The notes: generated by a model from the sequence alone, not told the origin. Shown: positions 1-64,000, numbered from the stretch's first letter. The stretch: DNA of 64,000 nt from an uncultured Candidatus Rokubacteria bacterium (GCA_963762145.1 CAVXJS010000021.1:160001-224000), one strand, 5' to 3'. Numbers and translations are program-made.

Positions 1-1979
<1,979 letters not shown>

Positions 1980-1993
<14 letters not shown>

Positions 1994-2705
1994 GCCGAAG
2001 AACCGCTTGATCGTCGCGCTCGACGTGGAGACCCTCACCGACGCCGAGCGGCTCCTGGATCGCCTCCAGGGTCAGGTCACGCGCTTCAAGATCGGCTCCC
2101 AGCTCTTCACCGCCGCGGGACCCGCCGCGGTCGAGAGCGTCCACAAGCGGGGGGCGGAGGTCTTCCTCGACCTCAAGTTCCACGACATTCCCAACACGGT
2201 GGCGGGCGCGGCGCGGGAGGCCGCGCGCCTGGGTGTCCTCATGTTCAACGTCCACGCCTCCGGCGGCCGCGCCATGATGGCGGCGGCGGCCGAGGGCGCG
2301 GCGGCCGCGGCGAAGGATCTCGGCGTGCGCCGGCCGATCGCGCTGGCGGTCACCGTGCTCACGAGCCTGGACCGCAGCGCCCTGACCCGTGAGCTGGGCA
2401 TCGCAAGCTCGGTCGAGGGCCACGTGCTCCACCTGGCCGGGATGGCGGCGGCCGCGGGCCTCGACGGCTGCGTCGCCTCGCCCAACGAGATCGCCGCGCT
2501 CCGCACCAATCGCGGGCCCGCGTGGGTGATCGTCACGCCCGGCGTGCGGCCGGCGGGCAGCGCGGTGGGCGACCAGTCGCGCATCGCGACGCCGGGAGCC
2601 GCCGCCCGGGCCGGCGCTCACTACCTCGTGGTCGGGCGCCCGATCACCGCGGCCCCGGACCCGGCCGCGGCGGCCGATCTCATCCTGCGGGAGATGGCAT
2701 CGTGA
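1980..2705 (+). CDS. pyrF: Orotidine-5'-phosphate decarboxylase
   Basis: LIVALD, FLDLKFHDIPNT, VTPGVRP, VVGRPIT. Confidence 0.97.
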
Positions 2706-3316
2706 GCGCGGCGGACGCCCACGAGACGCTGATCCGGCGCCTCTTCGAGATCGGGGCGATCCGCTTCGGCGAGTTCACGCTCAAGTCGGGCATCGTCTCG
2801 CCCTTCTACATCGATCTGCGCGTGGTCATCTCCTTCCCGGACGTGCTGGAGCAGATCGGCGCGCTGATGGCCGCGGAGGTGGCCCGCTGCGGCGGCGACC
2901 GCGTCGGCGGCATCCCGTACGCGGGGCTGCCTCTGGCGGTCGCGGCCAGCCTGGCGGGGCGCGTGCCCCTCATCTATCCGCGGCGCGAAGAGAAGGGCTA
3001 CGGCACGCGGAAGCGCATCGAGGGGCAGTTCAAGGCGGGGGAGCGGGTAGTGCTCATCGACGACATCATCACGGACGGGGCGAGCAAGCTCGAGGCGATT
3101 CTCCCGCTGGAAGAGGCGGGCCTGGTGGTGAAGGATCTCGTCATCCTGGTGGATCGGGAGCAGGGCGGACGTGAGCTCCTCGCGGCGCGCGGCTACGCGC
3201 TGCACGCGGTGCTCACGATCTCGCAGTGCTTCGACAGCTGGGAGCGCGCCGGGCTCGTGCCTCACGACCTGATCCGGCAGTCGCGCGAGTTTCTCCGGGC
3301 CACCCGGTTCGCCTGA
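2702..3316 (+). CDS. pyrE: Orotate phosphoribosyltransferase
   Basis: FGEFTLKSG-SPFYIDLR, LIDDIITDGAS PRPP loop; GTG overlaps pyrF stop. Confidence 0.95.
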   Translation: MSAADAHETLIRRLFEIGAIRFGEFTLKSGIVSPFYIDLRVVISFPDVLEQIGALMAAEVARCGGDRVGGIPYAGLPLAVAASLAGRVPLIYPRREEKGYGTRKRIEGQFKAGERVVLIDDIITDGASKLEAILPLEEAGLVVKDLVILVDREQGGRELLAARGYALHAVLTISQCFDSWERAGLVPHDLIRQSREFLRATRFA

Positions 3317-3846
3317 TGCCCGCCGAGAGCGACAGTCCGGCCGAGGTCCTCGTGGATCGCGAGACGATCCTGACCGAAGTCGCCCGGCTGGCCGCGCAGA
3401 TCTCGTCCGATTACGTCGAGCGCCCGGCCCATCTCATCGGGGTGCTGAAGGGATCCGCGATCTTCCTCTCCGATCTGATGCGCGCGCTCACGGTGCCGGT
3501 GACGGTGGACTTCATCTCGGTGGTCCCCTACGGTCCGGTCACCGCCTCGGGCGTGGTCCGGATCCGGAAGGACCTGGACGAGCCGATCGAAGGGCGGGAC
3601 ATCATCGTGGTGGAGGGCATCTGCGCGAGCGGACGCACGCTCGCCTACCTCCTGCGGAATTTCCAGACCCGGAACCCGGCCTCCATCCGGGTCTGCGCGT
3701 TGCTGGCCAAGCAGTGCGCGCGACCCGAGGGGCTCACGCTTCACTACGTGGGCCGCGAGATCCCCGACGTCTTCGTGGTCGGCTACGGCCTCGACAAGGA
3801 CGAGCGGTACCGCCAGCTCCCGTACGTCGCCCGCCTCGGCGCCTAG
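3316..3846 (+). CDS. hpt: Hypoxanthine phosphoribosyltransferase-like protein with a degenerate PRPP loop
   Basis: GVLKGSAIFLSDL, FVVGYGLD..ERYRQLPY; PRPP loop reads VEGICASGRT; ATG overlaps pyrE TGA. Confidence 0.8.
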   Translation: MPAESDSPAEVLVDRETILTEVARLAAQISSDYVERPAHLIGVLKGSAIFLSDLMRALTVPVTVDFISVVPYGPVTASGVVRIRKDLDEPIEGRDIIVVEGICASGRTLAYLLRNFQTRNPASIRVCALLAKQCARPEGLTLHYVGREIPDVFVVGYGLDKDERYRQLPYVARLGA

Positions 3847-4256
3847 GCGATTCGCTCGGCGGGGAGCAATCGGAGCTCGATCTCCCGCCGGCGCGGGCCC
3901 TCGAACTCCATCAGTACGACCCGCTGGAACTGGCCCAGGGCGAGCCGACCGCCCTGGACCGGGACGTGCACGCTCGGTCCCACCAAGCCGCACAGGAAGT
4001 GTGCGGCCACGTGGGCCGCCGAGTCGTGCCGGTACGCCCGCGACGGGACCAGGCTCTGGAGGATGTCCATGATGTCCTCGGGAACGCCCGCCTCGCCGGT
4101 GAGGATCATCAGACCCGCCGTCGTGTGCCGCAGGAAGAGGTGACAGCTCCCGTCCGGGGCGCCGCCCAGGAGCGCACCCACGCGCTCCGTGATGTCCACG
4201 ACGTCCCGGGCGGAGCGCGTCTCGAGCTCGATGGTGAGGGGCCTCGTGGTGGTCAT
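3843..4256 (-). CDS. yjbQ: YjbQ/UPF0047 family protein
   Basis: DIT..V, HTTAGL, LGQFQRVVLMEFEGPRRR. Confidence 0.9.
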   Translation of the reverse strand: MTTTRPLTIELETRSARDVVDITERVGALLGGAPDGSCHLFLRHTTAGLMILTGEAGVPEDIMDILQSLVPSRAYRHDSAAHVAAHFLCGLVGPSVHVPVQGGRLALGQFQRVVLMEFEGPRRREIELRLLPAERIA

Positions 4257-4328
4257 GTCGGTTCCCCCTGTCCCTCTCTAGGACCGGGGGTCGCTCCTGT
4301 CAAGTGCGGTATGCTCGAAGGCAGCCTC

Positions 4329-4955
4329 ATGCGCCTGGATCGCGCGGCCGCCCGGTTGCTCACGCTGCTCCCCCTCGTGGCCCTCCTGGCCGGCTGCGAG
4401 AGCGCCGGACCGTCGCGCCCAGCTCAGCTGGCGGAGCGGCCCCACTGGACCGCGGGTGAATCCTGGACCTATCGCGGCAAGGGCCGCGACGGCGCCTACA
4501 CGATCACCCGGCGGGTCGTGCGCGAGGGCATCTTCGAGGGCTACGAGGCCTACGAGGTCGAGGCGGGCGACTCGCGCTACTGGTACACGAAGCAGCTCGG
4601 CTACCTGGCGCGGGTCACCGGTGACCGGACCGTGCGGCGGGCGATGCCGCCCGAGGACTGGCAGTGGCCGCTCCAGGTCGGCCGGTCGTGGTCGGCCACC
4701 GTGACGTGGGTGGACGGGCCCGCGCAGGACCAGCGTTTCCTCCTCACCGGGGTCTGGACGGTGGAGGCCTACGAGGAGATCAAGACACCCGCCGGGACGT
4801 TCCAGGCCTTCAAGGTCTCGCGGCGAGAGATCGAGAGCGGCGCGGCGCATGAGTTCTGGTACAGCGCGGCGGTGAAGGGCTGGGTGAAGCTGCAGGGCAC
4901 CAATACCGCCGCCGGTACCTACGAGGAAGAGCTGACCGCTTACACCGCCCGCTGA
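4329..4955 (+). CDS. Hypothetical lipoprotein (beta-rich, DUF3108-like)
   Basis: Lipobox LLAG-C; motifs W..GESWTY, E.IKTPAGTF.AFKV, WYS..V.GWVK. Confidence 0.75.
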   Translation: MRLDRAAARLLTLLPLVALLAGCESAGPSRPAQLAERPHWTAGESWTYRGKGRDGAYTITRRVVREGIFEGYEAYEVEAGDSRYWYTKQLGYLARVTGDRTVRRAMPPEDWQWPLQVGRSWSATVTWVDGPAQDQRFLLTGVWTVEAYEEIKTPAGTFQAFKVSRREIESGAAHEFWYSAAVKGWVKLQGTNTAAGTYEEELTAYTAR

Positions 4956-4962
4956 CCGGCGG

Positions 4963-5787
4963 TCAGCGCTTCTGGTACTCCGGCCGCCAGCGCAGCAGCC
5001 GGGCCTCGACCTGCTTGATCCCGAGCGCCATGACGATCCCGATCACGCCCAGTACGAAGAGCGCCACCATCATGTCGGCCGCGTTCAGGGTACCGAGGGA
5101 CTGGATGATCAGGTAGCCGAGGCCGCCGCCCGATTCGCCCCCGATGAACTCCCCGACCACCACCCCGATGAGGGCGAAGGAGATGGACGGCGTCAGGGAC
5201 GCGAAGGTCCACGCGAGCGCGGACGGCACGATCACGCTCGTCATGATCTGCCGCTCCGAGGCGCCCAGGAAGCGCGCGGAGTGGATCAGGTCGGCGTCCA
5301 CGCTGCGGGCGCCCTGGAAGGTGTTGAAGAACACGATGAAGAACACGATGCTCCAGGCGAGCACGATCTTGGCGAGCAGGCCGAACCCGAAGATCATCGT
5401 GATGAGCGGCACCAGGGCGATGCGCGGCAGCGAGTTGAAGGCCACGATGTAGGGCTGGAAGACGCGCGCCAGCCCGTCGCTTCGCCCCAGGACCAGGCCG
5501 GCCACGAAGCCGGTGGAGATGCCGACCAGGAAGCCCCACACGGTGGACTGCACGGTGGAGAGGGCCATCTGCCAGATGGTGAGCCGCACCTTCGGCGACG
5601 TCAGGTAGAGCAGGCGCTCCACGATCGCAGACGGCCGGCTGATGAAGAACGGGTCGATCCAGTAGAGGCCGGGCGTCTTCGAGATCGCCTTGATCCCGGT
5701 CAGGTACTGCCAGGCGGCCAGCACCGCGACCAGGATCAGGAGCTGCCACGCGAGGACGCGGAGGCGGGTGCGGGTCATGGCAGACAT
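4963..5787 (-). CDS. NitT/TauT family ABC transporter permease
   Basis: Hydrophobic; LPRIAL.PL, EAA-like loop (LIHSARFLGAS), IGVVVGEFIG. Confidence 0.93.
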   Translation of the reverse strand: MSAMTRTRLRVLAWQLLILVAVLAAWQYLTGIKAISKTPGLYWIDPFFISRPSAIVERLLYLTSPKVRLTIWQMALSTVQSTVWGFLVGISTGFVAGLVLGRSDGLARVFQPYIVAFNSLPRIALVPLITMIFGFGLLAKIVLAWSIVFFIVFFNTFQGARSVDADLIHSARFLGASERQIMTSVIVPSALAWTFASLTPSISFALIGVVVGEFIGGESGGGLGYLIIQSLGTLNAADMMVALFVLGVIGIVMALGIKQVEARLLRWRPEYQKR

Positions 5788-5794
5788 CCCTTTT

Positions 5795-5880
5795 GCGGAC
5801 GACCGTTTACTTCTTCAAGGCTCTTCAGCTGCGGGGGCCCAGAAATGGCCCCCGCACTCCCCCAGTGGCGGACAACCGTT
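5795..5880. repeat. Intergenic cassette repeat, copy 1 (hairpin core with flanking 13-bp direct repeats)
   Basis: Hairpin TGCGGGGGCC-CAGAAAT-GGCCCCCGCA at 5830-5856; GCGGACGACCGTT (5795) and GCGGACAACCGTT (5868). Confidence 0.9.
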
Positions 5881-5893
5881 GTGGGTCGCGCCA

Positions 5894-6682
5894 TCATGGG
5901 GTCACCGCCCGGAATTCCTCGCCGAGGACGTGCCAGATCTCGCTGTACTCGCGGGAGTACTCGTCGCTCTCGCGGATGCGGATCACGTCGCGGGGGCGCG
6001 GGAGCTTCACCTCGTAGATCAGCTTGATGCGGCCGGGCCGGCGCGTCATCACCACGATGCGATCGGCCAGGGTGATCGCCTCGGAGAGATCGTGGGTCAC
6101 GAAGATCACCGTCTGCTGCTTCGCCTGCCAGATCTCGAGCAGCTCGGCGTGCAGGTTCAGCTTCGTGTGGGTGTCGAGCGCGCCGAAGGGCTCGTCCATC
6201 AACAGGATCTCGGGGTCCACCACCAGCGAGCGCATCAGGGCCACCCGCTGCCGCATGCCGCCCGAGAGCGTGGCGGGGAACGCGTCCTCGAAGCCCTGCA
6301 GCCCGGCCAGCGCGATCGCCTGGCGCACGCGGGCGTCCCGCTCCGCGGCGGGCACGTTGCGGTACTCGAGGCCGAGCGCGATGTTGCGCTCGACCGTCCG
6401 CCAGGGAAAGACGGTGTCCTTCTGGAAGACGTAGCCGACCTGCGACGGCGGCGCGCCGGTGACCGGCCGGCCGTCCACCACGATCTCCCCGCCGGACGGC
6501 GCCACGAGGCCGCCGATCATGTTCAGGATCGTGGACTTGCCGCAGCCGGACGGGCCCACGATCGCCACGAACTCGCGCTCGTGGACGTCGAAGGAGACCG
6601 GCGAAACGGCGGGGACCTCGCGAGGGCCCTGTCCGAAGGTCTTCGCGAGGTCCCGGATGGAAACGCGGACCCGCGGCGTCAC
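5894..6682 (-). CDS. NitT/TauT family ABC transporter ATP-binding protein
   Basis: GPSGCGKST, LSGGMRQR, LLMDEPFGALD, VTHD; GTG start inferred. Confidence 0.95.
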   Translation of the reverse strand: MTPRVRVSIRDLAKTFGQGPREVPAVSPVSFDVHEREFVAIVGPSGCGKSTILNMIGGLVAPSGGEIVVDGRPVTGAPPSQVGYVFQKDTVFPWRTVERNIALGLEYRNVPAAERDARVRQAIALAGLQGFEDAFPATLSGGMRQRVALMRSLVVDPEILLMDEPFGALDTHTKLNLHAELLEIWQAKQQTVIFVTHDLSEAITLADRIVVMTRRPGRIKLIYEVKLPRPRDVIRIRESDEYSREYSEIWHVLGEEFRAVTP

Positions 6683-6693
6683 TCCCGGCCGCT

Positions 6694-7788
6694 TTACTTG
6701 TACTTGGCCTGAGCCTTCTTGACGAAGCTCATGTCCACCGCCTGCTTGTACGGGATCGGCTTGTCCACCGCGGTGGGCACCCACACCTTCATGCCGCGCT
6801 CGTAGTCTCGCTCCTCGATCACGAAGTCCCAGTCGAAGATCGTCCGGTAGTAGCGGACGGACTCCAGCACCACCTCGCGCTTGAAGGTCTCCATGTACGG
6901 CTTCCACAGCAGGTCGGTGACCTCGTCGTCCTTCGCGCGGCGGATCCACTGCTGCGCGCGGTAGCAGGCGTTGACGTAGGCCTGCACGAGATCGGGCGAC
7001 TTCTCGACGGTTTCCTTCAGCACGTAGCCTACCGTGACCGGGATGGGCCCGCCGAAGACCTGGTTCCACGCCTTCTCGTCCTGGATGTCGTAGATCGGCT
7101 TGCCGAAGCCTTCCTCCACCGCCGCCTGCTGCCACTCCGGCACCGCCATGATCGCGTCGAACTTGCCCGCCTTGAGGCCGCCGAGCATCGTGGTCGAGGC
7201 ACCCCCGCCCACCCACTCCACGTGATCGTTCACCGGCTTGCCGTCCCCGCCCTTGACGTTCTGCAGGACATACACCCCGTACACATAGGTGCCGGAGCCG
7301 ATCGCGGTGGCCGCGACCACCGCCTTGCGGCCCACCAGCTTCTGGTCGGCGAGGGCCTCGACGGTCTTCACGCCCTTGTCCCACAGCTCCTTGCGCACCA
7401 CGATGTTGGCGTACGAGCAGCGCGTGTCGGTCGCGAAGACCATCAGCGCGTCCTTGCCCTTCTCGGTGATCTTGAGCGGGTGGTTGGAGTCGCCGAGCGC
7501 GAACAGCACCTGGCCCGCGGCGAGCGCCTGCACGACCTTGGCCCCGCCCCCGGGGACCACGAAGTCCGGCGTCTTGACCCCTTCCTCCTCGAAGAGCTTC
7601 TTCTGGGCGGCCACTAGGTGCTGGCCGTAGACGAAGGTCGAGACGCTGTGCGAGGCCGAGATGCCCTTCAGGCCCTGGCCCCACGCCGGCCCCGACCACG
7701 CCCCCCCGACGGCCAGCGCGCCCCCCACCGCCGTGGATTTCAAGAACTCTCGGCGCGTCCAGGGCGCCCCTTGCGGCTGCTCCGACAT
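6694..7788 (-). CDS. NitT/TauT family ABC substrate-binding protein, Tat-exported
   Basis: Twin-arginine signal TRREFLK; SsuA/THI5-like features; upstream of the ATPase and permease. Confidence 0.88.
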   Translation of the reverse strand: MSEQPQGAPWTRREFLKSTAVGGALAVGGAWSGPAWGQGLKGISASHSVSTFVYGQHLVAAQKKLFEEEGVKTPDFVVPGGGAKVVQALAAGQVLFALGDSNHPLKITEKGKDALMVFATDTRCSYANIVVRKELWDKGVKTVEALADQKLVGRKAVVAATAIGSGTYVYGVYVLQNVKGGDGKPVNDHVEWVGGGASTTMLGGLKAGKFDAIMAVPEWQQAAVEEGFGKPIYDIQDEKAWNQVFGGPIPVTVGYVLKETVEKSPDLVQAYVNACYRAQQWIRRAKDDEVTDLLWKPYMETFKREVVLESVRYYRTIFDWDFVIEERDYERGMKVWVPTAVDKPIPYKQAVDMSFVKKAQAKYK

Positions 7789-7879
7789 TGGTCCCCTCCT
7801 TGGGAAAACTGCGAGAAAACTGCCAGGCACTGTACATGCCGGCGGCCCGGGCTGTCAACGCCAGATTGGCCCAAAGACA

Positions 7880-7908
7880 TTGACACATAAGGTTTTTTGG
7901 GCTATCGT
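7880..7908 (+). promoter_or_regulatory. Sigma70-type promoter for the yicC operon (a divergent TTGACA-N18-TACAGT on the minus strand at ~7829-7858 could drive the ABC operon)
   Basis: TTGACA-N17-TATCGT in an AT-rich patch. Confidence 0.6.
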
Positions 7909-7967
7909 CCGGTGATGGCAGCGCGGGAGTTCCCCCTCACCTCCACCGTCCGACCTTCGAGCGAGCG

Positions 7968-8852
7968 ATGATCCGCAGCATGACCGGGTATGGGCGGGCG
8001 GAAGCGGCGGGGGCGCGCACCATCCTCTCCGTCGAGTGCAAGTCGGTGAACCACCGGCACCTCGATGTGTCCCTCAAGCTGCCCCGGGTCCTGGGTTCAT
8101 TCGAAGCTGACGCGCGCCGGCTGATCCAGGCCGCCGTGCAGCGCGGCCGCGTGGACGTGAGCGCGACGTTCACCGCGCCCGAAGGCAGCGTGCTGAATCC
8201 GCTCACCGTCAACCTGGCCCAGGCCAAAGAATACGCCGAAGCCGCGCGCACGCTCGCCGCGGCCCTCGATCTCGGAGACGGCCCATCGCTCGGCTGGGTG
8301 ATGGGCCAGTCGGGCGTGCTGTCACGCGAGGAGCAGGCACCGCTGTCGGCCGAGGAAGCGTGGCCGCTGCTCGAACGGGCCCTCAGCGGGGCGCTGACCG
8401 AACTGGTGGAGCGCCGCGAGACCGAGGGCCGGGCCCTCGGCCAGGAACTGCTCGGCCTCGGTGCGACGCTGGCCGCCCACGTGGACACGGTGGCCCAGCG
8501 CGCCCCGATGGCGGTCGAGCGACGGGCCGGCCGGCTGCGTGAGCGGATGCAGGCCATGCTGACCGGCGCGGACATCGACCAGTCGCGGCTCGCCACCGAG
8601 GTCGCGGTGTGGGCGGACAAGACCGACGTGAGCGAGGAGCTGGCGCGCCTGCGGGCCCATCTGACCCAGCTCGGCGCCCTGCTGACCGGTGACGGCCCGG
8701 TGGGCCGCACGCTCGATTTCCTCATCCAGGAGATCAACCGCGAGGTGAACACCATCGGCTCCAAGGCGGACGATCTGGAGATCTCGCAGGCGGTGATCGC
8801 GGCCAAGTCGACGCTCGAGAAGATGCGCGAGCAGGTGGCGAATCTTGAATAA
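7968..8852 (+). CDS. yicC: YicC/YloC endoribonuclease
   Basis: MIRSMTGYGRA, KSVNHRHLD, GRTLDFLIQEINREVNTIGSK, EKMREQVANLE. Confidence 0.96.
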   Translation: MIRSMTGYGRAEAAGARTILSVECKSVNHRHLDVSLKLPRVLGSFEADARRLIQAAVQRGRVDVSATFTAPEGSVLNPLTVNLAQAKEYAEAARTLAAALDLGDGPSLGWVMGQSGVLSREEQAPLSAEEAWPLLERALSGALTELVERRETEGRALGQELLGLGATLAAHVDTVAQRAPMAVERRAGRLRERMQAMLTGADIDQSRLATEVAVWADKTDVSEELARLRAHLTQLGALLTGDGPVGRTLDFLIQEINREVNTIGSKADDLEISQAVIAAKSTLEKMREQVANLE

Positions 8853-8870
8853 CACGACCTGGATTCGCGC

Positions 8871-9491
8871 GTGCAGCTGATCAAGCGCCGCGGCACGCTG
8901 GTGGTCGTGTCGGCCCCGTCGGGGGCGGGCAAGACCACGCTCTGCCACGAGGTGCGCTCGCTCGTCCCCGAGCTCTACTACTCCGTCTCCCACACCACGC
9001 GCGATCCGCGCCCCGGGGAGAAGGAGGGCACCGACTTCTTCTTCGTCTCCGAGGGGCAGTTCACCGCCATGCGCGCTCGCGACGAGTTCGCGGAATGGGC
9101 CCAGGTGCACGGCCACCACTACGGCACGCCCGCGAAGGCCCTCGAAGGCGCCTTGAGCCGGGGCCTCGACGTGCTGCTCGACATCGACACCCACGGGGCG
9201 CGGCAGCTCCGGCAGCGGTATCCGGAGGCGGTGTCGGTCTTCATCATGGCGCCCTCGATGGCCGAGCTCGAGGCCCGGCTGCGCGAGCGCAAGAGCGATT
9301 CCGCCGGCGACATCGCACGGCGGCTGAGCCGCGCCCGGGAAGAGATCGCGGCGTGGCGCCAGTACGATTACCTCATCATCAACCGTGACGTGAAGGACGC
9401 GGTGGACCAGCTCGCGACCATCATCCAGGCCGAGCGCTGCCGCACGAGCCGACTGACTCTCAGATTCCCCGACATGGAGGTACCCGCTTGA
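8871..9491 (+). CDS. gmk: Guanylate kinase
   Basis: SAPSGAGKTT, SVSHTTRDPRPGE, YGTP, LLDID. Confidence 0.97.
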   Translation: MQLIKRRGTLVVVSAPSGAGKTTLCHEVRSLVPELYYSVSHTTRDPRPGEKEGTDFFFVSEGQFTAMRARDEFAEWAQVHGHHYGTPAKALEGALSRGLDVLLDIDTHGARQLRQRYPEAVSVFIMAPSMAELEARLRERKSDSAGDIARRLSRAREEIAAWRQYDYLIINRDVKDAVDQLATIIQAERCRTSRLTLRFPDMEVPA

Positions 9492-9703
9492 TGGCGTTCC
9501 CGTCGCTTGAAAAGTCCCTGGACAACGTCTCCAACCGCTACATGCTCGTGGTGCTCGCGGCCAAGCGCGCGCGGCAGCTCAATCGCGGCGCGAAGTCCCA
9601 GGTCGAGAGCCGTCACAAGAAGCCCACCAGCAACGCCCTCGAAGAGATCGCCGAGTCCCGGGTCGGCTACCGGGTGAAAGAGGAAGACACTTCGAAAGTC
9701 TGA
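9491..9703 (+). CDS. rpoZ: RNA polymerase omega subunit
   Basis: NRYMLVVLAAKRARQL, KP...ALEEI; follows gmk. Confidence 0.95.
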   Translation: MAFPSLEKSLDNVSNRYMLVVLAAKRARQLNRGAKSQVESRHKKPTSNALEEIAESRVGYRVKEEDTSKV

Positions 9704-9746
9704 AACGAGCACAAAGCAAGGCCAAAGCAAGAGCCCAGAAGTCTGA

Positions 9747-9832
9747 AACGAGTGTCCGCCATCTGGGGGAGTGCGGGGGCCATTTCTGGGCCCCCGCATT
9801 AAATAGAGTCTAAAGACTTAGACGGTAGATCT
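9747..9832. repeat. Intergenic cassette repeat, copy 2 (inverted relative to copies 1 and 3)
   Basis: ACGAGTGTCCGCCATCTGGGGGAGTGCGGGGGCCATTTCTGGGCCCCCGCAT is the reverse complement of the copy 3 core with 1 mismatch. Confidence 0.9.
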
Positions 9833-9857
9833 CACATACGGTAAAGCGGACGCAACC

Positions 9858-11093
9858 ATGACCCTTCACAACAAAGAGCTGATCCTCGGCGTCACCGGCA
9901 GCATCGCCGCCTACAAGGCGGTCTTCCTGCTGCGCGAGCTGACGCGCGCCGGGGCGCAGGTCACGGTGGTCACCACCGGACACGCCGAGCGCTTCGTGGG
10001 GGCCCTCACCTTCCGCACGCTCTCCGGCCGGCCGGTGCTCGCCGACCTGTTCGATCCGCAGAGCGCGGAGGCGGTCGAGCACGTCGCCCTCGCCGAGCGG
10101 GCCCACGCCCTGATCGTGGCCCCCGCCACCGCCAACCTGCTGGCCAAGGCCGCCCACGGCATCGCGGACGATTTCCTCACCACCCTCCTGCTCGCGGTCC
10201 GATGCCCGGTGCTGATGGCGCCCGCGATGGACGGCGGCATGTGGGATCACGCCGCGGTGACCGCGAACGTGACGACGCTGCGCGGGCGCGGGGTCACGGT
10301 GCTCGAGCCCGACGCGGGCGCACTCGCCTCCGGACTCTCGGGCCGGGGCCGGCTGCCGGAAGCCGACGCCATCATGGAAGCGCTCGAGCGCCTCCTGGCC
10401 CCGCGGCGCGACCTGGCCGGCGAGCGGGTGCTGGTGACATCGGGGCCGACGCGCGAGCCCATCGATCCGGTGCGCTACATCTCGAATCGCTCGTCCGGGA
10501 AGATGGGCCAGGCGGTGGCGACCGCCGCGCTGCGCCGCGGCGCCGAGGTGATCCTGATCTCGGGGCCCACCACCCTGACCCCGCCCGCCGGCGCGGTGTA
10601 CGTGCCGGTGCAGACCGCGGAGGACATGCGCGAGGCCGCGCTGCAGCACCTCGAGCGCGCCACCATCGTCATCAAGGCGGCCGCGGTGGCCGACTACCGC
10701 GTCAAGCAGCCGAGCGCGACCAAGATCAAATCGCGCAAGGACGAAGGGCTCACGCTCGATCTCGCGCCCAATCCCGACATCCTCAAGGAGCTGGCCGCCC
10801 GCAAGGGCCGGGCGTTCTTGGTGGGCTTCGCGGCCGAGACCAACGACGTGCGGGCCAACGCGGCCGCGAAGCTGCGGGCCAAGGGTGTGGATCTGCTCGT
10901 GGCCAACGACGTCAGCGTGAAAGGCATCGGCTTCGACGCGGAGGACAATCAGGTGACCCTGCTCGACCGGTGGGGCGGCGTGAACGATCTGCCCAGGATG
11001 AACAAGCTAGAAGTCGCCGACGCGATTCTCGATCGCGTGCTCGGGCTGCGCGCCGCCGATCGCTCCCCCGCCTCCGACCGCGCCGCCCACTAG
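9858..11093 (+). CDS. coaBC: Phosphopantothenoylcysteine decarboxylase/ligase
   Basis: GVTGSIAAYK, APATAN, TSGPTREPIDPVRYISNRSSGKMG, AAAVADY, VGFAAET. Confidence 0.97.
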   Translation: MTLHNKELILGVTGSIAAYKAVFLLRELTRAGAQVTVVTTGHAERFVGALTFRTLSGRPVLADLFDPQSAEAVEHVALAERAHALIVAPATANLLAKAAHGIADDFLTTLLLAVRCPVLMAPAMDGGMWDHAAVTANVTTLRGRGVTVLEPDAGALASGLSGRGRLPEADAIMEALERLLAPRRDLAGERVLVTSGPTREPIDPVRYISNRSSGKMGQAVATAALRRGAEVILISGPTTLTPPAGAVYVPVQTAEDMREAALQHLERATIVIKAAAVADYRVKQPSATKIKSRKDEGLTLDLAPNPDILKELAARKGRAFLVGFAAETNDVRANAAAKLRAKGVDLLVANDVSVKGIGFDAEDNQVTLLDRWGGVNDLPRMNKLEVADAILDRVLGLRAADRSPASDRAAH

Positions 11094-11097
11094 CCCG

Positions 11098-11796
11098 ATG
11101 AGCGACCCGCGGGAGGCCGTGGCCCTGGCCCTGCGCGGTCTGGCGGACACGCTCCGGCACCACCGCGAGCTGGGGCTGCGCGACGTCGCGCTCGCTACCG
11201 TCCCGTTCCCCGATCCGGCCGACGGCCTCCGGGAGCAGGAGCGCGCACGACAGGGGTGTCAGCTATGCAAGCTCTGCAAGAGCCGCACGAACGTCGCGTT
11301 CGGCTCGGGCAATGCGCGGGCGCGGCTCATGGTGGTGGGCGAGGGGCCCGGCGAGGAAGAGGACAAGCAGGGGCTGCCCTTCGTCGGGCGCGCCGGGCAG
11401 CTCCTCACCAAGATGCTGGCCTCCGTGGGATTCGACCGCGAGCGCGACTGCTACATCGCCAACGTGGTGAAGTGCCGGCCCGAGCGCAACCGCAACCCGG
11501 AGCCCGACGAGGTCGCGGCCTGCAGCCCGTTCCTGATGGCCCAGATCGACACCATCGGCCCGCACGTGATCCTGGCGCTCGGCAACTTCGCCGCGCAGAC
11601 CCTGCTCGGGACCAAGGAGGGCATCACGCGGCTGCGCGGCAAGACGTATCAGTACCGGGCGAGCGTGCTCGTGCCCACCTTCCACCCCGCCTTCCTGCTC
11701 CGCAATCCCGGTCCGGAGTTCCGGCGCATGGCCTGGGACGATCTCAAGCTCGCGCGCCGGGAGTACGACGCGCGCTCCGGCGACGGGTCGCGATAG
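11098..11796 (+). CDS. Uracil-DNA glycosylase, family 4 (Fe-S)
   Basis: CQLCKLC, GEGPG.EED.QG.PFVGRAG, NVVKCRP, TFHPAFLLR. Confidence 0.95.
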   Translation: MSDPREAVALALRGLADTLRHHRELGLRDVALATVPFPDPADGLREQERARQGCQLCKLCKSRTNVAFGSGNARARLMVVGEGPGEEEDKQGLPFVGRAGQLLTKMLASVGFDRERDCYIANVVKCRPERNRNPEPDEVAACSPFLMAQIDTIGPHVILALGNFAAQTLLGTKEGITRLRGKTYQYRASVLVPTFHPAFLLRNPGPEFRRMAWDDLKLARREYDARSGDGSR

Positions 11797-11806
11797 AGCG
11801 TGTCCA

Positions 11807-11891
11807 GCGGATACTCGTCTAGTTCTTCAGGCTCTCCATATGCGGGGGCCCAGAAATGGCCCCCGCACTCCCCCAGTTGGCGGACACTCGT
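11807..11891. repeat. Intergenic cassette repeat, copy 3
   Basis: Same hairpin at 11841-11867; direct repeats GCGGATACTCGT (11807) and GCGGACACTCGT (11880). Confidence 0.9.
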
Positions 11892-11897
11892 AGTCGA

Positions 11898-13664
11898 GTG
11901 ATCGCGGACATAGTCTTTGATATTCCGATCGACCACGCGTTCTCGTATGTGGTTCCGGCGGGTCTGGTGGTCGCCCGGGGGCAGCGGGTCAGCGCGCCGC
12001 TCCAGGGCCGGGCGCGGGTCGGCGTGGTGGTCGGGCTCCGCGATGGCGACGCGGCCGGGCTGAAGCCGCTGCAGCGCGCGGTGGAGCCGGTGCCCGTGCT
12101 CTCCGAGGCCGGCCTCGAGCTGGGCCGCTGGGCCGCCGGCGAGAGCCTGTCGTCGTGGGGGTCGACCCTGCTCTCGCTCCTGCCGCCGCCCCCGCGCGGG
12201 GGCGCCGCCGAGACGGTGTCGGCGCCTGCAGCCCCCGCGCCCGGCCCCACGCGCGCGGCGGAGCTCTGGACGGACGAGCGGCGCGAGGACCGGCTCGTCG
12301 AGTGCCTGGAGCGCGAGCCCGGCGCGGCGCTCGTCATCACGCCCGACCGCGAGGCGGCCGCGCGCTGGGCGCAGCGGCTCGATGCGCCCCGGCTCGACAG
12401 CGGCGTCTCCGGGGCGGAGCGCCGCCGGGCCTGGTTCGCGGCCGCCCGCGGGCGCAGCCGAGTCGTGGTCGGCACGCGGTCGGCGTTGCTGGCGCCTTTG
12501 CCCCCGCCCGCGGTGCTGGCGCTGATCGACGAGCACGATCCGGCCCACAAGCCGCCCGGCGCCCCGCGGCTGCATTCGCGCGATCTGCTCCGGCGCCGGG
12601 CCGAGCTCGACGGCAGCCGCCTGCTCCTGCTCTCCGCCACCCCGTCGGCCGAGAGCTGGTGGCACGCGCGCCAGGGCCGGATCGTACGGCCGGACGCGCC
12701 CCCGGCTTCCTGGCCGGAGGTCATCACCGCGGACACGCGGGGCATCCTCCGGAACCACCCGCTCACCCTGCCGCTGACACGCGCCATCGAGGACATGTCG
12801 CGGCGGGGCCGCCGGGCCGTCCTCATCGTCAGCCGCCGGACGTCCGCGCTCGCCTGCCACGAGTGCGGCACCGTGCTTCGCTGCCCGGATTGCGGCGTGG
12901 CCCTGTCCCTCGCCCGCGACCGGAGCGCGCTCCGCTGCCCGCTGTGCGCGCGCGCCGATCCACCCCCCGACCACTGCCCGGCGTGCGGCGGTCATCGGCT
13001 CTCCCCGTCCGGCTGGGATCCCGAGCGCGTCCAGGCCTCGGTCGCTCGACGCTTTCCGCGGCTGACCGTCTCGCGGCAGGACCTCGAGGCCCAGGTGCTC
13101 GTCGGCACGCCCGCCCTGCTCCGCGCGCTACCCCGGCGGTCGGTCGGCTGCGTCGGCTTCGTCGCCCTCGACGGGCTGCTGCGGGTGCCGGACTTCCGCG
13201 CGGGCGAGCGGACCTGGCAGCTCCTGTGGGCCGCCGCAGAATCGGTGACGCCGGGCGGACGCCTCATCATCCAGACCCAGCATCCAGAGCACTACGCGAT
13301 CCGGGCCGTGCAGGCGCAGGATCGCGCGAGCTTCTACGAGGAGGAGCTCAAGTTCCGGGCCGAGCTCGGCTACCCGCCGTATCGCCGGCTCGCCGAGGTC
13401 TCGGCCCGCGGCGGGGAGGACGGCCAGGTGCGGGCCCTCGTCGCCGAGTGCGCGACGGCCCTCCGCGGCATCGGAGGCCTCACGATCTATCCTCCCGTCT
13501 CGGTGACCCCGCCGCGCGGGCGCAAGAGCCGCTGGCGCTTCGTGATCAAGGGCCCCGCCGACCTGCCGCGCCTCCTGGCGCCGGCGCTCGAGCCCTTCCT
13601 CGGGCGGCGACGGCGCGCGAGCGGTATGGTAGAAATAGAGATGGATCCGCAGTCCAACGGCTAG
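11898..13664 (+). CDS. priA: Primosomal protein N', shortened and lacking Walker A
   Basis: 3'-DNA-binding N-terminus (FSY.VP), VVGTRSA, LSATPS, four CxxC, PDFRAGERT.QL, IQT..PEH, R..LGYPP; precedes def-fmt; GTG start just after the repeat. Confidence 0.9.
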   Translation: MIADIVFDIPIDHAFSYVVPAGLVVARGQRVSAPLQGRARVGVVVGLRDGDAAGLKPLQRAVEPVPVLSEAGLELGRWAAGESLSSWGSTLLSLLPPPPRGGAAETVSAPAAPAPGPTRAAELWTDERREDRLVECLEREPGAALVITPDREAAARWAQRLDAPRLDSGVSGAERRRAWFAAARGRSRVVVGTRSALLAPLPPPAVLALIDEHDPAHKPPGAPRLHSRDLLRRRAELDGSRLLLLSATPSAESWWHARQGRIVRPDAPPASWPEVITADTRGILRNHPLTLPLTRAIEDMSRRGRRAVLIVSRRTSALACHECGTVLRCPDCGVALSLARDRSALRCPLCARADPPPDHCPACGGHRLSPSGWDPERVQASVARRFPRLTVSRQDLEAQVLVGTPALLRALPRRSVGCVGFVALDGLLRVPDFRAGERTWQLLWAAAESVTPGGRLIIQTQHPEHYAIRAVQAQDRASFYEEELKFRAELGYPPYRRLAEVSARGGEDGQVRALVAECATALRGIGGLTIYPPVSVTPPRGRKSRWRFVIKGPADLPRLLAPALEPFLGRRRRASGMVEIEMDPQSNG

Positions 13665-13692
13665 CGACACGGCCCAGAGAGGGGATGGGACA

Positions 13693-14214
13693 GTGGCATT
13701 GCTCACGGTGAGGCTCTACGGCGACCCGGTCCTGCGTCAGGTGGCCGCCCCGGTGCGCGACATTACCGCCGAGATCAAGCGGATCATCGCGGACATGACC
13801 GAGACCATGTGGCACCAGGTCGGCATCGGGCTGGCCGCGCCCCAGGTCGGGCTCCCGTACCGCATTCTCGTGATGGACGACGGCAAGGGTGGCGCGCAGG
13901 CCCTGATCAATCCGGAGATCGAGAGCCGCAGCGGGACCATTCGCGAGGAAGAAGGCTGCCTCTCGCTTCCGGGAATCTTCGGCGTGGTCGAGCGCAGCAA
14001 GACGATCACGGTGAAGGCCACGGACGCGGACGGCAAGCCGGTCTCGTTCGAGGCCACCGGGCTCAAGGCCCGGATCGTCCAGCACGAGCTGGATCACCTC
14101 GACGGCGTGCTCTTCATCGATCGGCTGCCTCCGGTGACCCGGGACCGCATCAAGAAGAAGATCCAGAAGGAAGGCTTCCCCAAGGAGACGGGGAACCACG
14201 CCTTCGCGCTCTAG
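13693..14214 (+). CDS. def: Peptide deformylase
   Basis: [24 protein letters not shown]. Confidence 0.98.
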
Positions 14215-14224
14215 CGAATCCCGG

Positions 14225-15158
14225 CTGCGCGTTCTGTTCTACGGCACGCCGGCCTTCGCCCTGCCCACGCTCGAGGCTCTGCTGACGCACCACCAGGTGG
14301 TGGCGGTCATCACCCAGCCCGACAAGCCGGCCGGCCGCGGGCGCACCGTGACGGCCTCCCCGGTGAAGCAGCGCGCGCTCGACGGCCTCGGTGCCGGTGC
14401 TACAGCCGCCGCGGCTTCGCGACGCGGGCTGGCCGGAGCGCCTGGCCGAGTACCGGGCCGACGTGGCGGTGGTCGCCGCCTTCGGCCAGATCCTGCCCAA
14501 GGCGGTCCTGGACGTGCCGGTGCAGGGCTCCATCAATGTCCACGGCTCGGTGCTGCCCCGCTACCGCGGCGCGGCGCCGATCGCCTGGGCCATCATGCGC
14601 GGCGAGACGGAGACCGGCATCACCACATTCCAGATGGACCCGGGCATGGACACCGGCGACGTGCTCCTGACCGAGGCGACGCCGATCGGCCCCGAGGAGA
14701 CGGCCGGTGAGCTCTCCACCCGGATGGCGGAGATCGGCGCACGGCTCCTGCTGGGAACGCTCGAGGGCGTCGCCACGCTGCCTCGCATTCCGCAGGATCA
14801 CACGAAGGCCACGCTGGCGCCCCGACTCAAGAAGGAAGACGGCTGGCTGCGGCCCGCCGAGCCCGCGCGCGATCTCGTCAACCGCGTGCGCGGCTGTAAC
14901 CCGTGGCCGGGCGCCGCGCTCATGACGCCGGCCGGCCGGCTTCTGGTCTGGCGCGCGACCGCGGTTGCCGCGTCCGGCGCCGCCGCGGCCCCCGGCACCC
15001 TCGTCGCCACTCCCTCCACCCTCGCCATCGCCACCGGCGACGGCCTGCTCGTCCCGCTCGACGTCCAGCCGGAAAATCGCAAGGCGATGCGGTGGCCCGA
15101 CTTCCTCCGCGGCGCCCGCCTGTCGGCGGGCGCCCGCGTGACCGAGCCCGCCTCGTGA
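14225..15158 (+). CDS. fmt: Methionyl-tRNA formyltransferase (frameshift near 14385; start codon uncertain, CTG)
   Basis: [47 protein letters not shown]. Confidence 0.95.
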
Positions 15159-16549
15159 GCCCGATTCTCAAGGCGGGCCCGGTCTCCCAGGCCCGATACG
15201 AGGCGCTGCACATCCTGGTCCGGGTCGAGCGGGACCGCGCCTTCGCCGATCTCGCACTCGAGGCCGCGCTCGATCGCGCGCGCCTCGACGCTCGGGACGC
15301 GGGGCTCTGCACCGAGATCGTCTACGGCACCCTGCGCTGGCGTCGCCACCTGGACTGGCGCCTCACCCCGCATCTCAACCGCCCGCTCGCCAAGCTCGAT
15401 CCCTGGGTGCGCGCGGTACTGCGCCTCACCGCGTACCAGCTCCTCTTTCTCGATCGCGTCCCGCGCTGGGCCGCGGTCGACGAGGCGGTGAGCATCGCCC
15501 GGCTCAAGTCTCGCAACCCGGGCCCCGCGGAATTCGTCAACGCGGTGCTGCGGGCCTTCACCGCGGGCGCCCGCCCCGCCCCGACTGCCCGCCGCTCCGG
15601 TCGAGGCGGCCGCGATCCGCTGGTCGTTTCCGGACTGGATGGCTGCGCGCTGGATCGCCCGCTACGGGCTCCCGGAGGCGGAACGCCTCATGCAAGGGCT
15701 CGACGAGCGCCCACCCGTGACCATCCGCGCGAACACCCTGCGCATCTCGCGCGAAGACCTCGCGACCCGGCTCCGGGACGAGGAGCTGGCCGATACGGAT
15801 CCCACGCCGCTCGCGCCGGAGGGCCTCACCGTGCGCCGGGGCGGCATCGGCCGGTGGGCCGCCTTCGCGGCGGGCTGGTGCGCGATCCAGGACGAGGCGT
15901 CCATGCTGACGGCGCGCCTGCTCGATCCACAGCCGGGTGAGCTGGTCGCGGACACCTGCGCCGCGCCCGGGACCAAGACCACCCACCTGGCCCAGCTCAT
16001 GGCCAATCGTGGGCGCATCATCGCCATGGATCCGCACGCGGGGCGGCTCGGGCTCCTGACCCAGGCGGTGTCCCGGCTCGGGGTCTCCATCGTCGAGGCG
16101 CACGCGGGCGGCGTGGCCTCGGTGTCGGGGCGCTGGAAGAACCGCTGCGACCGGGTGCTGGTCGATGCGCCCTGCTCGAACCTGGGCGTGCTGCGCCGCA
16201 ATCCCGACGTGAAGTGGAAGCGGGAGGAGACGGAGCTCGGCCGGCTCGCCGAGAAGCAGCGGGGCATTCTCACCGCCGCGGCGGAGCTCGCCAAGCCGGG
16301 CGGACGCCTGGTCTACGCCACCTGCTCGCTCGAGCCCGAGGAGAACGATGAGGTCGTACGGGCCTTCCTCGACGAGCATCCCGACTGGCGTGTGGATCCA
16401 CCCGCCGCGCTTCCCGGTGCCGCCCGGCGCCGGACGGCGTGATTCGCTGCCTGCCTCACGTGCACGGAACCGACGGCTTCACCGCGGTGCGGCTGATGCC
16501 GGCTGCCGAGAACCTGACGCCCTTTGCGGCTCCCGCCGCTTTGGAGTAA
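15155..16549 (+). CDS. rsmB: 16S rRNA m5C967 methyltransferase (frameshifts near 15570 and 16410)
   Basis: NusB-like N-terminus (YGTLRW, FVNAVLR), IQDEAS, DTCAAPG.KT, VDAPCS.LG, YATCS..PEEN, HGTDGF. Confidence 0.93.
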
Positions 16550-16561
16550 GGTCGTCGCATC

Positions 16562-17257
16562 ATGAAGATCGCACCCAGCATCCTGTCCGCCGACTTCGCC
16601 GCGCTGGGCGAGGCCATCGCGCGGGTGGAGGCGGCGGGAGCGGACCTGCTCCACGTGGACGTCATGGACGGCCACTTCGTGCCCAATCTCACCATCGGGC
16701 CGCCCGGTGATCGAGTCCGATCCGGAAGCGGACCCGCCTCCCCCTCGACGTGCACCTGATGATCGAGGAGCCCGAGCGCTGGGTGGAGACGTACGTGAAG
16801 GCCGGCGCGGACTAGGTCACGGTGCACGCGGAGGCCTGCCCGCACCTCGAGCGGGCGCTGCCCGTGATCCGGGAGGCCGGGGCCCGGGCCGGGGTGGCGC
16901 TCAACCCCTCCACCCCGCCCGGGGTCCTCCAGTACGTGCTGGACGACCTCGACCTGGTCCTGGTCATGTCGGTCAACCCCGGGCTTCGGCGGCCAGTCGT
17001 TCATCCCGACCGCCTACGAAAGATCCGCCGAAGTCAGAGTGATGCTCGCCGGCCGGCCGGTCGCTGATCTCGGTGGACGGCGGGGTCAAGACCGACAATG
17101 CCGGCCGCGCTGGCCCAGGCCGGGGCCGACGTGCTGGTGGCCGGGTCGGCCGTGTTCGGCGCCCCCGATCCGGGCGCCGCGCTGGTCGACGCTGCAGGAG
17201 TGCGTCGGAAGTACCGAGAAGGGCTTGACTTTTTCCAGCGCTCGCAGTATCCTTTAG
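16562..17257 (+). CDS. rpe: Ribulose-phosphate 3-epimerase (several frameshifts; end approximate)
   Basis: [47 protein letters not shown] spread across frames. Confidence 0.92.
17225..17253 (+). promoter_or_regulatory. Sigma70-type promoter upstream of ffh
   Basis: TTGACT-N17-TATCCT, 40 bp before the ffh ATG. Confidence 0.55.
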
Positions 17258-17293
17258 CGTTTCCACGAACTGTCCCCTGGTGGAAGAACGCGC

Positions 17294-18643
<1,350 letters not shown>

Positions 18644-18692
18644 GCCCCCGGACCTACGCAGATCACGACAACCGAACAGAGAGAGGTGACCA

Positions 18693-18954
18693 GTGGCGGT
18701 GCACATCAGGCTGAGACGGACGGGAACGACGCGGAAGCCGGCATACCGCGTGGTGGTGGCGGACTCGCGCGCGGCGCGGGACGGCAAGTTCATCGAGGTG
18801 CTCGGGCACTACAACCCGCTCACGAACCCGCCGACGATCAAGATCGAGGTCGAGAAGGCGCAGGCGTGGATCAGCCAAGGGAGCCCAGCCCTCTAACACC
18901 GTGAAGCACCTGCTGGCGCGGGCGCGGAGCGCCGCGGGAGCCGTCAAGGCCTAG
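18693..18954 (+). CDS. rpsP: 30S ribosomal protein S16 (frameshift near 18880)
   Basis: AVHIRLRR.G...PAYRVVVADSR..RDGKFIE.LG.YNP. Confidence 0.96.
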
Positions 18955-18962
18955 GGGATCCG

Positions 18963-19484
18963 GTGACGGGAGCGCCGCTCGTGACGATCGGCGAGGTGCT
19001 GCGGCCCTACGGGCTCCGTGGCGAGGTCAAGGTGCGTCCGCTCACCGACCGGCCCCGCGAGCGGTTCAAGGCTCTCATGTCGTGCACGCTGTGGGAGCCC
19101 CAGGTGGACCGGCGCGAGCCGTGCCGCATCGCGTCCTGCCGGTTCGAAGGAGACACCGTCTACCTCCGGATGGACGGGGTGGATTCGCCGGAGGCGGCCC
19201 GTCGGTTTTGCGGGCGGCTGCTCGCGGTGACCCGGGAGGAGGCCCTGCCTCCCGTGGACGGCAGCTTCTACCCGTGGCAGCTCGAGGGAGCGGTGGTCGA
19301 GACGCGCGACGGGCGCGCGGTGGGCCGGTTCGTGGGGGTGGAGTCGGGCGCGCAGGAGCTGTGGCTGGTGGACGACGGCGCCCAGCGGAGGCTCATCCCT
19401 GCGGTGCCGGAGATCGTGGTGGAAGTCAGCGTGGCGGATCGTCGGATCGTGATCGATCCGCCGGAAGGGCTGCTGGACCTGTGA
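18963..19484 (+). CDS. rimM: Ribosome maturation factor
   Basis: GLRGEVKV, FY..QLEG, LIPAV, DPPEGLL; lies between rpsP and trmD. Confidence 0.93.
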   Translation: MTGAPLVTIGEVLRPYGLRGEVKVRPLTDRPRERFKALMSCTLWEPQVDRREPCRIASCRFEGDTVYLRMDGVDSPEAARRFCGRLLAVTREEALPPVDGSFYPWQLEGAVVETRDGRAVGRFVGVESGAQELWLVDDGAQRRLIPAVPEIVVEVSVADRRIVIDPPEGLLDL

Positions 19485-20238
19485 GGATCGACATCGTCAC
19501 CCTGTTCCCGGGGATGCTCGAGGCGCCGCTCGCCGAGTCGATCCTGGGGCGCGCCCGCGCGCGCGGCCTCGTGGACATCCGCGTGCACGACCTCCGGGAG
19601 CACGCCAGCGGGCGGCACCGGGTGACCGACGAGCCGCCCTTCGGCGGCGGCGGCGGCATGATCCTCAAGCCGGAGCCGCTCGCCGCGGCTATCCAAGCCC
19701 TGCGGGCGGCTGGGTCGGCCGCCCCCGCGCGTGATCCTGCTGGGCCCGGCCGGTCGCCGCTTCAGCCAGGTGGTGGCGCGGGAGCTGGCGCGCCGGCCCC
19801 ACCTGGTGCTCGTCTGCGGCCGCTACGAGGGAGTGGACGAGCGGGTCAGCGAGCAGCTCGTGGACGAGGAGCTGTCCATCGGCGACTATGTGCTGACCGG
19901 GGGCGAGCCGGCCGCGCTGGTGGTGTCGGACGCGGTCACGCGCCTGCTGCCCGGCGTGCTGGGCGACGAGGACGCGCCCGCGCGCGATTCCTTCGCGCGG
20001 CGGGCTCCTCGAGCACCCGCAGTACACGCGACCCGAGGTGTTTCGCGGCGCGGCCGTGCCCGAGGTGCTGCGCTCGGGCGATCACGGCCGCATCGCCCGC
20101 TGGCGCGCCCTGATGTCGCTGTGGCGTACGTGGCAGCGCCGGCCGGATCTCCTGGAGACCGCCGATCTCACCCCGGAGGAGCAGAAGTGGACCGACGCGT
20201 TCCGGCAGGGCCGGACGCCGACGGATCTCCTGGACTAA
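19481..20238 (+). CDS. trmD: tRNA m1G37 methyltransferase (frameshifts near 19720 and 20000)
   Basis: [51 protein letters not shown]. Confidence 0.96.
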
Positions 20239-20262
20239 TCATCGAGCAAGGAGCGTCATATC

Positions 20263-20634
20263 ATGGAAGCGATCCGAATCGTGGAAGCGGGTGATCTCAA
20301 GAAGGACCGGGGCGGCTTCCGGCCCGGCGACACCGTCAAGGTGATGGTGAAGGTGGTCGAGGGCGAGAAGGAGCGCCTGCAGGCGTTCGAGGGGGTGTGC
20401 ATCCGCCGCCGCGGGGGCGGCACCGGCGCCTCGTTCACGGTGCGGCGCATCTCCTACGGGGTCGGCGTGGAGCGCACGTTCCCGGTGCACTCGCCGCGGA
20501 TCGACAAGATCCAGGTGATGAAGCGGGCGACGGTGCGCCGGTCCAAGCTCTACTACCTCCGCGAGCTGGTCGGCAAGGCGGCGCGGCTCAAGGAGAAGCG
20601 ATTCGCCCAAGTGCCCACCTCCGGCGAGAGCTAA
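20263..20634 (+). CDS. rplS: 50S ribosomal protein L19
   Basis: [34 protein letters not shown]. Confidence 0.98.
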
Positions 20635-20649
20635 AATCGGGCCCTGACG

Positions 20650-21297
20650 GTGGGCGCGCCCTACCACTTCGAGAGCGCCGCGTGGCGGCGGGGCATCACC
20701 TGCCTGGCGGGCGTGGACGAGGCGGGACGGGGCCCGCTGGCGGGACCGGTGGTCGCGGCGGCGGTGGTGATCGCGCCGGGCGCACGGATCGCGGGAGTGG
20801 ACGATTCGAAGCGGCTCCTGCCGGAGGAGCGGCAGCGGCTCTTCGAGGTGATTCGCGAGCGCGCGGTGAGGGTGGGGATCGGGATCGTGGATCACCTGAC
20901 GATCGACCGGATCAACATCCTGCAGGCCACGCGGCTGGCGATGGGACAGGCGCTCGGTGCGCTGGGGGTCGAGCCGGAGCTGGTGTTGACGGATTTCGTG
21001 ACGGTACCAGGGCTGCGTTGCCCGCAGCGGAACCTGGTGGAAGGCGATCGGCGGTCGGCCTCGGTCGCGGCGGCCTCCATCATCGCCAAGGTGACGAGGG
21101 ACCGGATCATGGAAGAAGCGGATCGCGAGTTCCCGATCTACGGATTCGGGCGACACAAGGGGTACGCGACGCCCGAGCACCGGAGCGCGCTCGAGCAGCA
21201 CGGGCCGTGCGCGCTGCACCGGCGCACCTTCGCGGGAATCTGGAACCAGATGACGCTGTTTTCAAGCCGCGAGCTTCAATGGATCGAGGCTGACTAA
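20650..21297 (+). CDS. rnhB: Ribonuclease HII
   Basis: [33 protein letters not shown]. Confidence 0.97.
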
Positions 21298-21303
21298 GGA
21301 GTC

Positions 21304-21690
21304 GTGAACGTGCCGACCGACACCAGGAAGATCACCGGCGTCAGAGGGGAGGAAGAAGCGGCCCGCTTCCTCGCGCGCAGTGGGCTCGCGATTCTGGACC
21401 GAAACGTGAGGACCCGCGCGGGGGAGATCGATCTCGTGGCGAAGGAGGGCAAGACCCTCGTGTTCGTCGAGGTCAAGACCCGCCGCGCCGCCGAGGGCGA
21501 TCCGCCGCAGGCCGCGGTGAACACGCGCAAGCAGAACCGGCTGGGCAAGCTGGCGCACGGCTATCTCAAGCTCAAACGGCTCCGGCAGGTCTCCTGCCGC
21601 TTCGACGTCGTCTCGGTGATCTTCAACGATGAAGGCGCGGTCAAGGCGATCAGACACATCCCCAACGCGTTCTCGGTCTCCGCCTGGTAG
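21304..21690 (+). CDS. yraN: YraN family endonuclease (UPF0102)
   Basis: G..GE..A, GEIDLV, FVEVKTR, RFDVV. Confidence 0.95.
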   Translation: MNVPTDTRKITGVRGEEEAARFLARSGLAILDRNVRTRAGEIDLVAKEGKTLVFVEVKTRRAAEGDPPQAAVNTRKQNRLGKLAHGYLKLKRLRQVSCRFDVVSVIFNDEGAVKAIRHIPNAFSVSAW

Positions 21691-21691
21691 C

Positions 21692-21787
21692 AGTAAACGG
21701 TTGCGCGGAATGCAGTGGCACGGTGAGGCGCAGCCGAAGGCGAGCCGAACGGATACAAAGAGCTTAAGGAAGTAAACGAAGATCCGG
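21692..21787. repeat. Intergenic cassette repeat, copy 4 (shared ends, different core)
   Basis: AGTAAACG direct repeat at 21692 and 21771; arm AAGAGCTTAAGGAAGTAAACG resembles the copy 1 arm AAGAGCCTTGAAGAAGTAAACG; left end AACGGTTG as in copy 1. Confidence 0.65.
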
Positions 21788-21839
21788 GGCACCGCGACGA
21801 AGGGATGCAAGAAAGCGCGCTGAGGTAACCGAAAGCACG

Positions 21840-22490
21840 ATGCACCGCGACGAGCTCTTCAGCAAGACCCTCCCCCTCGACCCCACGCACACCGCGCTGC
21901 TCGTCGTCGACATGCAGCGCGCGTTCGTGGAGGAGGGCCAGGCGATGGAGGTCACCCCGGCTCGCGACGTGATCCCGCGGATCCAGGAGCTGATCGCGGT
22001 GTTCCGCGAGAAGCACCTCCCGGTGGTCTTCACCGAGTTCACGTACTCACCCGCGGCGCCCCTCCTGGTGGGCGAACTCCATCCCGAGCACCGCCCGGCC
22101 ACCCCCGGGGCCCCCACCGGCTTCGGCCTCCCCTCGTCCTCGTGCCTGGAGGGCGCGGACAATGCGCGCGTGATCCCCGAGCTCGCTCCGCGCGCGGACG
22201 AGCTGGTGATCCGCAAGCACTACTACGACGGGTTCAACGGCACCGTGCTGGACGGCGCGCTCCGGGCGCGCGGCGTCACCACGCTCGTGATCACCGGCAC
22301 GATGACCGACATCTGCGTGCTTGGCACCGTGATCGGCGGCTTCAACCGCGAGTACCGGCTGATCGTGGTCGAGGACGGCGTGGCCACCCTGTGGCCCGAG
22401 ATCCAGCGCGCCACGCTCGATATCATCCGCCGGGCCTACGCGCGCGTGCTCGCGGCCAAGGAAGTGGCCGACGAGCTGGCGCGAGGTTGA
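21840..22490 (+). CDS. Isochorismatase/cysteine hydrolase family amidohydrolase
   Basis: Asp-Lys-Cys triad: LLVVDMQ, IRKHYYDGF, GTMTDICV. Confidence 0.92.
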   Translation: MHRDELFSKTLPLDPTHTALLVVDMQRAFVEEGQAMEVTPARDVIPRIQELIAVFREKHLPVVFTEFTYSPAAPLLVGELHPEHRPATPGAPTGFGLPSSSCLEGADNARVIPELAPRADELVIRKHYYDGFNGTVLDGALRARGVTTLVITGTMTDICVLGTVIGGFNREYRLIVVEDGVATLWPEIQRATLDIIRRAYARVLAAKEVADELARG

Positions 22491-22520
22491 CCACGGCGCG
22501 GGTATGCTAGAGTCCTAGCC

Positions 22521-23450
22521 ATGGCGAACGGGCTCCGCTTCCACGGGTGCATGCCGGCCAATCTCCTGCCCTTCACCGCCGACCTGGCCGTGGACGAGCC
22601 GGCCTATCGCCGGCATCTTCGCTGGCTCGTCGACGCGCCCGGCGTCACCGGGATCGTGGCCAACGGCCACGCGGCCGAGGTCTCCTCGCTGACGCCCGAG
22701 GAGCGCCGGCGGACCCTGGCGATCGCCCTCGACGAGATCGCGGGCAAGGTGCCCGTGGTCACCGGTATCTACTCGGACGGGACGCTCGAGGCGGTGGAGC
22801 TGGCGCGAGACGCGCGCGCGGCGGGCGCGGCCGGCCTGCTCGTCTTCCCCCCGACCCTCTTCATGTGGGGCGCCCAGCAGAAGCCGGACATGGTGCTGCG
22901 CCACTTCCAGACCATCGCCGACGCGGTGGACCTGCCGCTGATCGTCTTCGAGTACCCGCCCGTGTCCGGGATCGGCTACAGCCCCGAGACGCTCGCCGAG
23001 CTGTGCAAGATCCCGACGGTGGCGGGCGTGAAGGACTGGTCGAACGACATCGTGTCGTACGAGAAGAACCTGCGCGCGCTGCGCGGCGCGGGCCGGCCGG
23101 TGGCGATGCTCTCGGCCTTCACGATGTCGCTGATGGCGAGCTTCATGATCGGCGCCGACGGCTGCATCTCGGGCATGGGCAGCGTGACCGCCGATCTGCA
23201 GGCGTCGCTGCTCGCGGCGGTGCAGACCGGCCGGCTCGACGAGGCGCGGGCGATCAACGACCGGCTGGCGCCGCTCGTCCAGGTGTTCTACGCGCCGCCC
23301 TTCGTGGACATGCACAATCGCATGAAGGAAGCCCTCGCGATCCTCGGTCGCATCCCGGCCGCCCACGTGCGGCCCCCGCTCACTCCCGTCTCCGACGACG
23401 AGCGGCACCGGATCCGTCTGGCGCTCCGAGCGGCCGGCCTCTCGGCCTAG
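22521..23450 (+). CDS. DapA/DHDPS-family class I aldolase or lyase
   Basis: PF..D..VDE, NGHAAEVSSL (GxxGE variant), Schiff-base Lys in GVKDW, VRPPL. Confidence 0.9.
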   Translation: MANGLRFHGCMPANLLPFTADLAVDEPAYRRHLRWLVDAPGVTGIVANGHAAEVSSLTPEERRRTLAIALDEIAGKVPVVTGIYSDGTLEAVELARDARAAGAAGLLVFPPTLFMWGAQQKPDMVLRHFQTIADAVDLPLIVFEYPPVSGIGYSPETLAELCKIPTVAGVKDWSNDIVSYEKNLRALRGAGRPVAMLSAFTMSLMASFMIGADGCISGMGSVTADLQASLLAAVQTGRLDEARAINDRLAPLVQVFYAPPFVDMHNRMKEALAILGRIPAAHVRPPLTPVSDDERHRIRLALRAAGLSA

Positions 23451-23563
23451 AGCGTCCGGCTCCGGGCTCTTCCCGGCCGAGCAGGCGCAGTAAGCGCACC
23501 CTTGCGGCCGAGGGCGTTTTCACGGTATAAGACCGTCCAATCTCCGCATCCCAGCGAGGTGGA

Positions 23564-24890
23564 ATGGCAGGTCCGGCTGGCCGCAGTCCTGAAGAAGTAG
23601 CTCTACTCGAGACGGCGATGCGCGTTCTCCCCGGGGGCGTCTTGGGGGGGTACTACGCTCCGCAGGAGCTGGCCTTCGTCGTCCGCGAGGCCCGGGGACC
23701 GCGGCTCTACGACTTCTCGGGCCGCGAGTACATTGACTATATCCTGGGCAGCGGCCCCCTCGTGCTGGGCCACGCCCATCCTGCGGTGGTCGCCGCGGTC
23801 GAGACCCAGCTCCGCAAGGGCACCACGTACTTCCAGCTCAGCGAGCCCACCCTGGCGCTGGCCGAGGAGATCTGCCGGGCCGTCCCGTGCGCCGAGCAGG
23901 TCCGGTTCTGCGGCAGCGGGAGCGAGGCGACCTTCTTCGCCCTCCGCGTGGCCCGCGCGTTCCGGCAGCGGGACAAGATCCTGAAGTTCGAGGGCGGCTT
24001 TCACGGCGTCCACGACTATTCCCTCATGAGCGTGGGCCCCCGGGCGCCCAAGGCGTTCCCCGCCCCCACTCCGGACTCGGCGGGCATTCCCCACGCCATC
24101 CAGGGGGAGGTGCTGGTCGCGCCCTTCAACGACGTGGCCGAGGCCCAGGCCATGATCGAGGCGCACCACGACGATCTGGCCGCGGTGATCATGGAGCCGT
24201 TGCAGCGGCTGGTCGTGCCGGAGCCCGGGTTCCTCCAGGGCGTACGCGAGATCACCGCGCGGCACGGCGTGCCGCTGATCTTCGACGAGATCGTCACCGG
24301 GTTCCGGTTCGCCTACGGGGGTGCCCAGGAATACTACGGCGTCGTGCCCGACCTGGCCGCCTTCGGCAAGATCATCGGCGGCGGCTTCCCGCTCGCCGCG
24401 GTGGCCGGCCGCCGCGACATCATGCGGCACTTCTCGCCGGAGCTCGAGCGAGGGCGGAGTTCGTCCAGCAGGCGGGCACGCTGAACGGCAATCCGATCGC
24501 CGCCGCGGCGGGGCTCGCCACCCTCGCCGAGCTGCGCCGGCCCGGAACCTACGAGCGCCTGTTCGCGACCGGCACCGCCTCAAGCAGGGGCTCGAGGCGG
24601 CCGCGCGGCGCGCCGGGCCTGCCCGTTCAGGTGGCGGGCGAGGCGCCGGTGTTCGAGATCTACTTCACCGACCGGCCGATCACCGACTACCGCGCCACGC
24701 TGTCCGCAGACCAGGCCCTCCACGCGGCCTTCACCCGCGAGATGCTCACCCGCGGGGTGGTCAAGGCGGCGCAGAAGTTCTACGTGTCGCTCGTCCACAG
24801 CGAGGCGGAGGTGCGCGCAAACCCTGGAGGTCTTCGGCGACGCGCTCGACCGCAGTGGCGGGAACTTCTCACTCGAGCAGCCGATTACGC
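23564..24890 (+). CDS. Class-III PLP aminotransferase, GSA-aminomutase-like (frameshifts after 24440; end approximate)
   Basis: GPLVLGH, SGSEAT, FEGGFHG, LIFDEIVTGFR, GKIIGGGFP, QAGTLNGNP. Confidence 0.92.
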
Positions 24891-24910
24891 AGTCACAGGA
24901 GGCCTTCACC

Positions 24911-26215
24911 ATGACGAATCACGACAACGATGCGCAGGACATCTGGTACAGCGGCAAGACCACGCGCCGGCGCTTGCTCGGGATGGGCGCGACGGCGGCG
25001 GGCGCGATCGGCGCCGGGCATGCTCGTGCCCGCGCCGTGGCGCGCGGCGTTCGGCCAGGCCAAGCCCTTCAAGCTCGGCACGCTGCAGCCCCTGTCCGGG
25101 CACCGCGGCGGCCGGCGGCAAGACCGCCCTCGTGGGCGTGCAGATGGCGGTGGAGCGCATCAACAAGGCGGGCGGCGTCAACGGCCGGCCCGATCGAGCT
25201 GATCGTCGCCGACTACGAGTCCAAGCCCGACGTCGGGCGGCGCAAGGCGGAGAAGCTCGTCGTCGAGGACAAGATCGACGCCCACGCGGGCGGCTATCTC
25301 TCCAACGTCTGCCTGGCCTGCATGCCGGTGTACGAGGAGCACAAGCTGGTCAACATGATCAGCGGTGTGCCTCGACACCACGATCACCCCGAGCAAGTGC
25401 AGCCGCTACACCTTCCGGCCGTTCGACTTCGCGCCGTCCCAGGCGGTGGCCGCGGCTCGCCGTACCTGGTGAACAAGGTCGGCAAGAAGTGGCACATCGC
25501 CTACGCGGACTACGCGTGGGGCCAGTCCACCCGGGACGCCTACGCCGCAGGAGATCAAGAAGCTGGGCGGCGAGGTCACCGGGACCACCGGCGTCCCGCT
25601 CGGCACCGCGGACATGACCGCCGTTCCTGTCAGCAAGATCAGCGGCGCCTACGACGGCCTCTTCGGGATCTTCTTCGGCCCGCAGGGCATCTCCTTCGTC
25701 AACCAGAGCTTCGACCTCGGCATCTCCAAGAAGGCGCGCATCGCGGGCGACGGAGCCATCGCGGTTCCCACCAACCTTCCCGCGATGGGGGCCAAGGCCG
25801 ACGGCTTCATGGGCATCGACCGCTACGTGCCGGTCCTGGAGGGCGTGCTCAACACCCCCTATCACAAGAGGTTCCTCGACGAGTCGGTGCCCCGGCTCCA
25901 GGCGGTCGACCCGAGCGCCCGCCCCCGACCGCTACGTGCAGTCCAACTTCGAGGGCGGTCAACTTCCTCAAGGTCGGCATGGAGCGGTCCAAGTTCCGCG
26001 GGCGCGAGGACACCATGAAGCTGATCGAGGCGCTCGAGGGCCTGGAGATCAAGGAGGCGAGCGACTTCCCCCAGGGCGACAAGACGCTCCGCAAGGAGGA
26101 CCACCAGGCCTTCGTGCGCGAGTTCATCTTCGAGGTCCGCGGAAAGAAGTTCAAGATCCTCGACGTCATCCCGAAGGAAAAGACGGTCGTGCCGGCCGCG
26201 TGCAAGTTCGCCTAG
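24911..26215 (+). CDS. Branched-chain amino acid (LivJ-type) ABC substrate-binding protein, Tat-exported (many frameshifts)
   Basis: TRRRLL signal, INKAGGVNGR, ADYAWGQST, PLGTAD, R.EDHQA. Confidence 0.87.
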   Translation: MTNHDNDAQDIWYSGKTTRRRLLGMGATAAGAIGAGHARARAVARGVRPGQALQARHAAAPVRAPRRPAARPPSWACRWRWSASTRRAASTAGPIELIVADYESKPDVGRRKAEKLVVEDKIDAHAGGYLSNVCLACMPVYEEHKLVNMISGVPRHHDHPEQVQPLHLPAVRLRAVPGGGRGSPYLVNKVGKKWHIAYADYAWGQSTRDAYAAGDQEAGRRGHRDHRRPARHRGHDRRSCQQDQRRLRRPLRDLLRPAGHLLRQPELRPRHLQEGAHRGRRSHRGSHQPSRDGGQGRRLHGHRPLRAGPGGRAQHPLSQEVPRRVGAPAPGGRPERPPPTATCSPTSRAVNFLKVGMERSKFRGREDTMKLIEALEGLEIKEASDFPQGDKTLRKEDHQAFVREFIFEVRGKKFKILDVIPKEKTVVPAACKFA

Positions 26216-26219
26216 CCGC

Positions 26220-27012
26220 GTGACCGCTTCGCAGACGCACGGGCGCCCCGGTCCAGCCGGACCGGGGCGCCGCGGACGCCGATCCTTCGCACCGAGGGCC
26301 TCACCATGCGCTTCGGCGGCCTCACCGCCGTTGGCAACGTCAGCATCACGGTGGCGCGGGGCGAGATCCGCGCGATCATCGGCCCCAACGGGGCCGGCAA
26401 GAGCACCTTCTTCAACTGCGTGACCGGCGTGCTCCGCCCGACCGGCGGGCGCATCCTCCTGAACGGCGAGAACGTGGCGGGGCTGCCCCCGCACCGGATC
26501 TCCCACAAGGGGCTCGCCCGCTCCTACCAGATCACCAACATCCTGCCCGGCGCGACGGTCGCTGGAGAACGTGCGCATCGCCGCCCAGTCCCGGCACCAC
26601 GGCTGGAGCCTCCTCGCGGCATCACCGGTAGCTTCCACGATCTCATCGACCGGGCTCGGTCGGTCCTCGAGGCGGTGGGCCTCGCGGGAAGGAGGACGAG
26701 CTCGCCGCCAACCTCTCCCACGGCGAGCAGCGCAATCTCGAGATCGCCATCGCGCTGGCCACCGAGCCCCAGCTCCTGTGCCTCGACGAGCCGACCGCGG
26801 GCATGAGCGTGACCGAGACCCACGCCACCGTCGAGCTGGTGCGCCGCATCGCCCGGAACCTCACCATCCTCGTCGTCGAGCACGACATGGAGGTGGTGAT
26901 GAGCCTGGCCCACCGGATCACCGTGCTCCACTACGGCGAGGTGCTCGCCGAGGGAACACCCGGCGAGATCCAGGCGAACCCGCGTGTGCAGGAGGTCTAC
27001 CTGAAGGGCTGA
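26220..27012 (+). CDS. LivG-type ABC ATPase (frameshifted)
   Basis: FGGLTAV, GPNGAGKST, LSHGEQR, LDEPTAGM, EHDM. Confidence 0.92.
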
Positions 27013-27720
27013 TGCTCACGCTGGCCGACGTCCACACCCACTACGCCAAGAGCCACATCCTGCACGGCGATCTCGCTGGAGGTGCAGCCCGGCGAGGTGA
27101 TCGGGCTCCTCGGGCGCAACGGGGTGGGCAAGTCCACCACTCTCAAGAGCATCATGGGGCTCGTGCGGCCCTCCCAGGGGCGGATCACGTTCGAGGGCCG
27201 CGATATCACGGGCATGCCTTCGCACAAGGTCGCCCACCTCGGCATCGCCTACGTGCCGGAGGACCGCCGGATCTTCAAGCTCCTCACCGTGATGGAGAAT
27301 CTCCGGACCGGTCTCGACCGGGGCGGCCTCACCGAGGTACGGCGCAAGGACCTCCTCGACAAGGTATACGAGAGCTTCCCGGTGCTCGGGGAGCGGAAGG
27401 ATCAGCTCGGGGGCACCCTGTCGGGCGGAGAGCAGCAGATGCTGGCGATCGCGCGCGCGATGATGCTCGAGCCCAAGATCATCCTGCTCGACGAGCCGAC
27501 CGAGGGGCTCATGCCGCGCATGGTCTCGCAGATCCGCGACATCATCGAACGGCTCCACCGCGAGGGCGTCGCGATCCTACTCGTGGAGCAGAACGTCGGG
27601 CTGACCCTCAGCGCGACCAGCCGCTGCTACATCATGGAGAAAGGACTCATGCGTCACCACGCGCCCTCGGCCGCCCTGACCGCCGACCCGTCCGTCATCC
27701 ACCAGTACCTGGGGGTGTGA
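27012..27720 (+). CDS. LivF-type ABC ATPase (frameshift near 27070)
   Basis: GRNGVGKST, LSGGEQQMLAIARA, LDEPTEGL, LVEQN. Confidence 0.94.
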
Positions 27721-27723
27721 GGG

Positions 27724-28587
27724 GTGTTCGAGCAGATTCTCGTCCAGACCGTCAACGGGCTCGTCAACGGCATGGTGCTCGCGCTGGTCGCCTCGGGCCT
27801 GACCCTGATCTTCGGCATCATGGACGTGGTCAACTTCGCTCACGGCGACCTCGTGATGCTGGGCGCGTTCACCGGCGCGGTCACCGTCGCGCAGACCGGC
27901 AACTTCTGGCTAGGACTCCTGGTGGCGGCGATCGTCATCGCGGCGTTCGGGGCGCTGCTGCAGATCACCACGCTGCGTCCCCTGATCGGCCGCGATCCCC
28001 TGACCACCATCATCGCGACCTTCGGCGTCTCCCTGGTGCTTCAGAAATACGCCCTCTGGCAGTTCGGCCCGACGGCCCAGAACATCCCGCAGCCGATCCC
28101 GGGCCAGTTCGAGCTGTTCTACCTGCAATACCCCTGGTATCGCCTGGGCGCCGCGGCGATGGCGGGCGCCATCATCGGCGCGCTCTATCTCTTCCTGAAG
28201 TACGGCAAGTACGGGATCTGGATTCGCGCCACCACCCAGGACCGCGTGATGGCCTCCGCGATGGGCATCCCGGTGCCCCTGGTCCACACCGGGGTCTTCG
28301 CGATCGGCTCCGCCATGGCGGCGGCCTCCGGCGTGCTGTTCGCGCCCCTGGCCGCGGTGACCCAGACCATGGGCGCCGAGTTCACGCTGCGCGCCTTCAG
28401 CGTCGTGGTGGTGGGCGGGATGGGCAACCTGGGCGGATCCATCCTCGCCGCGCTCTTCATCAGCCTGCTGGAGGCGTACGCCTCGCTGATGGTGAGCCCC
28501 TCCCAGGCGGTCATCGTCTCGTTCGTGGTCCTGATCTTCACCCTGCTCTTCAGGCCCACCGGCCTGTTCGTGCCGACCCCCAAGTGA
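27724..28587 (+). CDS. LivH-type ABC permease
   Basis: GLTLIFG..VVNFAHG, VVVVGGMG, RPTGLF. Confidence 0.94.
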   Translation: MFEQILVQTVNGLVNGMVLALVASGLTLIFGIMDVVNFAHGDLVMLGAFTGAVTVAQTGNFWLGLLVAAIVIAAFGALLQITTLRPLIGRDPLTTIIATFGVSLVLQKYALWQFGPTAQNIPQPIPGQFELFYLQYPWYRLGAAAMAGAIIGALYLFLKYGKYGIWIRATTQDRVMASAMGIPVPLVHTGVFAIGSAMAAASGVLFAPLAAVTQTMGAEFTLRAFSVVVVGGMGNLGGSILAALFISLLEAYASLMVSPSQAVIVSFVVLIFTLLFRPTGLFVPTPK

Positions 28588-28592
28588 CGCTC

Positions 28593-29546
28593 ATGGCCAC
28601 CCAGACGCATCGCGGATTCTGGCTCGTCTTCCTGGCCGTGGTGGCCGCGCTCGCGGTCGCCCCGTTCGGCCTCCCCGAGTTCTGGCGGAAGTTCCTCACC
28701 GAGATCCTCATCTGGGGGCTGCTCGCGATGTCCTCGGACATCCTGATCGGCTACACCGGCATGGTTTCCTTCGGGCACTCCGCCTTCTTCGGGCTGGGCC
28801 TCTACGGCGCCGCCGCCGCGCTGCTGGTCATGCGCTCCCCCAACCTCTGGATCGCCCTCGTGGTGGGCCTCGCGGCGGCCGCGCTGGTGGCGGTGTTCGT
28901 CGCCTACTTCGCGACCCGCCTGCGCGACATCTACTTCGCCATCTCCACGTTCGTCTTCTCGCAGATCTTCTACGTCATCATCTTCACCTGGACGGAGGTC
29001 ACCGGAGGCGAGAACGGGCTGTACTTCAGCCAGCCGCCGTTCACGATTCCCGGGATCTGGAGCGGGCGTTTCTCGACGGTGACGCTGCACTGGTTCGTCC
29101 TCGCGGTCGTTGCGCTGTCGTATCTCGCCCTGCGCCGGATCACGCAGTCCCCGTTCGGGATGGTGCTGCAGTCGATCCGGGAGAACGAGCCGAGAACGCG
29201 GGCGATCGGGTATCACGTGGAGCGCTACAAGATCGTGGCGGTGCTGCTCTCGGGGCTGTTCGCGGGACTCTCCGGGGTCCTCTACGCCATCCAGCATCGC
29301 TTCGCCGCCCCGGACTTCGTCTTCTTCACGGTCTCGGGGGAGGTGGTCATCTTCAACGTCATGGGGGGCGTGGGCACGCTCGTCGGCCCGGTGGTGGGCG
29401 CCGCGTTCTTCCTGCTGCTCCGCGAGGGCCTCTCCCGCTTCTGGGCCGAGTACTACCTGATCCCGCTGGGCATCGCGTTCATCCTGATGGTGATCTTCAT
29501 GCCGCAGGGCCTCCTGGGTCACTGGAGGCGACGGCTGAACCAGTAG
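28593..29546 (+). CDS. LivM-type ABC permease
   Basis: GYTGMVSFGHSAFFG, TGGENG, SPFG..L.SIRENE, PQGL. Confidence 0.94.
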   Translation: MATQTHRGFWLVFLAVVAALAVAPFGLPEFWRKFLTEILIWGLLAMSSDILIGYTGMVSFGHSAFFGLGLYGAAAALLVMRSPNLWIALVVGLAAAALVAVFVAYFATRLRDIYFAISTFVFSQIFYVIIFTWTEVTGGENGLYFSQPPFTIPGIWSGRFSTVTLHWFVLAVVALSYLALRRITQSPFGMVLQSIRENEPRTRAIGYHVERYKIVAVLLSGLFAGLSGVLYAIQHRFAAPDFVFFTVSGEVVIFNVMGGVGTLVGPVVGAAFFLLLREGLSRFWAEYYLIPLGIAFILMVIFMPQGLLGHWRRRLNQ

Positions 29547-29577
29547 CTCTCCCTTTCCCCTGTGGGGGGCGCGGGGC

Positions 29578-30030
29578 CTAGGTGCCGGTGCTTCCGAATC
29601 CCCCCGCCCCGCGCTGACTCCCCTCCAGCTCACGCACCTCCACCAGCGTCGCCCGCGCGACCGGCTGGATCACGAGCTGGGCGATTCGCTCGCCGCGCCC
29701 CAGGGTTACCGCGGCGGAGCCGTGATTGATCAGCAGGACACCGATCTCGCCACGGTAGCCGGAATCGATGAGACCCGGGGCGTTCAGCACGGTAACCCCG
29801 GCGCGCAGCGCCAGCCCCGACCGCGGCAGGATCAGGCCCGCATAGCCCTCCGGAATCGCCACGCGCAGGCCGGTGGACACCAGCTCCCGGCCACCGGGTG
29901 GCAGCGTCACCGTCGCGGCAGCGAGGAGATCGAGTCCCGCGTCGCCGGCGCGCGCGTAGTCGGGCAGCGCGAGCGCGGGATCGGCGCGGATCACCTCGAC
30001 GCGGACGGCGGAGGTCTGGGGCTGGGGCAC
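29578..30030 (-). CDS. dut: dUTP diphosphatase
   Basis: AGLDL, PRSGLA, NAPGLIDSGYRGE, RIAQL, RGAGGFGSTG. Confidence 0.98.
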   Translation of the reverse strand: MPQPQTSAVRVEVIRADPALALPDYARAGDAGLDLLAAATVTLPPGGRELVSTGLRVAIPEGYAGLILPRSGLALRAGVTVLNAPGLIDSGYRGEIGVLLINHGSAAVTLGRGERIAQLVIQPVARATLVEVRELEGSQRGAGGFGSTGT

Positions 30031-30165
30031 GAGCGCTTATACCACGAAGCGATTGCGCACGCTGTTCCTGCGGCATACCCGAAATCGAAGAGCCGCCTGA
30101 CAAATTTGGAGGGAGCCCGAGGACCGGGATGCATCGCAAGCAACTGATTTCACTGGCCTATTCCC

Positions 30166-30181
30166 TGGCCTTCGTCTTGCT
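30166..30181 (+). promoter_or_regulatory. Sigma54 -24/-12 promoter with an upstream IHF-like site
   Basis: TGGCCT-TCGTC-TTGCT (GG-N10-GC); AATCAG-TTGC-TTG on the minus strand at 30137-30149. Confidence 0.65.
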
Positions 30182-30214
30182 ATGTAAACGGACAGGCCAA
30201 GGAGGCTGAGATCC

Positions 30215-30292
30215 ATGCTGCGGAGACTGGGATTGCCGGGCTTGCTGCGAGTGGCCGCGATCGTATCCCTCGGCCTGTCGCTGTTCGCGTAA
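30215..30292 (+). CDS. Putative 25-aa small hydrophobic protein (not in ORF track)
   Basis: AAGGAGG RBS, then MLRRLGLPGLLRVAAIVSLGLSLFA*. Confidence 0.45.
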   Translation: MLRRLGLPGLLRVAAIVSLGLSLFA

Positions 30293-30303
30293 GGAGCTGG
30301 TCC

Positions 30304-31152
30304 TTGCGACGCCCTCTCGTCATCACGCTGATCGTGCTCGCCACGTCGCCCGCCGGGGCGTGGGGTGAGACGCTCGATCTCGCGGCGGAGATCGCCCGCC
30401 TTCGCGGCCGGCTGGCCGCGAATAGCGCCCAGGAGCAGCACTGCCTGGCCGGCGCGACCCAGCCCGTCTGGACCGCGTCGCTCGCCAGCGACCTCAAGGC
30501 ACTACGTTCCCGCGCAAACCAGGCGGCCGCCGAGGGCTCGAGCGCCGAGGCCCAGCGCTGGCGAGAGCTCGCGCGCAAGGCCGAGGCGCTCGAAGCACGC
30601 ACGACCGCCAACGCGCGAACCGGCGCCGAGCTGTTCCAGAGCCAGCAGATCGGACTCGACTGCCTGGACCGTTTCTCGGCCGAGCGCGAGGCGCTGCGCG
30701 CTTCCCTCGAGATCGCGCTGGCGGACTCCAGCGCCTACGGCGAGTCGCTCGGCGAGGCCCGCGAGCACGGGACCACGCGGCTGCGCCAGGATCTGCTGCG
30801 TCTCCAGGAACGGAGCCGCGCGCTGTCGGCCCGCTGGAAGACCACACAGGCCGATGCGGGCGCCGGGGCGGAGGCCCTGAAGGCCGAGATGGCCGACCTG
30901 AAGCGGCGGAACACTGCAGTGCTCGAGGGGGAGCCGGCGCGGGTCATGGCCGATCCGGCGCTCCGGGCGGCCGAAGCGCTCGTGGCCACCACAGACGCGT
31001 GGGACCGGGAGCGGGCCGCGGTGGAACGGCTCAGCACGATCCGGGACGAGGCAGAGCGCCGGAAGACCACGATGGAGCGAGACGAGGCCGCGCGACAGGC
31101 ACGTGAGTACTGGGCCAGCGCCGAGCGGCTGCTCGGCCGGCGGGGACCCTAG
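30304..31152 (+). CDS. Hypothetical secreted helical/coiled-coil protein
   Basis: AAGGAG RBS, TTG start, Sec-like signal, Ala/Glu/Arg-rich. Confidence 0.7.
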   Translation: MRRPLVITLIVLATSPAGAWGETLDLAAEIARLRGRLAANSAQEQHCLAGATQPVWTASLASDLKALRSRANQAAAEGSSAEAQRWRELARKAEALEARTTANARTGAELFQSQQIGLDCLDRFSAEREALRASLEIALADSSAYGESLGEAREHGTTRLRQDLLRLQERSRALSARWKTTQADAGAGAEALKAEMADLKRRNTAVLEGEPARVMADPALRAAEALVATTDAWDRERAAVERLSTIRDEAERRKTTMERDEAARQAREYWASAERLLGRRGP

Positions 31153-31159
31153 ACGGCGT

Positions 31160-31531
31160 CTAGCCGGGGAACAGCTTCTCCAGCATCTGGCGAAACTCCT
31201 TGAGCTTGAACGGCTTGGACACCACGGGCACCTTGGAGTCGGTCAGGAACTTCCCGTAGCCCGGGGCCTCGTCCTCGCCGGTGATGAAGATGAAGAAGGG
31301 CGCCGCGTTCGGCTTGAGGCGCCGGATCTCCTGGTAGAGCTTGGGCCCGTCCACCTGCGGCATCTGCAGGTCGCTCACCACCAGATCGTAGGTCTGATGC
31401 TCGAGGAGTTTGAGCGCAGCCATCCCGTCCTCGGCCGGATCCACGGTGTGTCCGTCCGCCGCCAGCGCTTCCACCAGCAGTTCCCGCATGTGCTCCTGAT
31501 CGTCCGCGACGAGGACCCGCAGCGCGCGCAT
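31160..31531 (-). CDS. Single-domain response regulator (receiver)
   Basis: VLVADD, DLVVSDLQMPQVDG, FITG, SKPF. Confidence 0.93.
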   Translation of the reverse strand: MRALRVLVADDQEHMRELLVEALAADGHTVDPAEDGMAALKLLEHQTYDLVVSDLQMPQVDGPKLYQEIRRLKPNAAPFFIFITGEDEAPGYGKFLTDSKVPVVSKPFKLKEFRQMLEKLFPG

Positions 31532-31555
31532 GCCTTCAAGTCTAGCAGATGCCCC

Positions 31556-31738
31556 TCAAGGTCCGCGAAAGTCGCAGTACCCGCCGATCAGGCCATCCGG
31601 TCGCCACCAGCCCCGGCGTCGGTCGCACTCGGCCTTGAGATCAGCCTGGGTATAGGCGTGCGGAATCGCGACGCTGCTGCACCCGGCCAGGAGGATCCCC
31701 ATCAACACGACGAGTCGGGCTCGCTTCGCGGTGCTCAT
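31556..31738 (-). CDS. Small lipoprotein (60 aa)
   Basis: Lipobox LLAG-C; mature part contains C-DRRRGWW...GGY-C. Confidence 0.7.
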   Translation of the reverse strand: MSTAKRARLVVLMGILLAGCSSVAIPHAYTQADLKAECDRRRGWWRPDGLIGGYCDFRGP

Positions 31739-31836
31739 CTCCGGATAGGGTAGCGCACTCAGGGCCACAATGAACGGCCGGGCGTATCGCTTCCGGGACA
31801 TTGACGGGGTCGACCCCGGTTCCCACACTGGGTGCC

Positions 31837-33354
31837 GTGCTCGCGCGCGTCCGCTCCGCCACGCTCAACGGGATCGAGGTCGCCACCATCTTCATCGAGG
31901 TGGATGTCACCTCGGGACTGCCCTCGTTCAGCACCGTCGGCCTCCCCGACGCGACCGTGCGCGAGAGCCGCGATCGGGTCCGCGCCGCCATCCGCAACGC
32001 GGGCCTCGAGTTCCCGATCGATCGCATCACGGTCAACCTGGCGCCGGCGGATGTCCGCAAGGAAGGTGCCGCCTTCGACCTGCCGACCGCGGTCGGCATC
32101 CTGTGCGCCACCGGGCTCATCAAGCCGGGCCGGCTGGATCGCGCGCTCGTGATGGGAGAGCTGTCGCTCGACTCCAGCGTGCGCGCGGTGCGCGGCGTGC
32201 TGCCGGTGGCCCTGCACGCGCGGCGGGAGGGCTTCACACCGCTGCTCGTGCCCGCCGCGAACGCCCCGGAGGCCAGCGTGGTCGATGGCATCGACGTCAT
32301 TCCCATCGCCAACCTGCACGATGCCGTCGAGTACCTGAACGGCGAGCGGGAGATCGGCCCCGCCTTCGGCACGCGCCGGGCCCGGCGGGAGGCCGAGGGC
32401 GACGGCCTCGATTTCGCCGACGTGCGGGGGCACGCGCACGCCAAGCGTGGTCTCGAGATCGCGGCGGCGGGCGCGCACAACGTGTTGATGATCGGGCCGC
32501 CCGGCACCGGCAAGACCATGCTGGCCCGGCGGGTCGCCTCCATCCTGCCGCCGCTCTCCCTCGAGGAAGCCATCGAGGCGTCCACGGTCTGGAGCGTCGC
32601 GGGCCTGCTGCCGCCGGAGGAAGGCCTGCTCGCGTCGCGGCCGTTCCGCAGCCCGCACCACACCGCGTCCGAGGCCGGCCTCATCGGCGGCGGCAGCGTT
32701 CCCCATCCGGGCGAGATCAGCCTCGCCCATCACGGCGTACTGTTCATGGACGAGCTGCCCGAGTTCTCCCCGCGGGTGCTGGAAGCTCTGCGCCAGCCGC
32801 TCGAGGACGCGCGCGTCGTCGTCTCCCGCTCCGCGGGCACCGCCAGCTTCCCCGCCCGCTTCCAGCTCGTCGCCGCGGCCAATCCCTGCCGCCGTGGTTG
32901 CGCCTCGCTCCCGGCCTGCGGCTGCTCCCCGGCCGAGCGCGCCCGCTACCTGGCCCGCCTCTCGCGGCCCCTGCTCGACCGCATCGATCTCCACCTCGAC
33001 ATTCCCGCCCTGCCCTACGCCGAGCTGACCGACGCGGCCGCGGGGGAGCCGTCGTCCGTCATTCGCGCCCGCGTGCTCACCGCCCGCGCCCGCCAGGCGG
33101 TCCGCTTCGCGGGCACCGCGACCCACGTCAACGCCGGCATGTCGGGCCGGCAGACCCGACGCCACTGCCCCCTGCCCACCGACGCGTCGCGGCTCCTCGG
33201 CCTGGCCGTGACCCAGCTCGGCTTCTCGGCTCGCGCACACGACCGCCTGTTACGTGTGGCCCGCACCATCGCCGACCTCGTGGGCTCCGACGCGATCACC
33301 GCCGAGCACGTCTCCGAGGCGATCCAGTATCGCGGGCTCGATCGCGCGCGGTGA
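31837..33354 (+). CDS. comM: YifB/ComM Mg-chelatase-like AAA+ helicase
   Basis: VGLPD..VRES.DRV, NLAPAD..KEG..FDLP, GPPGTGKTM, GEISLAHHGVLFMDE, RVARTIADL. Confidence 0.96.
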   Translation: MLARVRSATLNGIEVATIFIEVDVTSGLPSFSTVGLPDATVRESRDRVRAAIRNAGLEFPIDRITVNLAPADVRKEGAAFDLPTAVGILCATGLIKPGRLDRALVMGELSLDSSVRAVRGVLPVALHARREGFTPLLVPAANAPEASVVDGIDVIPIANLHDAVEYLNGEREIGPAFGTRRARREAEGDGLDFADVRGHAHAKRGLEIAAAGAHNVLMIGPPGTGKTMLARRVASILPPLSLEEAIEASTVWSVAGLLPPEEGLLASRPFRSPHHTASEAGLIGGGSVPHPGEISLAHHGVLFMDELPEFSPRVLEALRQPLEDARVVVSRSAGTASFPARFQLVAAANPCRRGCASLPACGCSPAERARYLARLSRPLLDRIDLHLDIPALPYAELTDAAAGEPSSVIRARVLTARARQAVRFAGTATHVNAGMSGRQTRRHCPLPTDASRLLGLAVTQLGFSARAHDRLLRVARTIADLVGSDAITAEHVSEAIQYRGLDRAR

Positions 33355-33391
33355 GGGTCCCCGTCGACGTAGTAGGGTATCTTCACGGAAG

Positions 33392-34930
33392 ATGACGCTC
33401 TTCCAGGGCATGCTCCTGGGCCGGATCCTGCTGCTGGTCGCGCTCGCCGGCCTGCTGTTCACGCTGGCCCGCCGCGGGGTGATCTCGCGACGGCAACGCG
33501 CGTTCATCTTCGTCCTCCTCGTCGGCGCCCTCGCGAGCTACGCGAACTTCGGGATCCTGCACCCGAACCAATCCGGCTACCGGCCGGGACACATCCACTA
33601 CTACGACGCCTTTCACTACTTCATGGGAGCCAAGTACCTCCCGGAGCTGGGGTACTCGGGCCTCTACGAGGCGACCATCGTGGCCGGGCGTGAGCTCGGC
33701 GCCTTCGGCGGGATCACCTACGTTCGAGACCTCACGAGCTATGTCCCACGTCCGACCACGACCGTCGCAGCAGAGCCGATCCGGGCGCGCTTCTCAGCGG
33801 GGCGATGGGAAGCCTTCAAGCGCGACCTCGCCTTCTTCGGCCCACGGATCGACGCGTGGCCAGAGCTCCTCGTCGATCGCGGATACAATGATCCACCGCC
33901 GCGGGCGCTCCTCCTGCACCTGCTGGTCGGGCACCTGGCCGCGAGCGCGCCGACGCTCGCCCTGCTGTCCTCGCTCGACTACGTCCTGATGATCGCGGCG
34001 GCCTGGGCCGTCTGGCGCTCGTTCGGCGCGGTGCCCGCCGCGCTCACGCTCACCTTTCTCTCGCTGAGCTTCTACGCGCGATTCGACTACATCGGCGGAT
34101 CGATCCTGCGCTGGGACTGGGTCGCCGCGCTCCTCGCGGGCGCCGCCGCCCTGGCCCGGGGCGCCGGCACCACCGGCGGGCTCCTGCTCGGGTACGCGGC
34201 CGCGGCCCGGGTGTTCCCCGCCCTGTTCCTGGTTCCCCTCTTGATCAAGTGGACGCAGGCGCGGGTGAGCCGGCGGCCCGAGCCCGTGGTGACGTCCTGC
34301 CTCCGGGCGGCGGTGGGGCTCCTTCTTGCGATCTCGGTGGGGCTCCTCGCGTGGCCCGATCAGCGCCCGCTCGTGCTCGAATTCTTCGCCAAGATCCGGC
34401 TGCACGCCCAGGATCCGTTCGTGAACTCGGTGGGGTTGGGCTCGGTACTCGTGTTCGGCGCAGCACCGTGGAGCACGGCCGCAGACGGAGCGGTGTTCGT
34501 GCCCGCGGAGGCGATCGCGGCCGCGCGGCCCGCCGCGTATCTGCTCCCGCTGCTGTCGGCGGGCTATCTGCTCGCCGCCCTCCCCTTGATTCTCCGCGCC
34601 CGCCCGCTCGAGAGCATGACCTACGCGGTCCCCCTCGTCTTCTGCGCCTTCTCGCTCACCGGGTACTATTACGGCTTTCTGGCCCTTCTGGTCCTCTTGC
34701 CGTGGCACGAGGGTCGGGCGGACCGAATCAGCATCGTCGAGATGGCGCTACTGGCCGTCATCATGGCGAGCGCGTACGCCTTCGAGCTCGCGTCCGCGGA
34801 CCTGCTCCCCCTCTTCTACCAGGCCTCGATCCAGCTCGGCCTCTTCCTCGCCCTCTGGACGGTCTTCGAGTACGTCCGGCTCACCGGCACGCCGACGGGC
34901 GCGACGACTTGCCAACGCTCCCAGATGTGA
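33392..34930 (+). CDS. Polytopic membrane protein, probable GT-C glycosyltransferase (GT87/DUF2029-like)
   Basis: Many TM segments; extracytoplasmic loop HYYDAFHYFMGAKY.PELGY; D.GYN.PP; RVFPALF. Confidence 0.6.
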   Translation: MTLFQGMLLGRILLLVALAGLLFTLARRGVISRRQRAFIFVLLVGALASYANFGILHPNQSGYRPGHIHYYDAFHYFMGAKYLPELGYSGLYEATIVAGRELGAFGGITYVRDLTSYVPRPTTTVAAEPIRARFSAGRWEAFKRDLAFFGPRIDAWPELLVDRGYNDPPPRALLLHLLVGHLAASAPTLALLSSLDYVLMIAAAWAVWRSFGAVPAALTLTFLSLSFYARFDYIGGSILRWDWVAALLAGAAALARGAGTTGGLLLGYAAAARVFPALFLVPLLIKWTQARVSRRPEPVVTSCLRAAVGLLLAISVGLLAWPDQRPLVLEFFAKIRLHAQDPFVNSVGLGSVLVFGAAPWSTAADGAVFVPAEAIAAARPAAYLLPLLSAGYLLAALPLILRARPLESMTYAVPLVFCAFSLTGYYYGFLALLVLLPWHEGRADRISIVEMALLAVIMASAYAFELASADLLPLFYQASIQLGLFLALWTVFEYVRLTGTPTGATTCQRSQM

Positions 34931-34972
34931 GAGGATGTTCGCGATTTTCGATCCTCGCTCCCGGAGGTCCCG

Positions 34973-35551
34973 ATGAGCCACGCTGCCGCGCCCCACCCCA
35001 TGACGCTCGATCGCGAGCGCACCGCTCTGGTCGTGATCGACGTGCAGGAGCGCCTGTTCCCCGCCATGGACGCCGACCATCGGGAAGAGGTCATGCGGAA
35101 TATCAAGGTCCTGACCGCGGCGGCGCGGCGGCTGAATCTGGGCACCCTGGTCACCGAGCAATATCCGAAGGGGCTCGGCCATACCCTGCAGGAGGTCAAG
35201 GATGCCCTTCCCGCCGGGGTGCAGCCGGTCGAGAAAGTCGCGTTCTCCTGCCTGGGGGTCGACGCGTTCCGAAGCCGGCTCACCGCCACGGGCGCGCGGC
35301 AGCTCCTCCTGGCCGGCATCGAGGCTCACGTATGCGTGCTGATGTCGGCCCTGGACCTGCTGGCCGAGGGCTACGCGGTACACATCGTGGCCGACGCGGT
35401 GACGTCGCGCACGCAGGCCAACTGGCGCCTGGCCATGGCCCAGCTCCGGCAGGCCGGGGCGGTGGTGACCACCACCGAGACCGTGCTCTTCCAGCTCCTG
35501 CGTCAAGCGGACACGGACGACTTCCGGGAGCTGGCGCGCCTGATTCGCTGA
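34973..35551 (+). CDS. Isochorismatase family hydrolase (YcaC/ISOC-like)
   Basis: VIDVQERL, TEQYPKGLG, K.AFSC, GIEAHVCV. Confidence 0.93.
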   Translation: MSHAAAPHPMTLDRERTALVVIDVQERLFPAMDADHREEVMRNIKVLTAAARRLNLGTLVTEQYPKGLGHTLQEVKDALPAGVQPVEKVAFSCLGVDAFRSRLTATGARQLLLAGIEAHVCVLMSALDLLAEGYAVHIVADAVTSRTQANWRLAMAQLRQAGAVVTTTETVLFQLLRQADTDDFRELARLIR

Positions 35552-35982
35552 TGCCCCGCTATTTCGACATCCGCACCACGGTGCTTCTCGTGGTCGGGTA
35601 CGGCATCCTCGCCGAAGAGGAGGATCGCCCGATCGCCTACGACCTCAAGCGCGCGATCGGCTCGCGCAGCGAGGGAGCGGACCATCGAAGCGCGGTCGTG
35701 GTGACCGACATGTGGATGCTCAACCAGGAGATGGCCGAGATGTTCCCCGCCATCGGCATCGGGGGCCCCGCGGTCAACGCGTTCACCGCGCAGATCTACG
35801 AGGACCTGCCGGTCGCCTTCACACGGGACCAGCGCGTCTTCATCCAGATGAACCAGGACCGCGGCAAGCGGGCCGCGCTCTGGGGCATGGACCAGCGGAG
35901 CACTCGGGAAGCGGCGGAGCTATTCGCGAAGGACGGGCTCCTCGACCGCTTCCTCGAGCTCGTCTGGCCGCGACCCGCCTGA
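35551..35982 (+). CDS. Hypothetical protein (143 aa)
   Basis: ATG overlaps upstream TGA; host-like codon usage; IGIGGPAVN motif. Confidence 0.75.
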   Translation: MPRYFDIRTTVLLVVGYGILAEEEDRPIAYDLKRAIGSRSEGADHRSAVVVTDMWMLNQEMAEMFPAIGIGGPAVNAFTAQIYEDLPVAFTRDQRVFIQMNQDRGKRAALWGMDQRSTREAAELFAKDGLLDRFLELVWPRPA

Positions 35983-36000
35983 CCTGGCGGGCGGGCCCGT

Positions 36001-36699
36001 CTAGCGGGCGACGGTCAGGCGACTGCCGGGCGGCAGGTTGCTGTACGTGACCGAGCCGTTGGGGCCCGCATAGCGATACACCGAGCGCGGGATCACGCTG
36101 CGACCGCCGGTCCACACTCCACCGCCCCCGCCACCGCCCAGCACGCGCTGCACGTACTGCTGAGTCTCCGCGTATGGGGGAATACCGCGATGAGTGTCCA
36201 CCGCGCCCTCGCCCGCATTGTACGCGGCGACCGCCAGCGCGACGTTGCCGGGATAGCGGTCCAGCAGATAGCGCAGGTGGCGCACGCCCCCGTCGATGTT
36301 CTCGCGCGGGTTGAAGGAGTCGCGAACGCCGAGCATCACCGCGGTCTTGGGCATCAGCTGCATCAGCCCTCGGGCGCCGGTACGGGACACCGCGGTCGGA
36401 TTGAACGCCGACTCGGCCCGGATCACGGACTCGACGAGGCTCGCGTCCACGCCGTGGCGCGCGGAGATCTCCCGGATCTCGATGGCGTACTGACCACGAG
36501 CAACCTCGGGCATCCGGAGCCAGCCGGTGGCGGTACCCGAAACGACGGGCAGCCCTCGATATCGTGGATCCGCCGGCGCGTTGGTGAGGTGCACGCCCCC
36601 CGCGCCGTCGACCATGCGATAGGTGTCAGCCTGAGCGGCGGGGATTGCACCCAAACCGGCTAACAGGGCTACGAAGGTGAGCACGCCTCTCTTGAGCAC
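36001..36699 (-). CDS. Lytic transglycosylase (SLT) with DUF4124-like flanking segments
   Basis: AES.FNP.AVS..GA.GLMQLMP, AAYNAGEG, ETQQYV; signal peptide. Confidence 0.93.
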   Translation of the reverse strand: MLKRGVLTFVALLAGLGAIPAAQADTYRMVDGAGGVHLTNAPADPRYRGLPVVSGTATGWLRMPEVARGQYAIEIREISARHGVDASLVESVIRAESAFNPTAVSRTGARGLMQLMPKTAVMLGVRDSFNPRENIDGGVRHLRYLLDRYPGNVALAVAAYNAGEGAVDTHRGIPPYAETQQYVQRVLGGGGGGGVWTGGRSVIPRSVYRYAGPNGSVTYSNLPPGSRLTVAR

Positions 36700-36733
36700 G
36701 CCCTATATCCACGTGGCATGCCACGGGGTCCCA

Positions 36734-36769
36734 AAACAACGAGAGGCCGTCCGCACTGGACGGCCTCTC
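36734..36769 (-). terminator. Intrinsic terminator after lon
   Basis: GAGAGGCCGTCC-N5-GGACGGCCTCTC 12-bp stem, followed on the minus strand by GTTGTTTT. Confidence 0.75.
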
Positions 36770-36795
36770 AGACTTACTTTTCAGCTGCTTACAGG

Positions 36796-39225
36796 CTAGT
36801 TCCGGGCCTGGAGCAGCGACTCCCGGACGCGATTGTCCCTGGGTATCGGCTCCTCGAGGGCCAGATTCAGCACTTGATCCACCGTATCCACCAGGTGGAA
36901 GGTCATCCCCTCGCGCACCTGGCTCGGCACGTCCTCGATCAAGTTTTTCTCGTTTCGTTTCGGCAAGATAATGGTCTTGATGCCGGCTCGCCGGGCCCCG
37001 AGGACCTTCTCCTTGATGCCCCCCACGGGCAGCACGCGGCCGGATAACGTCACTTCGCCGGTCATGGCCAGATCCGATCTCACGGGCCGCTGAGTCATCA
37101 GGGAAACGAGTGCCGTCACCAGCGTGACACCGGCGGACGGACCGTCCTTGGGAATCGCGCCCGCCGGTACATGCACGTGCAGGTCGGAGGTCTCCCAGTA
37201 GTCGGACCGGATTCCGAGTTCCGACACATGCGAGCGCACCCACGAGAGCGCGGCCTGGGCGGACTCCTTCATGACATCGCCCAGCTGACCGGTCAGGGTC
37301 AGCGTCTTGCTGCCCTTCATCCTGGTGGCCTCGATGAACAGGATCTCGCCGCCGGTGGGTGTCCAGGACATGCCGATCGCCACCCCGGGAATGCTGGTCC
37401 GCTCCTCGAGCTCCTCGTGCATGTACTTCGGCACCCCGAGCAGCTCGCCGACGAGCGCCTCGGTCACCTCCACGAGATCGGTGTGGCCCTCGACCCGGCG
37501 CTTGGCGATCTTGCGCGTGACCGCCGCGATCGCCCGCTCCAGGTTCCGCAGCCCCGCCTCGCGCGTGTAGCCGCGCACCAGCAACCGCACCGCCCCGTCG
37601 GTCCACTGCAGCTCCACGCCTTCGACCATGCCGTGATCGCTGACCTGCTTCGGCACGAGGTGGCTCCGCGCGATACGCACCTTCTCCTCCTCGGTGTACC
37701 CGGCGATCTCGATGATCTCCATCCGGTCACGCAGCGGCGCCGGCACCGTATCCAGCACGTTCGCGGTCGTGATGAACAGGACCTTGGAGAGATCGAACGC
37801 CACGTCGATGTAGTGGTCCCGGAACGCCACGTTCTGCTCGGGGTCGAGCACCTCGAGCAGAGCGGAGGCCGGATCGCCCCGGAAGTCCATGCCGAGCTTG
37901 TCCACCTCGTCCAGCATCAGCACCGCGTTCTTCGATTCGGCTCGGCGCAGGCCCTGGATGACCTGACCCGGCAGCGCGCCGATATAGGTTCTCCGGTGGC
38001 CGCGGATCTCCGCCTCGTCACGCATGCCGCCCAGCGAGATGCGGTGGAACTTCCGGCCGAGCGCCCGCGCGATCGAGCGGCCCAGCGAGGTCTTGCCGAC
38101 ACCCGGGGGGCCGACGAAGCACAGGATCGGATCCTTCCCGGCCGGGCGCATGCTCTTCACCGCGAGGTACTCGAGGATGCGCTCCTTCACCTTCTCGAGG
38201 CCGGAATGATCGTCGTCGAGCACTCGCCGCGCCTCGTTGATGTCGAGGTTGTCGGTCGTCTCCTTGCTCCACGGCAGCGCCACGAGCCAGTCGAGATAGG
38301 TCCGCGCCACCGTGTACTCCGCGGCGGCCGGCGGCATCTTGCTCAGCCGGTCCAGCTCGCGCACCGCCTCCTTGTGGGCCTCCTCGGTCATCCCGGCCGC
38401 CTCGATCTTCGCCCGCAGCTCGTCGAGCTCCTGGGCGCGATCGTCGGTCTGCCCGAGCTCCTTCTGGATCGCCTTCATCTGCTCCCGCAGGTAGTACTCG
38501 CGCTGGCTCTTGCCGACCTCCGACTCGACCTGCGACTGGATCTTGGAGCCGAGGGCCAGCACCTCGGCCTCTTTCGTGAGGACCGAGACGAGACGGGCCA
38601 GCCGCGCCTTGACATCCGGCGTCTCCAGGAGCTCCTGCTTCACCTGGGTCGTGAGCACGGGCAGCGTGGCCGCGATGAGGTCGCCGAGGCGGTCCGGCTG
38701 TGTCACGTTCTGCGCGACGGTCGCCAGCTCGTCGGGCAGCATCGGGGACAGCTCCACCACCTGACGGAACAGGTTCCCCGCGTTCCGCGCCAGCGCCTCC
38801 GCCTCGAGATCCCCGGCGGGCGGCGAGAGCTCCGGCACCTGCGCGATGCGCGCGGTGAGATACGGGCGCACCTGCGTCATCTCCGTGATGCGGATGCGAT
38901 GAAGACCCTGCACCACCAGCCGCACGGTGCCGTCGGGCTGCTTCAGCACCTTGTGCACGGTGGCCAGGGTCCCGACCCGGTGCAGATCGGCCTCCTGCGG
39001 ATCCTCGGTCGTCGGATCCCGCTGGGTGAAGACCCCGATCAGGCGGCCGCCCCGAACCACGTCTTCGAGCAACCGCACCGACGACTCGCGACCGGCCCCC
39101 AGCGGCAGGGCCGACTGTGGAAACAGGACGGTGTCGCGCAAGGGCAAGATCGGCACGCGCTCCGGAACCGGTTCGTCCGAGCTCGGCGAGCCTGCACTGG
39201 CCAGGGACATCTTCTCGTCCGTCAT
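36796..39225 (-). CDS. lon: ATP-dependent Lon protease
   Basis: [43 protein letters not shown]. Confidence 0.98.
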
Positions 39226-39244
39226 GATGATGGCCTCCCTTCCC

Positions 39245-39631
39245 TCAAAAAAGGTCAACCGGCGAAAGCTGGCTGGATGCCGCCCGGACGAGCGCTTCGC
39301 TCTTGCCGCGCCGCGCCTCGTCTCGGGAGTCCGCCATGTCGTTTCGCACGTGATTGGTCAACTCCTCGATCCGCGCCTGCATGTCGAGCATGCGGCGCCT
39401 CATCTTTAGGATGATCTCGATCCCGGCAAGATTCACCCCGAGGTCGCGGGCCAGCCGGGTGACGCGCGCGATCTCCTCGACATCCTCTGTCGAGTACATC
39501 CGGGTCTTCCCCTCCGTTCGGCTCGGGCGGATCAACCCCTTCTTCTCGTACATGCGGAGGGTCTGGGGATGGATCTTCACCATCTCCGCCACGACACCGA
39601 TCATGTAGAGGGGCCGACTGCGGTCGGTCAT
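39245..39631 (-). CDS. hspR: MerR-family heat-shock repressor
   Basis: YMIGVVAEM..IHPQTLR.YE, R.YS..D, LGVNLAGI; directly after dnaJ. Confidence 0.9.
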   Translation of the reverse strand: MTDRSRPLYMIGVVAEMVKIHPQTLRMYEKKGLIRPSRTEGKTRMYSTEDVEEIARVTRLARDLGVNLAGIEIILKMRRRMLDMQARIEELTNHVRNDMADSRDEARRGKSEALVRAASSQLSPVDLF

Positions 39632-40635
39632 TCGCGCGCGCTCCCGGGTGCCGTGACGTCCGGTTGGGCAGGCAGGAGCCGTCCCAGCTCCCGGAACACC
39701 TCCTGCGTCCTGGTATCCAGGCTGCGGGGAATCTCCACCCGCGCGGTCACGTAGAGATCTCCGCGCCCGTCCCCGGCGAGCCGCCGGACGCCCTTGCCCC
39801 TCAGCCGGAACACCTGGCTGCTCTGGGTGCCGGGCGGGATCGCGAGGTCCACGGAGCCGTCGACACCCTTCACCTTGACGCGGGCGCCCAGGACCGCCTC
39901 GACGAGGGAGAGTGGCACCTCGCAGTAGAGATTGTCGCCCTTGCGCGTGTACCGCGGATCGTCGTGCACCCGCGCGATCACGATCAGATCGCCCCGCGGA
40001 CCGGCGAACGGCCCCGAGTGGCCTTCGCCGGGGATCCGGATCTGGCTGCCGGTGTCCATTCCCGGCGGCAGCAGCACGTGAACCACGGCGCGGCCCGGCG
40101 TGACGCCACGACCGCGGCAGGCCACGCAGGCCGCCGCCACGCGCGTGCCGGCTCCCTCGCAGGCCGGACATACCCCGCTCTCGCGCGAGGACTCGCTCCA
40201 GACCGTGCCCAGCCCGCCGCAATGCGAGCAGGTAGTCGGCGAGGCGCCCGCGGCCGCGCCGGTGGCGCGACAGGCCTCGCACGGAGACAACCGGTCGACC
40301 GGCACGTCCGCCTCGACGCCGGCGACCGCCTGCGCGAACGAGAGCTCGACCGCGACCTGGGCGTCACCGCCCCGGCGCCCGGAGCGCGGGGCTGTCGCCG
40401 GAGCGGGACCGGACCGGTCCGCGCGCCTCACACCCTGCCGGTCATAGACCGAGCGCGCGGTCGGATCGCTCAAGATGCGGTAGGCCTCCCCGATCTCCTC
40501 GAAGAGTGCCTGCGCGTCGCGCTCCCAGAAGTTAACGTCGGGGGAATAGCGGCGCGCGAGACGCTGGTAGGCCCGACGGATCTGGACCGTCGTGGCTCCC
40601 GCACTCACTTCGAGCACCGCGTAGTAGTCACGCAT
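39628..40635 (-). CDS. dnaJ: DnaJ chaperone with a non-canonical J-domain motif (SPD)
   Basis: DYY.VL, J-domain, four CxxC zinc repeats, C-terminal domain (GDLYV). Confidence 0.9.
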
Positions 40636-40686
40636 GGTCGTGCGCGGGGCCGCGCGCTGTTCCGCGGGCCCCGCGCCTCTCGGTTG

Positions 40687-42603
40687 TTACTTCTTCTCTC
40701 CCAGATCCTCGAACTCGGCGTCCACCACGTCCCCCTTGGGCGGCGTGGCGCCGCCCGCGGGCCCCGGCTCGGGCGCCCCGCCGGCGCCGGGCTGGGACTT
40801 CGCCTGGGCTTCGCGGTACATGGCCTCCGACAGCTTGTGCGAGGCCTGGACCGTCGCTTCCTGTGCCTTCTTGATCCGGTCGAGATCCTCGGTCTTGAGC
40901 GCCTCTCGCAGCTCGCCCAGAGCCGCCTCGGTCGCCTGCTTGTCGGCGGCGTCGACCTTGTCGCCCTGCTCGCGCAGCAGCTTCTCCGTCGAGTACATCA
41001 CCGAGTCGGCGAGGTTCCTGATCTCGATGCCCTCGCGCTGCCGGGCATCGTCGGCCGCGTTCGCCTCGGCCTCCTTCTTCATGCGCTCGATCTCGTCCTT
41101 GCTGAGGCCGGACGAGGCCGTGATCGTGATGTTCTGCTGCTTGCTCGTCGCCTTGTCGCGCGCCGAGACGTTGAGGATCCCGTTCGCGTCGATATCGAAC
41201 GTGACCTCGATCTGCGGTACGCCCCGCGGCGCGGACGGCAGGCCGTCCAGGTGGAATCGACCCAGGGTGCGGTTGTCCCGCGCCATCGGCCGCTCGCCCT
41301 GCAGCACGTGCACCTCCACCGAGGGCTGGCTGTCCGCCGCGGTCGTGAAGGTCTCCGCCTTCTTCGTCGGGATCGTGGTGTTGGCGTCGATCAGCTTCGT
41401 CATCACGCCGCCCAGCGTCTCGATGCCTAGGGACAGGGGCGTCACGTCCAGGAGCAGGAGGTCCTTGACCTCTCCGGTCAGCACCGCCGCCTGCACCGCC
41501 GCGCCGAGCGCCACGACCTCGTCCGGGTTCACCGTCTTGTTCGGCTCCTTGCCGAACAGCCGCTTGACCTCCTCCTGGACCTTCGGCATCCGCGTCTGGC
41601 CGCCGACCAGGATGATCTCGTCGATGTCGTCCGGATTGACCCCCGCCTGCCGCATCGCCTCCCGGCAGGGGGTCAGGCTGCGCTCGATCAGATCCGCCAC
41701 CAGCGTCTCGAGCTTGGCCCGGGTGAGGGTCACCACGAGATGCTTGGGGCCGCTCGCGTCCGCGGTGATGAACGGGAGATTGATCTCGGTCTGCACCGTG
41801 GTGGACAGCTCACACTTGGCCTTCTCGGCCGCTTCCTTGAGCCGCTGGAGCGCCATCCGGTCCTTGCGCAGATCGATGCCGTTCTCGCGCTTGAACTCCT
41901 CGGCGATCCAGTCCATCACCCGCTGGTCGAAGTCGTCGCCGCCCAGGTGGGTATCACCATTGGTGGCCTTCACCTCGACGACACCCTCGCCGATCTCCAG
42001 GACGGAGATGTCGAATGTGCCGCCGCCCAGGTCGTAGACCGCGACCGTCTCGTCCTTCTTCTTGTCGAGACCATAGGCGAGCGCCGCCGCGGTGGGCTCG
42101 TTGACGATGCGGAGCACCTCGAGACCCGCGATCGCCCCCGCGTCCTTCGTGGCCTGCCGCTGACTATCGTTGAAATAGGCCGGCACGGTGATGACCGCCT
42201 GGGTGACCTTCTCCCCCAGGTAGGCCTCGGCCGCTTCCTTGAGCTTGCGCAGCACGAGCGCGGAGATCTCCGGAGGAGAGTACATCTTGCCGCGGCTCTC
42301 CACGCGAACATCCCCGTTATCGGCCTTGAGCACCTTGTACGGGATCAGCTTGGCCTCACCGAGCACCTCGTCATAGCGGCGTCCCATGAAGCGCTTGATG
42401 GAGAAGATGGTGTTCTCCGGGTTCGTGATGGCCTGACGCTTCGCCACCTGCCCGACGAGGGTATCTCCCTCCTTCGTGAAAGCCACCACCGATGGAGTCA
42501 GGCGGCTCCCTTCCTGATTGGCGATGACGGCGGGGTCACCGCCTTCCACCACCGCGACAACCGAGTTCGTCGTTCCGAGGTCGATACCGATCACCTTCGC
42601 CAT
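40687..42603 (-). CDS. dnaK: Chaperone DnaK
   Basis: [45 protein letters not shown]. Confidence 0.99.
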
Positions 42604-42672
42604 GTCGTGTTCTCTCCTGTCTGAGTGTCCCGGGGCTGCGCCGGGCCGGCGGATTTCCTCGCCCCGACCTGA

Positions 42673-42717
42673 TATGAGCGTACTTGACTTATATATGCTG
42701 AGTTGATCGATGTCAAA
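42673..42717 (-). promoter_or_regulatory. dnaK sigma70 promoter overlapped by HAIR-like HspR operators
   Basis: Minus strand TTGACA-N17-TATAAG; TTTGACA-N7-ACTCAGC and TATAAGT-N7-GCTCATA versus HAIR CTTGAGT-N7-ACTCAAG. Confidence 0.7.
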
Positions 42718-42906
42718 TAGGTTGGAATTATTAAATATATGGGAGCTATATCAGACACTTCCGAAGATCCAGCGAATCCGGGGGAAGACCACCCAGTGTT
42801 CCGGGCAGAGCTCAGGCGCCCCCGATAGGGACGAAGGCGATATGCGTGCGGGCACCGCCTCGCCCGCGCCTGTGTATAATGCCGGTGCGACTCGACGACT
42901 GTCCCA

Positions 42907-43716
42907 ATGGCTGACGCCGCCGGCACTCGCTTCGTCTCCCTCCTCTCCCTCATGGCTCGCCTCAGGGCCGAAGGTGGTTGCCCATGGGACCGCGAGCAGA
43001 CCCGGACCTCTCTTCGCCCCTATGTCATAGAGGAGGCGTACGAGGTCGTCCACGCCATCGATGAGGGCTCGCGGGATCACCTCGTGGAAGAGCTCGGGGA
43101 TCTGCTGTTCCAGGTCGTCTTCCACAGTCAGATCGGGACCGAGGCCGGGGAGTTCACGATGGATGACGTCCTGCAGCGGGTCTGCGACAAGATGACCCGC
43201 CGGCACCCGCACGTGTTCGGAGGCGACGCGGTGGCCGATTCGCGGGAGGCCCTCGCCCAGTGGGAGCGAATCAAGCGGGAGGAGGCCGGCTCGACCGGCT
43301 CCACCCTCGACGGGGTCCCCGCGTCGCTTCCGGCCTTGCTCCGCGCCCAGAAGCTCCAGAGCAAGGCGGCCCGCGTGGGCTTCGACTGGCCGAACTGGCA
43401 GGACGCGTGGAGCAAGGTGGGAGAGGAAGTGGGCGAAGTCCAGGAGGCGCTGATCGGCGGAGATGACGCCCGCGTCGCGGACGAGCTCGGTGATTTGCTG
43501 TTTTCGATCGTCAATGTGGCGCGGCTACGGGGCATGGATGCCGAGGACTGCCTGCGCCGAGCCTCCGAGAAGTTCACCCGACGCTTCGGGAAGGTGGAGA
43601 CGGAGATGAAGGCGGGCGGCCGGACGGTCACTGAGGCATCTGCGGCAGACTTGGATCGAGCCTGGGAAGCGGTCAAGGCGCAAGAGGATCAGAGCCCCGA
43701 ATCGAGGGTGCGGTGA
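42907..43716 (+). CDS. mazG: Nucleoside triphosphate pyrophosphohydrolase
   Basis: GCPWDREQT, EEAYE, EELGDLL, RRHPHVF, second ELGDLLF. Confidence 0.96.
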   Translation: MADAAGTRFVSLLSLMARLRAEGGCPWDREQTRTSLRPYVIEEAYEVVHAIDEGSRDHLVEELGDLLFQVVFHSQIGTEAGEFTMDDVLQRVCDKMTRRHPHVFGGDAVADSREALAQWERIKREEAGSTGSTLDGVPASLPALLRAQKLQSKAARVGFDWPNWQDAWSKVGEEVGEVQEALIGGDDARVADELGDLLFSIVNVARLRGMDAEDCLRRASEKFTRRFGKVETEMKAGGRTVTEASAADLDRAWEAVKAQEDQSPESRVR

Positions 43717-44252
43717 TGAAGTGCAAGATCGGCAAGACGACCGTCATCGTCGAGCGGGGAGATATCACGGAGGCCGAGGTCGACGCGGTGGTCAACGCCG
43801 CCAACGCGGAGCTGTGGATGGGCGCCGGCGTCGCCGGGGCGCTCAAGCGCAAGGGCGGCGTGGTCATCGAGGAGGATGCGATCCGGCAGGGACCGGTGGA
43901 GGTCGGGGAGGCGGTGCTGACGGTCGCCGGGAACCTGGCAGCGACTCACGTCATTCACGCGGTGACCATGGGGAAGGACCTCAAGTCGGACCCCGGGAAC
44001 ATCACGGCCGCCACCCGGGCGACCCTGGCCATCGCCGAGAAGCACAAGCTGTCTTCCCTCGCGTTTCCGGCCCTGGGGAGCGGAGTGGGCGGGATCCCGG
44101 CGGCCCAGTCCGCCGACGCGATGCTGACCACGGTGGTCGAGCACGTCAAGCGCGGGCCCTCGAGCCTGGAGAAGGTGCTCTTCGTGCTGTACGAGGACCA
44201 GGCCGAGAAGGCCTTCAGCGACGTCCTCAGGCGGCTCGGCGGGGTACGCTAG
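43716..44252 (+). CDS. Macrodomain (ADP-ribose-binding/hydrolase) protein
   Basis: GDIT, DAVVNAAN, GAGVAGAL, VIHAV, AFPALGSG. Confidence 0.93.
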   Translation: MKCKIGKTTVIVERGDITEAEVDAVVNAANAELWMGAGVAGALKRKGGVVIEEDAIRQGPVEVGEAVLTVAGNLAATHVIHAVTMGKDLKSDPGNITAATRATLAIAEKHKLSSLAFPALGSGVGGIPAAQSADAMLTTVVEHVKRGPSSLEKVLFVLYEDQAEKAFSDVLRRLGGVR

Positions 44253-44435
44253 CCCTCATTTCGCGCACTGGAGCTACATCCGGTGTGGGATACCCGCGTT
44301 GAAGCCGCCCGGTCCTCTTCCTGGACCTCAGCCATTAAGGGGTTGCTAAAACCACGCTGGGCTAGAATGGCTTGTCGCCACTGGTGACCGGCCCCGGCCG
44401 GACATCCGTCGCGTCCGCAGGTTACCCTGGCAATC

Positions 44436-44451
44436 TGGAATGCAGGTTGCA
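44436..44451 (+). promoter_or_regulatory. Sigma54 promoter upstream of pilT
   Basis: TGGAAT-GCAGG-TTGCA (GG-N10-GC). Confidence 0.6.
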
Positions 44452-44511
44452 TGCGCCTTGAGGGGCCCTGGGGCATACACTCAGGTCTTATAGGGAGGTT
44501 CAAGGGAACCA

Positions 44512-45641
44512 ATGGCGGCCACGATGCACGACCTGCTGACTTTGATGATCGAGCGTGGGGCATCCGACCTCCACGTCACGACGGGCACCCACCCGCAGAT
44601 CCGGCTCAACGGTAAGCTCACGCCGATCAGCCAGTTCGAGCCCTTGAGCCCGACCGATACGCAGCGGCTGGCCTATAGCGTCCTCAACGAAGGCCAGAAG
44701 CAGAAGTTCGAGGAAGAGAACGAGCTGGACCTGTCGTTCGGCATCCACGGCCTCGCTCGCTTCCGGTGCAACGTCTACCGTCAGCGAGGCGCAGTGGCCT
44801 GCGCCATCCGCGTCATCCCGGTGAAGATCCGGACCTTCGACGAGCTGGGACTCCCCGCGATCGTCGAGCAGATGGCCGACCGGCCCAAGGGCCTGATCCT
44901 GGTCACCGGCCCCACCGGATCCGGAAAGTCCACGACCCTGGCCGCGATGGTGGACAAGGTCAACTCCGAGCGCTCGGAACACATCGTCACCATCGAGGAC
45001 CCGATCGAGTTCGTGCACCAGCACAAGAAGTGCATGGTGAACCAGCGCGAGGTGTTCTCGGACACCCACTCGTTCAAGAACGCACTGAAGTCGATCCTGC
45101 GGCAGGACCCCGACGTCGTGCTCGTCGGCGAGATGCGGGACCTCGAGACCATCTCGGCGGCGCTGACCATCGCGGAGACCGGCCACCTGACGCTCGGCAC
45201 GCTCCACACCAACTCCTGCGCTCAGACCATCAACCGGATCATCGACGTCTTCCCCACCAGCCAGCAGGCGCAGGTGCGCGCCCAGCTCTCCCTGGTGCTC
45301 GAAGGCGTACTCTCGCAGCAATTCGATCCCGACCGCGGATGGGCGGGGCCGGGCCATGTCGCTGGAGATCATGGTCGCCACTCCCGCGATCCGGAACCTG
45401 ATCCGCGAGGAGAAGATCCACCAGATCTATTCCGCCATGCAGGCGGGCCAGAAGTTCGGCATGCAGACCATGAACCAGTCGCTGGCCGAGCTGGTGCAGA
45501 AGCGCCGCATCAGCCGGGAAGAGGCGATGAACCGCAGCACGCTGCCCGAAGAGCTGGCGGGACTGCTCGGGACCGCGCCGGCCGCCGCCGCGGGCGCCCC
45601 CGCCGCGGTCGCGGGCGGCTCTCCGATTCGGCAGACGGTAG
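44512..45641 (+). CDS. pilT: Type IV pilus retraction ATPase (frameshift near 45325; end approximate)
   Basis: ASDLH, GPTGSGKSTT, TIEDPIE, LRQDPD, AETGHL, AIRNLIRE, GMQTM. Confidence 0.96.
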
Positions 45642-45662
45642 TCCACCGGGGAGGCTTATACG

Positions 45663-46869
45663 ATGGCTGTCTTCGTCTATCAGGGTCGCACCGCCAGTGG
45701 AAACCAGAACGGGCGAGATCGAGGCGCGCCGACCGCTCGGCGCGGTGGGAGAGCTTCGCCGCCGCGCCATTCTCGTCACCAAGATCGCGGAGAAGACGGC
45801 GCCGAAGGTGCCGTCCAAGTTCGGCGGCAAGGTCAAGGACAAGGAGATGGCGATCTTCACCCGCCAGTTCTCCACCATGATCGACGCCGGCCTTCCGCTC
45901 GTGCAATGCCTCAACATTCTCGCCGAGCAGAGCGAGTCGAAGAACGCTCCGCGAGCGTGACCGGGCAGCGTCGCCCGGTCACGTCGAGGAGGGCTCGACC
46001 CTCGCCGACGCCGCTGAGGCGCCACCCGCGGACATTCGACGACCTCTTCACCAACCTCGTCGAGGTGGGCGAGGCCGGCGGTATCCTCGACGTCGTCCTC
46101 CAGCGCCTGGCCGCCTACATCGAGAAGGCGGCGGCCCTCAAGCGCAAGGTCAAGGCCGCGATGGTCTACCCCTGCGCCATCATCGGCGTCGCGCTTCTCG
46201 TCGTCATCTTCATGCTGACCTTCGTCATCCCGACGTTCGCCCAGATGTTCAAGGATCTCGGCGCCGATCTTCCGCTGCCCACGAAGATCGTCATCGATCC
46301 TTTCGGACTTCGTGCGCAGCTACATCCTCCTGATCATCGCGGGGATGATCGGCGCGGTCATGGCCCTGCGTTCGTATTACCGAACCGAGGGCGGGCGCGC
46401 CACCATCGACGCGCTCATGCTCAAGCTACCCGTCTTCGGCACCCTCGTGCGCAAGGTCGCGGTGGCCCGCTTCACCCGGACGCTCGGCACCCTCGTCCAG
46501 TCCGGCGTGCCGATCCTGGACGGCCTGCGGATCACCGCCCGGACCGCGGGCAACAAGGTAGTGGAGAAAGCGGTGCTGCAGTGCCGGGCCGCGGTCACGG
46601 AAGGTAAGACCCTGGCCGACCCGCTGCGCACCTCCGGGGTGTTCCCGCCGATGGTGACCCAGATGATCTCGGTCGGCGAGCAGACGGGCGCCCTCGACGC
46701 GATGCTGAGCAAGATCGCCGACTTCTATGACGACGAGGTGGACACCGCGGTCAGCACGCTGACCTCGCTGCTGGAGCCGATCATGATCGTGTTCCTCGGC
46801 GTGGTGGTCGGCGGCCTCGTCGTGGCCATGTACCTGCCGATCTTCAAACTGGTCACGCTGGTCAAGTAG
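45663..46869 (+). CDS. pilC: Type IV pilus platform protein (several frameshifts)
   Basis: FTRQFSTMIDAGLP, GE.GG.LD, A.VYP, SGVPIL, GEQTGALD, MYLPIF. Confidence 0.95.
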
Positions 46870-46884
46870 TCCGAGAGCTGCTGG

Positions 46885-48529
46885 TTGCCCAAGTCGCCCG
46901 CGCTCCGTTCGTCCCTCTGGGGGCTGAACCGGGCGCGACTGCTCACGGCCGCCATCGTGCTGGCGGTCGGGGCTCTCCTCCGATTCACGGAGGCGTTCCC
47001 ATACGCCTTCAGCACGTTCGCGATGGTGGTGCTCGGGGGCGTCGCGGCCTGCCTCGTGCTCCCGCTGGCGGAGCGCCGGGGCGTGCCGCTCGAGCGGATC
47101 GCGTGGTTCCAGTTCGGCCTGGACGCGATCCTCATCACGGGTATCGTCACCGCCACCGGCGGGCCGCAATCGGTCTTCATCTCGCTCTACGTGCTCCTCG
47201 TGGTGGCCTCCTGCTTCGTGCTGTCCGGCCGGGGAGGCCTCATGGTCGCGGGAATCTGCAGTCTCCTCTATGTGCTGCCGGTCGTGGGCCGGACGATCTT
47301 GCCGATGCTGAAGATGGGCGCCCCCTCCGAGAACACCGCGCTCGAGATCTTGACCGTCTTCATGAACGCGGGGGTACTGCTCGCGGTCGCGGTGGTCACC
47401 GGAGCTCTCGCGGAGCGCTATCACGAGCTGCAGGAGCACATGGAGGATCAGCGGAAGCACCTGTCCGACCTGCAGGCCTTCCGGGACCTCATCTTCGAAT
47501 CGGTGGGATCGGGGCTCGTCGGCGTGGATCCGAGCGGCCGGGTGACCGCGTTCAACCGGGCCGCCGAATCGATCACTGGAGTGCGGGCGCAGGATGCGGT
47601 GGACCAAGGGTGGGAAACGATCTTCGGTGACGGAGTCGATCTGGCCGAGGTGAGCCGTGCCGTCTCGGACGGAAGCGAGCCCGCCCCGCGCTACGAGTTC
47701 CGCCTCCGCCGGCGCGACGGCCAGGAGGTTCCGGTCGGTATCTCGTTCTGGTCGCTTCGCTCCGGTACCGGCGACGTGGCCGGGCTCATCGGCGTCTGCC
47801 AGGATCTCTCCAGCATCAAGCAGATGGAGCAGCGCATGCGCCAGGCGGATCGGCTGGCCGCGGTCGGGCGCCTCTCGGCCAACATGGCGCACGAGATCCG
47901 GAACCCGCTGGCGTCGATCTCGGGAGCGGTTGAGGCCCTCGCCCAGCGATCTGCCCCCCGACAGCACCCGGAGCCAGCTCGTCGAGATCGTGCTCCGGGA
48001 GTCGGCGCGGCTCAACCAGATCGTCGGGGACTTCCTCGAGTACGCGCGCCCGGCCCCGATGGCCGCGATCGAGATCAACATGGCCGAGATCTTCGACGAG
48101 GTGCTGCTCCTCATCGAGCACCGGACGCTGCCCGCCAACCTGAAGGTCTCCCGAGAGTACGGCGAGTCGCTGCCGACGCGGGCCGATCCCCAGCGACTAC
48201 GGCAGGCGGTATGGAATCTTTGCCTCAACGCGGTTCAGGCGATGCCCGACGGCGGTGAGCTCCGGGTCGGAGCGCAGTCGCTCCGCGAGCGCGGAGGGCG
48301 CCTCCAGATCTCGATCACCGACACCGGCCAGGGAATCGCGGAGACCGACCTGCCGCACATATTCGAGCCATTCTTCTCGACGAAGCCGGAGGGCAGCGGA
48401 ATCGGCCTGGCTCTCGTCTATCGGGTCGTCGAAGAACATGGGGGCTCGATCGAGGTGCGGAGCCGCGTGGGCGAGGGCACCACCTTCGTCCTCACGCTGC
48501 CCGCTCCGGAAGGGGCTGCCCGCAGATGA
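46885..48529 (+). CDS. pilS: Sensor histidine kinase (frameshift near 47945)
   Basis: ~6 TM segments, PAS, AHEIRNPL H-box, NA..A, DTGQGI, FEPFFSTK, GIGL. Confidence 0.9.
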
Positions 48530-48587
48530 GCCCGAACAGCATCCTGACGCGGGGGGCCGGAAGCCGGCGCCGCGAGACGAGGCGGAT

Positions 48588-49985
48588 ATGAGTGAACCAC
48601 GGGTTCTGGTGGTGGACGACGAGAAGAGCATGCGCGACCTGCTGGCCATCACGCTCCAGAAGGCGGGCTACGAGGTGACGCTCGCCGAAGGCGGGGCCGC
48701 CGCGATGGAAGCGATCCGCCGAGATCCGTTCGACGCGATCATCACCGATCTGCGCATGCCGAAGGTGGACGGGCTCCAGGTGCTGCGATGCGCGAAGGAT
48801 CTCTCCCCCGATACCGCGGTCATCATGGTGACCGCGATGGCCTCGACCGAGACCGCGGTGGAGGCGATGAAGCTCGGCGCCTACGACTACATCACCAAAC
48901 CGTTCAAGCTCGACGAAGTCAACCTCATCATCAAGAATGCCCTCGAGCGAAAGCAGCTGCGCGCCGAGAACCAGTATCTCCGGAAGCAGCTGGAGACCCA
49001 GCACCGCTTCGAGAACATCATCGGGAAGAGTGGCCGGATGGTCGAGATGTTCGACACCATCCGCAAGATCGCGGACAGCCCTTCCACGGTCATGATCACG
49101 GGGGAGAGCGGCACCGGCAAGGAGCTCGTCGCCCGCGCGATTCACTTCAACAGCCATCGTCGCGACAAGCCCTTCGTCTCCGTCAACTGCGGGGCCATCC
49201 CCGAGGGCCTGATGGAGTCCGAGCTCTTCGGGCACGTGAAGGGGGCGTTCACCGGCGCGGTGGCGAACAAGATCGGCCTCTTCAGCGCCGCCGAGGGAGG
49301 CACCCTGTTCCTCGACGAGATCACGGAGATCCCTGCCCTGCTGCAGGTGAAGCTGTTGCGGGCCATCCAGGTGCGCGAGATCCGGCGGGTCGGTGACACG
49401 CGGGACGTGAAGACCGACGTGCGGCTCATCGCGGCGTCCAATCGCGATCTCGAGACGGCGGTCCGGGACGGGGTGATGCGGGAGGATCTGTTCTACCGCC
49501 TCAACGTGCTCCCCATCCATCTCCCGCCCTTGCGTGAGCGTCGCGAGGACATTCCGCTGCTCATCGCCCACTTCCTCCAGAAGTTCAGCAAGGATCTGGG
49601 CAAGGACGTGCGCGGGGTCGCCCCGGACGCGCTGTCGGTGCTGGAGCGATACCACTGGCCCGGCAACATCCGCGAGCTGGAGAACGTGCTCGAGCGCGCC
49701 GTCGTGCTCGGGGCTGGAGACATGCTGACCGCCGAAGCCCTACCCGAGTCCGTGCGCCGCGAGCGCCCGAGCCGGGGGCCCGAGCTGGTTGACATCCCCG
49801 ATGAGGGCTTGGACCTCGAGACGACCCTTGACGACCTGGAACGCCGCTATCTGCAGCGGGCCCTCGACCGCACCGGCGGCGTGCAGACCAAGGCCGCCGA
49901 GCTCCTTCGCATGACCTTCCGGCAGTTCCGCTACAAGCTACAGAAGCATAGCCTCGCGAAGCGTGGGGCGCCCGGAGACGAATGA
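48588..49985 (+). CDS. pilR: Sigma54-dependent response regulator
   Basis: Receiver domain, GESGTGKE, ESELFGH..GAFTGA, FYRLNV, WPGNIREL, HTH; upstream of pilA. Confidence 0.92.
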   Translation: MSEPRVLVVDDEKSMRDLLAITLQKAGYEVTLAEGGAAAMEAIRRDPFDAIITDLRMPKVDGLQVLRCAKDLSPDTAVIMVTAMASTETAVEAMKLGAYDYITKPFKLDEVNLIIKNALERKQLRAENQYLRKQLETQHRFENIIGKSGRMVEMFDTIRKIADSPSTVMITGESGTGKELVARAIHFNSHRRDKPFVSVNCGAIPEGLMESELFGHVKGAFTGAVANKIGLFSAAEGGTLFLDEITEIPALLQVKLLRAIQVREIRRVGDTRDVKTDVRLIAASNRDLETAVRDGVMREDLFYRLNVLPIHLPPLRERREDIPLLIAHFLQKFSKDLGKDVRGVAPDALSVLERYHWPGNIRELENVLERAVVLGAGDMLTAEALPESVRRERPSRGPELVDIPDEGLDLETTLDDLERRYLQRALDRTGGVQTKAAELLRMTFRQFRYKLQKHSLAKRGAPGDE

Positions 49986-50171
49986 CATTCCTCGTCGACG
50001 TGGTTACGCCCGTCGTCAAAGCGCAATCGGGCTGACAGCGTCGACGACGCTGGACCGTGCGCGGGGTCCAAGCCAGCTTTATACATAGATTCAGGTGGTT
50101 AGGTTCTGGCTTGGCTTTTTGCCGCCTTGTCAGGACTGTCAGACTTCTGACGGCCCCCCCCCGGAACGTCG

Positions 50172-50187
50172 TGGCACCGAAGATGCA
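50172..50187 (+). promoter_or_regulatory. Sigma54 promoter of pilA copy 1
   Basis: TGGCAC-CGAAG-ATGCA. Confidence 0.8.
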
Positions 50188-50262
50188 ATCTCCCTCTGCC
50201 AGAAGCAATTCAACTTTCCATACTCGGCCGTAAAAGGCCACTAGGGTTCAGGAGGAATTGAA

Positions 50263-50667
50263 ATGAACAGGTTCTGGAACCGGAAGCGGAAGATGCTGGG
50301 CAACCAGCGCGGCTTCACGCTCATCGAGTTGATGATCGTCGTCGCCATCATCGGTATCCTCGCTGCCATCGCCATCCCGCTGTACGCCAACGTCCAGGCG
50401 CGCGCGCGGCTGGCCAAGGCCCAGGCTGATGCCCGGGCCCTCGCGTCTGCCGTCAGCATCTACTCCGCTCACATGGGCACGCTCCCCGCGGCCCTGACCG
50501 CGCTGTCCACCGTGGTCACCAACTCGCTGGGTCAGTCGGGCGGTCCCTTCATGTCCTCGGTGCCCTCGGGTCCGGCCGGCTGGGGTACGTATGCCTACAC
50601 CGCCACGGCTTCCGGTACCTTCACCATCACCAACTCCGGTGACAGCACCAGCGTCTCGGTCCCGTAA
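50263..50667 (+). CDS. pilA: Type IV major pilin, copy 1
   Basis: AGGAGG RBS; QRG|FTLIELMIVVAIIGILAAIAIP. Confidence 0.95.
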   Translation: MNRFWNRKRKMLGNQRGFTLIELMIVVAIIGILAAIAIPLYANVQARARLAKAQADARALASAVSIYSAHMGTLPAALTALSTVVTNSLGQSGGPFMSSVPSGPAGWGTYAYTATASGTFTITNSGDSTSVSVP

Positions 50668-50697
50668 GGCCTAGGCGCAACGCAGTCCTAGCGGAAC

Positions 50698-50743
50698 CGA
50701 TCACGCGGGCGAGGCAACCCCTCCCCGCGTGATCGTCGTTTTT
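50698..50743 (+). terminator. Intrinsic terminator after pilA copy 1
   Basis: CGATCACGCGGG...CCCGCGTGATCG stem followed by TCGTTTTT. Confidence 0.75.
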
Positions 50744-50854
50744 GATGCGTCCTCGTGTCGGTGCACCAACGCTGTCCGATGCTCCGGTGATGGCCTCGCC
50801 CTCTCCTGGCTGCTCAATCAGCCGCCCGGAAGGCGCCTTCGTACGATCCCCGCG

Positions 50855-50870
50855 TGGCACACGATGTGCA
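50855..50870 (+). promoter_or_regulatory. Sigma54 promoter of pilA copy 2
   Basis: TGGCAC-ACGAT-GTGCA. Confidence 0.75.
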
Positions 50871-50936
50871 AATGGTTGCGAGTGCGCCACGGGCGCGGGA
50901 TCAACATCTCAACCGGAAACAACGGAGGCAGAGTCC

Positions 50937-51341
50937 ATGACGAAGTTCTGGCACCGGCGGCACAAGCTGCTGCGCAACCAGCGCGGCTTCACGCTCATCG
51001 AGTTGATGATCGTCGTCGCCATCATCGGTATCCTCGCTGCCATCGCCATCCCGCTGTACGCCAACGTCCAGGCGCGCGCGCGGCTGGCCAAGGCCCAGGC
51101 TGATGCCCGGGCCCTCGCGTCTGCCGTCAGCATCTACTCCGCTCACATGGGCACGCTCCCCGCGGCCCTGACCGCGCTGTCCACCGTGGTCACCAACTCG
51201 CTGGGTCAGTCGGGCGGTCCCTTCCTGTCCTCCGTGCCCTCGGGTCCGTCTGGCTGGGGTACGTATGCCTACACCGCCACCGCTTCCGGTACCTTCACCA
51301 TCACCAACTCCGGTGACAGCACCAGCGTCTCGGTCCCGTAG
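50937..51341 (+). CDS. pilA: Type IV major pilin, copy 2
   Basis: GGAGG RBS; same length (405 nt) as copy 1; mature protein differs at 2 residues. Confidence 0.95.
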   Translation: MTKFWHRRHKLLRNQRGFTLIELMIVVAIIGILAAIAIPLYANVQARARLAKAQADARALASAVSIYSAHMGTLPAALTALSTVVTNSLGQSGGPFLSSVPSGPSGWGTYAYTATASGTFTITNSGDSTSVSVP

Positions 51342-51363
51342 CGGCTCGAGCGCCGTGACCTCG

Positions 51364-51402
51364 CGGGGGAGGGAGCCGCACGCTCCCTCCCCCGCCTGTT
51401 TT
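51364..51402 (+). terminator. Intrinsic terminator after pilA copy 2
   Basis: GCGGGGGAGGGAGC-N5-GCTCCCTCCCCCGC stem followed by CTGTTTT. Confidence 0.8.
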
Positions 51403-51515
51403 CTGGGGCCGCATTTCTTCGGACGGATCCGACCAGCGGCCGCCGTTATAGTTGAGAAGCGCGTGCACAACTACCTGGGCAATCTCGGCGGTCGCGATGA
51501 GCAAGGGGCTGGGCA

Positions 51516-52298
51516 GTGCTGAGCCCGGATGCCATTGCCCTGATCTTCATCGCGCTCCTTGGCCTCTGCGTTGGCAGCTTCCTCAACGTCGTCATCGCGC
51601 GAGTCCCGGAAGGCCGGAGCATCGTCTACCCCGGCTCGGCGTGCCCACGCTGCGGGAACTCGATCCCCTGGTACGACAACCTTCCGGTGCTCTCCTATGC
51701 GCTCCTTCAGGGGCGTTGTCGAAACTGCCGGGAGCCGATCTCGTGGCGCTATCCGGCGGTGGAGCTCGCATGTAGCCTCCTGTTCGTACTGGCCTATCAG
51801 CGCTTCGAGACCGGCACGGCTCTCGCGGCGGCCCTGATCCTCCTGGCCGGCCTTCTGGCGATCACGGCGATCGACCTGGATCACCAGATCATCCCGGACG
51901 TCCTCAGCCTGCCGGGGATCGCCCTGGGCGTCCTGTTCAGCCTCGCCCCGGGGGGGATCGGATGGGCACCTTCGCTTCTTGGTGTACTGCTCGGCGGCGG
52001 CGTCTTCGTGGTGATCATCGTCGCCAGCACGCTCGTGCTCGGACAGGCAGGCATGGGTGTCGGAGACGTCAAGCTCGGGGCCATGCTCGGGGCTTTCCTC
52101 GGCTGGAAGCTCGCCCTCCTGAGCATCCTGCTCTCGACACTTCTAGGAGGCCCGATGGCAGTGGCCCTCCTGGCCACCGGCCGGAAGAGCCGGAAGGATC
52201 CCATTCCGTTTGGGCCGTTTCTGGCTCTGGGCGGGCTGATCAGCCTCTTCTGGGGTGAGGCCCTGCTGGGGTGGTACTTCGCACAGTTCCAGGGCTGA
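51516..52298 (+). CDS. pilD: Prepilin peptidase
   Basis: GSFLNV, CPRC/CRNC, ID...IIPD, GMG.GD.KL, IPFGPFL. Confidence 0.96.
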   Translation: MLSPDAIALIFIALLGLCVGSFLNVVIARVPEGRSIVYPGSACPRCGNSIPWYDNLPVLSYALLQGRCRNCREPISWRYPAVELACSLLFVLAYQRFETGTALAAALILLAGLLAITAIDLDHQIIPDVLSLPGIALGVLFSLAPGGIGWAPSLLGVLLGGGVFVVIIVASTLVLGQAGMGVGDVKLGAMLGAFLGWKLALLSILLSTLLGGPMAVALLATGRKSRKDPIPFGPFLALGGLISLFWGEALLGWYFAQFQG

Positions 52299-52582
52299 TT
52301 GCCGGTGTGACGGGCGTTGCAGGCTTGACGTCAGACCGTCGAGCGGGCTACAGCAAGCGTGGCCATCCAACGGAAATCGGCGCAGTTGGTCGGTTGGGGT
52401 GACACCCAGCGGCAGCCACATCCGGTGGTCTCTCAGGCCTTGCAGAATTCGGCGGAAGGGAGCCAGCCCTATCGATTCTCAACTAGCTGATTTGTTGAGA
52501 TATTAGTCCATCCGCCCGGACGTGGTCAGGCAGGTAGAGCGGCAGGGCTGAGAGCTGGGCTTCCGGTGGGGCGCTTCGTCTT

Positions 52583-52598
52583 TGGTCCCCTTCTTGCT
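52583..52598 (+). promoter_or_regulatory. Sigma54 promoter of the minor-pilin operon
   Basis: TGGTCC-CCTTC-TTGCT; IHF-like AATCAG-CTAG-TTG on the minus strand at ~52480-52492. Confidence 0.55.
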
Positions 52599-52614
52599 AT
52601 CTCACACCGTTGCC

Positions 52615-53121
52615 ATGCTCAGATACCTTTTGCCCAAGATGCGCGGACGGCGGTCCCAGGCCGGCTACTCGTTGATCGAGCTGGTGATCACGGTCGGCAT
52701 GATCCTGGTCGTCACGACATGGGCACTGCCCTCCTTCCTGAACTATCTCCGGAATGCCCGAGCCCAGGCCGGGGCACGGGTCGTGAGCGCGTATCTCAAC
52801 GAGGGCCGGCAGCTGGCGATCAAGTCGAACGGGCCGGTGTGCGTGGCCCATACGACGAGCACCTTGCAGTTCCGGACGACCACCTGCGGCGGAGCCGTGA
52901 TCTTCGCCCCCGGGCTCTCGGGCGCTGCGGGCAGCGTCAGGCTTCCGGACAACATCAGCCTGTCTTCGGCGGCAAGCGCGACCTTCGGGCAGCTCGGGAA
53001 CGCCACCACGGGAGCGACATACACCGTGACGGACGTCCCCAGCGGACGGACATTGAGGGTCATCGTCGCGCCCTCCGGCCGTGTCTGTCTCGCCTCCTCC
53101 ACCGCCACGGCTTGCCCCTAG
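52615..53121 (+). CDS. Minor pilin, FimT/FimU/GspH-like
   Basis: QAG|YSLIELVI..., R..AI..N..V, F..LG, V.PSGRV. Confidence 0.8.
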   Translation: MLRYLLPKMRGRRSQAGYSLIELVITVGMILVVTTWALPSFLNYLRNARAQAGARVVSAYLNEGRQLAIKSNGPVCVAHTTSTLQFRTTTCGGAVIFAPGLSGAAGSVRLPDNISLSSAASATFGQLGNATTGATYTVTDVPSGRTLRVIVAPSGRVCLASSTATACP

Positions 53122-53131
53122 GTCAGCCCGC

Positions 53132-53566
53132 GTGCGGTCGCTCCTCGCGCAGGAGCACGGCTTGACGCTCGCAGAGATTCTCCTGGCGCTCGCCGTGCTC
53201 TCCATCGGACTCGTCGCCTTGATCTCCCTGCTCCCGCTCGCCGGCTTCGGCGTCCACGAAGGCGCCCACCGGTCCGGCGCAGCCTTTCTCGCCACCCAGC
53301 GCCTCGAGCAAATTCGCCTGGCAGTCGGCTCGGGGGCGAGTGTCATCGCGTTCGCCGACGAACCGTCGCTGTCCCCGCCGCACGGCGCCTTTGGCCGGGC
53401 GGTTCGCGTCCGGGACTGCGAGGTCGCTCCCGGATGCTCGGGCATCACGGCGGCCGGCGTCCGTCAGGTCACGGTCACCGTGACCTATCCGGCACCGGCA
53501 GGGCACGGTGCGGCGTCGGCTCTTCGCGGTGCGGTCACCGTCAGCACCTACATCGGGTCTCGCTGA
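53132..53566 (+). CDS. Minor pilin, PilV-like
   Basis: EHG|LTLAEILLALAVLSIG, A..LA.QRLE, VTVTVTY. Confidence 0.78.
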   Translation: MRSLLAQEHGLTLAEILLALAVLSIGLVALISLLPLAGFGVHEGAHRSGAAFLATQRLEQIRLAVGSGASVIAFADEPSLSPPHGAFGRAVRVRDCEVAPGCSGITAAGVRQVTVTVTYPAPAGHGAASALRGAVTVSTYIGSR

Positions 53567-53567
53567 G

Positions 53568-54728
53568 ATGACCGGCCATCAGGGTGGCGCCGTCCTGCCC
53601 GTCGCGATGCTGATTCTCGTGGTGCTCTCGGCCGTGCTGCTAGGTCTGTCGTTGCTCACTGGCCAGGAGCCGCTCATCGCGAGCAACCACGTCATGATCG
53701 TCCAGGCCCAGGCGCTGGCTGAAGCCGGCCTCGAGCGGGCGCTGTGGGCGCTCAGCAATCCCGAATCCATCGACGGGATCGCCTGGTCGGGGCCGGTCGC
53801 GGCCCCCTACGACGGCAACGCCTTCCTCGGCGTGGCGACTGAATCCGGCGTGATGCTTGGCGGCTTCCGCCTCACGGTCAGCGGCGAGGGTGATCGCCAG
53901 CGGGAGGTGGCCACCACCGGTCTGGTGCCCGGCGATGCCGGACCCCTGGGTCGGGCCCGGCAGGACATCACGGCCACCCTCATCCGCCTCCGATTCCCCG
54001 CTTCGCTGGCCGGGCTCACAGTGCGAGGCGATCTCGCGATCGGTGACGGCGTCACCGTCGACGCCAGCGCGGATGGCAGCTGCGGCGATCGCGCGGGAAC
54101 GTGGTCGTCGGGCGTGACCACCGCGGGAGCCGGAGCGCAGGTCCAGGGACGGAGCGGCGATGCGGCAATTCCGAACGAGCCGATCGACATGCAGCAGGCG
54201 CGGCCGGTCGAAGCCTTCGACGCCCTCGCCTTCAGCGCCGCCGAGCTGCAGGCGATGAAGGCCGTCGCGCGGGTGCGCGGCACCTACTATCAGGGCGCCG
54301 TGACGTTCGACACCTCACGGCGGATCCCGGACGGCGTGGTCTTCGTGGATACGGCCACCGGCCAGCCCATCACCGACGCGACGCCCGCCACCGATCTCGC
54401 GGCGGTCACCGTCGGCGAGGGCGCTGCCGGACCGGGCGGATCGTTCCGAGGCTGGCTCGTCGTGAACGGGAGCCTGTCCGTCGGTGGCGACGTCACGATC
54501 CAGGGCCTGGCCTACGCGGCTGACCGCTTCAGCCAGACCGGCGCGGCCCGCGTGATGGGCGCCGCGATGGCCGGGCACGTCCGGAGCACGGCGCCGAGTC
54601 TGGTCGATTCGCGCCCCGCCGGCGATGCCGCGCTGGTGTGGAGCTGCGAGGCGGGCCGGACCGGCGGAGGTCGCATCCCGCAGCGATGGATGGTGAAGCC
54701 GGGCAGTTACCGGGAAGTCGCCGGGTAG
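53568..54728 (+). CDS. Minor pilin, PilX-like, with an extended C-terminal beta domain
   Basis: QGG|AVLPVAMLIL (no Glu5), QA.ALAEAGLERA, C-terminal SYREV. Confidence 0.75.
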   Translation: MTGHQGGAVLPVAMLILVVLSAVLLGLSLLTGQEPLIASNHVMIVQAQALAEAGLERALWALSNPESIDGIAWSGPVAAPYDGNAFLGVATESGVMLGGFRLTVSGEGDRQREVATTGLVPGDAGPLGRARQDITATLIRLRFPASLAGLTVRGDLAIGDGVTVDASADGSCGDRAGTWSSGVTTAGAGAQVQGRSGDAAIPNEPIDMQQARPVEAFDALAFSAAELQAMKAVARVRGTYYQGAVTFDTSRRIPDGVVFVDTATGQPITDATPATDLAAVTVGEGAAGPGGSFRGWLVVNGSLSVGGDVTIQGLAYAADRFSQTGAARVMGAAMAGHVRSTAPSLVDSRPAGDAALVWSCEAGRTGGGRIPQRWMVKPGSYREVAG

Positions 54729-54834
54729 ACGCCGGTTCCGGATGGAACGTACACCGATGATCGCAGAGCAAGGCGGAAGCCCCACCGGTCGGGGGCGGCG
54801 AAACGTGGAAACGCACGCCGTAGGGCAAGAAGTG

Positions 54835-54870
54835 TTGACAGTTTAAATACGGCACCGTTATAAACTGTCA
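54835..54870 (+). promoter_or_regulatory. Sigma70 promoter of pilMNOPQ within a long palindrome
   Basis: TTGACA-N18-TATAAA; inverted repeat TGACAGTTTA-N15-TAAACTGTCA. Confidence 0.7.
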
Positions 54871-54967
54871 CCACGATAGCGTTTCCTTCCACAACGCACC
54901 GGGCTGACAGCTGATTCGCTTCTTCAGTGAAGTGGAGTCAGAGTCAGGAGAAGGCCGGGAGCCGAAT

Positions 54968-56029
54968 ATGGCGCTGTTTGGACTAGGCAAGAAGCCGACG
55001 ACATTTGGGCTCGACATCGGGACGAGCGCGATCAAGGTTGTAGAACTCGTCCAGAGCAAGGGCGGGCTCGCGCTCAAATCCTTCGCCACCGTCCCGCTTC
55101 CACGGGACGTCATCGCCGAGGGCACCATCCGGGAGCCTCAGGTGGTGACCGACGCGATCCGAGAATGCGTCGAGAAGGCGGGGATCACCGGGACGAGCAC
55201 GATCATCTCGGTGTCTGGACGCGAGGCGATCGTCAAGCGCGTTCCGCTTCCCAAGGTGACCGCGAAGGAGCTGGGAGACGCCATCCAGCTCGAGGCGGAG
55301 CACCATATCCCGTTCGCCATCGACGACGTTTTCCTCGACTACCAGGTGGTCAGCCAGTCGGCCAACGCCATGTCGGTGGTTCTGGTGGCAACCAAGAAGG
55401 TCAAGGTTCTCGAGTACGTAGCCGCGGTCGAGGCGGCCGGGTTGGACGCGGTGGTCGTCGACCTGGACGCGTTCGCGATGCAGAACCAGTTCGAGCTGAG
55501 CAGCGCCGGTGATGGGACCGACGCGGTCGCGCTCATCGACATCGGCGCGAGCGTCATGAAGACTAACGTCATCCAGGGCGGGGCCTGCATCTTCGCCCGC
55601 GACGTCCCGTTCGGAGGGAACAACTATACGGACGCCATCGCCCAGCGCCTGAGCGTCTCCGTCGAGATGGCGGAGGCGGCCAAGCAGGGGCGCGAGGTCG
55701 GCGTGAACTGGGACGATCTCGTTCCCGCCCTGGAGGCCGTCTCCCGGGAGCTGTCGCTCGAGGTCCAGCGGACCTTCGACTACTTCGCATCGACGGCGGA
55801 GTCCGAGAGAATCGGCAAGATCGTACTGTCAGGGGGCTGCGCGAAGCTGACCGGCCTCGACGACTTCCTGGGCTCGTCCTGGGGTGTCCCGGTCGAGCTC
55901 GCTCGACCGTTCCAGGGCATCGAGCACGACGCGGCCCAGTTCGCCGACGAGGATCCGGAGCAGATCGGCCCCGTGCTGGCGGTGGCGGTCGGACTCGCTC
56001 TTCGCCGCCCGGGAGACAAGCCCGCATGA
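54968..56029 (+). CDS. pilM: Type IV pilus assembly protein
   Basis: GLDIG.SAIK, EAE.HIPF, ALIDIGAS, LSGGCA, AVGLALR. Confidence 0.96.
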   Translation: MALFGLGKKPTTFGLDIGTSAIKVVELVQSKGGLALKSFATVPLPRDVIAEGTIREPQVVTDAIRECVEKAGITGTSTIISVSGREAIVKRVPLPKVTAKELGDAIQLEAEHHIPFAIDDVFLDYQVVSQSANAMSVVLVATKKVKVLEYVAAVEAAGLDAVVVDLDAFAMQNQFELSSAGDGTDAVALIDIGASVMKTNVIQGGACIFARDVPFGGNNYTDAIAQRLSVSVEMAEAAKQGREVGVNWDDLVPALEAVSRELSLEVQRTFDYFASTAESERIGKIVLSGGCAKLTGLDDFLGSSWGVPVELARPFQGIEHDAAQFADEDPEQIGPVLAVAVGLALRRPGDKPA

Positions 56030-56580
56030 TCAAGGTCAACCTCGCCCCTCCCACGACCAAGCGGCCGCGCCGAGCGGTCAGCAGTGGCGCCGAGCTCAAT
56101 CTCGGCCTGCTGTTTGGTGGGATCCTGGCCGTTCTCGTGCTGATCATCGGCGGTTGGTGGCTCAGCATGTCGCTGGAAAGCCGCCGGCTCACCGCCGAGA
56201 TCGAGACCAACCGGCGCGAGCTCGAGCGGCTCAAGCCCATCATCGCGGCCGGCCAGCGGTATCGCCGGGAGCGGGATGAGCTGGAGCGCCGGCTCAACGC
56301 CATCGAGACGGTGGCCCGCAATCAGGCCCGGCCGGTGTACCTCCTCGACGCCATGGCGGACACCCTGCCGCCCGATCTCTGGCTGACTCGTCTGGAAGAG
56401 CGGGGGCCGAGCCTGCGGATCGCGGGCACCACCTACTCGTCGGTCGCCCTCTCCGATTTCATGGCAAATCTGAAGGCGTCCGGGCGCTTCAAGGACGTGG
56501 ATCTCCTCGACGCCAAGCAAGACCTGAGCAAGTCACCTCGCACGATCACCTTCGAGGTGTCGTGCCGGTTCGAGATTTAG
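56026..56580 (+). CDS. pilN: Type IV pilus assembly protein
   Basis: MIKVNL motif, TM segment, LP..LWL, FM.NL. Confidence 0.93.
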   Translation: MIKVNLAPPTTKRPRRAVSSGAELNLGLLFGGILAVLVLIIGGWWLSMSLESRRLTAEIETNRRELERLKPIIAAGQRYRRERDELERRLNAIETVARNQARPVYLLDAMADTLPPDLWLTRLEERGPSLRIAGTTYSSVALSDFMANLKASGRFKDVDLLDAKQDLSKSPRTITFEVSCRFEI

Positions 56581-56584
56581 ACCC

Positions 56585-57193
56585 ATGGCCCTCCTGGATC
56601 CGATCACCAACGCTCCGAAGAACCAGAAGATCGCCCTGGGAGTCATGGCTTGCGTGATCGTCGCGGCCCTGGGCTATTTCCTGCTCCTCTCTCCCAAGCA
56701 GATCGAACGGGATGCCCTCCGGGCCCAGGGAGAGCAGGTGCGCGCCGAGCTGACCCAGGCGCAGGCGCTCGAAGCCAGCCTCCGCGGCTTCCGGGCGCAG
56801 GCCGAAGCCCTTCGCAAGCGCCTCGAGGCCGCCCAGGAGCGCCTGCCTACGGAGAAGGAGATGCCGGGGCTCTACCGGCAGATCTCGGACCTGGCGTTCC
56901 AGTCGGGTCTGGCGATGGCGGTGTTCACCCCCCGGACCCCGGAGGAGAAGGAGATCTTCTTCGACGTGCCGATCACCGTGAACGCCGAGGGCAGCTTCCA
57001 CCAGTTCGGCAACTTCCTGGCTCGAATGGGCAAGATGCCGCGGATCGTGACCCTGAACGACTGGCGGCTGCTCGGCATCGACCGGCCGACCGGAACGATC
57101 CGGGCGGAGGTCACGCTGATGACCTATATCTTCCGGCCGGAGGGAGCGCCGCCGCCCAAGCCGCAGCCGGGACAGCCGGGGGCAGGTCGATGA
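56585..57193 (+). CDS. pilO: Type IV pilus assembly protein
   Basis: TM plus coiled coil, LP.EKEM, G.FH..G.F, PRIV. Confidence 0.93.
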   Translation: MALLDPITNAPKNQKIALGVMACVIVAALGYFLLLSPKQIERDALRAQGEQVRAELTQAQALEASLRGFRAQAEALRKRLEAAQERLPTEKEMPGLYRQISDLAFQSGLAMAVFTPRTPEEKEIFFDVPITVNAEGSFHQFGNFLARMGKMPRIVTLNDWRLLGIDRPTGTIRAEVTLMTYIFRPEGAPPPKPQPGQPGAGR

Positions 57194-57657
57194 AGCACGG
57201 CGCGTCGGGGCTGGTCGTCATGGTCGGTGTCGTGGCCGCGATGGCGGCGGGCTGCGGAGGCGGGACGCCTCCGCCACCGCCCACCGCCGTGGCACCGGCG
57301 GCACCCGCCGCCGCAGCGCCGGTGGTCCGACCCAAGGAACCGGAAACGAGCAAGGCCCTGCCGCCGATCGCATACGAGCCGAAGGGGCGCCGCGATCCGT
57401 TCACCCCCATCTTCGTGGGGAAGGACAACGCGGGCCTCTCCGTCAGCGCGGTGAAACTCACCGGAGTCGTCGGAGGCGGAGGGGGGCTGATGGCCCTCGT
57501 CGAGGCTCCGGACGGAATCGGATACATCCTGAAGCCGGGCGACGCATTGGGCGATGGGCGCGTCACCGGCATCACGCCAACCTCGGTCACGTTCGCGGTG
57601 ACAGCTCGAGGCACGCAAGGTGCCTCCAGCCTGACGCTGCGGCTGCCCGAGAACTAG
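57190..57657 (+). CDS. pilP: Type IV pilus lipoprotein
   Basis: Lipobox AAG-C, Y.P.GRRDPF, AL.E.PDG.G. Confidence 0.88.
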   Translation: MKHGASGLVVMVGVVAAMAAGCGGGTPPPPPTAVAPAAPAAAAPVVRPKEPETSKALPPIAYEPKGRRDPFTPIFVGKDNAGLSVSAVKLTGVVGGGGGLMALVEAPDGIGYILKPGDALGDGRVTGITPTSVTFAVTARGTQGASSLTLRLPEN

Positions 57658-57683
57658 ACGGAATGAGGGGGGGGACTGACCTG

Positions 57684-60287
57684 ATGAGAAGCGCGCGGAT
57701 AGCTGGTCTCGTCGTGGCGGTATCACTGGCGGTCACCGGAATCGGTTCGTCCCAGACGACCGACACGGCGGTCCAGCTCAAGGACGTCACCATCGAGCGA
57801 GCGTTCGACGGAGCCGCGGTCACGGTCAAGACCTCCGGACCGAGTCAGTACGAGGCGAAGCTCATCGACTCTCCCACCCGACTCGTCATCGACATCTCCG
57901 GAGCGACGTACAGCTCCTCCAAGTCGCGCTGGATGTCCGGTGTCGACCCGATCAAGGAAGTCCGCGCCAGCCAGTGGCGCAAGGGCGTGGCCCGCGTGGT
58001 CGTGGAAATGAACCGCAACGATGTCGCCTACCGCATCGATGAGACGCCGGACGGGCTGGTCGTCGCGGTGGAGAACTCGAACGGGCAGTCCCCGGAGACC
58101 AAGCTCGAGTCGGCGAAGGTCACCAACGGCGTGTCGGACACGGCGAAGATCGCCCCCAAGCCGGCGGTGGTGGCCACCGTGAAGCCGGCCGAGAAGATCG
58201 CTCCGGCCAGCGTCGTCGTGACCGACTCGTCAACGGACGCGGTCAAGGCCACCCCCACGCCAACCGTCGTCGCCGCCGTCGAGACACCCAAGGCCGCTCC
58301 CAAGCCAGCCGTCGTCGACATCGTCGAGACGCCCAAGGCTGCTCCCAAGCCCGTGGTGGTTGCCGTCGCGAAGCCCGCGGACAAGCCCGTAGATAAGCCC
58401 GCGCCGGCGGTAGCCCCGGTCATCCCGACGCCCGCGCGCAAGGAGCCGCCCGCCTCCGCGGTGGCCGCGGCGCCGGCAGCAGTCCCGGCCAGCCAGATGC
58501 TCGCACAGACGACCACGATCCCGGCTCCGGTCGCTCCGGCCCGCCAGATGGTGGCCCAGGCGACGACCCCTCCGCCACCTCCGCCGCCGGCTCCCTCGAC
58601 GCCCGCGTCCGGTGAGAAGCTGATCTCCCTGGATTTCAAGGACGCCGACGTGGTGAACCTGCTGCGGATCCTGGCCGCGGAGAGCGGCCGGAACATCGTG
58701 GCCGGTGACGACGTCAAGGGGCGTGTGTCCATCTCGCTGAAGAACGTGACGTGGGAGCAGGCGCTGGATACGATCCTCGAGGTGCGTGGCCTCGCCAAGG
58801 TGGAGCGCGACGGCGTGATCCGCATCGTCTCGCTCGAACAGCTCACGAAGGAAAAGGAAGCCCTCTCGCGCGTCGAGGCGGCCAAGCGAAACGCCGAGAT
58901 CGAGACGCGCACCAAGATGGCCGAGGCGCAGCTCAAGGAGACGGAGCTCGCGACCCGCAAGCTGGCCGCGGACGCGGCGGCCGCCGAGGCGCAGGCTCGT
59001 GGTCCGCTCCGCGAGGAGGTCATCCGGCTGTCCTACGCCGACCCGCTCGAGGTCGCTCTGACCCTGCAGGGTATCCTCGGCATCCCGCCGGAGGGCGTGC
59101 AGGTACCCGCGACCCCGCTCGTGCAGGGCGTGCCGGCCGACCCGAGCGTGGTCCCATCCGGCTCGGGGGCGCCGCTCAACCCGGCGCTGGGCCGACTGCC
59201 GCAGATCAACTCGCCGTTTCCGCCGCCGGTACAGCCGCCGGTGCAGTCGGTCAGCCAGGACGTGCTGGCCAAGGGCATCACGGTCAGGGCCAACAAGGCG
59301 ACGAACAGCATCTTCATCCGCCACTACGAAGCCGACCTCGAGCGCCTGAAGAAGCTCATCCGGGAGCAGCTCGACGTGCCGCTTCCCCAGATCAAGATCG
59401 AAGCGCGGATGGAGATCCTGGATCGAACGTCGCTCGAAGCGATCGGCGTCCAGTGGGGTGGGGCGGTAGCCGGCAGCGGGCCCGGCGGCAATACGCTGAT
59501 CGGCCAGGGGTTCAGCAGTGCGACCGACCTCACCCGGACCGGAACCGGCGTGAGCAACATAAGCCCCTCGAACCCCAACCTGAACTTGAGCCAGCTCCTG
59601 CCGATCAGCCCGACCGGCAACGGCCTGCCGACCGGCGGTAACCTGGTGAACCTGCCGTTCGGCCTGCTGCCGAACGCCGGCACCAACCCGGCCGGTGGCA
59701 TCGCGTTCGGGATCGTCGGGACCAAGTTCAACATCAACCTGGCGCTTCAGGCCCTGGCCACCCTCGGGAAGACCCGCACGCTCGCGCACCCCGAGATCGT
59801 CACGGTGGAGAACAACAAGGCGGCCTTCACGCTCGGTGAAGAGATCCCGTACGCCACCGTCAGCTCCGCCGGCACCCAGGTTCAGTTCAAGGAGGCGGTG
59901 CTGAAGCTCGAGGTGACTCCGACCGTGATCCGTGAGAGGATCGACGGCCAGGAGATTCGCAAGGTCAAGATGACGGTTATCGTGGAGAACAACTCGCGGG
60001 GTGACGTGATCTCCCCGGCCGTCGGCGTACAGGTGCCGATCATCAACCGGCGCAAGGCGGAGACGCAGGTCCTCGTCCGGGAGGGCGACCGGCTCGTCAT
60101 CGGCGGCGTCACCCAGAACGTCCAGCAGAAGACCGTGCGCAAGGTGCCGCTCATGGGCGACGTGCCGATCCTGGGCTGGCTGTTCAAGCAGCGTGAGGAC
60201 TTCGAGACGGGACGCGAGCTGGTGGTCTTCATGACCCCTTCCATCCTGAAGACTGACGGCGGGCCTGCCGCGGCCCCCGGAAGGTAG
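57684..60287 (+). CDS. pilQ: Type IV pilus secretin
   Basis: AMIN domain (PTRLVID), ISLDFKDAD, W.QALD.IL, Q.KIEAR, KVP.MGDVP.LGWLF, ELVVF.TP. Confidence 0.95.
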   Translation: MRSARIAGLVVAVSLAVTGIGSSQTTDTAVQLKDVTIERAFDGAAVTVKTSGPSQYEAKLIDSPTRLVIDISGATYSSSKSRWMSGVDPIKEVRASQWRKGVARVVVEMNRNDVAYRIDETPDGLVVAVENSNGQSPETKLESAKVTNGVSDTAKIAPKPAVVATVKPAEKIAPASVVVTDSSTDAVKATPTPTVVAAVETPKAAPKPAVVDIVETPKAAPKPVVVAVAKPADKPVDKPAPAVAPVIPTPARKEPPASAVAAAPAAVPASQMLAQTTTIPAPVAPARQMVAQATTPPPPPPPAPSTPASGEKLISLDFKDADVVNLLRILAAESGRNIVAGDDVKGRVSISLKNVTWEQALDTILEVRGLAKVERDGVIRIVSLEQLTKEKEALSRVEAAKRNAEIETRTKMAEAQLKETELATRKLAADAAAAEAQARGPLREEVIRLSYADPLEVALTLQGILGIPPEGVQVPATPLVQGVPADPSVVPSGSGAPLNPALGRLPQINSPFPPPVQPPVQSVSQDVLAKGITVRANKATNSIFIRHYEADLERLKKLIREQLDVPLPQIKIEARMEILDRTSLEAIGVQWGGAVAGSGPGGNTLIGQGFSSATDLTRTGTGVSNISPSNPNLNLSQLLPISPTGNGLPTGGNLVNLPFGLLPNAGTNPAGGIAFGIVGTKFNINLALQALATLGKTRTLAHPEIVTVENNKAAFTLGEEIPYATVSSAGTQVQFKEAVLKLEVTPTVIRERIDGQEIRKVKMTVIVENNSRGDVISPAVGVQVPIINRRKAETQVLVREGDRLVIGGVTQNVQQKTVRKVPLMGDVPILGWLFKQREDFETGRELVVFMTPSILKTDGGPAAAPGR

Positions 60288-61460
60288 GTGGGCGGGCGGC
60301 TGCGCTTCCTTACCGCCGGCGAGTCCCACGGTGAGGCGCTGACCGCCGTCATCGACGGACTTCCGGCGGGTCTGGCCCTGACCGAAGCCGATATCAACGC
60401 CGACCTGGCCCGCCGCCAGCGGGGCTACGGCCGCGGCGGCCGGATGAAGATCGAGCGGGACCAGGCCCACATCTCCGCCGGAGTGAGATGGGGCCTCACC
60501 CTCGGCAGCCCGCTCACCCTGACCATCCGCAACCGGGACTGGGAAAACTGGCAGCAGACGATGTCGGTCGGGCTGCCTCCAGAGGGCGCCGTCCCAAAGA
60601 TGATCACCCGCCCACGCCCGGGGCATGCCGACCTCGCGGGGGCCATGAAGTACGGTCACCATGACATCCGCAACGTGCTCGAGCGCTCGAGCGCCCGCGA
60701 GACGACGGCTCGGGTCGCGGTGGCCGGGGTCGCCAAGCGATTGCTGGGCGAATTCGGCATCACGATCCTGAGCCACGTCACGGAGATCGGCGGGATCCGG
60801 ATCGGCCCGCTCGAGGTCTCGTGGGATGAGGTCCAGCGGCGTGCGGAGGCCAGCGAGGTCCGCTGCGCGGATCCGGGCGCCGAGGCCACCATGATCGAGG
60901 CCATCGACCGGGCCAAGGCAGCCGGCGATACCCTCGGAGGTGTGTTCGAGGTGGTTGCGCTGGGATGCCCGGTCGGCCTGGGCTCCTACGTGCAGTGGGA
61001 CCGGAAGCTCGATGGGCAGCTCGCCCGCGCGTTCTGCTCGATCCACGCGATCAAGGGAGCCGAGATCGGGCTCGGATTCGAGGCTGCGCGCCGCCCAGGA
61101 TCCCAGGTTCACGACGAGATCCTCTTCGACAAGGAGGCCGGCTTCCACCGCGGCTCCAACAGCGCGGGAGGGCTCGAGGGTGGGGTGACCAACGGCCAGC
61201 CGGTGGTCGTCCGTGCGGCCATGAAGCCGATATCGACCCTGCGCAAACCCCTCCGCTCGGTGGATCTCGATACCCGCGAAGCCGTGGAGGCGGTCGTGGA
61301 GCGCAGTGACGTCTGCGCGGTACCCGCCGCGGGGGTCGTGGGCGAGGCCATGATGGCCATCGTCCTGGCCGAGGCGTTCGTCGAGAAGTTCGGCGGGGAC
61401 AGCGTGGACGAGATTCGCCGCAACTATCAGGGATACCTGGACTACCTCAAAGACTGGTAG
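60288..61460 (+). CDS. aroC: Chorismate synthase
   Basis: [38 protein letters not shown]. Confidence 0.98.
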
Positions 61461-61509
61461 GCTTGCCCCTGGCTTCTGTCAGCCGCAGGGGCTTCTGAGC
61501 TCGAAGACC

Positions 61510-62601
61510 ATGACCGACATCTCCGTCAATCTTGGCTCGCGCGCGTACCGGATCCTGGTCGCCATCGGCGCCCTGGGCACGGTAGGGGTCGAGCTCGCCA
61601 AGCTTCGCGTCGGCCGCAAGGCCGTCCTGATCACCGATCCCGCGATCGACCGGCTGCACGGCGAGCTCGTGGCACGGAGCCTCTCCGGGGCCGGCTTCGA
61701 TCTGATCCGGATCGCGGTTCCGGAGGGCGAGCAGGCCAAGGGGCTCGAGACGGCGCGAGAGCTATGGGACCGGCTGCTCGACGAAGGGTGCGATCGGAGC
61801 TCCACCGTGGTGGCCCTGGGGGGCGGCGCGGTCGGGGATCTCTCGGGCTTCGTCGCCGCCACCTACATGCGCGGTATGAACTTCGTCCAGGTGCCCACCA
61901 CGCTCCTGGCCCAGGTGGACGCGTCGATCGGAGGCAAGACGGCCATCGATCATCCCCGGGCCAAGAACCTGATCGGCGCCTTCCACCAGCCCCGGCTGGT
62001 CCTGGTGGACCCCGCGGTGCTGAGCACGCTGCCCGAGCGCGAGTTCCGCTCGGGGCTGGCCGAGGTGATCAAGCACGGCATCGTCCTGGACGCGGCCTAC
62101 TTCCGCGACCTGGAGCAGAGCATTCCCGCCTTGCTCGCGCGGGATCTGCCGACGCTGGAGCGGGTGGTCGCGGGCTCCTGCCGCCTCAAGGCACAGGTCG
62201 TGGAGCGCGACGAGCAGGAAGCCGAGCTGCGCTGGGTGCTGAACTACGGCCACACGATCGGGCACGCCCTCGAGGCCGCCACCGCGTTCACCCGCTGGGC
62301 GCACGGCGAGGCGGTGTCGCTGGGAATCGCGGCGGAGTCCCGGCTGGCCGAGCGCCTGGGCCTGGCGGGCCCGGCCACCCGGGATCGACAGGTGGCCCTG
62401 CTTCGAGCGGTGGGCCTGCCGGTGGCCGGTCTCGGGGCGGAGCCCGCCGCGGTGCTCGACGCGCTCAGCCGGGACAAGAAGGCGCGCGACGGCCGGATCC
62501 CCTTCGTCCTCTCGCCGGAGATCGGCCGGTTCCAGGTCGTGTTCGACGTGTCCCCCGCCGACATCCTCGCCACCTTGAATCAGCTCACGGCCGACGCGTG
62601 A
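61510..62601 (+). CDS. aroB: 3-dehydroquinate synthase
   Basis: GGGAVGD, PTTLLAQVDASIGGKT, NLIGAFHQP, LNYGHTIGHA, HGEAV. Confidence 0.98.
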   Translation: MTDISVNLGSRAYRILVAIGALGTVGVELAKLRVGRKAVLITDPAIDRLHGELVARSLSGAGFDLIRIAVPEGEQAKGLETARELWDRLLDEGCDRSSTVVALGGGAVGDLSGFVAATYMRGMNFVQVPTTLLAQVDASIGGKTAIDHPRAKNLIGAFHQPRLVLVDPAVLSTLPEREFRSGLAEVIKHGIVLDAAYFRDLEQSIPALLARDLPTLERVVAGSCRLKAQVVERDEQEAELRWVLNYGHTIGHALEAATAFTRWAHGEAVSLGIAAESRLAERLGLAGPATRDRQVALLRAVGLPVAGLGAEPAAVLDALSRDKKARDGRIPFVLSPEIGRFQVVFDVSPADILATLNQLTADA

Positions 62602-62650
62602 GGCGCGCAGAATTGTCTCCCTCACGCCCCCCGCGTATTACACTCTGGTC

Positions 62651-63314
62651 ATGACGCCGGAGCCTCAAGTCGGCGCCCCGGTCACCACCGAGGACAGCGC
62701 CCTGACCGCGGCGATCCGACGCTACGAAGAGCGTCTGGCGCGGGACCCCGGCTCGCTGGCGTTCGCCCCCCTGGCGGATGCCTATCGCAAGGCCGGTCGC
62801 GCGCCCGACGCCATTCGACTCTGCCGCGAGGGCCTCGACCGCTTTCCGCAGTACGTGACGGCCCGCCTGATCCTGGCGAAGGCGCTCCTCGACGACGGCA
62901 ATCCGCGACGGCGCGCTCGACGAGGTGCGCGCGATTCTCACGACCAGCCCGCAGGAGGCGCAGGCGCATCGACTGGCCGGCGACCTGTACCGGCGGGCCG
63001 GTGCCCTGGGCGACGCGGTCCAGCACCTGGAGCAGGCGGTGCGCCTCGATCCCGGGGACCGAGAGTCCCGCGCGCTCCTCGACGTCCTCGGAGCCGGCGG
63101 GGCGGTGCCGGATGGCTCGGCGCTGAAGCAGCTTCTGGCCGACGACACGTTCGCCACCCTGAGCTTCGGCACCCTGTGCCTCGAGCAGGGCCTGGTGGAC
63201 GAGGCGGCCCAGATCTTCCTGCGTCTCCTCCACCGCGACCCGGGGCACACGCGCGCCCGGGAGCGACTGGAAGAGGCGCTCCGACTCAAGACACAACGAC
63301 GGAAAGGGTCCTGA
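62651..63314 (+). CDS. TPR-repeat protein (frameshift near 62910)
   Basis: DP.S..FAPLAD.YR..G, TPR helices, T..F..L..EQG...EA. Confidence 0.82.
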
Positions 63315-63318
63315 CTGT

Positions 63319-63888
63319 ATGGCAGTGTCCACGGCCGAATTCAAGAAGGGTCTGAAGATCCAGTTCGACGGGGCGCCCTACACCATCGTCGACTTCCAGC
63401 ACGTCAAGCCCGGCAAGGGCGGCGCGTTCGTGCGCACCAAGCTCAAGCACATGAAGCTCGGGCGGGTCATCGACAACACGTTCCGGGCGGGCGAGAAGGT
63501 CGAGCTGGTCGACTTCGAAGAGAAGCGGATGCAGTTCCTGTACAAGGACGACCGGTACAACTTCATGGATCTCGACACGTACGACCAGATCTCCCTGTCC
63601 GCCGAGGAGGTCGGGGACGCCCGCGACTTCCTCAAGGAGAACACCGAGGTGGAGATCCTGTTCATCGACGCGAGTCCGGTCACGGTGGAGCTACCGAACT
63701 TCATCGAGCTGCAGATCGCCAAGACCGATCCCGGCATCCGAGGTGACACCGCCTCCGGCGGCTCCAAGCCCGCCACTCTCGAGACCGGCGCGGTGGTCCA
63801 GGTGCCGCTCTTCCTCAACGAGGGCGACGTGGTGAAGGTCGACACCCGCAGCGGCGAGTACCTCGGCCGCGTGTCGGCGGCGGGCTAG
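63319..63888 (+). CDS. efp: Elongation factor P
   Basis: [35 protein letters not shown]. Confidence 0.98.
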
Positions 63889-63892
63889 CGTC

Positions 63893-64000
63893 GTGGCCCG
63901 GCGGCGACCGGCCCGCGGCTCTGCGAATCCCGCGGGCCTCAGCGTCGAGCAGATGGTCGACCTGGCGGTCCGCCACAACCTGGCCGAGATCGAGGTAGAG
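63893..64000 (+). CDS. accB: Probable biotin carboxyl carrier protein, N-terminus (truncated by window end)
   Basis: MVDLAVRHNLAEIEVE resembles the AccB N-terminus; efp-accB is a conserved gene order. Confidence 0.6.
   Translation, partial: MARRRPARGSANPAGLSVEQMVDLAVRHNLAEIEVE

Follow-up and report, generated by a model that had tools for sequence, protein, structure and literature searches.

Four intergenic elements of a Rokubacteria contig as probable members of a family of small mosaic hairpin repeats

What are the four short, related elements that lie in a 64,000-nt window (the whole stretch of DNA analysed) of an uncultured Candidatus Rokubacteria bacterium (GCA_963762145.1 CAVXJS010000021.1:160001-224000)? 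An earlier note on this DNA had described them as non-autonomous mini-elements, integrated by a site-specific mechanism and able to carry different cores between conserved ends. The four elements are where the note had placed them, all in gaps between co-oriented genes, 18 ORFs of the window having been scanned (Table 1). Our results, however, favour another origin: with a probability of roughly 0.7, they are members of one lineage-specific, REP/BIME-like family of small intergenic mosaic repeats, whose units are gained and lost and whose A-boxes are not target duplications. The earlier note had copy 2 as the inverted one; relative to the genes it is copy 3 that is inverted, and copies 1 and 2 are not. 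At copy 3, priA is falsely extended by an ATG in the hairpin loop, a gene-calling artefact.

Table 1. Positions of the four elements, their parts and their settings, counted from the first letter of the window
Feature	Position	Strand	Description
Copy 1	5795..5880	(-)	Full unit: A-box, tagged hairpin core, arm, second A-box
Copy 1 setting			Flanked by ABC ATPase stop (5894) and permease start (5787 or 5778); gene-direction
Copy 1 left A-box ACGGTTGTCCGC	5868..5879	(-)	0 mismatches to consensus
Copy 1 invariant 35-nt core	5830..5864	(-)	TGGGGGAGT tag, 10-bp stem, 7-nt loop
Copy 1 arm AGAGCCTTGAAGAAGTAAACGG	5803..5824	(-)	22 nt, one T extra
Copy 1 right A-box ACGGTCGTCCGC	5795..5806	(-)	73 nt from left A-box
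Copy 2	9747..9832	(+)	A-box 9748-9759, core 9764-9798, arm 9805-9825; right A-box poor
Copy 2 setting			rpoZ (9488-9703) / coaBC (9858-11093) gap; gene-direction
Copy 3	11807..11891	(-)	A-box ACGAGTGTCCGC 11880-11891, core 11841-11875, arm 11815-11835, right A-box ACGAGTATCCGC 11807-11818; A-boxes 73 nt apart
Copy 3 setting			udg (11098-11796) / priA (probable start GTG 11898) gap; opposite to genes
Copy 4	21692..21787	(+)	Hairpin-less relative of copies 1-3
Copy 4 junction module AGTAAACGGTTG	21692-21708		With A-box variant
Core-2 repeat	21712..21758	(+)	91.5% identity over 47 nt to L078 3875-3921, E 9e-12
Copy 4 arm	21759-21778
Copy 4 weak A-box ACGAAGATCCGG	21776-21787
Copy 4 setting			UPF0102/yraN (21304-21690) / isochorismatase-family gene (21840-22490) gap

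Copies 1-3 carry the same GC hairpin, as the note had seen. The hairpin has three matches in the window, where shuffles expect none, and the three copies are 100% identical over a 36-nt core; compared in pairs, they share repeats of 36 nt (100%), 52 nt (98%) and 49 nt (94%). What stays constant is a unit of 35 nt, made up of an unpaired tag, TGGGGGAG, followed by a perfect 10-bp G+C stem with a 7-nt loop. As single-stranded DNA the hairpin has a folding energy of -14.3 kcal/mol, equalled by 0 of 200 shuffles. Species-representative genomes were scanned for the exact 25-nt hairpin, which occurs in at least 108 stretches, with 32 assemblies among the matches listed, titled mostly as Rokubacteria/Methylomirabilota. 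The densest counts are at least six copies on one 536-kb contig and three in the 64-kb window, and the window itself is ~90% identical to two loci of one Rokubacteria/Methylomirabilota-type assembly. Eight of the 32 hairpin-carrying assemblies among the matches listed are titled as other phyla; one contig so titled is 85-88% identical to a Methylomirabilia contig.

All module counts below refer to the 118 exact copies among the matches listed, the window's included. Because an exact match to the hairpin was used to retrieve these loci, it is partly by construction that the 25-mer is invariant and that "orthologous" sites have an element. The tag lies outside the search pattern, and the consensus base stands at each of its 9 positions in 103-117 of ~117 copies. 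The pair that closes the stem shows compensatory changes: it is T-A in 96 of the 118 copies listed, A-T in 9, C-G in 2 and T-G in 1, with non-pairs in 10. The earlier note had allowed that the family might match a described Rfam entry; covariance models run against the whole window gave no match at gathering scores and none at E<=1 over 5600-12100, copy 4 being covered by the gathering-score search alone. The mosaic repeat family appears to be undescribed, though of a known kind.

Around the constant unit lie exchangeable modules, namely a 12-nt A-box (ACGGTTGTCCGC), an AT-rich arm and at least two alternative tails, T2 and T3. Among the 118 copies listed, the arm follows 46, T2 (itself a second hairpin) 19-20, T3 8-9 and other tails 43-44. 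An A-box stands to the left of the hairpin in 60 of the 118 copies listed and to its right in 21, 19 of these coming after an arm, and runs of 2-4 A-boxes are often found beside elements (loci L021, L073, L074 and L015). One A-box consensus is common to all loci and genomes examined. In the window this 12-mer has nine matches at up to two mismatches against 9.0 expected, i.e. it is not rarer than chance, and its significance comes from position and not from rarity. The shared terminal arm reported in the note is real. A match of the note's own consensus to copies 2-4, with 0 expected, is a circular test, but a profile from 46 arms of other copies recovers the window arm independently. The arm of copy 4 is weak by itself, scoring 7.4 bits (E=4.6 in 383 kb). 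An arm confined to the hairpin core would, by the note's own account, refute its reading, and this is nearly the case: 46 of 54 arm matches adjoin a canonical hairpin and 2 a variant one, with copy 4 as the sole credible exception.

In copy 4 the note had seen an unrelated core. The hairpin is indeed missing, and folding gives no significant structure (z -0.68), but the core is not a one-off: core-2 has five matches in 383 kb, and besides copy 4 it is found in L078, L052 (twice) and L019. Core-2 in L078 is followed by a T3-like tail, a tail elsewhere found after the hairpin core. The note's repeat in copy 4, AGTAAACG at 21692 and 21771, 79 nt apart, is confirmed; this motif has 12 matches in 383 kb, every one within elements. 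GTA[AG]ACGGTTG has 6 matches in 383 kb, and the 5 besides copy 4's all adjoin canonical elements. End modules and core-2 tie copy 4 to the family; in place of the hairpin it has another interspersed repeat as its core, joined to the A-box and arm of hairpin units. The modular layout proposed earlier, with differing cores between conserved ends, is thus upheld, A-box and arm flanking both the hairpin core and core-2.

The flanking repeats themselves had been taken for an attL/attR-like duplication. A site-specific recombinase would then integrate mini-cassettes of variable cargo and duplicate a 12-13-bp attachment core. Copies 1 and 3 look the part, each with near-identical 12-mers at both ends, 73 nt apart as the note had measured, and the 12-mers of one locus are not those of the other; an unusual variant (ACGGATGTATGC and ACGGATGTACGC) is common to the two boxes of L042, the copy 3 orthologue, and two distinct cores lie between similar kinds of ends. 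Copy 2 is without a good right-hand repeat. Over many copies, however, the two boxes of one copy are no more alike than shuffled pairs. The left-right distance over 46 arm-bearing copies is 4.59 positions, against 4.71 for shuffled partners (p=0.20), and the subset of 23 copies with two good boxes gives p=0.09. The A-box consensus is the same in every genome, runs of boxes stand next to elements, and three empty sites, described below, hold no A-box beyond chance: the best match there has 4-5 mismatches of 12, which 941 to 1925 of 2000 random windows equal. This already contradicts duplication of an attachment core. A set of 165 representative proteins, encoded no more than 2 kb from elements, includes no transposase or recombinase, which also counts against it, and we regard integration of this kind as very improbable.

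The spacing has its source in the repeat itself. L092 holds a tandem array with a period of 73 (3.1 copies, 95% matches), and hairpin pairs no more than 300 nt apart comprise 9 direct pairs (72-87 nt) and 1 inverted pair, most copies being single. Since the 73-nt spacing equals the head-to-tail period, an A-box at both ends means that a complete unit is followed by the beginning of another. The note's "flanking direct repeats" are a pair of A-boxes, as they recur every 73-74 nt when units follow head-to-tail, and not duplicated target DNA. In copy 3 and its orthologue L042 both A-boxes have changed in concert, which a mosaic of repeats explains only via gene conversion or unit replacement from a tandem array.

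Whole units are gained or lost between related genomes. Site A has an element in L004 but none in L047, whereas at site B it is L047, together with L101, that is filled and L004 that is empty. At site C, L036 carries two units and L065 none. The flanks at these three sites are ~82-88% identical between genomes. The elements are thus mini-elements that come and go, as the earlier note had supposed, and the empty alleles it had predicted exist, yet without the single A-box. Copy 2 has an orthologue in L081 and copy 3 in L042, and in all there are 29 orthologous site groups, with flanks 72-96% identical. Tails and tandem-unit number also vary at one orthologous site. Tail type differs within at least 5 of 14 site groups inspected, as at the copy 1 site, where the window has the arm and L026 (90% identical) a T2-like tail. 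One site has two units in L106 and one in L089, L030 and L102; another has 3.1 units in L092 and fewer in L039 and L034.

Elements that are small (~85-115 nt), intergenic, non-coding and polymorphic for presence could also be MITEs, deletion derivatives of an IS that end in inverted repeats and have a target duplication of fixed length. Site A offers one case that would fit, a filled allele with the edges (C)GTCAC and (A)ATCAC against a single AGTCAC when empty, possibly a 5-nt duplication; element edges at sites B and C are fuzzy. But the end motifs are direct copies of the A-box and not inverted, boundaries vary from site to site, as do tails, and no IS or transposase was found nearby, in the same 165 flanking proteins. 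A MITE origin is hardly credible.

Could the hairpin instead be a fixed host signal, vertically inherited and sometimes deleted? Such a signal, which might stabilise or process mRNA 3' ends, serve as a terminator or attenuator without T-tract, or bind a nucleoid protein, would account for a core that is letter-perfect where flanks are only 72-96% identical, for a conserved tag outside the search pattern and for compensatory changes in the closing base pair. Orthologous sites within housekeeping operons (nuo, mur/fts, urease, rpsB-tsf, mutS/mutL) hold many of the copies, and few copies fall between divergent genes. Among 80 confidently scored copies, 31 run in gene-direction and 36 opposite, so that 67 lie between co-oriented genes, with 9 in convergent and 4 in divergent gaps. 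Elements are therefore without strand preference relative to genes, which ill suits an RNA signal read one way. A simple terminator scan did not call the hairpins, because they lack a T-tail. Moreover, sites A and B are reciprocally filled and empty in one genome pair, which needs gains or two independent precise losses, and tandem arrays, duplicated half-units and tail swaps at one site are the behaviour of repeats. We consider a fixed signal unlikely. Orientation neutrality also counts against a strand-specific RNA role, and single-strand (IS200/IS605-like) insertion would be expected to leave a strand bias, of which there is no sign here.

The family of mosaic repeats has relatives in kind. 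According to Di Nocera 2013 (PMC3733652), REPs of the GTAG and CGTC super-families (Proteobacteria) are G+C-rich palindromes of 20-40 nt with a conserved unpaired motif on one side, present in many extragenic copies that lie mostly in co-oriented or convergent gaps, rarely in divergent ones, and are plausibly transcribed. The likeness here extends to a 35-nt unit, a foldable stem-loop, a conserved unpaired motif on one side only, plausible transcription and many extragenic copies over all genomes together, 67 co-oriented and 9 convergent against 4 divergent of 80. REPs number more than 100 per genome; the densest counts here are the six or more on a 536-kb contig and the three in the window. 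The differences are several. GTAG or CGTC at the stem foot is absent on both strands, and the unpaired motif conserved in its stead, TGGGGGAG(T), lies on the 5' side; the stem is perfect and not an imperfect palindrome, whereas E. coli TnpA-REP binding requires a stem mismatch (Ton-Hoang 2012, PMC3333891). Copies are mostly single or in direct tandem and not in inverted pairs, one core is common to 32 species-level assemblies among the matches listed, and no RAYT is found among the 165 flanking proteins.

According to Ton-Hoang 2012 (PMC3333891), BIMEs of E. coli, especially BIME-2 and atypical ones, combine a palindromic unit with short conserved linker or flank motifs in various ways and vary in tandem number from genome to genome at one locus. 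Likewise, the hairpin core here is joined to A-box, arm, T2 and T3 in varying combinations, core-2 is followed by the arm in the window and by a T3-like tail in L078, and tandem number varies between genomes at one locus. BIMEs alternate REP and inverted REP, whereas the units here run head-to-tail (9 direct pairs against 1 inverted) with a period of 73-74 nt. REPIN/RAYT systems share non-autonomous hairpin repeats, long persistence in a lineage and mostly vertical inheritance, but REPINs are inverted doublets with a single-copy RAYT that they flank, and here neither doublet nor RAYT was found, the latter sought within 2 kb. The MIRUs of mycobacteria are direct tandem intergenic repeats of ~50-100 bp in operons of a high-G+C genome, with strain-variable copy number; they follow the direction of the operon and contain small overlapping ORFs. 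Our units resemble them as direct tandem intergenic units of variable copy number and differ in being orientation-neutral and built on a strong hairpin, whose loop ATG is in frame with downstream genes no oftener than chance. Set apart from REPs and MITEs in the earlier note, the elements do differ in tag, direct arrangement and want of terminal inverted repeats, but their mosaic behaviour is REP/BIME-like.

For these mosaic repeats we infer both a mobilising enzyme and a cellular role. A trans-acting protein may read the tagged hairpin on one strand, keeping it letter-perfect across species; candidates would be an HUH/Y1 enzyme of REP type and a DNA- or RNA-binding factor of the host. Identical cores would provide homology for ectopic recombination and slippage, by which tails could be shuffled and copy number changed, and hairpins transcribed inside operons might form a barrier against 3'-to-5' RNA decay. 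The want of a transposase or recombinase in the 165 flanking proteins speaks against the enzyme, which is purely inferred. It is a bolder and rather doubtful proposal that the TGGGGGAG-tagged hairpin is a third REP super-family beside GTAG and CGTC, confined to the Rokubacteria lineage, and that a dedicated trans-acting enzyme, which copies units head-to-tail and has A-box and arm as its processing sites, preserves it without a changed letter in at least 32 species. If true, such an enzyme would explain both the arrays and the single units that bear the start of the next, and processing at A-box and arm would let different cores ride between shared ends, as the earlier note suspected.

Most of what is known of small hairpin repeats comes from cultured Proteobacteria, and similar mosaic behaviour is now seen in an uncultured lineage, with departures from the known repeats in the tag, in the direct rather than inverted arrangement and in a core invariant over many species. 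For gene callers the loop ATG is a hazard, as at priA. The 35-nt unit is usable as a contig marker for this lineage and may flag mis-binned or mislabelled contigs, and it puts a defined sequence in hand for seeking whichever protein reads the unit.

The four repeat elements described in the earlier note (copies 1-4) were each found where it had placed them, and their gene context was assigned by Pfam. The 25-nt hairpin GCGGGGGCC-ATTTCTG-GGCCCCCGC has three matches in the window versus none in 100 shuffles. In pairwise comparison, the stretches common to copies 1-3 measure 36 nt (100% identity), 52 nt (98%) and 49 nt (94%), and these three copies are clearly one family. Searching the 64-kb window for further diverged hairpin copies with a profile of the unit returned only these three, the next match having E=3.3. 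Folded whole, the 96-nt elements have z-scores of -1.1 (copy 1), -4.3 (copy 2), -1.7 (copy 3) and -0.7 (copy 4); a larger shared structure was rejected, as only the central hairpin is consistent across copies. The note had put the family forward as a candidate for an undescribed system, and no Rfam family matched the whole window at gathering scores or positions 5600-12100 at E<=1.

Repeat elements and associated features in the window
Feature	Position	Strand	Context	Direction relative to genes
Copy 1	5795-5880	-	ABC ATPase gene on one side, its permease gene on the other (both minus strand)	same
Copy 2	9747-9832	+	between rpoZ (9488-9703) and coaBC	same
Copy 3	11807-11891	-	between udg and priA	opposite
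Copy 4 (hairpin-less)	21692-21787	+	between a UPF0102 (yraN-like) gene and an isochorismatase-family gene	
Core-2	21712-21758		core of copy 4	
664-aa ORF	5894-7888		ABC_tran domain confined to its last third	
NMT1-like solute-binding protein	6694-7830		encoded in another frame than the 664-aa ORF	
14-nt direct repeat AAGTCTGAAACGAG	9696-9709, 9739-9752		spaced 43 nt; rpoZ stop codon inside the first copy, second copy runs into the left A-box of copy 2	
Open frame from loop ATG	11856-11898		from the loop of inverted copy 3, in frame with priA	
300-nt direct repeat	50263-50562, 50937-51236		96% identical, 674 nt apart, inside the two pilin-like genes	
Adjacent pilin-like genes	50263-50667, 50742-51341		each with N_methyl and T2SSG domains	

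Some neighbouring features deserve mention in their own right. The 664-aa ORF beside copy 1 is probably not a single gene; the position of its ABC_tran domain and the overlapping NMT1-like frame give the operon order binding protein, ATPase, repeat, permease. At the locus orthologous to copy 2 (L081), the segment between the two AAGTCTGAAACGAG copies is absent. The pilin-like pair resembles the outcome of a recent duplication in tandem, or of gene conversion.

Scanning a species-representative genome collection with the exact 25-mer yielded at least 108 stretches (loci L001-L108), and the listed loci plus the window hold at least 118 hairpin instances in 383,234 nt. We aligned the 118 listed instances on the hairpin. 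Nine bases immediately 5' of it form a tag, TGGGGGAGT, with the consensus base at each position in 103-117 of about 117 copies; the tag lay outside the search pattern. The bases flanking the 25-mer make up a tenth pair (T-A 96, A-T 9, C-G 2, T-G 1, non-pairs 10), and the double changes there indicate that pairing is selected. Conserved tag and tenth pair thus extend the constant unit to 35 nt, consisting of a one-sided unpaired tag, a perfect 10-bp stem and a 7-nt loop. As single-stranded DNA it folds at -14.3 kcal/mol on either strand.

Around this unit the modules vary. The A-box, a moderately conserved 12-mer (ACGGTTGTCCGC), lies 14-25 nt to the left, and 60 of 118 copies have one within 60 nt on that side at no more than two mismatches. 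By itself the 12-mer is not rare (9 hits in the window versus 9.0 expected), and its meaning rests on position only. To the right, the AT-rich arm (consensus AGAGCCTGAAGAAGTAAACGG) follows in 46/118 copies, after removal of a false hit in L010 from the 47 given by the script. Other copies carry a T2 tail (AGAGGGGCGGATCCG..., 19-20/118), a T3 tail (AGAGAAGCTTCCGGTGG, 8-9/118), or another or no recognisable tail (43-44/118). The T2 tail forms another hairpin of its own, 7-8 bp long (GGGGCGGA...TCCGCCCC), seen in L086 292-372 and L075 1940-2036, and its 3' arm resembles the A-box. A right-hand A-box is present in 21/118 copies, 19 of them straight after an arm.

The direct repeats reported to bound copies 1 and 3 do exist, spaced 73 nt apart, and they are two A-boxes. 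The earlier note read them as an attL/attR-like duplication left by integration. Four findings speak against that reading: the boxes share one consensus, are not significantly more alike within a copy than between copies, are spaced at the period of the arrays and are missing from empty sites. A single consensus fits both boxes and is the same in every locus and genome, and runs of two to four A-boxes sit beside an element in L021, L073, L074 and L015. In 46 arm-bearing copies, left and right boxes differ at a mean of 4.59 positions versus 4.71 +/- 0.13 for shuffled partners (p=0.20); restricting the comparison to the 23 copies in which both boxes are good gives 3.13 versus 3.38 (p=0.09). On this comparison and the three empty sites, A-boxes as target duplications were rejected. 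Locus L092 contains a head-to-tail array with period 73, 3.1 copies and 95% matches, and L106 and L043 have two units each. Counted as lower bounds, because the script missed 1-mismatch hairpins in L092 and L039, there are at least 9 direct hairpin pairs, 72-87 nt apart, versus 1 inverted pair. As the 73-nt spacing equals the array period, a single unit boxed at both ends amounts to one full unit with the beginning of another attached.

At the udg-priA copy (window 11807-11891; L042 about 1965-2060), both A-boxes have changed in concert between genomes about 90% identical. The window boxes read ACGAGTGTCCGC and ACGAGTATCCGC, and those of the orthologue ACGGATGTATGC and ACGGATGTACGC, giving the pattern ACGAGT.TCCGC versus ACGGATGTA.GC. 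This change may stem from one box converting the other, or from a unit of a homogenised array having taken the place of the old one.

Empty alleles, proposed as a check in the earlier note, were found at three sites, each filled in at least one genome and empty in a related one. At site A, L004 carries a unit (113 nt) and L047 is empty (0 nt); at site B, L047 and L101 are filled (164 and 114 nt) where L004 is empty (17 nt); at site C, two units in L036 (201 nt) correspond to an empty allele in L065 (27 nt). Sites A and B are reciprocal, L004 and L047 each owning a unit that is absent from the other. Both A-boxes belong to the inserted block, which at site A contains about 24 additional nt. In the empty alleles the best A-box match has 4-5 mismatches in 12, and 941-1925 of 2000 random windows score as well. 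Two further candidates were discarded: site E is in fact filled in L007, with a variant loop (ATGTCC), and the alignment at site D (L065 versus L036) is too poor for a call.

Many copies are old. Instances at orthologous sites form 29 groups (window copies 2 and 3 merged into one), with flanks 72-96% identical (median 84%), and all three hairpin copies of the window have orthologues (in L026, L081 and L042). In an all-against-all comparison, the hairpin site of one locus could be mapped onto another in 136 cases, and the second locus also has a hairpin in 128 of these, a share inflated by the fetching of every locus for a hairpin. The remaining eight cases come down to sites A-E above. Within groups, tail class or unit number differs in at least 5 of the 14 inspected. 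Copy 1, for example, has an arm and A-box; at the same place L026 (flanks 90% identical) carries a tail resembling T2, and its left box is not the same. A tandem half-unit, consisting of A-box, tag and 5' stem arm, precedes a complete hairpin in L018, L020, L034, L063, L077 and L107. These duplications sit just 5' of the hairpin, at about position 2001 or 301, and several share one in-loop junction (..GGCCATT/CGAG.., slash at the junction), suggesting that the variant has itself spread.

Copy 4 shows no significant fold, and taken by itself its arm falls short of significance (7.4 bits, E=4.6 in 383 kb); 46 of the 54 hits of the arm profile adjoin a canonical hairpin and 2 a variant one. Its ends are family-specific. 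GTA[AG]ACGGTTG occurs 6 times in 383 kb, five times abutting canonical elements and the sixth time in copy 4, and all 12 occurrences of AGTAAACG in 383 kb lie within elements, two of them in copy 4. The core between these ends, core-2, is a second interspersed repeat. It aligns with L078 over 47 nt at 91.5% (E 9e-12), and shorter matches in L052 (two, in a 63-nt tandem) and L019 are among 5 hits in total in 383 kb. In L078 an A-box-like AAACGGTGGATCGG stands ahead of core-2, and a T3-like tail comes after it. Because family-specific ends enclose core-2 in copy 4, and core-2 is also found in L078, the claim that different cores can lie between like ends was correct. Another origin of the copy 4 core, decay of a hairpin unit with a GGCACGGT tag such as those of L036, L038, L045 and L072, was rejected; the 9-mer in common, GGCACGGTG, is not significant, having 23 hits in 383 kb, mostly in coding DNA. 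By alignment, its true relative is the core-2 repeat. Core-2 also forms short tandem arrays, with 63-nt units in L052 (about 40-125, reverse strand) and a duplicated 18-nt piece in L078 (3857-3921).

The elements are not strand-specific relative to genes. With genes called by local frame scoring, 84 instances had enough flank and 80 gave confident calls: 31 with co-oriented genes, 36 against them, 9 convergent and 4 divergent. A simple scan of 5600-12100 called neither an intrinsic terminator nor a sigma-70 promoter on any element. In copy 3, which is inverted, the loop reads ATGGCCCCC, with an ATG in the priA reading frame in L042 as well as in the window. A role as start-codon donor was rejected, since among 35 inverted copies downstream frames 0, 1 and 2 occur 13, 13 and 9 times, making the in-frame ATG a matter of chance. 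Because that frame is also open in both, the listed priA ORF begins within the repeat; in this extended ORF the PriA 3'BD domain starts at residue 18, and the first codon of the conserved N-terminus is GTG 11898 in the window and TTG in L042. Pfam identified no transposase or recombinase within 2 kb of elements among 165 of 167 representative proteins, the two omitted being the coaBC and udg orthologues of L042. The named neighbours are all housekeeping genes, including nuo, mur/fts, urease, rpsB-tsf-pyrH-frr, mutS/mutL, aminoacyl-tRNA synthetases and ABC transporters.

Taken together, these results largely bear out the observation in the earlier note and lend no support to an att-type mechanism, and the element behaves like REP/BIME elements. 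Like them, it consists of a small palindrome in extragenic DNA, tagged on one side. Its preference for co-oriented and convergent gaps matches that of REPs (Di Nocera 2013, PMC3733652); it forms mosaics with linker motifs, and its tandem number differs between loci, as for REP/BIME elements (PMC3333891; Nunvar 2010, PMC2817692). Unlike REPs, the present element has neither a GTAG nor a CGTC tag and its stem is perfect; no RAYT was found among the 165 proteins within 2 kb; and its orientation is direct, not alternating as in BIMEs. Unlike MITEs, it is missing terminal inverted repeats. Mycobacterial MIRUs are direct, intergenic and variable in number, and are not known to be orientation-neutral or hairpin-based; our element recalls them in the first three respects and differs in the last two. 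A description of the element was not found in the literature: no paper pairs 'Rokubacteria' with 'repetitive extragenic palindromic', and broader searches that joined the lineage names Rokubacteria or Methylomirabilota to REPs, REPINs, RAYTs, MITEs or repeats called palindromic, intergenic or repetitive gave none among the top matches.

The results show an invariant tagged hairpin, shuffled modules, gain or loss, tandem variation and no strand preference. By analogy, the one-sided tag beside a hairpin suggests a folded single strand recognised by a protein; for known REPs, Ton-Hoang 2012 (PMC3333891) describes a folded strand recognised by a Y1 transposase that needs a 5' GTAG and the stem. 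A trans-acting protein of the general Y1 kind, or a host factor, could maintain the core, a step against which the neutral orientation and the lack of a nearby transposase count. The identical 35-nt cores would provide homology for ectopic conversion and slippage, by which tails may be swapped and unit number changed. Transcribed within operons, the G+C hairpin might slow 3'-to-5' decay in either orientation.

Copy 1 had no match at E<=0.01 in plasmid and phage collections. The listed stretches come from at least 32 assemblies, judged by accession prefix. Among the 32 listed, 24 are titled Rokubacteria, Rokuibacteriota, Methylomirabilota or Methylomirabilia; the window is about 90% identical to L026 and L042, over 4.0 and 2.4 kb, and both belong to one Methylomirabilota-titled assembly. 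The other eight titles are Acidoferrum, Nitrosotalea, Deferrimicrobiaceae, Verrucomicrobiia, Dormiibacterota, Limnocylindria, Eisenbacteria and 'uncultured bacterium', with an archaeon among them. At least one of these eight off-lineage labels does not fit its DNA: L004 ('Nitrosotalea') and L047 ('Methylomirabilia') are 85-88% identical across more than 3 kb. The repeat may thus flag mislabelled or mis-binned contigs.
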